From NCBI GenBank assembly GCA_947374705.1, contig CANCDA010000001.1:1-37655 (forward strand): a DNA stretch of 37,655 nucleotides. Direction: 5' to 3'. The DNA comes from Comamonadaceae bacterium. GTDB taxonomy: Bacteria > Pseudomonadota > Gammaproteobacteria > Burkholderiales > Burkholderiaceae_C. Positions 1 through 37,655 of this stretch are shown piece after piece. The stretch's first letter is position 1. Every line of letters starts with the position of its first letter. Both the position numbers and the translations under genes were made by a program. Below the pieces are notes generated by a model. That model did no database searches. It worked only from the letters and a program-made list of their open reading frames with translations, and was not told the origin of the DNA.

Positions 1-372
1 GTCGAGCACATCATCGACTTCCTTGAAATCCAGGCCCACCGCAAAACCCCCGTGGGCCAACTGCCCTACGGCCTGCAAAAGCGAGTGGACTTGGGCCGCG
101 CCCTGGCCATGGAGCCCCAGGTGTTATTGCTGGACGAGCCCATGGCGGGCATGAACGTAGAAGAGAAGCAGGACATGAGCCGCTTCATCCTCGACGTGAA
201 CGACGAGTTCGGCACCACGGTGGTTTTGATTGAACACGACATGAGTGTGGTGATGGACATCTCGGACCGCGTGGTCGTGCTCGACTACGGTAAAAAAATC
301 GGCGACGGCACGCCCGAAGAAGTACGTAACAACCCGGATGTGATCAGTGCCTATTTGGGCACGAGTCATTAA
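1..372 (+). CDS. Branched-chain-amino-acid-type (LivG-like) ABC transporter ATP-binding protein, C-terminal part (5' end outside window)
   Basis: Frame 1 is open from base 1 (VEHIIDFLEIQ...). The translation shows LPYGLQKRVDLGRAL (signature region), LLLDEPMAGMN (Walker B) and LIEHDMSVV (H-loop). Stop codon at 370-372. Confidence 0.9.
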   Translation, partial: VEHIIDFLEIQAHRKTPVGQLPYGLQKRVDLGRALAMEPQVLLLDEPMAGMNVEEKQDMSRFILDVNDEFGTTVVLIEHDMSVVMDISDRVVVLDYGKKIGDGTPEEVRNNPDVISAYLGTSH

Positions 373-399
373 CGCGCAAGCGGAAGTAAGAGGAACTGA

Positions 400-1329
400 A
401 TGGCTTCGTTTTTAGAAACCCTGTTGGGCGGCCTCATGGCCGGCATGCTGTATTCGCTGGTGGCACTCGGCTTTGTGCTGATTTACAAAGCCTCTGGCGT
501 CTTTAACTTCGCCCAAGGCGCGATGGTGCTGTTTGCGGCGCTGGCCATGGCGCGCTTTGCCGAGTGGTTCCCGCAGTGGACCGGCATTGACAACGCGGTG
601 TTGGCCAATGGGGTGGCCTTTGTGTTGGCCGGCGGCGTGATGTTCCTCGTCGCCTGGCTGATCGAACGCCTGGTGTTGCGCCATCTTGTGAACCAGGAGG
701 GGGCCACGCTGCTGATGGCGACGCTGGGCATTGCATATTTCCTGGAAGGCCTGGGGCAGAGCATTTTCGGTGACGACATCTACAAGATTGACATTGGCAT
801 GCCCAAGGACCCGGTGTTCATTTTCGACACCGTCTTCCCGGGCGGCATCCTGGTCAACAAGGAGGACGTGATCGCCGCTGCCATTGCTGCCGCGCTGGTG
901 GCCTTGCTGAGCCTGTTCTTCCAGAAGACGGCCACCGGACGGGCGTTGCGCGCCGTGGCCGATGACCATCAGGCAGCGCAGTCCATCGGCATTCCCCTGA
1001 ACCGCATCTGGGTCGTCGTGTGGTGCGTGGCAGGTGTTGTGGCGCTGGTGGCCGGCATGATTTGGGGTTCCAAATTGGGCGTGCAATTCTCGCTGGCAAC
1101 CGTGGCCTTGCGTGCGCTGCCCGTGGTGATTCTGGGGGGGCTGACCTCGGTGCCCGGCGCCATTATTGGCGGACTGATCATCGGTGTCGGCGAGAAACTC
1201 TCCGAAGTCTATCTGGGCCCCTATGTGGGCGGCGGCATTGAAATCTGGTTCGCCTATGTCTTGGCGCTTGTCTTTCTGCTGTTCCGTCCGCAAGGATTGT
1301 TCGGTGAAAAAATCATCGACCGCGTTTAA
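400..1329 (+). CDS. Liv-type ABC transporter permease (LivH family)
   Basis: 309-aa polytopic hydrophobic ORF. ATG is preceded by AGAGGAAC. It begins LLGGL..G.LYSLVALGFVLIY and has the FAQGA motif typical of LivH-family permeases. Sits 28 nt after the ATPase. Confidence 0.92.
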   Translation: MASFLETLLGGLMAGMLYSLVALGFVLIYKASGVFNFAQGAMVLFAALAMARFAEWFPQWTGIDNAVLANGVAFVLAGGVMFLVAWLIERLVLRHLVNQEGATLLMATLGIAYFLEGLGQSIFGDDIYKIDIGMPKDPVFIFDTVFPGGILVNKEDVIAAAIAAALVALLSLFFQKTATGRALRAVADDHQAAQSIGIPLNRIWVVVWCVAGVVALVAGMIWGSKLGVQFSLATVALRALPVVILGGLTSVPGAIIGGLIIGVGEKLSEVYLGPYVGGGIEIWFAYVLALVFLLFRPQGLFGEKIIDRV

Positions 1330-1341
1330 GGAAACCGTAAC

Positions 1342-2418
1342 ATGTTCTACCGCGAAAACGGTCAATTCAAGACCAGCTACCGGGCTGATCAGCAGATTTT
1401 CCCGATCACCCAGGATCGCATTGCCGTCGGTCTTCTGGTCGTCGGTGCCTTGGCCCTGGTGCCTGCGCTGGCCAGCGACTACATCTTCACCGCCATTCTG
1501 ATTCCATTCCTGATTTTTTCACTCGCCGCCATCGGGGTGAACATCCTGGTGGGCTACTGTGGCCAGATTTCGCTGGGCTCAGGTGCCTTTATGGCCGTGG
1601 GGGCTTATGGTGCATTCAACTTCATGGTGCGCGTGCCGGGCATGCCCTTGATTGCCGCGCTGATTCTGGGTGGACTGTGCGCCACGCTGTTCGGCGTCCT
1701 GTTCGGTCTGCCGAGTTTGCGGGTGAAGGGCTTGTACCTGGCCGTGGCGACCTTGGCGGCGCAGTTTTTCAGCGACTGGATGTTTTTGCGCATCAGCTGG
1801 TTGACCAACAACTCGTCTTCGGGTTCGGTCTCAGTGTCCAATCTCCAGGTCTTTGGCGTGCCGCTTGACGGGCCCATGAGCAAGTATTTTTTCTGCCTGT
1901 CGGTGCTGGGCGTCATCGCTGTACTGGCCAAAAATCTGGTGCGCGGCGCGATTGGACGTGAGTGGATGGCTATCCGCGACATGGATGTGGCGGCCGCCGT
2001 GATCGGCATTCGCCCGATGTACGCCAAGCTCAGCGCTTTTGCCGTCAGCTCGTTCATCATTGGCGTGGCCGGGGCGCTGTGGGGCTTTGTCTATTTGGGC
2101 ACCTGGGAGCCTGCTGCATTTTCTGTGGATCAATCATTTCGCTTGCTGTTCATGGTGATCATCGGGGGCATGGGCTCCATCATGGGCGGCTTCTTTGGTG
2201 CGGCTTTCATCGTGGTGCTGCCGATATTTTTGAACCTGTTGCTGCCCGTAGCGGCTCGACTGTTCGGTGTCACCATTTCAACCGCTGGCGTCTCGCACGC
2301 CGAGTTGATGGTGTTTGGCGGTCTGATCGTGTGGTTCCTGATCGTGGAGCCCCATGGTCTGGCCAAGCTCTGGTCCACGGGCAAGCAAAAGTTGCGGCTG
2401 TGGCCGTTCCCGCATTGA
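1342..2418 (+). CDS. Liv-type ABC transporter permease (LivM family)
   Basis: 358-aa hydrophobic ORF 13 nt after the previous permease, with RBS AAGGAAAC. Contains GYCGQISLGSGAFMAVGAY, typical of LivM-type permeases. Confidence 0.92.
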   Translation: MFYRENGQFKTSYRADQQIFPITQDRIAVGLLVVGALALVPALASDYIFTAILIPFLIFSLAAIGVNILVGYCGQISLGSGAFMAVGAYGAFNFMVRVPGMPLIAALILGGLCATLFGVLFGLPSLRVKGLYLAVATLAAQFFSDWMFLRISWLTNNSSSGSVSVSNLQVFGVPLDGPMSKYFFCLSVLGVIAVLAKNLVRGAIGREWMAIRDMDVAAAVIGIRPMYAKLSAFAVSSFIIGVAGALWGFVYLGTWEPAAFSVDQSFRLLFMVIIGGMGSIMGGFFGAAFIVVLPIFLNLLLPVAARLFGVTISTAGVSHAELMVFGGLIVWFLIVEPHGLAKLWSTGKQKLRLWPFPH

Positions 2419-2464
2419 TCTGTTTTTTTTCGTGTTGCAAGACTTTTACCTAAAGGAGACATCC

Positions 2465-3793
2465 ATGAATCTTTCGAAACTCGTGATCGCCGTAGCCGTG
2501 GTGGTGGCGGGCGCATCGTCCCTGACGACCAGCGCCTTCGCCCAGGCCAAGGAGCAGTTCTTTCCGCTGCTGTCCTACCGAACTGGCCCGTATGCGCCCA
2601 ACGGCGTGCCATGGGCCAATGGCAAGCAGGACTACCTCAAGATGATCAATGCCCGTGATGGCGGCGTCAACGGCGTCAAGCTCACGTACGAAGAGTGCGA
2701 GACCGGTTACGCCACCGACCGCGGCGTGGAGTGCTATGAGCGCCTGAAAACGCGCCCTGGTGTCGCCCTGGTTGACCCGCAAGCCACCGGGATCACCTTT
2801 GCGCTGACCGAGAAAGTGCCCGTTGACAAGATTCCCCTCATCACCTTGGGCTATGGCCTGTCCGTGGCGCAAGACGGTATCGCGTTCAAGTGGAACTTCC
2901 CGCTCATGGGTAGCTACTGGACGGGCGCAGACATTCTGGTCCAGCACCTTGCCAAGGAACTGGGCGGTTTTGACAAACTCAAGGGCAAGAAAATCGCCTT
3001 GGTTTATCACGACAGCCCGTTTGGCAAAGAGCCTATCCCCGTGCTGCAAGAACGCGCCAAGATGCACGGTTTCGAGTTGCAGATGCTGCCCGTGACGGCA
3101 CCCGGCGTGGAGCAAAAAGCCACCTGGTTGCAAGTGCGCCAGAGTCGTCCCGACTATGTGTTCCTCTGGGGTTGGGGTGTGATGAACTCCACCGCACTCA
3201 AAGAAGCGCAAGCCACGGGTTATCCGCGTGACAAGATGTACGGCGTGTGGTGGGCCGGTGCCGAGCCGGACGTGAAAGACGTGGGCGAGGGTGCCAAGGG
3301 TTACCACGCTTTGGCGCTCAACACCGCCAGCCAGACCCCGAAGGTGATTCAAGACATCCTGAAGCACGTGCATGGCAAGGGCCAGGGTACGGGACCGAAG
3401 GATGAAGTTGGGCAAGTGCTTTACACACGCGGCGTGATGATTCAAATGCTGTCGGTGGAGGCGGTGCGCCGGGCACAGGAGCGCTTTGGCAAGGGCAAGG
3501 TCATGACCGGCGAACAAGTGCGCTGGGGCCTGGAGAATCTGGCGCTGGATCAGAAGAGGCTGGATGCGCTGGGTTTTAACGGCGTCATGCGCCCGCTCAG
3601 CACGTCTTGCGCGGATCACATGGGTTCGACTGCGGCACGCATTGAAACCTGGGATGGCAAGAAGTGGAACATCACGTCGGACTACATCGAGGCGGATGAG
3701 CAAATCCTCAAGCCCATGATCAAAACTGCGGCTGACAAATACCTCTCCGACAAGAAGATGACGCGGCGCACGCCGGCCGATTGCCAATCCTGA
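2465..3793 (+). CDS. ABC transporter periplasmic substrate-binding protein (Leu/Ile/Val-binding-protein-like fold), Sec signal peptide
   Basis: ATG at 2465 is preceded by AAAGGAGAC. The N-terminus MNLSKLVIAVAVVVAGASSLTTSAFAQA is a classical signal peptide. The track ORF start at 2354 lies inside the upstream gene's end and lacks an RBS. Confidence 0.88.
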   Translation: MNLSKLVIAVAVVVAGASSLTTSAFAQAKEQFFPLLSYRTGPYAPNGVPWANGKQDYLKMINARDGGVNGVKLTYEECETGYATDRGVECYERLKTRPGVALVDPQATGITFALTEKVPVDKIPLITLGYGLSVAQDGIAFKWNFPLMGSYWTGADILVQHLAKELGGFDKLKGKKIALVYHDSPFGKEPIPVLQERAKMHGFELQMLPVTAPGVEQKATWLQVRQSRPDYVFLWGWGVMNSTALKEAQATGYPRDKMYGVWWAGAEPDVKDVGEGAKGYHALALNTASQTPKVIQDILKHVHGKGQGTGPKDEVGQVLYTRGVMIQMLSVEAVRRAQERFGKGKVMTGEQVRWGLENLALDQKRLDALGFNGVMRPLSTSCADHMGSTAARIETWDGKKWNITSDYIEADEQILKPMIKTAADKYLSDKKMTRRTPADCQS

Positions 3794-3796
3794 TGG

Positions 3797-3890
3797 CTTA
3801 ACCCCTTCCCCCGCTGGGGGAAAGTAGGGATGGGGGCTTCTTCGTGCGCTGGCCCCCACCCCAGCCCTCCCCCAGTGGGGGAGGGAGGCA
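3797..3890. repeat. REP-like GC-rich intergenic element with two C/G-tract hairpins
   Basis: TTCCCCC(3806-3812)/GGGGGAA(3816-3822) forms one hairpin. A perfect 9-bp stem CCCTCCCCC(3865-3873)-AGT-GGGGGAGGG(3877-3885) forms the second. Both lie in a 173-nt non-coding gap inside an otherwise tight operon. Confidence 0.6.
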
Positions 3891-3966
3891 GAAACTGCGG
3901 CTCTCACGAGCCGCCAATGCAAAGGTCGGCACGCCCTGCCTTTCCATTGGTAAACACAGCAAACTT

Positions 3967-4776
3967 ATGAGCACTCCAAACATCGTTCTCAACGTCAACG
4001 GCATCGAGGTCATTTACAACCATGTCATCCTGGTTCTGAAAGGCGTCTCCCTGCAAGTGCCCGAGGGCGGCATCGTCGCCATTTTGGGCGGCAATGGCGC
4101 GGGTAAAACCACCACCTTGCGCGCCATCTCCAACCTGCTCAAGGGCGAACGCGGCGCGGTCACCAAGGGCAGTATCGAGCTGCGCGGTGAGCGCATTGAA
4201 AACCTCTCTCCCGCCGATCTGGTGAACCGTGGCGTGGTGCAGGTCATGGAAGGCCGCCACTGTTTTGCCCACCTCACGCTGGAAGAAAACCTGCTGACCG
4301 GCGCTTACACACGCAAAGACAAGGCCGAGGTGGCGCGCAACCTGGAGAAGGTGTACACCTACTTCCCGCGCCTCAAGACGCGGCGCAGTTCACAAGCGGC
4401 CTACACCTCGGGCGGTGAGCAACAGATGTGCGCCATTGGCCGCGCGCTTATGGCCAACCCCAGCATGGTGCTGCTGGACGAACCCTCCATGGGCCTGGCC
4501 CCGCAAATCGTGGAAGAGGTGTTCGAGATCGTCAAAGACCTCAACACCAAAGAGAAGGTCACCTTTTTGCTGGCCGAGCAAAACACCAATATGGCACTGC
4601 GATACGCCGACTACGGCTACATCATGGAGAGCGGGCGCGTGGTGATGGACGGCGTGGCCAGTGATCTGGCCAACAACGAAGACGTCAAAGAGTTCTACCT
4701 CGGCGTGGGCGGGGGCGAGCGCAAGAGTTTCAAAGATGTGAAGAGTTACAAACGTAGAAAGCGGTGGTTGGCATGA
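3967..4776 (+). CDS. Liv-type ABC transporter ATP-binding protein (LivF-like, with basic C-terminal extension)
   Basis: ATG at 3967 (MSTPNIVLNVNGIEVIY). Walker A GGNGAGKTT, signature YTSGGEQQM, Walker B VLLDEPSMGLAP. The track start at 3844 would translate the REP element (PPPQPSPSGGG). Confidence 0.9.
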   Translation: MSTPNIVLNVNGIEVIYNHVILVLKGVSLQVPEGGIVAILGGNGAGKTTTLRAISNLLKGERGAVTKGSIELRGERIENLSPADLVNRGVVQVMEGRHCFAHLTLEENLLTGAYTRKDKAEVARNLEKVYTYFPRLKTRRSSQAAYTSGGEQQMCAIGRALMANPSMVLLDEPSMGLAPQIVEEVFEIVKDLNTKEKVTFLLAEQNTNMALRYADYGYIMESGRVVMDGVASDLANNEDVKEFYLGVGGGERKSFKDVKSYKRRKRWLA

Positions 4777-4784
4777 GAGGTTCA

Positions 4785-6032
4785 ATGTTTGACGCGCTGG
4801 ATATCCGCGACCCAATTGAGCGCGAAGCCGCTCTGCTGGCTGCCTTGCCCGGCCAGATTGCGCAGGCGCAAACTCAGACTTCAGCCTTTACCGAGCTGCT
4901 CGCAGGCGTCAACGCAGCCGACATCATCAGCCGCGCCGCATTGGCTCAACTCCCCGTCACCCGCAAGCATGAGCTGCTGGCGCGCCAACAAGCGCAACGC
5001 AGCGCAGGCGGTAACGTGTTTGGCGGTTTCAGCGCCATTGGTTTCGGTGCGGCCATGCCGCGTGTTTTTGCCAGCCCTGGCCCGATTTACGAGCCCGAGG
5101 GCACACGCACTGACTACTGGCGCATGGCGCGCGCCATTTACGCTGCGGGGTTTCGCCCCGGCGAGCTGATCCACAACTGCTTCAGCTACCACTTTGTCCC
5201 TGCGGGCTCCATGATGGAAACCGGGGCGCACGCCCTGGGTTGCACCGTGTTTCCCGGCGGCACCGGGCAGACCGAGCAACAGGTGCAGGCCATGGTCGAG
5301 CTGCAACCGGCGGGCTATATCGGTACACCCAGTTTCTTGAAAATCATTCTGGAAAAAGCCGCCGAGATGGGCGTGACGCTGCCCAGCGTCAAAAAAGCCA
5401 TGTTCGGTGGCGAGGCCTTTCCCCCCAGCTTGCGTGACTGGTACCTGGCCCACGGCATTGACGGCTACCAGTGCTATGCCACCGCCGACCTGGGCCTGAT
5501 TGCCTACGAAACCCCGGCCCGTGAAGGCTTGGTGCTGGACGAAGGCGTGATCGTCGAGATCGTGCGCCCCGGCACCGGTGACCCGGTGCCCGAGGGCGAG
5601 GTAGGCGAACTGGTGGTGACCAGCCTCAATCCTGATTACCCCTTGATCCGCTTTGGTACGGGCGACCTGTCGGCCATATTGCCAGGCCACTGCCCCACAG
5701 GCCGCACCAACACCCGCATCAAGGGTTGGATGGGGCGTGCCGACCAGACCACCAAGGTGCGGGGCATGTTTGTGCATCCGGGCCAGGTGGACACCATCGC
5801 CAAACGTTTTCCCGAAATCATCAAAGCGCGCCTGGTGGTGTCAGGCGAGATGGCCAATGACAGCATGACGCTGAAAGTTGAGACGCTGAACGGCACGCTG
5901 GACGGCCTTCAAGCCCGCATCAGCGAAGCCATACGCGACGTGACCAAGCTGCGTGGACAGGTGGAGTTTCAGCTGGCAGGCAGCCTGCCCAATGACGGCA
6001 AAGTGATTGAGGACGCACGCAGTTACCGATAA
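4785..6032 (+). CDS. Phenylacetate-CoA-ligase (PaaK)-like adenylate-forming family protein with a degenerate P-loop
   Basis: Colinear with remembered PaaK. GCTVFPGGTGQTEQQ matches PaaK GCTVIPMSGGQTEKQ, FGTGDL corresponds to the TRDL motif, and GRADQTTKVRGMFVHPGQV matches GRSDDMLIIRGVNVFP. Start is ambiguous: ATG 4785 (GAGG 4 nt upstream) or ATG 4773 (ATGA overlap with the livF-like stop). Confidence 0.8.
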   Translation: MFDALDIRDPIEREAALLAALPGQIAQAQTQTSAFTELLAGVNAADIISRAALAQLPVTRKHELLARQQAQRSAGGNVFGGFSAIGFGAAMPRVFASPGPIYEPEGTRTDYWRMARAIYAAGFRPGELIHNCFSYHFVPAGSMMETGAHALGCTVFPGGTGQTEQQVQAMVELQPAGYIGTPSFLKIILEKAAEMGVTLPSVKKAMFGGEAFPPSLRDWYLAHGIDGYQCYATADLGLIAYETPAREGLVLDEGVIVEIVRPGTGDPVPEGEVGELVVTSLNPDYPLIRFGTGDLSAILPGHCPTGRTNTRIKGWMGRADQTTKVRGMFVHPGQVDTIAKRFPEIIKARLVVSGEMANDSMTLKVETLNGTLDGLQARISEAIRDVTKLRGQVEFQLAGSLPNDGKVIEDARSYR

Positions 6033-6099
6033 GTAGTTTCCTCGTCTAGCACCTCAAGCAGTGAACTTAAAATCTAGCTCTTAATTTCGGAGATTTCAC

Positions 6100-7074
6100 A
6101 TGAAACGCTTGCTGGTACTGGCCGCTGCTGCGGCAACATTGGGCGCTTATGCCCAAACGGCCTTTCCCACCAAACCCATCACCATCGTGGCGACCTTTGC
6201 CGCGGGTGGCCCGGTGGACCGTGTGGCCCGTGACTTGGCCGAGGCCCTGCGCAAGCCCTTGAATGGTGCAGTTATTCTGGTGGACAACGTAGTGGGTGCG
6301 GCAGGCTCCATCGCCGCCAACAAGGTGGCCAAAGCCAACCCGGACGGCTACACCCTGATGCTCAACCACATCGGCATGGCCACCATGCCCACCTTGGTGC
6401 GCAACATCCCCTTCAAGGTGGAGAGCGACTTTGAATACTTGGGCGTGGTGTCTGAAAACCCCATGACCTTGATCGCCAAGCCCCAGATGGCGGCCAACAA
6501 CTTTGCCGAGCTGCGCAAGTGGATCAATGACAACAAGAGCAAGGTCAACCTGGGCAATGCCGGTGTGGGCTCAGCCTCGCATTTGTGCGGGCTGCTGTTG
6601 CAAAGTGCGTTGGGTGTGGACATGACCACCGTGCCCTACAAAGGCACGGCCCCGGCCATGACTGACCTGATCGGCGGCCAGATCGACCTGCTGTGCGACC
6701 AGACCACCAACACCTCCAGCCAGATTGAAGGCAAGAAAGTCAAAGCCTACGCCGTGACCACGGCCAAACGCCTGACCACACCTGCCCTCAAAGACCTGCC
6801 CACGCTACAAGAAGCCGGTTTGAAAGGCGTTGAGGTCACGATCTGGAACGCCGTGTACGCCCCCAAAGGCACGCCGCCTGACGTGCTGGCCAAACTCAGC
6901 GCTGCCATCAAAGCCGCCGTGAAAGACCCCGAGTTCATCAAAAAGCAAGAAGGCCTGGGCGCAGTGGCAATTTCCGACAAGCGCGTGGAGCCTGCCGAAC
7001 ACAAGAAATTTGTGCAGGCAGAGATCGCCAAGTGGAGCCCCATCATCAAAGCCGCAGGCGTTTACGCCGACTGA
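6100..7074 (+). CDS. Bug/TctC-family tripartite tricarboxylate transporter substrate-binding protein
   Basis: Signal peptide MKRLLVLAAAAATLGAYAQ, then the family hallmarks FPTKPITIV..FAAGGP.D..AR, NPDGYTL and VPYKG. RBS CGGAG upstream. Confidence 0.92.
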   Translation: MKRLLVLAAAAATLGAYAQTAFPTKPITIVATFAAGGPVDRVARDLAEALRKPLNGAVILVDNVVGAAGSIAANKVAKANPDGYTLMLNHIGMATMPTLVRNIPFKVESDFEYLGVVSENPMTLIAKPQMAANNFAELRKWINDNKSKVNLGNAGVGSASHLCGLLLQSALGVDMTTVPYKGTAPAMTDLIGGQIDLLCDQTTNTSSQIEGKKVKAYAVTTAKRLTTPALKDLPTLQEAGLKGVEVTIWNAVYAPKGTPPDVLAKLSAAIKAAVKDPEFIKKQEGLGAVAISDKRVEPAEHKKFVQAEIAKWSPIIKAAGVYAD

Positions 7075-7093
7075 TCTGTTGCTGCACAATCAA

Positions 7094-7124
7094 AGCCGCC
7101 TCGTCACGCCGGGCGGCTTTTTTT
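7094..7124 (+). terminator. Rho-independent terminator after the first TctC gene
   Basis: AGCCGCC(7094-7100) pairs with GGCGGCT(7112-7118) and is followed by a T7 run, 20 nt after the stop codon. Confidence 0.7.
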
Positions 7125-7158
7125 CGATCTGAGTTCAAAAATACACGAGAAAATTTCC

Positions 7159-8181
7159 ATGCACAACTCAAACAACACAACCCGTCACCAGATTCGCCGC
7201 CGCCAAGCCCTGCTGGTTGGCGCCACTACCGCTTTAAGCTTGGCCCTGCCCGTGACAGCTCAAAGCACGTGGCCTAACCGCCCCGTCAAAATCGTCGTGC
7301 CCTTTGCACCTGGCGGCACCACCGACATCTTGGCCCGCGCCATGGCCCCGGAGCTCTCACGCGCCTTTGGCCAATCCTTCATCGTTGAAAACCGTGCCGG
7401 AGCCGGGGGTAACCTGGGTGCGGACGTGGTCGCCAAATCGCCCGCCGATGGCTACACATTGCTCATGGGCACGGTGGGCACGCACGGCATCAACAAGGCC
7501 TTGTATGACAAGATGCCCTTTGATCCGATCAAAGATTTTGCCCCCATTACCCTGGTGGCCGGTGTGCCCAATGTGATGATCGTCAATGCCGAGAAGGCGC
7601 GCAGCATGGGCATCAACAATGTGCTCGACTTCATCCGCGTGGCCAAGGCCAACCCGGGCAAGCTGAACATGGCGTCCAGCGGCAACGGCACTTCTATCCA
7701 CCTGGCGGGCGAGCTGTTCAAAAGCATGTCCGGCACCTTCATGCTGCACTTCCCCTACCGGGGCTCCAGTCCGGCCTTGCTGGACATGCTGGCAGGCACG
7801 ATGGACGTGATGTTTGACAACCTGCCCTCCAGCATGCCGCACATCAAAAGCGGCAAGCTCAAGGCGCTGGCCGTGACCAGCGCGCAGCGCTCGGCCGCGT
7901 TGCCGGACGTGCCCACCATCGAAGAAGCCGCCAAGCTCAAGGGCTATGAAGCCAGCAGCTGGTTTGGCCTGTTGGCCCCGGTGGGCACACCGCCTGACAT
8001 CGTGAACCGTATTCAGCAGGAAGTGGCCAAGTCACTCAACACCCCGGCCATCAAAGAAAAACTGCTGGCCCAAGGCGCTATTCCCGGTGGCAACACACCG
8101 CAGGAGTTTGCCAAGATGATCGACGCGGAACACAAAAAATGGGCGCAGGTGGTGAAGGCGTCTGGGGCAAAGGTGGATTAA
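7159..8181 (+). CDS. Bug/TctC-family substrate-binding protein
   Basis: [23 protein letters not shown] signal region. Contains [33 protein letters not shown] and FPYRGS. Confidence 0.92.
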
Positions 8182-8209
8182 GTCAACCCGATGGGGTGGT
8201 GTGATGGAC

Positions 8210-8256
8210 AATTCGCCGCCGGGCCGCCCCAAGGCGAATTAGCCCCCTCGGGGGGC
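8210..8256. repeat. REP-like double hairpin between convergent genes
   Basis: AATTCGCC(8210-8217)/GGCGAATT(8233-8240) forms an 8-bp stem. GCCCCC(8242-8247)/GGGGGC(8251-8256) follows immediately. Confidence 0.55.
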
Positions 8257-8293
8257 AGAAAGCTACACGCAGTGAGCGAACGCGGGGGCCACT

Positions 8294-8629
8294 TCACACA
8301 CCCCAGACGATGGGCTCTCCCGCCTTCTCGCAGCGGCGCAGCATCTCGATCATCGGCACGGCGCGTTGACGCAGGCTGATGCCTTCCAACCGGGGTGGCG
8401 TTTCACCTCGACTCAACGCGGCCTCCTGGGCCGCTTTTTGCTGCGTCTCTTCCTGAACAATCGCCGCCTCCAGCGCGCTGATGGCGGCAGGCATGTCTTG
8501 CGGCAACACAATGCCTTTATCGCCCGCAGGCGCGGCGGTTTCCTTGCCCATGATGGACAACATGCGCTGACCGTTGGGCTGCAACATGATCAGGTCGGCG
8601 GCGGCTTTGGATTTGAATTTGTAGAGCAT
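8294..8629 (-). CDS. DUF1840 domain-containing small protein
   Basis: 111-aa ORF beginning MLYKFKSKAAADLIMLQPNGQRMLSIMGKE, which matches my memory of the conserved DUF1840 N-terminus of betaproteobacteria. Confidence 0.8.
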   Translation of the reverse strand: MLYKFKSKAAADLIMLQPNGQRMLSIMGKETAAPAGDKGIVLPQDMPAAISALEAAIVQEETQQKAAQEAALSRGETPPRLEGISLRQRAVPMIEMLRRCEKAGEPIVWGV

Positions 8630-8750
8630 GGGTCAGAAGTAGCTGGTATTTCACGAATTCTCTCCCTCAAGCACGCTGCGTTGTCGCGCCTGGGTTCGAG
8701 TGTTGGGCGCACGCATCTCTGCGCAGGCTGGATCCAGTGCCTTTTGGGGC

Positions 8751-9998
8751 TTAGATGTTCATCTCAAGAATATACAAGCCACCCGTGAACCGGTCTACCG
8801 TGTACACGATACGGTTTTCATCCACAAACACATCGTTGAGTTGGATCGCACCGGCGGGCGAGAGCTTGGGTGCGCCGGGGACGTAGTAGGCGATCTCTTG
8901 CACGGCGAAAGGGTTGCTGGTGTCATAGACGCGCACACCGGCGTTGAAGAAGGTGCCGACGATGATCGTGTCAGACCGGAACGAGCCCGGCCCCGGCAGG
9001 TTCTCGTGCAGGTTGTGCGCGCCAAAGCGGCCACCGCGTTTGGCAAAGGCTTCCACCGGCGGCGCGGGGAAGGTGCTGATGGGCACGGGGTTGGCCTCGT
9101 TGCGCGCGTCCACCACCCAGACCAGCTTGGGCCAGTCAGCGCCGTTGTCCAGCACGCATTCATCGCTCACGATCCACAGGCCGCGCTCTTTCAGTGGCAG
9201 CACGGTGTGGGTGAAGCCGTTGAAGGGCGGCGAGTGGTTCCACTTGGAGACCACCTTGATGTGGCTCAGGTCGCTGATGTCGAGCACCAGCGCGCCGCCG
9301 TCGATGTAGCCGACGTAAGCGCGGTCGGGTTGATCGGGGAAGACGTTGGTGTTGTGGGTGCGAAAACCCATGTCAAACGGCGCGGGTAAGCGCGGTGGCG
9401 GCGGGGCGCTATCGCCCACGCGCGTGCCGGGGTACCACCAGCGGCCCACCTCCACCGGCTTGGACAAGTTGGAGACATCCAGGATGCGGTAGAACTGATC
9501 GTCCAGCGGATTTGTCGGCACAAAGTCGCCCGAACCGGCGGACATGTGGATGGTTTTGCCATCGACAAACCACACCGCGTGCACACCGCGCGAATGTGGG
9601 CCGGAGCAGTCAAAGTGCGAGATGAGGCGCGGTGACTCGGGCGTGCTGATGTCAAACAAATCCACCCCGGCAGGCTTGAGGCCCACGACCTGGGTTTGGT
9701 AAGCCACGGCCATGATGTCGCCCACCACGTCCAGCGAGTTGGAGCGCACCTTGGCGTGCGGCAAGTCGGTCTGCACGATGAGCTTGGGCTTGCGCGGGTC
9801 GGTCACATCCACGCCTGAGAAATTCTTCGGCGCACCCTCATGCGCCAGCCACATGATGCGGCGGCCATCGCTGGTGAGCTGCATGGCCATGCCCTCGCCC
9901 AAACCACCAAAGCCAGCCAGCTCGTGCTGGGCCAGCAGCTTCATATTGAGAGACAAAGTTTGGTCGGCACGACCGGCCGGTTGCGGTGCTTGAAACAT
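8751..9998 (-). CDS. LVIVD-repeat beta-propeller protein, no signal peptide
   Basis: 415-aa ORF with repeated strand motifs (VGYIDGGALVLDISD, GGLYILEMN, GVDLFDIS, YRILDVSN) typical of LVIVD/COG5276 propellers. The ATG overlaps the stop of the upstream TctC gene (TAATG). Confidence 0.75.
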   Translation of the reverse strand: MFQAPQPAGRADQTLSLNMKLLAQHELAGFGGLGEGMAMQLTSDGRRIMWLAHEGAPKNFSGVDVTDPRKPKLIVQTDLPHAKVRSNSLDVVGDIMAVAYQTQVVGLKPAGVDLFDISTPESPRLISHFDCSGPHSRGVHAVWFVDGKTIHMSAGSGDFVPTNPLDDQFYRILDVSNLSKPVEVGRWWYPGTRVGDSAPPPPRLPAPFDMGFRTHNTNVFPDQPDRAYVGYIDGGALVLDISDLSHIKVVSKWNHSPPFNGFTHTVLPLKERGLWIVSDECVLDNGADWPKLVWVVDARNEANPVPISTFPAPPVEAFAKRGGRFGAHNLHENLPGPGSFRSDTIIVGTFFNAGVRVYDTSNPFAVQEIAYYVPGAPKLSPAGAIQLNDVFVDENRIVYTVDRFTGGLYILEMNI

Positions 9999-10987
9999 TA
10001 CTCACCCTTGATGTTGTTGTCTGCCACCAGCTTGGCGTACTTGGCGTGCTCGACCGCCAAAAAGGCTTTGAAATCTTCTTGCGAACTGGACAATGCATCC
10101 ACCCCCAGGCCTGCGAATTTTTCTTTCAGATCGGGATCGGCCATGATTTTGACGATGGCTGCGTGGTAATTGTCCACCACCGCCTTGGGCGTACCAGCGG
10201 GCAGGTACACGCCCCACCAGTTGACAGCGGCCAAGGGCAAGCCTGCCTCGGTGAATGTGGGAATGTCAGGGTACAAGGGCGAACGCGCTGCACTGGTGAT
10301 GGCCAGCGCGCGCAGACGACCGGTCTTGATGTGCTGCGACACCGGCAAGGCGTCCGACACCAGCATGTGCAAGTGCCCGGCCAGCACATCGTTCACCGCC
10401 AGAATGCCGCCCTTGTAGGGAATAGCGACGAGCTTGACGCTGGCCTGACGCATGATCATCTCCCCCGCCAGGTGCGACATGCTGCCCGGGCCACTGGTGC
10501 CAAAGTTGATGGCACCGGGTTTGGTGCGAGCAGCCGCCACCAACTCGCTCAGTGTTTTGTAGGGTGAGTTGGCGGGCACGACCAAGATGTTGGGGCCAGT
10601 CGCCACCAGAGAGACGGGGACAAAGTCCTTGTCCATGTTGTAAGGCACTTTGTTGATCAGCGGGTTAACCGCTGCGGGGCCCAGGTTGCCAATCACGAAG
10701 GTGTAGCCATCGTTGGGCTGGCGCGCGGCAAACTCCATGCCGATGGAGCCTGCCGCTCCGGGTTTGCTCTCGATCACCACCGGTTGACCCCAGACCTCGC
10801 TCATCTTTTGACCCATGATGCGGGCCAGCAAATCGGAGCTGCCGCCTGCGGGGTAGGTCACGATGAGTTTGACGGGGCGATTGGGGAAAGATTGGGCTTG
10901 CGCGGGGGCTTGTGCCACGCACAAAGCGGCGAGCAGCACCGCACTGCCTTGAACCACTGACTTCAAAAGTTGGAACGCTTGCTTCAT
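9998..10987 (-). CDS. Bug/TctC-family substrate-binding protein
   Basis: Signal peptide ending AQAPAQAQ. Contains FPNRPVKLIVTYPAGGSSDLLAR, PNDGYTFVIG and IPYKGG. RBS AAGGAGA upstream. Confidence 0.92.
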   Translation of the reverse strand: MKQAFQLLKSVVQGSAVLLAALCVAQAPAQAQSFPNRPVKLIVTYPAGGSSDLLARIMGQKMSEVWGQPVVIESKPGAAGSIGMEFAARQPNDGYTFVIGNLGPAAVNPLINKVPYNMDKDFVPVSLVATGPNILVVPANSPYKTLSELVAAARTKPGAINFGTSGPGSMSHLAGEMIMRQASVKLVAIPYKGGILAVNDVLAGHLHMLVSDALPVSQHIKTGRLRALAITSAARSPLYPDIPTFTEAGLPLAAVNWWGVYLPAGTPKAVVDNYHAAIVKIMADPDLKEKFAGLGVDALSSSQEDFKAFLAVEHAKYAKLVADNNIKGE

Positions 10988-11022
10988 GTCATCTCCTTGG
11001 GTTGAGTGAACGTCAAAAATTC

Positions 11023-12159
11023 TTAAGCTTTGATCTTCAGCAGCTTCATGGCATTGAGGCCTTCAATCTGGCGACGCTGATCGGCAGGCAGGCGCTTGAC
11101 GGCGCGGATCAAACCCAAGGGGTCGTCTTCACCCATGTCGTAGGGGTAATCCGTGCCCAGCAAAACATGGTCGGCGCCGTAGCGGTCGATCAGGTTTTTG
11201 AGCATCGCCGGATCGAAGGTGATGGTGTCAAAGTAAAACTTTTCCAGGTAGCTGGAGGGCTTGCGCTTGATGACAGTGCGGCAGTCGGGGCGGGCTTTCC
11301 AGGCGTGGTCCATGCGGGCCCAGTAGTGGGCGATGAAGCCGCCGCCGTGCGCGGCGATGAACTTGATCTTGGGGTTGCGCTGCACCACGCCGTCAAAGAT
11401 CAAATGACTGACCGCGATAGTGGTGTCCAGCGGGTTGCCGATGACGTTGTTGAAGTAGTGGTTTGTCAAGCGCTCGCCTTGGGTGAAGCCCAGCGGGTGC
11501 ATGAAGATCACCACGCCCAGCTCATTGGCTTTGGCAAAAAACTTTTCCAACCCGAGCTTGGGATCGGTCAGGTTCAGGCCGTTGACGTTGGTGTTGATCT
11601 CCACACCCTTGAGGCCGAGTTTTTTCACCGCGTACTCCAGCTCTTGCACCGCCAGCTCGGCGTTTTGCAAGGGCACGGAGCCCATGCCGACAAAGCGGTC
11701 CGGGTGCGCCGCCACCAGCGCGGCAATGCCTTCGTTCACCTCACGCGCCAGGCTGGCACCGAGGTCGGGCTCGGTGAAATAAAAGTAATGGTAGGGCGCG
11801 GGGCACACGGCCTGGATGTCCACGCCCATGCGATCCATATCGGCCATGCGCTGCTCGATGCCCATGAGCTTGGGCGCGCGGTCTTTCATTTGCTTGACGT
11901 TGGTCTCATTCGTCAAGGCGTTGGCATAGGTGACCGTGGGGTCGTACTTGGCGGCGTTGAGGTGGGCGGTCTTTTGGTTCACCACCGGGTTCAGGTAGTG
12001 GCAGTGGATGTCCACGATCTTGGATTTTCCCTTGCTGTTTTTGACAATGGTTTGCGTCTTGGCCACGGGCTTGGCGCGGGTGGCGGCTTGGCTGGTCGCG
12101 CTGGGCTTGGCGTGGTTGTGGGTGGGGTCAGAGCACTGGGGGGAGCAGGTGTAAAACAT
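11023..12159 (-). CDS. Amidohydrolase-2 (ACMSD/LigW/LigI-type metal-dependent decarboxylase or lactonase) family protein with an approximately 45-aa N-terminal extension
   Basis: VDIHCHY (HxH metal motif), AAHGGG and LLGTDYPYDMGE (catalytic Asp region). ATG 12159 has AGGA 6 nt upstream, overlapping the LLM stop. Confidence 0.85.
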   Translation of the reverse strand: MFYTCSPQCSDPTHNHAKPSATSQAATRAKPVAKTQTIVKNSKGKSKIVDIHCHYLNPVVNQKTAHLNAAKYDPTVTYANALTNETNVKQMKDRAPKLMGIEQRMADMDRMGVDIQAVCPAPYHYFYFTEPDLGASLAREVNEGIAALVAAHPDRFVGMGSVPLQNAELAVQELEYAVKKLGLKGVEINTNVNGLNLTDPKLGLEKFFAKANELGVVIFMHPLGFTQGERLTNHYFNNVIGNPLDTTIAVSHLIFDGVVQRNPKIKFIAAHGGGFIAHYWARMDHAWKARPDCRTVIKRKPSSYLEKFYFDTITFDPAMLKNLIDRYGADHVLLGTDYPYDMGEDDPLGLIRAVKRLPADQRRQIEGLNAMKLLKIKA

Positions 12160-12168
12160 GGTGAGTCC

Positions 12169-13257
12169 TTATCGTTGAATGGCGGCGTTAACGCGGGGCA
12201 TGACTTCGGTAGCAAACAGTTCCATGGAGCGCTGGCCCAGGGCCGGGTCCATCCAGTCGTGGCAGGCGTAGAGCAGGTTGCCGAAGTCACCCACGTGCTC
12301 GCGAAAGGCCAGTATCTGATCGACGACGGAATTCACTGTACCGGCCAGCACCAATTTCTGGGTCACAAAATCCGGCGTGACCTCGCTGTCGGGCATGGCT
12401 TGGTCGGTCTTGAACAGGTTGCTGCGCCCGCCACCCACCAGTTTGCGCACCAGTTGCTTGAAGTAGAAGTGGTAGGGCCCACCCTCTTCCAACGCGTAGC
12501 GTTTGGCGGTGGCTTCGTCGTCTGCCACGAAGATGCTTTTGGCCACGCGCCACTCAGCAGGTGAGGCCACCGCGCCCACCGCAGCGCGCCCCTCCACATA
12601 ATTGGGCCAATGGGTTTTGACCCACTCCGGCATCAGGAAGTTGGCCGATATGGGTTGCCAGCCGCGCTTGGCCATCTCGGTCACGCCCTTGGAAAACGGG
12701 GCCACCGCTGTGCCCACGATGAGCGGGTGCGGCCTTTGAAACGGCTTCATGATGAAGCCCTGACCGATCTCTGGGATCATGGTTTTGGCGACTGTGGTGT
12801 TCCAGAACTGACCCTCGATGTTGTAGGGCGGCTCAGACTCCCAAATTTTCAAAATCGTGTTGATGCTCTCCACAAACATGGCGTTGCGGTCTTTGCCAAA
12901 GTTGCCAAACAGCTCGGCGTCCGACATCAAGCCGCCGGGGCTGATGCCCATGATGAAGCGCCCTTGCAGCAGGTGGTCCAGCATGGCCGCGTTGGCCGCA
13001 ATGGCGGCGGGGTGCGAGTTGGGCAGGTTGAGTGTGCCGGTGCCCAGCATGATTTGTTTTGTTTCAGCAATCAGGCTGGCCAGGAAGATCATGGACGAGG
13101 TGACGGTCTCGGCCGCGTCGGTGACGTGTTCGCCCACATAGGCCTCGCTGTAGCCCAGTTGATCTGCCAGGATCACGGCCTTTCGGTCTTCTTGCAGGGT
13201 CTGACTGATGTTGCGCCCGGGCGGGTGCAGGGGCATCATGAACATGCTGTATTTCAT
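12169..13257 (-). CDS. LLM-class (luciferase-like) flavin-dependent monooxygenase
   Basis: MKYSMFMMPLHPPGR...LGYSEAYVGEH is a typical LLM N-terminus. ATG 13257 has GAGG 9 nt upstream. The track start 13272 is a TTG without an RBS. Confidence 0.85.
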   Translation of the reverse strand: MKYSMFMMPLHPPGRNISQTLQEDRKAVILADQLGYSEAYVGEHVTDAAETVTSSMIFLASLIAETKQIMLGTGTLNLPNSHPAAIAANAAMLDHLLQGRFIMGISPGGLMSDAELFGNFGKDRNAMFVESINTILKIWESEPPYNIEGQFWNTTVAKTMIPEIGQGFIMKPFQRPHPLIVGTAVAPFSKGVTEMAKRGWQPISANFLMPEWVKTHWPNYVEGRAAVGAVASPAEWRVAKSIFVADDEATAKRYALEEGGPYHFYFKQLVRKLVGGGRSNLFKTDQAMPDSEVTPDFVTQKLVLAGTVNSVVDQILAFREHVGDFGNLLYACHDWMDPALGQRSMELFATEVMPRVNAAIQR

Positions 13258-13288
13258 CGGGGCAATCCTCAAACGTTAGGTGTGATTT

Positions 13289-14221
13289 TTAAAAATTGAC
13301 TTGGTCTGCGCCTTTGAGCGCGAGCATCTGACGGGCCTCCGCAGGCGTGGCAATTTCCAGCGATAGGCCTTCAAGAACTTGGCGAATTTTTCGCACCTGC
13401 GCGGCGTTGGATTCGGCCAACTGGCCTGGCCCAATCCAGAGCGAATCTTCCAGTCCCACGCGCACATTCGCGCCTTGCGCTGCACCCAAGGTGGCCAGGG
13501 GAATCTGGTTGCGGCCTGCGCCCAAAATCGACCACACAAAGTCTTTACCAAACAATCGGTCGGCGGTGCGCTTCATGTGCATCAGGTCTTCGGGGTGCGC
13601 GCCAATGCCGCCCAGCAAACCGAATACGCTTTGCACGAAGAAAGGCGGCGTGGCGAGTTTTCGATCCACAAAATGCGCGAGGTTGTAGAGGTGCGAAATG
13701 TCGTAGCACTCAAACTCAAAGCGCGTGCCATTGGCGGTGCAGGAGGTGAGCACAAACTCGATGTCGGCAAAGGTGTTTTTAAACACCAGGTCGCGGCTGT
13801 TCTCCAGGTGTGTGCGCTCCCAGGCGTGCTTGAATTCCTTCTGCCGCTCCAACATTGGGTACAGGCCAAAATTCATCGAACCCATGTTGAGCGAGGCCAG
13901 TTCCGGCTTGTAGTGGTGCGCCGGGCGCAGCCGCTCGGCCACGGTCATGTGCGGGCTACCACCGGTGGTGATGTTGATGACGGCGCTGGTCTTTGCTTTG
14001 ATCTCGGGCAAGAACTGCGCAAAGGCCGCGGGGTCTTGCGTGGGGCGACCGTCTATAGGGTCACGCGCATGAAGGTGAATGACCGCCGCGCCCGCCTCGG
14101 CCGCACCAATCGCCGCAGCAGCCACCTCGTCGGGCGTGACCGGCAGATGCGGCGACATGGAAGGCGTGTGGATCGCGCCTGTCACGGCACAGGTGATGAT
14201 GACTTTGCGGGCTTGGGCCAT
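13289..14221 (-). CDS. 3-keto-5-aminohexanoate cleavage enzyme family (BKACE/DUF849) beta-keto acid cleavage enzyme
   Basis: N-terminus KVIITCAVTGAIHTPSMSPHLPVTPDEVA..A..AGAAVIHLHARDP.DGRPT is the BKACE signature. 310 aa is the typical size. Confidence 0.88.
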   Translation of the reverse strand: MAQARKVIITCAVTGAIHTPSMSPHLPVTPDEVAAAAIGAAEAGAAVIHLHARDPIDGRPTQDPAAFAQFLPEIKAKTSAVINITTGGSPHMTVAERLRPAHHYKPELASLNMGSMNFGLYPMLERQKEFKHAWERTHLENSRDLVFKNTFADIEFVLTSCTANGTRFEFECYDISHLYNLAHFVDRKLATPPFFVQSVFGLLGGIGAHPEDLMHMKRTADRLFGKDFVWSILGAGRNQIPLATLGAAQGANVRVGLEDSLWIGPGQLAESNAAQVRKIRQVLEGLSLEIATPAEARQMLALKGADQVNF

Positions 14222-14263
14222 GATTGAACCTGAGAGAAAGTGAAAAGAAAAGCGAGGCGAAAA

Positions 14264-15043
14264 CTACATCGCCCCGGCCACACCCGCACGTGCCAACAAG
14301 CCCGCGTCATTGACCGACAAATCACTGCCCATGAGGTCTTTCGGCATGGTGTCGGCCAGCCAAGCGAGCAGGCCTGCGGACACGCTGGGTGGCGCGAGTT
14401 TTTCTTGTGGAATGCGGCTGATCTCGTTCACACCCTGGGCGCGGATCAAGCCTTGCATGGCGGTGTCGACCAAGCCCGGTTGCAGGCTATAGACCGAAAG
14501 CCCTTTTTTGCCATATTCATTGAGAACAGAACGGCTCAACATCAGCAAACCCGCTTTCGAGGTGCAATACGCTGACCACCCATCACGCGGCGTGTGGGCT
14601 GCGCCGGTGGAGACATTCAGAACGACGCCCTTGCGCTTCAACAACTCGGGCAACGCGGCGTGGATGACGTTGTACGGGCCGACCAGATTGACCTGCATGG
14701 CGTGCGCCCACTGGGCGGGGTCGGTCTGCGCCAGCGGCGCTTGCGGCTCGATCTGGCCTGCGTTATTAATGACGATGTCGATGCGCCCCCAGGCCTTGAG
14801 CACGCTGGCCACACAGCGCTGAACTGAGGCGTATTCCGCCACGTCGCAGACCTCGATGCGGCACGCCACACCCAGAGTGCTCACGGCGTCTGCTGCGGCT
14901 TGTGCCGCCTGCGGGTCACGCACGGCCAGCACGGGCGCTATGCCTTTTTGCGCTAAGGCCAAGACGGTGGCCGCACCAATGCCGCGTGCCGCACCGGTGA
15001 CCAGCGCGACACGCCCCGTGGGCAAGGCAGCGTTGGTGTTCAC
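14264..15043 (-). CDS. SDR-family oxidoreductase
   Basis: VALVTGAARGIG (TGxxxGxG), NNAG and the catalytic YCTSK (YxxxK). The GTG start overlaps the upstream stop (GTGA). Confidence 0.9.
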   Translation of the reverse strand: MNTNAALPTGRVALVTGAARGIGAATVLALAQKGIAPVLAVRDPQAAQAAADAVSTLGVACRIEVCDVAEYASVQRCVASVLKAWGRIDIVINNAGQIEPQAPLAQTDPAQWAHAMQVNLVGPYNVIHAALPELLKRKGVVLNVSTGAAHTPRDGWSAYCTSKAGLLMLSRSVLNEYGKKGLSVYSLQPGLVDTAMQGLIRAQGVNEISRIPQEKLAPPSVSAGLLAWLADTMPKDLMGSDLSVNDAGLLARAGVAGAM

Positions 15044-15483
15044 GACAGTGGGTTGCCGGTGTCCGGCACCAAACCCGCAGCCTGGACACCCGCGACCGAG
15101 CAGATTTCATCGTTGTCCGACGTGTCACCTGAGATGCCCACAGAGCCGATGATTTGCCCTGCCGCGTTGCGGATCAACACGCCACCGGCCACAGGCACCA
15201 TGCGGCCATTGGACATGGCGTTCAAGGCGGTGAAGAAGGTCGGCACTTTCTCGGCGCGGCGCGATAACTCGCGCCCACCGAACCCCATGCCCAGCACGCC
15301 CCAGGCCTTGCCAATGGCAATCTCCGGGCGCAGCAGGCTGCAGTCGTCTTCACGCAGCAGTGCCTTGAGTTGACCGCCGGCGTCCAGCACGGCCACGGTG
15401 AGGGGGGCGAAGTTGAGGGCGCGGCCTGCTTTAAGAGCCTGGGCGGCGATGAGTTGGGCTTGGTCTAATGAAATTGAGTTCAC
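15040..15483 (-). CDS. GlcG/HbpS-like (DUF336) haem-binding-fold protein
   Basis: SLDQAQLIAAQALKAGRAL...VAVLDAGG...GGVLIRNAAGQIIGSVGISGDTSDNDE is a typical DUF336 pattern. I prefer GTG 15483 (AGGA 8 nt upstream). The alternative GTG 15507 abuts a REP hairpin and has no RBS. Confidence 0.8.
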   Translation of the reverse strand: MNSISLDQAQLIAAQALKAGRALNFAPLTVAVLDAGGQLKALLREDDCSLLRPEIAIGKAWGVLGMGFGGRELSRRAEKVPTFFTALNAMSNGRMVPVAGGVLIRNAAGQIIGSVGISGDTSDNDEICSVAGVQAAGLVPDTGNPLS

Positions 15484-15510
15484 TATTAAGTTCCTATTGG
15501 GCAGCACTGG

Positions 15511-15530
15511 ATTCCCGCCTGCGCGGGAAT
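15511..15530. repeat. REP-type perfect hairpin ATTCCCGC-CTGC-GCGGGAAT
   Basis: 8-bp perfect inverted repeat with a 4-nt loop, 7 nt downstream of the dehydrogenase stop. On the plus strand it translates to the spurious 'SRLRGNDG' peptide known from repeat-derived ORF calls in betaproteobacteria. Confidence 0.7.
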
Positions 15531-15536
15531 GACGGG

Positions 15537-16436
15537 TTATTTAGATTCGGTCTTGGTACTCGCACGCAAATGCCGCGCCCACTCTTCCAGCACATCGCAC
15601 ACGGCGGCCGTGTCCTGGTTGCCCAGGCCCTTGGCCATGGCGGCGGTGTAGTAAGCGGCGGAGGCGGCCAGCAGCGGCGTGGGGCAATCCAGCTTGGTGG
15701 CGTACTCGCTGATGATCTTCATGTCTTTCTGCCAGATCGACACCTTCATACCGGCGGGCTCGTACACGCCCTCCACCATCATGGGGCCGCGCACCTGGAA
15801 CATGCGCGAGCTGCCTGCGCCGTCGCCGATCACTTTGTAAATCATGGCCGGATCCAGGCCCGCCTTCATACCCAGCACAAAAGCTTCGGCGGTGGAGACG
15901 TTGTGAATCGCCACCAGCAGGTTGGCCACATATTTCATCTTGCTGCCGTTGCTGAACTCGCCCACATAGTGGTGTGAGCGCGCAAAGCCGTCAAACACGG
16001 GAATGCAACGCTGCACCGCCGTCTCATCACCGCTGGCATAGACCGACAAGTCCTTGGTTAGCGCTTGCGCGCCAGTGCCGCTCAAGGGGCAATCCAGCAT
16101 GGTGATTTGAGAGCCACAACGTTCGCGATTGCGTTCTTTATCTTCAATCGGCAGGGTGCTGGATTCAATCAGGATCAAGCCCTGGCGGCCCGAGGCCAGC
16201 AGGCCGCTGACGCCCTCGTCCAGCGCCTTGACGCTGGGCAGCACGCTGACGATGATGTCCGCCTTCTCGGCCACCTCACGCTGCGAACTGACGACCTCAC
16301 CACCGGCCTGTTTGAAGTCGGCCAAGCGCCCCGCATCCACATCAAAACCCACGACCCTGAAGCCCGCTTTGAGCATATTGCCCGACATGGCCGAGCCCAT
16401 GATGCCCAAGCCCAAAATTCCGACTGTGATTTGCAT
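15537..16436 (-). CDS. NAD(P)-dependent 3-hydroxyacid dehydrogenase (3-hydroxyisobutyrate/6-phosphogluconate dehydrogenase-like family)
   Basis: N-terminal Rossmann motif GILGLGIMGSAM. 299 aa, with the family-typical C-terminal helical domain. RBS GAGGAAG. Confidence 0.88.
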   Translation of the reverse strand: MQITVGILGLGIMGSAMSGNMLKAGFRVVGFDVDAGRLADFKQAGGEVVSSQREVAEKADIIVSVLPSVKALDEGVSGLLASGRQGLILIESSTLPIEDKERNRERCGSQITMLDCPLSGTGAQALTKDLSVYASGDETAVQRCIPVFDGFARSHHYVGEFSNGSKMKYVANLLVAIHNVSTAEAFVLGMKAGLDPAMIYKVIGDGAGSSRMFQVRGPMMVEGVYEPAGMKVSIWQKDMKIISEYATKLDCPTPLLAASAAYYTAAMAKGLGNQDTAAVCDVLEEWARHLRASTKTESK

Positions 16437-16466
16437 TCTTTCTTCCTCAAAAATTAAAGCTGGTTT

Positions 16467-17651
16467 TTAGTGTGTACGTCCGCGCATAGCTGCGGGGTGC
16501 CCCGGCAGCGTCAATGACTTGCCGGTGTTGACAATCTGGTCGCCGTCCACGCGCAGGATGGAGATGTCGCTGTCCATGAAATTGCCCACGTAGATGTAGC
16601 GCCCGTCCTGGCTGAACACTGCGCCTTCGGGCAGGCCGCGCACCTCCACTTCATTGCTGCGCGTGACTTTTTTGCCGTCGATTTTGAGCGCGACCACGGT
16701 GGCATTGCGGTTATAGAAGAAGGCCGACTTGGCCACGTTGGTGCCGCGCAGCAGAACGGCCACCGCAAGTTTGCCGGTGGGGCTGATGGCCAGGCCTTCG
16801 GGCGCATCGCCCACCACCACTTTGTCGATCACACGGGGTGGATTGGCTTCGATATCAATCACGCTGACCGTGTCCACATGCCCATCTGCTGCACCCGCGT
16901 TGCCGTTGTCCGCACTCAAGGCGAGCTTGCCGTCGGGGGTGACGTCCACGTTATAGGGCCACAGCCCCACGGTGACATCGAGCTTGTTGTACGTGACCTT
17001 CTCGCCATCCACATTGAGCATGGCGATTTTGTGACCGGGGAACTTGGCCGCCAAGGCGCGCTTGCCGTCTGGCGTGAAGCGCACGTGCGCGACCTGCTCG
17101 CCCATGGCCACGGTGTCGATCAGCTCCACTTTTTTGCCGCTGATGCGCAACACGCTGATGGAATTGTCGGTGCGGTTGGCAATGAGCGCCAGCGTGCCTG
17201 CAGCGTTGATGGACATGCCCGAGGGCTGCTTGCCCACGGCCAGGGTCTGGATGACGGCTGGCGGGTTGGCGCTGAGGTCAATCACGAACAGGCGGTTGTC
17301 GGGCACCAGCTTGCGCACACCATTTTCTGTGACCATGTTCATGGAGTTAGCGACCAGCGCCAAGCCCTCGTCAGGGGTGATGGCCAAGTTGACGGGTGGC
17401 CCGGCAATGGTGTTGGGAATGGGCAGGTTGGCGATGATCTTGGGGGCCAGCGGGTCGGTGCCGATGTCGAGGATGGACACCGTGTCCCTGCCCGCGTCGG
17501 ACAGGATGACCTTGCCGGCATCATCCCAACTTTGCTTTTCATCATTGGCCACCAGCATCAGCTCGCGCTTACCGGGCGGGGGCGACATGTTGGCGCAACC
17601 CGCAAGAAGGGCCAAACCTGAGAGGACGGCAGTGGCAATACGCAAGTTCAT
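16467..17651 (-). CDS. Lipoprotein, YVTN/YncE-like seven-bladed beta-propeller
   Basis: Lipobox LALLAGC at residues 13-19. Repeated blades read DG...A....N..ISV(L/I) (for example NSISVLRIS, DTVSVIDIE, SDISILRVD). Confidence 0.8.
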   Translation of the reverse strand: MNLRIATAVLSGLALLAGCANMSPPPGKRELMLVANDEKQSWDDAGKVILSDAGRDTVSILDIGTDPLAPKIIANLPIPNTIAGPPVNLAITPDEGLALVANSMNMVTENGVRKLVPDNRLFVIDLSANPPAVIQTLAVGKQPSGMSINAAGTLALIANRTDNSISVLRISGKKVELIDTVAMGEQVAHVRFTPDGKRALAAKFPGHKIAMLNVDGEKVTYNKLDVTVGLWPYNVDVTPDGKLALSADNGNAGAADGHVDTVSVIDIEANPPRVIDKVVVGDAPEGLAISPTGKLAVAVLLRGTNVAKSAFFYNRNATVVALKIDGKKVTRSNEVEVRGLPEGAVFSQDGRYIYVGNFMDSDISILRVDGDQIVNTGKSLTLPGHPAAMRGRTH

Positions 17652-17833
17652 GGTGAGACCTTTTAAGAAGAATTCCGCCGAATGTAACTCTCTTCCCCCC
17701 TCTAAAAATAGCCCACAAGGGTTTAACCCTATGCTGATTTTCAGACGCGCTTTTACTATTCAGCGATCTTCATTCTGACAGCCCACTGCGCGCTGCATAT
17801 GAGAAAAATTCAACCCCTAGAGACACAGACATC

Positions 17834-18907
17834 ATGACCCAACACAACCAGACCCCAGACACCACACCCGAAGGCTCACGCCGGGGTTTTCTCGCCAGCA
17901 CCGCTCTCGGCGCGGTGGCGGCCACCACGGCCGCATTGAGCACAACGCCCGCGCAAGCCCAAGCCACCCGCGCAGCCCCCACGGCTGAGATCGTCGGCAA
18001 AGAACACTGGGCCATCAAGAAGGTGGCCGGGCAAGACGTGCGCTTGTTCATGTGGAACAAAAAACTACGTAACCCCAGCGCCGCACCGTCGCGCGGCACA
18101 CTTATTTTTGTGCATGGCTCCTCGGTGTCATCGACCCCGGTGTTTGACTTGCAAATCCCCGGGCGCATTGAGGCTTCCACCATGGACTGGTTCGCGCGAC
18201 TGGGCTACGACACCTGGTGCTTTGACTGCGAGGGCTATGGCCGCTCTGACAAAACCCGCAACATGAACGCCACCATCGCTGACGGCGCCGACGACATCAC
18301 GGTGGTGAGCGAATACATCCTGAAGACCTCGGGCAGCAAAAAAGCCTTGTTCTACGGCTCATCCTCCGGCGCATTGCGAGCCGCCCTGTTTGCGCAGCGC
18401 CACCCCGAGCGCGTGTCCCGCTTGGCGCTGGATGCCTTTGTGTGGACGGGCGAAGGCAGCCCCACCCTGGCCGAGCGCAAAAAGAAACTCGACGTGTACC
18501 GCGCCAGCAACCGCCGCCCGATTGACCGCACCATGATCCGCAGCATCTTCACGCGAGACCACCCCGGCACCAGCGACCTGACCATCGTGGACGCTTTTGC
18601 CGACGCCGTGCTGGCCCTGGACACATCCGTGCCCACCGGCACCTACATCGACATGTCGGCCAACCTGCCCGTGTGTGACCCGGAAAAACTCAAAGTGCCC
18701 ACGCTCATCATGCGCGGCGAGTACGACGGCATAGCCAGTCTGCAAGACTTGACCAATTTCTTCGCCAAACTCCCTAACGGCGACAAACAGTTCATCGTCA
18801 TGCCCGGCATTGCGCATACCAGCACAAGGTCTAAAAACTTTGCGTTGGTGTACCACTTGCTAGAGGGGTTTTTCAGCCAGCCGGAGCCGGTTTATACGGG
18901 GGCGTGA
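17834..18907 (+). CDS. Tat-exported alpha/beta-fold hydrolase
   Basis: Twin-arginine signal SRRGFLASTALGAVAATTAALSTTPAQA. Oxyanion-region FVHGSS, nucleophile elbow GSSSG, and late PGIAHT (catalytic His region). Confidence 0.82.
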   Translation: MTQHNQTPDTTPEGSRRGFLASTALGAVAATTAALSTTPAQAQATRAAPTAEIVGKEHWAIKKVAGQDVRLFMWNKKLRNPSAAPSRGTLIFVHGSSVSSTPVFDLQIPGRIEASTMDWFARLGYDTWCFDCEGYGRSDKTRNMNATIADGADDITVVSEYILKTSGSKKALFYGSSSGALRAALFAQRHPERVSRLALDAFVWTGEGSPTLAERKKKLDVYRASNRRPIDRTMIRSIFTRDHPGTSDLTIVDAFADAVLALDTSVPTGTYIDMSANLPVCDPEKLKVPTLIMRGEYDGIASLQDLTNFFAKLPNGDKQFIVMPGIAHTSTRSKNFALVYHLLEGFFSQPEPVYTGA

Positions 18908-18984
18908 TCTTCTCTTGGATTCAGGACGTCTGCGTTAACATCGACGCCACTTCAAGATCAGCTCCCTTGCGCGGAGTTAGCCCC

Positions 18985-19524
18985 ATGAACACTATTGCCA
19001 CGACCGGTGAGGGTGCTGAAAAAGCAGCCCAACTGCTCATCGTTCCCACTGCCCTGATTCAACTCACGCTGGAAGAAGCGCGCGTGGTGGTCAACTACAT
19101 GACGCCGCGCTTCATTGCGGCTGACACCACTTTCATCCGCGAGGGTGACACGGGCGATGGCGGTTTTATGGTGCTGGTGTTAGAGGGCGAAGTGGTCGTG
19201 GAGAGCATCACCGTCAGCCGCACAGAACCCCTGACCATCAAGGTACTGGGGCCAGGCAGCCTGATTGGCGAAGTCGGCCTGATGGACAAAGAACCCCGCT
19301 CGGCCTCCTGCACGGCCAGCACCCCACTGTACTGCGCCATCCTGAGCCGCGCCGCGCTGGAGAAACTATTGGCCGATAACCCCCAGGTAGGTGCCAAGCT
19401 GCTGATGGCGATTTCTACCTTGCTGGCCCAGCGCCTGCGTGACAACGCCCGTAAATTGCGGCTCTACGCCAATCTGGCCACCGTCATGCAAAAAGAAATC
19501 GACAGCTTCACACGGCCTCAATAG
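18985..19524 (+). CDS. Stand-alone cyclic-nucleotide-binding (CAP effector) domain protein without a DNA-binding domain
   Basis: GGAG lies 8 nt before ATG 18985. Phosphate-binding-cassette-like GEVGLMDKEPRSASCTA. 179 aa with no HTH after the C-helix. Confidence 0.78.
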   Translation: MNTIATTGEGAEKAAQLLIVPTALIQLTLEEARVVVNYMTPRFIAADTTFIREGDTGDGGFMVLVLEGEVVVESITVSRTEPLTIKVLGPGSLIGEVGLMDKEPRSASCTASTPLYCAILSRAALEKLLADNPQVGAKLLMAISTLLAQRLRDNARKLRLYANLATVMQKEIDSFTRPQ

Positions 19525-21104
19525 CACTCAATCTGAACCGCACTCTTCTGCGCGGCCGCCACCATGTCGCCCACGCTGGCCGGGTTGTTGCTGACAGTGC
19601 CCAGGGCGTAGTCCACCGAATGGGCGTCTAAAAAACTCTGCACGGTGGCCAGGTTGATGCCGAAGTTCACATTTTGCGCATTCGCCGCACTAGTGGACAG
19701 CAGCCGCGCGCGCACGATGCCCACCAGCAAACCGCTGCGGTCAAACACCGGCCCACCGCTGGAGCCTGGCTGCACGGTGGCCGACATCTGGAAGGCGGAG
19801 GTGTCGTTGTTGGCCCCGCTCATGGCGTTGACAATGCCCATGGTGACGATGGGGCCCGACGACAGCATGCCGCGCAGCGGGTAGCCAATGGCCACCACAT
19901 CGTCGCCCAGGCGCAAACCGCGCCCACTGCGCAGGCGAACCGGCGCGATGCTGCCACCCTGCAAGCGCAACAAGGCCAGGTCGTTCTTGGCGTCTTTGGC
20001 CACCAGTTTGAGCGGCCACGCGCCCGGTTGCGCACGGAGGTTGGCGCAGTTGTTGATGACGTGCTCGTTGCTCACGATGTCCCCCGCCGCGCTCACCACC
20101 ACGCCGCTGCCATAAACGCCACGCCGGATGGTGGGCGCGATACCGGGGCTGCCCGCCATGCCGGGCAAGGTGCTGATCACGGTTTGTGCCACCACGGTCT
20201 TGGCCAGTTTGTCGGCCTCGGCCAGTTCCTGAGCTGACAGGGTTTTGCTCAGGCGCTCTTTGCCATCCAGCGCCGCTTTGAGCGTGGCCGCAGGCGCGCG
20301 CGCAGGCATGACCTGGTACCAGGCATGAGCCAGTGCGGGGTTGCGGGCCACACCGCCCCGCCCAAATTCATACACGCTGCCCATCCACAAATAAGCCGAC
20401 GTGCTGCCCGCCGTCACGCCGCGCTGCAACCATTTCAGCGCTTCGGGGCCATCGGCCACCACACCTTTGCCCAAGGCATAAAACCGCCCCACTGCGGCCA
20501 TGGCCTCGGCGTGGCCCAGCTCCCCAGCCCGCTTGTACTGGTCCAGCGCTTGCAGGTTGTCTTGGGGCATGCCGCCCAGCGCGGTCTCGGCAAAGTAGCC
20601 CAACCAGTACAGCGCGGTAGGGTCTTTTTTATCCGCCGCTTGGTTGAACCAGCTCTGCGCCACGGCCTCATCCTTGGGGTAGCCCTGGGCACCGGTGGCT
20701 ATCCAGATGCCCAGCAGGGATTGCGCAGGCGCATAGGCCTGGTCAGCGGCCTGCTTGACCAGCTCTACGCCCTTGGCGGCGTCCCGCGTCACCAAGTTGC
20801 CGCTCAGCATCATCAGCCCGAGTTGGTAGGTGGCGCGCAAACTGCCACCCGCCTGCGCACGGGTGATGTAGTCGCGCGCTTTGAGCTCGTCGCGTGTGCC
20901 GCCCAGGCCGCGCATCAGCATCTCGCCCAGATAGGCCATGGCCTCGGGCTGGCTCTCCTCGGCCAGAGGCGTGAACTCTTTGCGGGCCTCCACATACTGG
21001 CGTTTGTCAAAGGCGTCGCGGCCCTCTTCCATGCCCGCCATGGCCGCGCCGCTCACCAGCACATTGATAGCAGCAACCCAGGCAAAGATGAGCCGCTGTG
21101 ACAT
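19518..21104 (-). CDS. Secreted Sel1-repeat (TPR-like) / trypsin-like serine protease (S1 family) fusion protein
   Basis: Signal peptide [23 protein letters not shown]. It has about 6-7 Sel1-like units (A..YLG.M...G.G...D...A..W). The C-terminal protease domain carries SNEHVINNC (His), NDLALLRL (Asp) and GSSGGPVF (Ser). Confidence 0.85.
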   Translation of the reverse strand: MSQRLIFAWVAAINVLVSGAAMAGMEEGRDAFDKRQYVEARKEFTPLAEESQPEAMAYLGEMLMRGLGGTRDELKARDYITRAQAGGSLRATYQLGLMMLSGNLVTRDAAKGVELVKQAADQAYAPAQSLLGIWIATGAQGYPKDEAVAQSWFNQAADKKDPTALYWLGYFAETALGGMPQDNLQALDQYKRAGELGHAEAMAAVGRFYALGKGVVADGPEALKWLQRGVTAGSTSAYLWMGSVYEFGRGGVARNPALAHAWYQVMPARAPAATLKAALDGKERLSKTLSAQELAEADKLAKTVVAQTVISTLPGMAGSPGIAPTIRRGVYGSGVVVSAAGDIVSNEHVINNCANLRAQPGAWPLKLVAKDAKNDLALLRLQGGSIAPVRLRSGRGLRLGDDVVAIGYPLRGMLSSGPIVTMGIVNAMSGANNDTSAFQMSATVQPGSSGGPVFDRSGLLVGIVRARLLSTSAANAQNVNFGINLATVQSFLDAHSVDYALGTVSNNPASVGDMVAAAQKSAVQIECY

Positions 21105-22150
21105 CAGGCCGTCTCTCGGTAAAACAGCCCGCGTGACAGTGTGCGCGTGGCCAGCGGTTTAACCGCTTCACCGATGGCATGGATGTGCTCCGGCGTGGTG
21201 CCACAGCAGCCGCCCACGATGTTGACCAGCCCTTCAGCGGCAAACTCGCGCAGCAGGCGCGAGGTGACCTCGGGGGTTTCATCAAAACCGGTTTCGCTCA
21301 TCGGGTTGGGCAGGCCTGCGTTCGGGTAGCAACTGATGAAGGTATCGCCCGCCACCCTTGAGAGCTCCTGGATGTAGGGCCGCATCAGCGCCGCGCCCAG
21401 CGCGCAGTTCAAGCCCACGGCCAGCGGCTGGGCGTGGCGCACGCTGTGCCAAAAAGCGGTGACGGTCTGGCCCGACAGAATGCGCCCCGACGCGTCAGTC
21501 ACCGTGCCACTGATGATGAGCGGCAGGCGCTGGCCCGAGGCTTCAAAAAATTCATCCACCGCAAACAGTGCCGCCTTGGCATTGAGGGTGTCAAAAATCG
21601 TCTCCACCAACAACACATCCGCACCGCCCTCCACCAGCGCTTCGACCTGCTCCAGGTAGGCCGCACGCAACGCTTCAAACGTGACGTTGCGCGCGCCGGG
21701 GTCGTTCACATCGGGGCTGATGCTGGCGGTCTTGGGCGTGGGGCCGAGCGCGCCCACCACATAGCGCGGGTGCTCGGGGGTGGAGAGCTTGTCGCAGGCG
21801 GCGCGGGCGATGCGGGCCGAGGCCAGGTTCATCTCGCGTGCCAGGTGCGCCATGTCGTAATCGGCCTGGGCGATGGTGGTGGCGCCAAAGGTGTTGGTCT
21901 CGACCAGGTCGGCCCCGGCGGCCAGATAGCCTTCGTGGATGTCTTGAATCAGGTCGGGGCGGGTGAGCGAGAGCAGCTCGTTATTGCCTTTGACGTCTTT
22001 GGGGAAGTCCTTGAAACGCTCCCCTCGGTACTGCGCTTCACTGAGCTTGAAGCGCTGGATCATGGTGCCCATGGCCCCGTCGAGGATGAGGATACGGCGG
22101 GCCAGCCGCTCGGGCAGGTCTTGGGCGTGGGTGTAGTGAATGGCTTTCAT
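21104..22150 (-). CDS. Homocysteine S-methyltransferase domain protein (stand-alone MetH N-terminal Hcy-binding module)
   Basis: [45 protein letters not shown], and the zinc Cys ligands in GLNCALG and [10 protein letters not shown] are colinear with E. coli MetH residues about 1-340. ATG 22150 matches the MetH N-terminus. The protein ends at the domain boundary. Confidence 0.88.
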
Positions 22151-22230
22151 AGAGTCTGCATTGTAGAAAGCCTGGGCAGCGCAATGGTGATGCACACGAT
22201 TGATAATGACCAGCAGGGGTCAATTGGCCT

Positions 22231-22252
22231 AAAAAAGACCACTCGAAAGTGG
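22231..22252 (-). terminator. Putative intrinsic terminator (UUCG tetraloop hairpin plus U-run)
   Basis: The minus strand reads CCACT-TTCG-AGTGG followed by TCTTTTTT. The stem is short (5 bp) but has a stable tetraloop and a good U-tract. It lies about 220 nt downstream of the MDR dehydrogenase stop. Confidence 0.5.
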
Positions 22253-22469
22253 GAAAACCTGATCGGCACCATCATGCTCAAAGGGGTGGGATTAGGCGTA
22301 TCAGTGAGCCACCTACGAAAGCTACAACCAACAAAAAATGGCTTCTCCCAATCTGCTCATTTTGCGCTTTCATGACGTTTTGATTTCTGCCTCTTCAATA
22401 ATCGCATCCATCTCGGCCCTCACCTGGCTGGCGTGAGACAGAGTTGACTCTCGATCAAAATAACGCAGG

Positions 22470-23501
22470 CTAATCCAGACGAATCGCCACCTTGCCAAAC
22501 TGCGCGCCTGACTCAAGTCGATCCAGCGCGGCGTGCGTCTGGTCGAGAGAGAACTCACTGTCGATGATGGGCCGCAGGCCGGTGCGGGCGACGAGGTTCA
22601 GCAAATCGCGGAACTCGTCGAAGTTGCCCAGTGTGGAGCCCAAAATCTGAAGCTGCCGAATGAAGATGCGCCGCAGATCGGCCGGTGGCTGATCGCCCGT
22701 GGTGGCCCCGCAGGTGACGAGCCGCCCGCCGCGCACCAGCGACTTCATGGCCGCTGACCACACGGCGGCACCGACGTTTTCAATCACCACATCCACACCG
22801 CGCCCGTTTGTCGCGGCCAGCACCGCCTTGGCCACGTCTTGCGTGCTGCTGTCGATCAGGTGGTCGGCCCCCAACAGCCGCGCCCGTTCCAACTTGGCCG
22901 GGTCACGCGAGGTGACGATGGCGCGCGCACCGGCTAGTCTGGCCAGTTGCAGCGCCGCCAGCGACACGCCACCGCCAATGCCAAAGATCAGCACCGTCTC
23001 CCAGGGCTTGAGCTGAGCCTTGGTGAACAGCATGCGCCACGCGGTCAGGTGGTTGACGCCCAGCGCGGCAGCCTCGGTGAAGCTCAGCCCCGCAGGCATG
23101 GGGAAGACGTTTGGCGCGGGCACACTGACCCATTGCGCCAGCGTGCCGTCACGGTGCTCGCCCAGGTACTGCACGGCCACGCACAAGACCACCTCACCGC
23201 GCAAGCAAAACTCACAGCGCCCGCAGCCTATGGCCGGGTGCAGCACCACGGCTTGGCCGGGGCGCAACACGGGGTCGTTGGCATCTGCCTCTTCCACCGT
23301 GCCCGCGCCGTCCAGCCCCATGATTTGGGGCAACTGGTGGGTGATGCCTGCGCCGCTGTCGCGCATGTAGATATCCACCCGGTTCAAGGTGGCTGCGTGC
23401 AGGCGCACCAGCACATGGCCCGCTTGGCGCACGGGCTTGGGGCGTTGGCCCACGCTGACGACTTCGTTACCGCCGTGCCCGGTGATGAAAGCGGCCTGCA
23501 T
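22470..23501 (-). CDS. Zinc-type/MDR-superfamily alcohol dehydrogenase or quinone oxidoreductase
   Basis: 343 aa. GCGRCEFCLRGE (structural Zn-type Cys cluster) and the nucleotide-binding LIFGIGGGVSLAALQLA. The ATG lies 2 nt after the gcdH stop. Confidence 0.88.
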   Translation of the reverse strand: MQAAFITGHGGNEVVSVGQRPKPVRQAGHVLVRLHAATLNRVDIYMRDSGAGITHQLPQIMGLDGAGTVEEADANDPVLRPGQAVVLHPAIGCGRCEFCLRGEVVLCVAVQYLGEHRDGTLAQWVSVPAPNVFPMPAGLSFTEAAALGVNHLTAWRMLFTKAQLKPWETVLIFGIGGGVSLAALQLARLAGARAIVTSRDPAKLERARLLGADHLIDSSTQDVAKAVLAATNGRGVDVVIENVGAAVWSAAMKSLVRGGRLVTCGATTGDQPPADLRRIFIRQLQILGSTLGNFDEFRDLLNLVARTGLRPIIDSEFSLDQTHAALDRLESGAQFGKVAIRLD

Positions 23502-23503
23502 GG

Positions 23504-24679
23504 TTAGAAAGCGGCAATGCCGGTGATGGCACGACCCAAAATCAGCGCGTGCACGTCGTGCGTGCCTTCGTAGGTGTTGACGACTTCCAGGTTAACCAGG
23601 TGGCGGGCCACGCCAAACTCGTCGCTGATGCCGTTGCCGCCCAGCATGTCGCGGGCGGTGCGGGCGATGTCCAGCGCCTTGCCGCAGCTGTTGCGCTTCA
23701 TGATGGAGGTGGCTTCAAAGCAGGCATCGCCTTCGTCCTTCATGCGGCCCAGGCGCAGGCAGCCCTGCAGACCCAGCGAAATGTCGGTCAGCATGTCGGC
23801 CAGCTTTTTCTGGACCAACTGGTTGGCGGCCAGCGGCTTGCCAAACTGCTGGCGGTCCAGCACGTACTGGCGCGCACGCGCAAAGCAGTCTTCGGCGGCA
23901 CCCAGCGCGCCCCAGGCAATGCCGTAGCGCGCCGAGTTCAGGCAGGTGAACGGGCCTTTGAGTCCGCGCACGTCGGGAAAGGCGTTTTCTTCGGGGCAAA
24001 AGACCTCGTCCATGACGATCTCGCCGGTGATGGAGGCGCGCAGGCCGACCTTGCCGTGAATGGCGGGGGCGTTCAGGCCCTTCCAGCCTTTCTCCAGCAC
24101 AAAACCGCGTATGGTGCCCTCGTCGTCCTTGGCCCAGACCACAAACACATCGGCGATGGGGCTGTTGGTGATCCACATTTTGGCACCGGTCAAACGGTAA
24201 CCGCCAGGTACTTTTTTCGCACGCGTGATCATGCTGCCGGGGTCGGAGCCGTGGTTCGGCTCGGTCAGGCCGAAGCAACCAATCCATTCGCCTGTGGCCA
24301 GTTTGGGCAGGTATTTTTGCTTCTGCGCTTCGGTGCCAAATTCATTGATGGGCACCATCACCAGCGAGGACTGCACGCTCATCATGGAGCGGTAGCCCGA
24401 GTCAATGCCCTCGACCTCCCGTGCCACCAGCCCGTAGCAGACGTAGTTCAGACCCGCGCCGCCATAGGCTTCGGGGATGGTGGAGCCCAGCAGGCCCAGC
24501 GCACCCATTTCACGAAAGATGCCGGGGTCGGTGGTCTCGTTGCGAAAGGCGCTGAGCACGCGCGGCGCAAGGCTGTTCTGGCAGTAGTCGCGCGCGGCTT
24601 CGCGCACAGCGCGTTCGTCGTCGGTCAGTTGCTGATTGAGCTGCAGGGGATCGTCCCAATGAAATGAGGCTTTGGCCAT
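23504..24679 (-). CDS. gcdH: Glutaryl-CoA dehydrogenase
   Basis: [44 protein letters not shown] is the characteristic GcdH N-terminus. AGGA lies 6 nt before ATG 24679. Acyl-CoA dehydrogenase fold throughout. Confidence 0.88.
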
Positions 24680-24702
24680 GGTGTGTCCTTTTTGAAGAAG
24701 GG

Positions 24703-25848
24703 TCATGCACTGAGCAGATTGCGTGCGATGACCAGTTGTTGAATTTGTGTCGTGCCTTCATAGATGCGAAACAAGCGCACATCGCGGTAAAAGCGCTCAA
24801 TGCCGTATTCGGCGAGGTAACCTGCGCCGCCAAAGATCTGCACCGCACGGTCGGCCACGCGGCCACACATTTCAGAGGCAAACATCTTGGCGCAAGACGC
24901 CTCGGTGTTGACGTTCAAGCCCTCATCGCGCTTGCGTGCCGCGTCGATCACCATGCAGCGTGCGGCATAAATTTCGGCCTTGCTGTCGGCGAGCATGGCC
25001 TGAATGAGCTGAAATTCACCAATGGCTTTGCCAAATTGCTTGCGCTCCTTGGCGTAGCGCACGGCATCGGCCAGCATGCGCTCGGCCGCACCGGTGCTGG
25101 CCGCAGCGATATTCAGACGGCCTTTGTCCAGCACCTTCATCGCGGTCTTGAAGCCGATACCTTCCTTGGCGCCAATCAGGTTCTCAGCCGGTACGCGCAC
25201 GTTGTCAAACATCACGTCGCAGGTGTGGGCGCCCTTTTGTCCCATCTTCTTGTCGATCTGGCCGAGTGACACGCCGCTCGTGCCTTTTTCGACGATGAAG
25301 GCCGAGATGCCGCCAGAGCGCTTGTTCGTCACATCGGTGCGGGCCATGACAGTGAAGATACCCGCCTCGGGCGCGTTGGTGATGTAGCGCTTGGTGCCGT
25401 TGATGAGGTAGTGGTCGCCCTCTTTAACGGCGGTGGTGCGCAGGCTGGCCGCGTCCGAGCCACTGTCAGGTTCAGTCAAGGCAAAGGAGCCGATGATCTC
25501 CCCGGTGACGATTTTCGGCAGGTACTTGGCCTTTTGCGCCGGTGTGCCGTCGATCACGATGCCCTGCGCACCGATGCCGTTGTTGGTGGCAAACAGCGAA
25601 CGAAAGGCGGGCGAGGTGGTCGCGATCTCGAACCCCGCCAACACCTCTTCTTCCATCGTCAAACCCATGCCGCCATAGGCTTCGGGAATGGACATGCCGA
25701 ACAAGCCCATGTCTTTCATCTCCTGAACGATGTCGTCCGGAATCTGATCGGTGTCGGCCACATGGTGCTCTTGCGGCACGAGGCGCTCGCGCACGAAGCG
25801 CGAAATGCTGTCCAGCAAGAGCGTGAGGGTTTCCTGATCGCGGATCAT
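24703..25848 (-). CDS. Acyl-CoA dehydrogenase (candidate pimeloyl-CoA or cyclohexanecarboxyl-CoA dehydrogenase)
   Basis: [25 protein letters not shown]... is a typical ACAD N-terminus, with [11 protein letters not shown] and YEGTTQIQ motifs. Start 25848 avoids a 41-nt overlap with the upstream gene. Confidence 0.85.
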
Positions 25849-25858
25849 GGTGCGGGCT

Positions 25859-26656
25859 TTACTTGACGTACTTGCGAAACTCGGGCTTGCGCTTTTCACG
25901 GAAGGCGTTGCCGCCTTCGGCCGACTCGGGGGTTTCGTAGTACATCTTCAGCGCATGCATCGCCAGGCCGCCCATGCCGCGAATCATCTCGGTGTCCACG
26001 TTGAATGATTTTTTGGCCAAGGCAATCGCCGTCGGACTTTTCTCCAGAATCTCGTCGCACCACTTGCGCACTTCGGCGTCTAGCTGGTCAAGCGGCACCA
26101 CGGCGTTCACCAGGCCCATGGCCAGTGCCTGCTGTGCGGTGTAGCGGCGGCACAGGTACCAGATCTCGCGCGCCTTTTTCTCGCCCACCACGCGTGCCAA
26201 CAAAGCCGTGCCAAAGCCGGGATCGACCGAACCGACCTTGGGGCCAACCTGGCCGAGTTGCGCGTTCTCTGAGGCAATGGCCAAGTCGCAAATCGTGACC
26301 AGCACATTGCCGCCGCCAATCGCAAAGCCGTTGACGCGGGCAATCACCGGCTTGTTGCAATCGCGTATGGCGCTTTGCACTTCTTCAATCGGCAGGCCGA
26401 TGACACCCCGCCCACCGTAGCCGCCATCTTGCGTGCCCTGGTCGCCGCCGGTGCAAAAGGCTTTGTCACCCGCACCGGTCAGCACCACCACGCCCACGCT
26501 GCGGTCATAGTCCGCGTCCTTGAAGGCGTGGATCAATTCTTCGCAAGTGTTGGCGGTGAAAGCGTTGTAGGCCTTGGGCCGATTGATGGTGATGGTGGCA
26601 ATGCCGTCCTCTTTGGTGTAGAGGATGTCGGTGTAGTTGGGTGCTGTGGCTTGCAT
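25859..26656 (-). CDS. badI: 2-ketocyclohexanecarboxyl-CoA hydrolase-like crotonase (BadI/MenB subfamily)
   Basis: Long colinear identity to my recollection of R. palustris BadI: AFCTGGDQ, KPVIARV.G.AIGGGNVL.TICDL, GQVGPK.GSVDPG.GTA.LARVVGEKKAREIWY.C.RY, and the C-terminal EKRKPEFRKY.K. AGGA lies 7 nt before ATG 26656. Confidence 0.8.
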   Translation of the reverse strand: MQATAPNYTDILYTKEDGIATITINRPKAYNAFTANTCEELIHAFKDADYDRSVGVVVLTGAGDKAFCTGGDQGTQDGGYGGRGVIGLPIEEVQSAIRDCNKPVIARVNGFAIGGGNVLVTICDLAIASENAQLGQVGPKVGSVDPGFGTALLARVVGEKKAREIWYLCRRYTAQQALAMGLVNAVVPLDQLDAEVRKWCDEILEKSPTAIALAKKSFNVDTEMIRGMGGLAMHALKMYYETPESAEGGNAFREKRKPEFRKYVK

Positions 26657-26727
26657 GATGGAGTCCTTGATTTGATTGAATATGCCCTTCGACAAGCTCA
26701 GGGCGAACGGGTTTGTGCAGTGGTGAT

Positions 26728-27495
26728 TTAGCCGACCATGGTCAAGCCACCCGACACGCTGATGACCTGGCCGGTGATGAAAGCCGCGTCGTCGCTGGCC
26801 AGAAAAGCAATTGCGCCGGGCAGGTCGCCGGGCTGGCCCAGACGGCCAAACGGAATGGCGCGGGCCAGGCCCTGGCGCAGTTTGTCGGCGCCTTCGCCTT
26901 CACCGGCAAAGTCAGCAAACAGCGCGGTGTCGGTGGGGCCGGGGCAGACCACGTTGACGTTGATCTGCTTGCGCGCCAGTTCGCGCGCGATGGTTTTGGA
27001 GAAGGCAATCATGCCGCCCTTGCACAGCGCGTAAACCGCTTCGCCGCTGGAGCCCACACGGGCCGCGTCCGACGCCACATTGACGACACGCCCGCGCCCG
27101 CGCTCCGACATGCCCGCGAGCACCGCGTGGTGCATGTGCAGCGAGCCATAGAGGTTGATGGCGACGATTTGCTCCCACAACGCCTTGTCGGTTTTAAGGA
27201 AGTTGCCAGCGCGGTCCCAGCCCGCGTTGTTGACCAGCACGTCAATGGGGCCGAGGGCCGCTTCAACGGCGGCCACGCCCGCGATGACCTGTTCCTGGTT
27301 CGTCAAATCCAGCACAAATGCCTGGGCCTTGCCGCCCGCTGCCGTGATGTCCTTGACCACGGCTTGCGCGGCTGCCGGGTTGATGTCCACCACCGCCACG
27401 GCGGCACCTTCTTCACCGAAGCGCTTGCAAGTGGCCGCGCCAATGCCACCACCACCACCGGTGACCAAAACTACTTTGCCTTGAAGTCCACGCAT
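26728..27495 (-). CDS. badH: 2-hydroxycyclohexanecarboxyl-CoA dehydrogenase-like SDR (BadH-like)
   Basis: VTGGGGGIG, VLVNNAGWD, INL.G.LHMHHAVL.GM, NVASDAARVGSSGEAVYA.CKGG..AFSKT.ARE and NVVCPGPTDTAL...GGLTM match remembered BadH. GGAGA RBS. Confidence 0.8.
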   Translation of the reverse strand: MRGLQGKVVLVTGGGGGIGAATCKRFGEEGAAVAVVDINPAAAQAVVKDITAAGGKAQAFVLDLTNQEQVIAGVAAVEAALGPIDVLVNNAGWDRAGNFLKTDKALWEQIVAINLYGSLHMHHAVLAGMSERGRGRVVNVASDAARVGSSGEAVYALCKGGMIAFSKTIARELARKQINVNVVCPGPTDTALFADFAGEGEGADKLRQGLARAIPFGRLGQPGDLPGAIAFLASDDAAFITGQVISVSGGLTMVG

Positions 27496-27584
27496 ACATT
27501 TCTCCTGTTAAGAATTTAAAAAACGAACTCTGTATTGCAGCTCATCGCTTACGATGACCGCCATCCTGTTTGCTGACACGATCC

Positions 27585-28055
27585 ATGACCAACCTGCGCA
27601 CTGAAAAAAATCACGCTACACACGAGATCAACAACCGCTTGTTCTTTCGCCTGTTTCAAGTGGCCAACACCCTGCACACCAAGGGCAGCGCGGCGGTGGA
27701 GCAGTTCGGCATGAGCACACAGCGTTGGTCGGTGCTGGGTGCGCTGTCGCGCCCGCAAGCTGCAGGCGGTATGTCGATCAGCGACTTGTCGCGCTTCCTG
27801 CTGATGAGCCGCCAGAACCTGACCGGTCTGCTCTCGCGGCTGGAGCGTGACGGCCTGCTCGAACGCGTGACCAACGAAGACGACCGGCGCTCCCGCAAAG
27901 TCAAGCTCAGCGCCAAGGGTGAAGCCGTCTGGCAACAACTGCAGGAACCCATTCACGCGTTTTATGACCAGGCGCTGAAAGACCTGTCCTTCGATGACCG
28001 GTTGGCGTTTATTCATTACTTCACCAAGCTGCAAACCAATATGTCCAAGCTCTGA
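27585..28055 (+). CDS. MarR-family transcriptional regulator (BadR-like position, divergent from the badH-like gene)
   Basis: Winged-HTH core SISDLSRFLLMSRQNLTGLLSRLERDGLLERV.NEDDRRS..V.LS.KG. ATG 27585 is preferred over TTG 27570. Confidence 0.85.
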   Translation: MTNLRTEKNHATHEINNRLFFRLFQVANTLHTKGSAAVEQFGMSTQRWSVLGALSRPQAAGGMSISDLSRFLLMSRQNLTGLLSRLERDGLLERVTNEDDRRSRKVKLSAKGEAVWQQLQEPIHAFYDQALKDLSFDDRLAFIHYFTKLQTNMSKL

Positions 28056-28072
28056 TCGGGCTTTGATCGCGC

Positions 28073-29221
28073 TCAGGTCAGGCGCATGCCGGACTTTTCA
28101 CGCGCAATGATCATCTTCATGATGTTGGCCGTGCCGTCACCAATTTGCAGGCCCAGCACGTCGCGGTAGCGCTGTGCAAAGTGGTAGTCGCGGGCATAGC
28201 CACCATGGCCATGCGTCAACAAGCATTGGTGGATGATTTCGCAGGCCAGTTTGGGCCCCCACCATTTGCACATGGCCGCCTCCGCCGTGTGCGGCTTACC
28301 CTGGTCTTTAAGCCACAGTGTGCGCAGACAGTGCCAGCGTAATGATTCGAGGTAGGTCTCGCCCTCGGCCAGGGGGAAACTCACGCCCTGGCGCTCGATG
28401 ATGGGCAAGCCAAAGGTTTCACGGCCTTTGGCGTAGTCCCAGGCTTCATCGAGTGAGGCGCGCGCCACGCCCAGGCACTGCAAGCCGATCAGCGCGCGGC
28501 TGTAGTCAAAGCCTTGCATCACCTGGACAAAGCCCTTGCCCTCGTCGCCCAGCAGGTGGTCAGCAGGCACGCGCACGCTGTCAAAAAAGATCGAGCCACG
28601 TCCCACGGCGCGGGTGCCCACGTCGTCAAAGGCAGTGCGCGTCAGGCCCGGCAAGTCCATGGGCACGAGGAAAGCGCTGATGCCTTTGGCGCCGTCCTTG
28701 TCGCTACCAGTGCGGGCAAACACCACGGCCACGTCGCATTGATCGGCCAGCGAGATGGAGGTTTTTTCGCCGTTGATAACAAAGTGATCACCATCACGAA
28801 CCGCCTTGAGCTTGAGTCGCGCGGCGTCCGAACCCGCACTGGGCTCGGTCAGCGCAATGGCCACCAGTTTGTCACCGCTCAAGATAGGTTTGAGCCAGCG
28901 CTCTTTCAAATATTCTTGCGCATGGGTGGCCATGATCTGCCCACACAACGAGGTCAAGAGGTTGATGTAGGACATGTTGAAGTCGCCATAGGCAATCTGC
29001 TCCAGCAACAGGCCGCTGGTCACGCAGTCCACACCCAGGCCACCGTAGGCCTCGGGCAGCTCGGGGCCGAGAAAACCCATGTTGCCCATGGCCTTGACCA
29101 TGGCCCGGTCCACGCGCCCCGTCTTGTCGCCCAGCGCATAGCCCGGGGCGAGTTTTTGTTGGGCAAAGCGTCTTGCGCTGTCCACCAGCGCTTGCTGGTC
29201 GTCGCTCAGGTTGAAGTCCAC
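28073..29221 (-). CDS. Acyl-CoA dehydrogenase (candidate AliB-like cyclohexanecarboxyl-CoA dehydrogenase)
   Basis: GTG 29221 (VDFNLSDDQQALVDSARRFAQQKLAP) has GGAGA 5 nt upstream. ALTEPSAGSD and IGDGTANIM are ACAD motifs. Confidence 0.85.
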   Translation of the reverse strand: MDFNLSDDQQALVDSARRFAQQKLAPGYALGDKTGRVDRAMVKAMGNMGFLGPELPEAYGGLGVDCVTSGLLLEQIAYGDFNMSYINLLTSLCGQIMATHAQEYLKERWLKPILSGDKLVAIALTEPSAGSDAARLKLKAVRDGDHFVINGEKTSISLADQCDVAVVFARTGSDKDGAKGISAFLVPMDLPGLTRTAFDDVGTRAVGRGSIFFDSVRVPADHLLGDEGKGFVQVMQGFDYSRALIGLQCLGVARASLDEAWDYAKGRETFGLPIIERQGVSFPLAEGETYLESLRWHCLRTLWLKDQGKPHTAEAAMCKWWGPKLACEIIHQCLLTHGHGGYARDYHFAQRYRDVLGLQIGDGTANIMKMIIAREKSGMRLT

Positions 29222-29274
29222 AGTCGTCTCCTTGTATTGGGGCGACCTCAGTTTAAAAGTGAAAGCCAAATAAT

Positions 29275-29288
29275 GTCAATATATTGAC
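29275..29288. promoter_or_regulatory. Perfect 14-bp palindrome GTCAATATATTGAC (candidate operator)
   Basis: Read directly from the sequence. It lies in the AT-rich divergent intergenic region, 54 nt upstream of the ACAD start. Confidence 0.5.
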
Positions 29289-29374
29289 TTAAATAATTTT
29301 CAAAGGAAAACCCTAATAGTCGCTTATGTTGCGAATCATCTTGGTGTTACATAAGGGAAATCCCTAGTGATTTG

Positions 29375-29384
29375 TTTGTACAAA
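29375..29384. promoter_or_regulatory. Perfect 10-bp palindrome TTTGTACAAA (candidate operator)
   Basis: Read directly from the sequence, at the centre of the divergent control region. Confidence 0.35.
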
Positions 29385-29417
29385 GATGGCTAAATTCGCT
29401 TGCAAAAAATTATTTAT

Positions 29418-29431
29418 GACAATACATTGTC
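29418..29431. promoter_or_regulatory. 6-2-6 inverted repeat GACAAT-AC-ATTGTC (candidate operator, related to 29275-29288)
   Basis: Read directly from the sequence. It has the same GWCAAT-N2-ATTGWC architecture as the first palindrome and lies 67 nt upstream of the ligase GTG. Confidence 0.5.
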
Positions 29432-29497
29432 GTTAATACCCCATCTAAGGCATCGGCCTTGACCGCCTTTCGCATCGCTGACCCAAGGAGACTCACC

Positions 29498-31120
29498 GTG
29501 CAATTCGATCCCGTTTTGATCCCGCCGCGCCAACAGGCCATGACCACGGCAGGCTTCTGGCGCCACCAGACTATCAACGACTTCATGGCCCAAGCCTTGC
29601 GCCAGTGCCCCGATCACACCGCCGTGGTGGCCTACCGCAGCGACGTGGCGCAGCCGGTGCGCCTGAGCTACCGCGCGCTGGACGTGCAGGTGGATCGCGT
29701 GGCCCGTGGCTTGCAGGCTCTGGGTGTGGTGCGTGGCGACGTGGTGAGCTGGCAGATGCCCAACTGGTGGGAGTTTTTGGCCTTGGCGCTGGCCTGTGCG
29801 CGCATCGGCGCGGTGGCCAACCCCATCATGCCGATCTTCCGTCAGCGCGAGTTGAAGTTCATGCTGGATTTTGGCGAGTCCAAAGTCTTCATCGTGCCCA
29901 AGACCTACAAGGGTTTTGACTACGAGGCCATGGCCAACGGTATGCGCGCTGACCTTCCGTTTTTGCAGCACTTGGTGGTGCTGGGTGGCGAGGGCGAGAA
30001 CAGCTTTGAACGCTTGCTTTTGCGTGACGACACGCCCGCCCTCACCGGCCAAGGCTTGTCGCCCGATGACGTGCTGCTGCTGATGTACACCTCGGGCACC
30101 ACGGGCGAGCCCAAGGGCGTGATGCACAGCTCCAACACCTTGTTTGCCAACCTGCATGGCTTTATCGACGCCTATGGACTGACGCAAAAAGACGTGATTC
30201 TGGGGGCTTCGCCCATGGCGCACCTGACCGGTTTTGGTTATCTGGCGATGATCCCGCTCATCCTCAATGCCACCACCGTGCTGCAAGACATCTGGGAGCC
30301 CAAGCAGGCGCTGGCGCTGATCCGCGACGAAGGCATCAGCTTCAGCATGGCGTCCAGCCCCTTTGTGGCCGACCTGTGCAGCGCCGCCGAAGCCGGTGGC
30401 CCGGTGTCTCCCCAGTTTGCCAACTTCTGCTGCGCCGGTGCGCCGATTCCGCCGGTGCTGATCGAGCGCGCCCGCAAGGTATTGGGCCTGGCCGTCAGCT
30501 CGGCCTGGGGCATGACCGAGTGCGGCGCGGTGACCATCACCGAGCCCTCCCGCACCGATGAAAAATCCGGCAGCACCGATGGCCGCCCGCTACCGGGCAT
30601 CGACGTCAAAGTGGTGAATGAAGACGGCCAGCCCCTGCCCACCGGGCAAACCGGTCGCCTGCTGGTGCGCGGTAGCTCCCTTTTTGGCGGGTATCTGAAG
30701 CGCCCCCACCTCAACGCCACCGATGCCGATGGATGGTTCGACACCGGTGACCTGGCGTTTCTGGACGCCGAAGGCTATGTGCGCATCAATGGCCGCAGCA
30801 AGGACTTGATCATTCGCGGGGGTGAAAACATCCCCGTCATGGAGGTGGAAAACCTGCTGTACAAGCACCCGGCCGTGGCGCTGGTAGCCATCGTGGGTTA
30901 CCCCGATGCGCGCCTGGGTGAGCGGGCCTGCGCTTTTGTGACCGTCAAGCCGGGCCAGAGCTTTAGCCTGGAGGAGATGAGCCGCTACCTGACCGAGCAC
31001 CAGGTCACGCGCCAGTACCACCCCGAGCGGCTGGAGCTGATGGACGACCTGCCCAAGACGCCCAGCGGCAAGCTGCAAAAGTTCAAGCTACGCGAGATGT
31101 TGCGCGAAGGCCAGGCCTGA
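29498..31120 (+). CDS. AMP-dependent acyl-CoA ligase (AliA-like cyclohexanecarboxylate-CoA ligase candidate)
   Basis: GTG 29498 has AAGGAGA 6 nt upstream. Canonical adenylation motifs YTSGTTGEPKGV, WGMTE, TGD and PKTPSGKLQK. Confidence 0.88.
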   Translation: MQFDPVLIPPRQQAMTTAGFWRHQTINDFMAQALRQCPDHTAVVAYRSDVAQPVRLSYRALDVQVDRVARGLQALGVVRGDVVSWQMPNWWEFLALALACARIGAVANPIMPIFRQRELKFMLDFGESKVFIVPKTYKGFDYEAMANGMRADLPFLQHLVVLGGEGENSFERLLLRDDTPALTGQGLSPDDVLLLMYTSGTTGEPKGVMHSSNTLFANLHGFIDAYGLTQKDVILGASPMAHLTGFGYLAMIPLILNATTVLQDIWEPKQALALIRDEGISFSMASSPFVADLCSAAEAGGPVSPQFANFCCAGAPIPPVLIERARKVLGLAVSSAWGMTECGAVTITEPSRTDEKSGSTDGRPLPGIDVKVVNEDGQPLPTGQTGRLLVRGSSLFGGYLKRPHLNATDADGWFDTGDLAFLDAEGYVRINGRSKDLIIRGGENIPVMEVENLLYKHPAVALVAIVGYPDARLGERACAFVTVKPGQSFSLEEMSRYLTEHQVTRQYHPERLELMDDLPKTPSGKLQKFKLREMLREGQA

Positions 31121-31195
31121 ATCCCCCCTCCCCCACGCCACCCCTTGCTCATCCGATTCCCGACAGACAACCCACCCTAACCAAGAGACCCGCCC

Positions 31196-32188
31196 ATGTT
31201 CAACCCCAAACCATCCCCTCTGCGCCGCCGCCTCATCCAGGCCGCCGCAGCCACCTTGTGCGGACTCGCCGCCATCAGCACCGCGCAAGCCCAGACCTGG
31301 CCCAACAAACCCGTCAAGATCGTGATTGGCTTCGCGCCCGGCGGCACCACCGATGTCATCGCCCGCGTGATGGCCCAATCCCTCAGCGAAGCACTGGGGC
31401 AGAGCGTTGTGGTGGACAACAAACCCGGCGCCAGCGGCAACGTGGCCGCCGCCGAAGTGATACGCGCCAATCCGGACGGCTACACCTTCCTGATCGCACC
31501 CACCTCGTTCGAAACGGCCAACCCCTTCCTGTTCAAGCAGACCATTGCCCCGGCCAAGGATTTGACGCCCGTGGTCGGCGTGGGCCGCAGCCAGATGTAC
31601 CTGGTGGTCAAGCCCCAGACCGCCGCCAAAGACGCCAAAGAGTTCATCGCCTCCGCCAAGGCCAATCCGGGCAAGTTGTCCTGGGCCTCAGCCGGCCCCG
31701 GCACGCCACCGCACTTGGCGGGCGAGCTGTTCCGCAAGGTCACGGGCGTAGATGCCACGCACATCCCCTACAAGGGCGCAGCACCCGCACTGCAAGACGT
31801 GATGGCCGGCCAGGCGGACTACGTGTTCGATCCGGGCATCGCCTTCCCCCATGTCCGCGCAGGCAAAGTCCGCATGCTGGCCGTCGTCGGTGCCAAGCGC
31901 TCATCCTTCTTCCCCGATGTGCCAACGCTGGCCGAACTCGGCTTCAAAGGCGCGGAGCTGGACATCTGGTTTGGCATGTGGGCACCGAATGGCACGCCCG
32001 CTGACGTGACCGCGCGCATGGGCACAGAAATTGCCAAAGCGCTCGCCCTGGCCACGACCAAAACCCGCTACGAGGCGCTGGGCGCAGAGCCGGTCGGCAT
32101 GAATAATGCGGAATTCAAGACCCTGCTAACCGAGGAGACGAAGTTGCTGTCCGCACTGATCAAGGAAGCCAAGATCAACATCGACTGA
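31196..32188 (+). CDS. Bug/TctC-family substrate-binding protein
   Basis: Signal region ending AAISTAQAQ. Contains [32 protein letters not shown] and IPYKGA. Confidence 0.92.
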   Translation: MFNPKPSPLRRRLIQAAAATLCGLAAISTAQAQTWPNKPVKIVIGFAPGGTTDVIARVMAQSLSEALGQSVVVDNKPGASGNVAAAEVIRANPDGYTFLIAPTSFETANPFLFKQTIAPAKDLTPVVGVGRSQMYLVVKPQTAAKDAKEFIASAKANPGKLSWASAGPGTPPHLAGELFRKVTGVDATHIPYKGAAPALQDVMAGQADYVFDPGIAFPHVRAGKVRMLAVVGAKRSSFFPDVPTLAELGFKGAELDIWFGMWAPNGTPADVTARMGTEIAKALALATTKTRYEALGAEPVGMNNAEFKTLLTEETKLLSALIKEAKINID

Positions 32189-32357
32189 CGGACGGCCAAA
32201 GCCTTGAGTGACTAGGGAAAACACCGACCCGGCCATGCAGGAAATGTCCGGTTTTCTGCCCGAATCGTCGCTGACGATTTCCCTGCAACAAATCAAAATC
32301 CAGCACGACCGTGGCGCAGCACGGGTGGGCTCGGTCTTTTAAATTTTGATTCGAAAA

Positions 32358-33185
32358 ATGGGCATGCAAAAAATGACGGGTGCGACAGCCATAGTGACCG
32401 GTGCCGCCGATGGCATTGGTTGGGCTACCGCGCAGCAATTGGCCGCCGAAGGTTGGCGCGTGGCGCTGCTCGATCTGCACGGCGACGCAGCTATCGCGCG
32501 TGCCGCCGAGTTGGGTGCGCAGCACTTGGGCTTGGCCTGCGATGTGAGCGACGAGGCCAGCGTGCAGACGGCTGTGGCTGACGTGGCAGCCCGCTTTGGC
32601 CGCATCGACGCACTGGTCAACAACGCGGGCATTGGCGACCAGACCGGTCCCACCACAGAACAAAACGTCGTCGCTTTTGACCGCGTGCTCGCCGTTCACC
32701 TGCGCGGCACTTTTCTAATGAGCCAGGCTGTTGGCAAATTGATGCTGCAGGCCGCGCCCGTGCCGGGCCAGGGGCGCGGTGCCATCGTCAACCTGGGCTC
32801 GATTGCCAGCACCATCGGTCTGCCCTCACGCAACGCCTACAGCGCGGCCAAGGCGGGTGTGCTGGGCATGACGCGCGCCATGGCCAGTGAGTGGGCGCGT
32901 GCCGGTATCCGCGTCAACGCGGTCGCCCCCGGCTATGTGCGCACGGCGCTGGTGGCCGACCTCGCGCGCAAAGGCGCGATAGATGCCAAGGGCATCGCCC
33001 ACCGCACACCGATGGGCCGCATGGCCGAGCCCGCCGAGATTGCAAAAGCGATTGTTTTTCTGGCGGGCCCGGGGGCCAGCTACATCACGGGGGCCGTGTT
33101 GCCGGTGGACGGCGGCTGGACCGCCTTTGGTGCGCCGGAATCCGCCTTGCCAGCACTTCCAACCGAGGAGACCCACGGATGCTGA
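32358..33185 (+). CDS. SDR-family oxidoreductase
   Basis: AIVTGAADGIG, NNAG and YSAAK (YxxxK). The exact start is uncertain (ATGs at 32358, 32364 and 32373). The stop overlaps the next gene (ATGCTGA). Confidence 0.85.
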   Translation: MGMQKMTGATAIVTGAADGIGWATAQQLAAEGWRVALLDLHGDAAIARAAELGAQHLGLACDVSDEASVQTAVADVAARFGRIDALVNNAGIGDQTGPTTEQNVVAFDRVLAVHLRGTFLMSQAVGKLMLQAAPVPGQGRGAIVNLGSIASTIGLPSRNAYSAAKAGVLGMTRAMASEWARAGIRVNAVAPGYVRTALVADLARKGAIDAKGIAHRTPMGRMAEPAEIAKAIVFLAGPGASYITGAVLPVDGGWTAFGAPESALPALPTEETHGC

Positions 33186-34030
33186 CCATCAACCTGTTCA
33201 ACGGCCTGACCTATGGTGCTTTGCTGATCGTGATGTGCTCAGGCCTGGCGCTGATTTACGGCCTGCGCCGCGTGGTCAATTTCGCGCACGGCTCGCTCTA
33301 CATGTTGGGGGCCTACATCGGCTACTCCATCGTCGGGCACAGCAACTTCTGGGTCGCTCTGGTGGCCGCACCGGCGGTGATGGCGTTGCTAGGCGTTCTG
33401 CTGGATCGCTACGGTTTTCGCCTTTTACAAGACCGTGACCCACTGACCGTGGTACTGGTCACCTTTGGCTTACTCCTGGTGATAGAAGACTTTGTGCAGA
33501 CCGTTTGGGGCAAGAGCAATTTGTCGGTGGCCGCACCGGCGGCGCTGAACTTCACGGTGGACCTGTTGGGCACCCCGGTGCCCGCCTACCGCATTGGCGT
33601 GATTGCCGTGGGGGCCTTTGTAGCGCTGGGCCTGAGCTTATGGCTGCGTTACTCGCGCATCGGCCTGTTTGTGCGTGCTTCCAGCACCGACCCCACCACC
33701 ACCGCCATGCAGGGTGTGAACACCGACGCCCTGAGCGCCGGGGTCGTGGGTCTGGGCACCGCATTGGCCGGGCTGGCGGGTGTCGTGGCTGCGCCGTTTT
33801 TGTCCTTGTCGCCCTCCATGAGCAGCGACGTGATCATCGACTCCTTTGTGGTGGTGGTCATCGGCGGGCTGGGTTCGCTGGCCGGGGCTTTTGTCGCGGC
33901 CATGGTGCTGGGCATGGTGCAGTCGCTGGGGGCGGTGTACCTGCCGGATCTGTCGGCGGTCTTGCCCTTCGTGATCATGGTGGTCGTGCTGATCTGGAAA
34001 CCCGCCGGGTTTGCGGGCAGCCGCACTTGA
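33179..34030 (+). CDS. Liv-type ABC transporter permease (LivH family)
   Basis: GAGGAG lies 8 nt before ATG 33179. MLTINLFNGLTYGALLIVMCSGLALIYG... is polytopic. The track start 32891 is an out-of-frame read-through of the SDR gene region. Confidence 0.9.
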   Translation: MLTINLFNGLTYGALLIVMCSGLALIYGLRRVVNFAHGSLYMLGAYIGYSIVGHSNFWVALVAAPAVMALLGVLLDRYGFRLLQDRDPLTVVLVTFGLLLVIEDFVQTVWGKSNLSVAAPAALNFTVDLLGTPVPAYRIGVIAVGAFVALGLSLWLRYSRIGLFVRASSTDPTTTAMQGVNTDALSAGVVGLGTALAGLAGVVAAPFLSLSPSMSSDVIIDSFVVVVIGGLGSLAGAFVAAMVLGMVQSLGAVYLPDLSAVLPFVIMVVVLIWKPAGFAGSRT

Positions 34031-34052
34031 CGCGCTTGACGAAAACACACGC

Positions 34053-35006
34053 ATGTCGATTCAACACATCACACTGAAGGCCGTTGCGGCCCTGGCCCTG
34101 GGGGCTGCGGTGGCCCTGGGGGTGGGCTCCAGCACCATCTTGTCGCTGTTGACACAGGCCATCATCTACGCCGTGTTTGCCATTGGCGTGGGCCTGCTGC
34201 TGCGGCAAAACGGCATGGTCAGCTTTGGCCACGCCTTGTTTTTTGGCTGCTCGGCCTACGTGGTCGGCATCCTCTTGCAGCTCAAGCTGATGCCGGCCGA
34301 AGTGGCCCTGCTGGTCACGCTGCTCGGCATCACCGTCATCGCCTTTGTCATGGGCCTGGTGATCGTGCGCGTGCCGGGGGTTGCTTTTGGTATGTTGACG
34401 CTGGCGGTGGGGCAAATGTTCTACCTCACAGCCTCGCGCTCGCGCGGGCTCACCGGTGGGGCCGACGGCATGAGCATCGAATGGCCGTCCACCCTGTTTG
34501 GCATGGCGCAGTCGCAACTGCTCAAACCTGCCAGCATGTTTTTGATTTGCTGGAGCACGCTGGTCATCGTGGTGACGCTGCTGGCCCTGTTGCTGCGCAG
34601 CCGCTTTGGCGGCATCACCGAGGCCGTGCGTGACAACGAAGAGCGCGCCCGCTTCATCGGCATCCGCACCCTGCTGCCGCGCGCGGCGGTGTATGCGCTG
34701 TCGGCAGCCATTGCCGGGGTGGCGGGTTTGCTGTCGGCGCTGAATACCGGTTTTGTCTCGCCCGAGAGTCTGCACTGGAGCCTGTCGGGTGTGGCGCTGA
34801 TGATGGTGGTGGTGGGCGGCTACCAAGCCTTGTGGGGCCCGGCGCTCGGGGCTGTGGTGTATTTCCTGGCCAAAGATATTTTGGGCGACTACGCCAGTCA
34901 CTGGATGGCTATTTTCGGCATCGCGCTGATCACGGTGATCGTGTTCTCGCCCACGGGCCTGGCCGGTATCTTGCAGCGGCTGTGGAAGGGGCGCACCCAT
35001 GACTGA
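34053..35006 (+). CDS. Liv-type ABC transporter permease (LivM family)
   Basis: Hydrophobic ORF with GMVSFGHALFFGCSAY and a C-terminal membrane domain. Start ATG 34053 is the first ATG after the upstream stop, but there is no clear RBS. Confidence 0.85.
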   Translation: MSIQHITLKAVAALALGAAVALGVGSSTILSLLTQAIIYAVFAIGVGLLLRQNGMVSFGHALFFGCSAYVVGILLQLKLMPAEVALLVTLLGITVIAFVMGLVIVRVPGVAFGMLTLAVGQMFYLTASRSRGLTGGADGMSIEWPSTLFGMAQSQLLKPASMFLICWSTLVIVVTLLALLLRSRFGGITEAVRDNEERARFIGIRTLLPRAAVYALSAAIAGVAGLLSALNTGFVSPESLHWSLSGVALMMVVVGGYQALWGPALGAVVYFLAKDILGDYASHWMAIFGIALITVIVFSPTGLAGILQRLWKGRTHD

Positions 35007-35718
35007 ATTTGTAATGCAGGCGAACGACGTGGCCATTCACTATGGTGGCGTCAAGGCGGTGGATGGCGTGTCGCTCACGCTGGAGCGCGGCCAGATTCGC
35101 GGTTTGATTGGCCCCAACGGGGCGGGCAAAACCACGGTCATCAACGCCATCACCGGGCGCTCGCGCCTGACCCGTGGCCAGATCATGCTGCGCGGTGAGG
35201 ATGTGAGCCACACGGACGTGGTGGAGCGCCGTCGCCGGGGGCTGTCACGCTCGTTCCAGCGCACCAGCGTCTTTGGTCAGATGCCGGTGCGCAAGCAAGT
35301 TGAGTTGGCCTCTCACATGATGGGGGTGGCCGACTCGGCGGCGGATGCCGACGACGTGCTGCGCGAGCTGTCACTGGATCGTCTGGGCCCTGTGGTGGCA
35401 GCTGACCTGGGCTACGGCGAGCAGCGGCGGCTGGACCTGGCCCTGGCGCTGGTGGGCCGCCCCGCCGTGCTACTGCTGGACGAACCCATGGCCGGGCTGT
35501 CGGTCAAAGAGTCGCTGGACTTGGCGCAGCACTTGAAGGCATTGACCTCGCGCCGCGACATCTCCGTGCTGCTGGTGGAACACGACATGGACGTGGTGTT
35601 CGGCATCTCCGATGTCGTCACCGTGTTTGAGCTGGGCCGTGTGATTGCGGCAGGCACACCAGCGCAGGTGCGCACCGACCCCCGCGTGCGCGAAGCCTAC
35701 CTGGGGAGCGCGGCATGA
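34999..35718 (+). CDS. Liv-type ABC transporter ATP-binding protein (LivG-like)
   Basis: Walker A GPNGAGKTT, signature-region LGYGEQRRL, Walker B LLLDEPMAG and H-loop VEHDM. ATGA overlap with the permease stop. Confidence 0.92.
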   Translation: MTEFVMQANDVAIHYGGVKAVDGVSLTLERGQIRGLIGPNGAGKTTVINAITGRSRLTRGQIMLRGEDVSHTDVVERRRRGLSRSFQRTSVFGQMPVRKQVELASHMMGVADSAADADDVLRELSLDRLGPVVAADLGYGEQRRLDLALALVGRPAVLLLDEPMAGLSVKESLDLAQHLKALTSRRDISVLLVEHDMDVVFGISDVVTVFELGRVIAAGTPAQVRTDPRVREAYLGSAA

Positions 35719-36413
35719 AACCACTTCTGCAACTGGAGCAGGTCGATGCTTTTTACGGCGCGGCCCACATCCTTCATGGCCTGACGCTGCAGGTCAATGC
35801 GGGCGAAAGCGTGGCGCTGATCGGGCGCAACGGCGTGGGCAAGACGACGGTGGTCAACACCATTCTGGGCCTGGCGTCCTTGCGCGGCGGCCAAATCCAC
35901 ATTGGCGGGGAGCTCATTGCCAAGCCCCGCACCTACATGGCCGCGCAACGCGGTGTGGCGGTGGTGCCGCAAGGTCGCTGCATTGTGGCCAATTTGAGTG
36001 TGGAAGAAAACCTCTTGCTCGGCGCCGCCGTCGGCCGCAAAGGGCCGTGGAGCGTACCGGAGATATACAAACTGTTCCCCATCCTGCAAGAGCGTGCCCA
36101 CACCCCTGGCACGGCCCTGTCCGGCGGGCAGCAGCAAATGCTGGCCGTCGGCCGCGCCTTGATGGCCAACCCGCATCTGATCTTGCTCGACGAGCCCACC
36201 GAAGGCCTGGCCCCGGTGATCGTCGATCAGCTCGGCGTGATCTTCAACCAAGTGGCGGCGCAGGGCACGGCCTTGCTATTGATCGAGCAAAACATGACGC
36301 TGGTCACGCGCGTCGCCCAACGCTATGTGGCGATGGCCAAAGGCGCTGTCGTCGCCGAAGGCATCGTGCACGACGAGAGCCTGGACGAGTTGCACCAGCA
36401 CGTGATGGTTTGA
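35715..36413 (+). CDS. Liv-type ABC transporter ATP-binding protein (LivF-like)
   Basis: Walker A GRNGVGKTT, signature LSGGQQQML and Walker B ILLDEPTEGLAP. ATGA overlap with the preceding ATPase. Confidence 0.92.
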   Translation: MKPLLQLEQVDAFYGAAHILHGLTLQVNAGESVALIGRNGVGKTTVVNTILGLASLRGGQIHIGGELIAKPRTYMAAQRGVAVVPQGRCIVANLSVEENLLLGAAVGRKGPWSVPEIYKLFPILQERAHTPGTALSGGQQQMLAVGRALMANPHLILLDEPTEGLAPVIVDQLGVIFNQVAAQGTALLLIEQNMTLVTRVAQRYVAMAKGAVVAEGIVHDESLDELHQHVMV

Positions 36414-36443
36414 TTTTGAGAAATGAATTTTTCAAGTACCGGC

Positions 36444-36470
36444 AGCCGGACCGATTCCGGCTTTTTGATT
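36444..36470 (+). terminator. Rho-independent terminator or attenuator between the ATPase and binding-protein genes
   Basis: AGCCGGA(36444-36450)-CCGAT-TCCGGCT(36456-36462) is a perfect 7-bp stem followed by TTTTGATT. Confidence 0.65.
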
Positions 36471-36484
36471 CAGGAGACGATGAC

Positions 36485-37655
36485 ATGTTCAAGATGAAAT
36501 CCCCGCGCCGCGCTTTGCTGGCCTTGGCACTCACTGCAGCGCTGCCCATGGCCGCGTTGGCGCAAGCCAAAGACCCGGTCAAAGTCGGCCTGGTCAGCTC
36601 CAAATCGGGCGTGTTTGCCGAGATGGGTGAAGAGGTGTTCCGCGCGGTGCGCTTTGCCATTGACGAAGCCAACGCCAAGGGCGGCGTGGATGGTCGCAAG
36701 GTCGAAGTACAAGAGGCCGATGACGAAAGCACACCCGACGCCGGACGCCGCGTGGCCGAGAAACTCTCACGCGACGGCTACAACCTGTTGATCGGTGCCA
36801 TCCCCTCGTCCATCTCCTTGGCCTTCGCGCCCAACCTGGAGCGTTGGGACGCGGCCTACTTCGTCGTGGCCAGCAAGGCCGACAAAATCACCGGCGACAC
36901 CTGCAAGCCACGCAGCTTTCGCACCAACCACTCAGACGCCATGGACATGGCCATGATTGCCGAATGGGCCAAAGGCTTCAAGGACAAAACCTACGCCTCC
37001 ATCGCCGCCGACTACGTCTGGGGTCGCGACTCATCCGAGTCCTTCGCCAAGGCCGTCAAAGGCCAAGGCAAAGAAGTCAAGCTGCAACTCTTCGCCCCCA
37101 TTGGCACCAAAGATTTCTCGCCCTACATCGCGCAACTGAAAGAAGCCAAAGTTGACGCCATCTGGGTGGCCGAGATTGGCCGCGACGCCATCGCCTTCAT
37201 CAAGCAAGCGCAAGAGTTCGGCCTGATCCCGCAAGCCAAGCTCATCGGCCACGCCTTGATCCTGAACTTCATGATCAACGCCACCGGCAAGTCACTGGAA
37301 GGCACGCCCGGCACTACCAGCTACACACCTGACATTGACACCCCGCGCAACAAAGCCTTTGTCGCCGCCTGGAAAGCCAAGTTCAACCGCCTGCCCACCG
37401 ACACCGAAGGCCAGGCCTACAACGGCACGCAAGTCATATTCCAGGGCGTGACCAAAGCAAAGAGCGTCAAACCCGCCGACGTGTCCAAGGCTTTGCAAGG
37501 TGCGAACATCGACTCGATCTATGGCTCCGTCTTGATGCGCGCCGCCGACAACCAACTGATGCTGCCCAATTTTGTGGCCCGCACCAAGATGGCCGACGGC
37601 GTGCTGCGCCCAGTGATCGAGCAGACTTTTCCATCCTCATTGGCCCCGGCGGCTT
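36485..37655 (+). CDS. ABC transporter periplasmic substrate-binding protein (LivK/Peripla_BP_6-like), 3' end outside window
   Basis: Absent from the ORF track because it has no stop codon in the window. GGAG lies 8 nt before ATG 36485. My translation is MFKMKSPRRALLALALTAALPMAALAQAKDPVKVGLVSSKSGVFAEMGEE...: a signal peptide followed by the typical family start. The frame is open to 37655. Confidence 0.85.
   Translation, partial: MFKMKSPRRALLALALTAALPMAALAQAKDPVKVGLVSSKSGVFAEMGEEVFRAVRFAIDEANAKGGVDGRKVEVQEADDESTPDAGRRVAEKLSRDGYNLLIGAIPSSISLAFAPNLERWDAAYFVVASKADKITGDTCKPRSFRTNHSDAMDMAMIAEWAKGFKDKTYASIAADYVWGRDSSESFAKAVKGQGKEVKLQLFAPIGTKDFSPYIAQLKEAKVDAIWVAEIGRDAIAFIKQAQEFGLIPQAKLIGHALILNFMINATGKSLEGTPGTTSYTPDIDTPRNKAFVAAWKAKFNRLPTDTEGQAYNGTQVIFQGVTKAKSVKPADVSKALQGANIDSIYGSVLMRAADNQLMLPNFVARTKMADGVLRPVIEQTFPSSLAPAA

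Follow-up and report, generated by a model that had tools for sequence, protein, structure and literature searches.

Layout of the gene cluster

The window analysed here is a stretch of 37,655 nucleotides from a Comamonadaceae bacterium. Its open reading frame list gives nine minus-strand genes between positions 8751 and 17651, as the original prediction had it (Table 1), and all nine products pass the Pfam gathering thresholds, each for the family that had been named for it. In the order of transcription, the junctions measure 30, 29, -4, 42, 16, 9, 35, and -1 nt, where the 4-nt overlap (GTGA) lies between GlcG and the SDR and the 1-nt overlap (TAATG) between TctC and LVIVD. The overlaps and the tight packing had been described correctly, but the largest gap is 42 nt and not 53 nt. 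The LLM gene probably starts not at TTG 13272 but at ATG 13257, the point from which all orthologue alignments run, and with this start the BKACE-LLM gap becomes 31 nt instead of 16 nt. The nine genes do indeed lack a flavin reductase, a CoA ligase, and a classical regulator, as had been claimed. GC and GC3 give no sign of recent acquisition. The GlcG-SDR overlap and the small gaps argue for functional integration of the SDR and the BKACE (acetyl-CoA-dependent beta-keto-acid cleavage enzyme), without proving it.

Table 1. Genes and other features at the locus, with their positions in the window
Feature	Position	Strand	Remarks
LVIVD propeller	8751-9998	-	415 aa ORF; last in transcription order
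TctC	9998-10987	-	329 aa ORF
Amidohydrolase-2 (Amhy2)	11023-12159	-	378 aa ORF
LLM monooxygenase	12169-13272	-	367 aa ORF; 12169-13257 with the probable start
BKACE	13289-14221	-	310 aa ORF
Terminator-like hairpin with T-tract	14253-14276	-	SDR stop/SDR-BKACE gap
SDR	14264-15043	-	259 aa ORF
GlcG/HbpS-like protein (DUF336)	15040-15507	-	155 aa ORF
REP-like perfect palindrome	15512-15529		HIBADH-GlcG spacer
HIBADH-family beta-hydroxyacid dehydrogenase	15537-16436	-	299 aa ORF
YVTN/YncE-like lipoprotein	16467-17651	-	394 aa ORF; first in transcription order
Alpha/beta hydrolase	17834-18907	+	Divergent; Tat signal
cNMP-binding protein	18904-19524		After the divergent alpha/beta hydrolase

Two hairpins break the otherwise uninterrupted packing. 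The motif of the palindrome, TTCCCGC-NNNN-GCGGGAA, has one match where none is expected, and it is also found inside an insertion of about 500 nt between the SDR and BKACE genes of a related locus, L001. This insertion sits at the junction where the window has its terminator-like hairpin. The latter is weak (z = -1.5), and the overall number of terminator-like sites is what chance would give; it is possible that this hairpin acts as an internal attenuator or marks a module seam.

Conservation of the gene order

The nine-gene order was otherwise present only in two near-identical Comamonadaceae MAG loci (L001 and L002; 88 to 90% identity). The nucleotide similarity spans positions 8755 to 18903, a discrete 10.15-kb block outside which the flanks of the window differ from those of both loci. 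The block also carries the divergent gene for a Tat-exported alpha/beta hydrolase (Pfam Hydrolase_4/Abhydrolase_1; N-terminus SRRGFLAS...AQA), which is 95 to 96% identical in L001 and L002. At 78 other loci (species), a BKACE orthologue was found with 69 to 88% identity, and at none of these loci does the vicinity hold a close, orthologue-level relative of any of the other eight genes. Only distant SDR or TctC family members (26 to 36% identity) and one 29% LVIVD relative were seen there. The view that the nine genes form a conserved syntenic pathway does not survive these comparisons.

The YVTN/YncE-like lipoprotein, a seven-bladed propeller (Pfam Lactonase and TIGR02276 repeat) with the lipobox LLAGC, has orthologues with 80 to 87% identity whose neighbours are unrelated in three other genomes (L100 to L102). 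In a Herminiimonas MAG, the BKACE (L003) and YVTN (L101) genes are on different contigs. Based on these contexts, it is probably a conserved stand-alone gene that lies outside the pathway.

The original prediction was that all nine genes serve a single dedicated pathway, running from the LLM over the amidohydrolase-2 and two dehydrogenases to the BKACE, with the propellers as integral accessories. This would agree with the shared direction of the genes, with two overlapping junctions and no gap above 42 nt, and with the conservation of the block as a unit in three MAGs. The chemistry of the BKACE is also well supported, and the closest solved relative of the LLM is a type II Baeyer-Villiger monooxygenase. 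However, the order is not kept beyond genomes that are 88 to 90% identical, YVTN orthologues have unrelated neighbours, six of the genes recur elsewhere without a BKACE or SDR, and the amidohydrolase-2 resembles ACMSD and not LigI. We therefore consider a single pathway quite unlikely.

The BKACE and its neighbouring SDR

The BKACE matches PF05853 at 361 bits and, with 559 bits, passes the cut-off of 430 of the NCBIfam equivalog NF053538. In the PDB, it matches 3e49 with 603 bits and Paracoccus BKACE15 (8rio/8rip) with 470 bits, and it is 67 to 84% identical to solved members. Substrates of the BKACE15 type are neutral C5-C6 beta-keto acids, including 3,5-dioxohexanoate, and the physiological role of this group is still unknown (PMC11961710). 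The earlier assignment as an enzyme that cleaves beta-keto acids with acetyl-CoA holds on the basis of NF053538, 3e49, and 8rio. We predict a bona fide orthologue of the characterised enzymes, of the 3,5-dioxohexanoate (neutral C5-C6) type. The window BKACE has more in common with that of Herminiimonas (88%) and with those of Burkholderia and Caballeronia (81 to 83%) than with those of other Comamonadaceae/Limnohabitans (76 to 77%). Elsewhere, the gene ahead of the orthologue typically encodes a lambda-crystallin-type 3-hydroxyacid dehydrogenase (immediately upstream in 23 loci). The SDR (adh_short at 163 bits, with generic PDB matches) shares only about 30% identity with the SDRs beside BKACE elsewhere, and its best metagenome relative is 42% identical. 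Judged by these comparisons, the SDR and BKACE genes are predicted to be a lineage-specific insertion between GlcG and the LLM.

Since the equivalog cut-off that the BKACE passes is the one for 3,5-dioxohexanoate:acetyl-CoA transferase, one may think of an aerobic variant of phloroglucinol/triacetate degradation. The SDR would then be a phloroglucinol reductase, the BKACE a triacetate acetoacetate-lyase, the HIBADH a 3-hydroxy-5-oxohexanoate dehydrogenase, and the amidohydrolase-2 either a trihydroxybenzoate decarboxylase or the hydrolase that opens the ring of dihydrophloroglucinol. The characterised Clostridium pathway does consist of an SDR, a ring hydrolase, a dehydrogenase, and a BKACE (PMC10470551), and a periplasmic esterase is encoded next door to our cluster. 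When tested, this pathway was not supported: there is no cyclase-family DPGC anywhere in the window, and the SDR has no specific similarity to phloroglucinol reductase, which is missing among its 60 best PDB and 25 best NCBIfam matches. Moreover, the dehydrogenase is of the HIBADH and not the 3HCDH type, the usual neighbours of the BKACE orthologue are the lambda-crystallin-type dehydrogenase and a non-PGR SDR, and the LLM, Amhy2, HIBADH, GlcG, TctC, and LVIVD genes occur together elsewhere without any BKACE. A phloroglucinol pathway is highly improbable.

A gene set that recurs in other Burkholderiales

Those six genes of the window form an uncharacterised set that recurs, in shuffled order and without BKACE or SDR, in other Burkholderiales. 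There, it is usually accompanied by genes for a flavin reductase, a CobW (COG0523) metallochaperone, and a TetR regulator, and as the window lacks all three, the recurring set is incomplete here. The clusters L081 to L086 combine the LLM (85 to 89%), Amhy2 (77 to 83%), and HIBADH (51%) with a flavin reductase, TetR, a GFO/IDH/MocA dehydrogenase, a CocE/NonD hydrolase, an ABC transporter, and a Mo-hydroxylase. A hydrolase gene directly follows that of the LLM elsewhere; its product is PcaD-like in L103 (257.4, with the cut-off at 255.85) and a CocE/NonD hydrolase in the type A clusters, whose fetched loci of about 21 kb contain no LVIVD. In five other LVIVD contexts (82 to 87%), TctC (70 to 78%) is divergently adjacent and CobW is directly downstream in all five. 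Within 10 kb, the LLM and a HIBADH relative are each encoded in four of these contexts, Amhy2 in three, and GlcG (51%) in a single one, and L109 has neither LLM nor Amhy2; such co-occurrence counts are drawn from about 10 independent contexts and are not a census.

The LLM (PF00296, Bac_luciferase) has as its closest solved relative the 3,6-diketocamphane 1,6-monooxygenase (PDB 4uwm; 113 bits, full length). This is a type II Baeyer-Villiger enzyme, in agreement with the type of reaction that had been proposed. None of the 29 NCBIfam matches of the LLM passes its curated cut-off, all being far below. The orthologues, with 71 to 89% identity, have an adjacent Flavin_Reduct gene immediately upstream, and the lack of such a partner in our cluster had rightly been pointed out. 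The LLM is predicted to be a luciferase-like two-component flavin monooxygenase that belongs to the core of the recurring set.

Amhy2 (PF04909) has its best PDB matches at 188 and 149 bits, the former being human ACMSD. Its metal ligands (HxH, His, and Asp) are all retained, as are the catalytic His and the residue that corresponds to Arg235; Trp188 is exchanged for Tyr, the counterpart of Arg51 is ambiguous, and the N-terminus is extended by about 45 residues. Orthologues (70 to 83% identity) are found together with the LLM. A lactonase or decarboxylase of the LigI, LigW, or ACMSD type had been suggested; the ACMSD decarboxylase type stands, but LigI lactonase is not among the matches. From its residues and contexts, we assign Amhy2 to the ACMSD decarboxylase subfamily and to the core of the recurring set, and it might act as a hydratase or hydrolase rather than as a decarboxylase.

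The dehydrogenase (Pfam NAD_binding_2 and 11; PDB 1vpd at 135 bits) has as its best NCBIfam matches L-threonate dehydrogenase and tartronate semialdehyde reductase, both under the cut-off. Its relatives (51 to 56%) adjoin LLM/LVIVD sets in L081, L085, L103 to L105, and L110. In L110, a 51%-identical homologue of GlcG (PF03928 at 102 bits) comes after LVIVD-CobW-HIBADH, which suggests that GlcG is an occasional member of the set. TctC (PF03401 at 199.5 bits) has a signal peptide, and its orthologues (70 to 78%) adjoin LVIVD in L103 to L106, L109, and L110. We predict it to be a TctC/Bug-type periplasmic carboxylate-binding protein, a core member that is always beside LVIVD.

LVIVD (PF08309) has no signal peptide, and its orthologues, at 81 to 89% identity, are widespread across genera. 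The best Foldseek match of its AF2 model (pLDDT 78.6, pTM 0.83) is 5hrm, the Sphingobium phosphotriesterase (E = 2.5e-15, TMq 0.67), and this match to a binuclear-Mn propeller phosphotriesterase is about five orders of magnitude better than those to generic WD40 folds. The same entry is the best phmmer match (E = 1.3e-4) and the sole PDB match at the sequence level, with 17% identity to Sb-PTE. Going by the model, LVIVD is a candidate cytoplasmic Sb-PTE-like metallohydrolase, and its contexts make it an integral core member of the recurring set. The cluster had been described as bracketed by two propellers; given the unrelated neighbours of YVTN elsewhere and the position of LVIVD as a core member and probable enzyme, we do not take this as a functional bracket.

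The constant neighbourhood of LVIVD and CobW allows another reading, in which TctC-LVIVD(-CobW) is primarily a module for limitation of zinc or another metal rather than a step of catabolism, linked to the LLM and Amhy2 through a shared metal dependence. The unusual conservation of LVIVD across genera would fit this, as would the triad in L109, the DksA-like gene and second CobW nearby in L110, and the TonB receptor nearby in L105. COG0523 proteins can, however, be dedicated activators of a single metalloenzyme, such as the nitrile hydratase activators. The window itself has no CobW, and in five of six contexts the triad is surrounded by genes for catabolic enzymes, so that a metal module is very unlikely.

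A proposed mosaic cluster and pathway

Because BKACE orthologues occur in 78 other species without close relatives of the other eight genes nearby, we read the nine-gene run as a lineage-specific mosaic of the recurring set, an SDR-BKACE insert, and an unrelated YVTN gene. To this reading, with the pathway proposed below, we give about an even chance. Alternatively, two or three unrelated units may merely be packed together in a compact freshwater genome (YVTN alone; HIBADH-GlcG-SDR; and BKACE-LLM-Amhy2-TctC-LVIVD, or BKACE on its own), in which case the substrate of the BKACE would differ from that of the LLM branch. The two hairpins and the L001 insertion would fit this, as would the dehydrogenase of their own, encoded next door, with which BKACE orthologues usually act. 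But the terminator-like hairpin is statistically indistinguishable from chance, and the block is inherited as a unit. HIBADH and GlcG, from the same recurring set as LLM, Amhy2, and LVIVD, flank the SDR-BKACE pair on its other side, and therefore the insert sits inside the recurring set. Mere packing is unlikely.

For the mosaic cluster, we propose the following working, in which both the substrate and the order of the steps are inferred. A carboxylated cyclic compound (alicyclic, hydroaromatic, or heteroaromatic) would be bound by TctC and imported. The LLM would oxygenate it in a Baeyer-Villiger or ring-opening reaction, with FMNH2 supplied by a reductase whose gene lies in another part of the genome, and the cytoplasmic LVIVD propeller, as a probable metal-dependent hydrolase, would open the resulting ester or lactone. 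A carboxyl group may then be taken off by the Zn-type ACMSD-like enzyme, and HIBADH and/or the SDR could convert the resulting 3-hydroxy acid to the 3-keto acid. Finally, the BKACE would use acetyl-CoA to transfer the acyl part to CoA, giving acetoacetate and a short neutral acyl-CoA; if the intermediate is 3,5-dioxohexanoate, the latter would be acetoacetyl-CoA. Lineages without BKACE may instead use a hydrolytic enzyme that cleaves C-C bonds or lactones (FAA-family hydrolase, PcaD-like). We found no described pathway with the gene content of this cluster, as had been stated originally. The cluster is a lead for enzyme discovery and not a new nine-step pathway.

Comparison with known systems

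Modules of a dehydrogenase and a BKACE are known from carnitine catabolism, lysine fermentation, and Burkholderia 3E49/Paracoccus BKACE15. Our cluster resembles them in the identity of its BKACE, in the hydroxy-acid dehydrogenase encoded upstream, and in the predicted chemistry, in which a beta-keto acid and acetyl-CoA yield an acyl-CoA and acetoacetate. It differs in that a non-orthologous SDR and a HIBADH-type enzyme take the place of the usual lambda-crystallin/3HCDH-type partner, and in that the BKACE is embedded in an unrelated gene set. The phloroglucinol cluster of Clostridium scatologenes (PGR-DPGC-TfD-TAL; PMC10470551) shares with it a terminal BKACE that cleaves 3,5-dioxohexanoate, an SDR, and a hydroxy-acid dehydrogenase. 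The window, however, has no cyclase-family ring hydrolase, its SDR is not PGR-like, its dehydrogenase is from another family, and it has additional LLM, ACMSD-type, LVIVD, GlcG, and TctC genes.

The 3,6-diketocamphane 1,6-monooxygenase of camphor degradation is comparable in that LLM orthologues have a separate flavin reductase and an adjacent hydrolase, but it is distant from the window LLM, which has no reductase encoded in the window. ACMSD (2-amino-3-carboxymuconate-6-semialdehyde decarboxylase) and Amhy2 agree in their metal ligands, in the catalytic His, and at the position of Arg235. Amhy2 differs in that partners from the kynurenine or nitrobenzoate pathways are missing, in that its constant companion is an LLM and not a ring-cleaving dioxygenase, and in the Trp188-to-Tyr change and the N-terminal extension. 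LVIVD is shorter than Sb-PTE of Sphingobium sp. TCM1 (415 compared to about 500 aa), cytoplasmic, low in identity to it, and linked to TctC and CobW rather than to organophosphate metabolism, but this binuclear-Mn seven-bladed propeller hydrolase is by far the best structural match to its model.

Results

Nine minus-strand open reading frames lie where the original prediction had placed them, and each of the nine products clears the gathering threshold of the Pfam family to which it had been assigned there. In transcription order they encode a YVTN/YncE-like lipoprotein, a 3-hydroxyacid-type dehydrogenase (HIBADH), GlcG, an SDR, a BKACE, a luciferase-like monooxygenase (LLM), an amidohydrolase-2, a TctC binding protein and an LVIVD propeller. 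The genes share one strand, with gaps of at most 42 nt and two overlaps, and within the run lie a weak hairpin resembling a terminator and a REP-like palindrome (see the table). The hairpin, which carries a T-tract, is statistically weak. The palindrome, ATTCCCGC-GCAG-GCGGGAAT, is perfect, and its motif is also found in L001, the locus of a related Comamonadaceae metagenome-assembled genome (MAG), inside a noncoding insertion of about 500 nt between the SDR and BKACE genes; it looks like a REP-type element located at module seams. The mechanically called LLM frame begins at a TTG, and all orthologue alignments begin at a downstream ATG (MKYSMF...) that is preceded by a GAGG-like ribosome-binding site. 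A lipobox is present in the YVTN protein and a signal peptide in TctC, and neither signal was detected in the LVIVD protein. An Rfam scan of the whole window returned no riboswitch or other RNA family.

Positions and spacing of features in the window and in four comparison loci
Feature	Position (strand)	Spacing or detail
Liv-type ABC transporter	400-4776	
AMP-binding protein	4764-6032 (+)	422 aa
TctC/Bug-type gene, first	6100-7074	
TctC/Bug-type gene, second	7159-8181	
TctC/Bug-type gene, third	9998-10987	
TctC/Bug-type gene, fourth	31196-32188	
Nine-gene run	8751-17651 (-)	
YVTN to HIBADH junction		gap 30 nt
HIBADH to GlcG junction		gap 29 nt
GlcG to SDR junction		-4 nt (GTGA overlap)
SDR to BKACE junction		gap 42 nt
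BKACE to LLM junction		gap 16 nt; 31 nt if LLM starts at ATG 13257
LLM to amidohydrolase-2 junction		gap 9 nt
Amidohydrolase-2 to TctC junction		gap 35 nt
TctC to LVIVD junction		-1 nt (TAATG overlap)
LLM start, mechanical frame	13272	TTG
LLM start, orthologue alignments	13257	ATG
Terminator-like hairpin and T-tract	14253-14276	SDR-BKACE gap
Perfect palindrome	15512-15529	HIBADH-GlcG spacer
Conserved block	8755-18903	LVIVD stop to alpha/beta hydrolase stop
Divergent alpha/beta hydrolase	17834-18907 (+)	
cNMP-binding-domain protein	18904-19524 (+)	206 aa; 4-nt overlap with hydrolase stop
Sel1 repeat/peptidase protein	19518-21104 (-)	528 aa
Second catabolic cluster	22470-31120	
L001, palindrome motif	9740-9765	SDR-BKACE insertion
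L103, reductase-IclR_C fusion	13514-14632	
L104, reductase-IclR_C fusion	14425-15549	
L110, DksA-like gene, second CobW and LVIVD cluster	120-2519; 7627-12109	

The nine-gene synteny, which the original prediction had singled out for checking, is not conserved. A scan with one genome per species gave more than 537 BKACE relatives, and among the best 80 of these (69 to 98% identity) the arrangement is kept only in L001 and in L002, the locus of a second related MAG. Their proteins are 93 to 98% identical to those of the window, with TctC at 81 to 82%. Near the other 78 BKACE genes there is no close relative of the remaining eight genes, only distant SDR and TctC family members (26 to 36% identity) and one LVIVD relative with 29% identity. 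Nucleotide similarity of the window to L001 and L002 is 88 to 90% over a stretch bounded exactly by the stops of the LVIVD gene and the divergent alpha/beta hydrolase gene, so that the conserved unit is a ten-gene block of 10.15 kb. Beyond the block, L001 and L002 continue to resemble each other and not the window. As the similarity ends sharply on both sides and the flanks differ, the block behaves like a relocatable unit; no terminal repeats, insertion sequence elements or integrase were found at its borders. Overlapping the hydrolase stop by 4 nt, the window has a gene for a cNMP-binding-domain protein that is absent from L001 and L002. It may be a Crp-like regulator, and no helix-turn-helix domain was detected in it.

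Other anchors gave a different picture of which genes belong together. LLM homologues with 83 to 89% identity are very common in metagenomes, and the LLM-anchored cluster was seen in four independent contexts (L081; L082/L083; L084; L085/L086). Its order is Asp/Glu-racemase-like gene, HIBADH, then divergent GFO/IDH/MocA, TetR, flavin reductase and LLM, followed by a CocE/NonD hydrolase, a five-gene ABC transporter, Amidohydro_2, a second HIBADH and Fer2 plus MoCoBD. The Amidohydro_2 proteins of these clusters are 77 to 83% identical to that of the window, and the first HIBADH is 51% identical. LVIVD homologues (81 to 89% identity) are as common and provided five further contexts (L103, L104, L105/L106, L109 and L110). 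In all five, a divergent TctC gene (70 to 78% identical) is adjacent and a CobW/COG0523 gene lies directly downstream. Within 10 kb of LVIVD, four of the five have LLM with flavin reductase, four have a HIBADH relative (51 to 56% identical to that of the window) and three have Amidohydro_2. One of them, L110, has the order LVIVD, CobW, HIBADH, GlcG (51% identical) and FAA-family hydrolase. On the basis of the LLM- and LVIVD-anchored contexts, six of the nine genes (HIBADH, GlcG, LLM, amidohydrolase-2, TctC and LVIVD) form one recurring, rearranging set. The window has none of the flavin reductase, CobW and TetR genes that usually go with the set. In L110, a DksA-like gene and a second CobW gene lie upstream of the TctC/LVIVD-CobW-HIBADH-GlcG-FAA hydrolase genes, which hints at a link to metal limitation.

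The remaining three genes do not belong to this set. YVTN lipoprotein orthologues (80 to 87% identity) have unrelated neighbors in three genomes, and one Herminiimonas MAG carries its BKACE and YVTN orthologues on separate contigs; the YVTN gene is probably a bystander in the run. The SDR and BKACE genes are an insertion into the recurring set, between GlcG and LLM. The SDR has generic matches only and is about 30% identical to the SDRs found beside BKACE orthologues elsewhere; an SDR-anchored scan of JGI metagenomes gave best relatives of at most 42% identity, none with genes of the cluster nearby. A recent acquisition of the pair was considered and set aside, as a compositional test showed no anomaly.

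BKACE scores 361 bits against PF05853 and 559 bits over 310 of 310 residues against NF053538, the NCBIfam equivalog for 3,5-dioxohexanoate:acetyl-CoA transferase (cutoff, 430). It aligns over its full length with the Burkholderia structure 3e49 (603 bits) and with Paracoccus BKACE15 (8rio/8rip; 470 bits), and the His-x-His motif IHLHARD is kept. By score and by identity to characterized members, it is predicted to belong to this equivalog. Activity has been reported for the Paracoccus orthologue only, and the physiological role of the BKACE15-type enzyme is stated to be unknown (PMC11961710). Among the best 80 of the more than 537 relatives, the usual partner is a lambda-crystallin-type 3-hydroxyacid dehydrogenase, directly upstream in 23 loci, often also with an SDR, a GntR regulator and a transporter. 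This 3HCDH-type partner is absent from the window, which has the HIBADH-type and SDR enzymes instead. The HIBADH-type enzyme resembles tartronate semialdehyde reductase and L-threonate dehydrogenase and scores below both cutoffs.

LLM matches PF00296 with 136 bits, and its closest solved relative is 3,6-diketocamphane 1,6-monooxygenase (4uwm; 113 bits over residues 7 to 361). These matches point to a luciferase-like TIM-barrel oxygenase subunit related to the diketocamphane monooxygenases; all NCBIfam matches are far below their curated cutoffs. The original prediction was right that the cluster encodes no flavin reductase, and there is none among the open reading frames of the whole window. 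A flavin reductase adjoins the orthologous LLM gene in L081 to L086, L103 to L106 and L110, so the reductase serving the LLM of the window must act in trans. Hydrolases also adjoin LLM elsewhere: a CocE/NonD hydrolase directly follows it in clusters without LVIVD within the fetched loci, and a PcaD-like enol-lactonase follows it in one LVIVD-containing cluster (257.4 bits; cutoff, 255.85). The pattern suggests that the product of LLM is passed to a hydrolase, as happens in Baeyer-Villiger routes. Together with the nearest homologue, the adjacent hydrolases suggest Baeyer-Villiger rather than hydroxylating or ring-cleaving chemistry. A likeness of LLM to the trigonelline (Tgn), pyridine (Pyr) and Rut systems is a possible lead, and no NCBIfam equivalog supports these analogies.

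The amidohydrolase-2 had been proposed to be of the LigI, LigW or ACMSD type, of which ACMSD fits and LigI does not. Among PDB matches it is ACMSD-like, with 188 bits to the human enzyme and far lower scores for LigW, gamma-resorcylate decarboxylase and IDCase. In the alignment with human ACMSD, DIHCH is present, as are His at H174, His at H224 and Asp at D291, so that all metal ligands (HxH, His and Asp) are kept, as is the catalytic His. Of the Arg pair that binds the substrate carboxylate, the Arg235 equivalent is conserved and the Arg51 region is ambiguous (RAP versus RP); a Tyr occupies the position of Trp188. We rejected a role as a LigI-type lactonase for the pyrone triacetic acid lactone, since the protein resembles ACMSD and LigW and its matches do not include LigI.

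The LVIVD protein was modeled with AlphaFold from 26 homologues (pLDDT 78.6, pTM 0.83). The best Foldseek match of the model in the PDB is 5hrm, the binuclear-Mn seven-bladed phosphotriesterase (Sb-PTE) of Sphingobium sp. TCM1 (E = 2.5e-15, TMq 0.67), with generic WD40 folds trailing by about five orders of magnitude (E about 1e-10), and 5hrm is also the only PDB match at the sequence level (phmmer E = 1.3e-4). The model thus predicts a seven-bladed propeller whose closest fold is that of Sb-PTE. Invariant residues include many His, Asp, Glu and Cys, but the alignment covers homologues with at least 80% identity only. The propeller is probably enzymatic in nature, a candidate metallohydrolase. 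As CobW constantly adjoins LVIVD elsewhere, a chaperone-loaded metalloenzyme would fit. The literature on LVIVD yielded nothing functional. On plasmids, a search with LVIVD gave only 35%-identical paralogues in unrelated contexts, in Rahnella, Erwinia and Rhizobium.

The window holds four TctC/Bug-type genes in 37 kb. As TctA and TctB membrane subunits are absent among the scanned open reading frames, these genes encode orphan Bug-type receptors and not parts of a full tripartite tricarboxylate transporter. Elsewhere in the window, a short AMP-binding protein of the phenylacetate-CoA-ligase type is encoded directly after a Liv-type ABC transporter, and Sel1 repeats and a trypsin-like serine peptidase domain occur together in a single protein. 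A second catabolic cluster contains a Zn-alcohol dehydrogenase, three acyl-CoA dehydrogenases, an enoyl-CoA hydratase, an SDR and an AMP-forming ligase, and looks like a route of the beta-oxidation type that handles an unusual acid.

Discussion

The cluster consists of known enzyme families in an undescribed combination, part of which is a widespread uncharacterized set. The original interpretation of one novel nine-gene pathway is only partly borne out: the combination stands, and the novelty at the pathway level is reduced to a lineage-specific mosaic. The tight operon packing seen here overstates functional unity, and only the comparison across genomes tells core, insert and bystander apart.

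The most far-reaching reading is tentative and more doubtful than probable. TctC, LVIVD, CobW, flavin reductase plus LLM, the ACMSD-type enzyme, HIBADH and GlcG may make up an undescribed catabolic route for a carboxylated cyclic compound, widespread in freshwater and soil Burkholderiales, in which LVIVD would be a new chaperone-loaded metalloenzyme that has the Sb-PTE fold and a physiological substrate; at the end of this route, the lineage of the window would have swapped hydrolytic C-C cleavage for the CoA-conserving cleavage by BKACE. In the order of steps that we infer, a carboxylated cyclic compound would be taken up with the help of TctC and oxygenated by LLM with FMNH2 provided in trans. 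LVIVD would then hydrolyze, the ACMSD-type enzyme would decarboxylate, a 3-hydroxy acid would be oxidized by HIBADH and/or SDR, and BKACE with acetyl-CoA would give acetoacetate and a short neutral acyl-CoA. In other versions of the set, accessory genes encode a Mo-hydroxylase, a PuuE-like deacetylase, a PrpB-like lyase, an FAD hydroxylase, a VOC protein, an FAA hydrolase and an IclR_C domain fused to a reductase. They hint at an aromatic or N-heterocyclic acid as the substrate, and none identifies it.

In the Ramlibacter-type clusters L103 and L104, the IclR_C ligand-binding domain is fused to the flavin reductase that serves LLM. The fusion is reminiscent of the p-hydroxyphenylacetate hydroxylase reductase, which is stimulated by an effector, and could help to identify the substrate. 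Among cultured bacteria, Ramlibacter sp. PS3R-8 and R. alkalitolerans are candidate carriers of the core set.

The recurring set (TctC, LVIVD, CobW, LLM, ACMSD-type enzyme and HIBADH), with its probably enzymatic LVIVD protein, is a worthwhile lead for enzyme discovery. The only solved enzyme related to LVIVD propellers degrades man-made organophosphates. If the set is a real pathway, it would give LVIVD-repeat propellers their first physiological role, and likewise the large, highly conserved and unassigned LLM/ACMSD-type pair often met in freshwater Burkholderiales metagenomes. The 3,5-dioxohexanoate-type BKACE would gain a metabolic context as well.

The equivalog match of BKACE also prompted another reading, in which the cluster would belong to a phloroglucinol/triacetate pathway. 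We rejected it as the main reading. A cyclase-family, Mn-dependent dihydrophloroglucinol cyclohydrolase was not found among the Pfam-scanned open reading frames of the window, and phloroglucinol reductase (PGR) is absent from the 60 best PDB and 25 best NCBIfam matches of the SDR. The rest of the cluster recurs without BKACE. Compared with the pathway of Clostridium scatologenes, the window is without the cyclase-family hydrolase and the 3HCDH-type dehydrogenase, and its SDR is probably not PGR-like, so that membership in a phloroglucinol cluster fails; what the two have in common is the BKACE step (PMC10470551).
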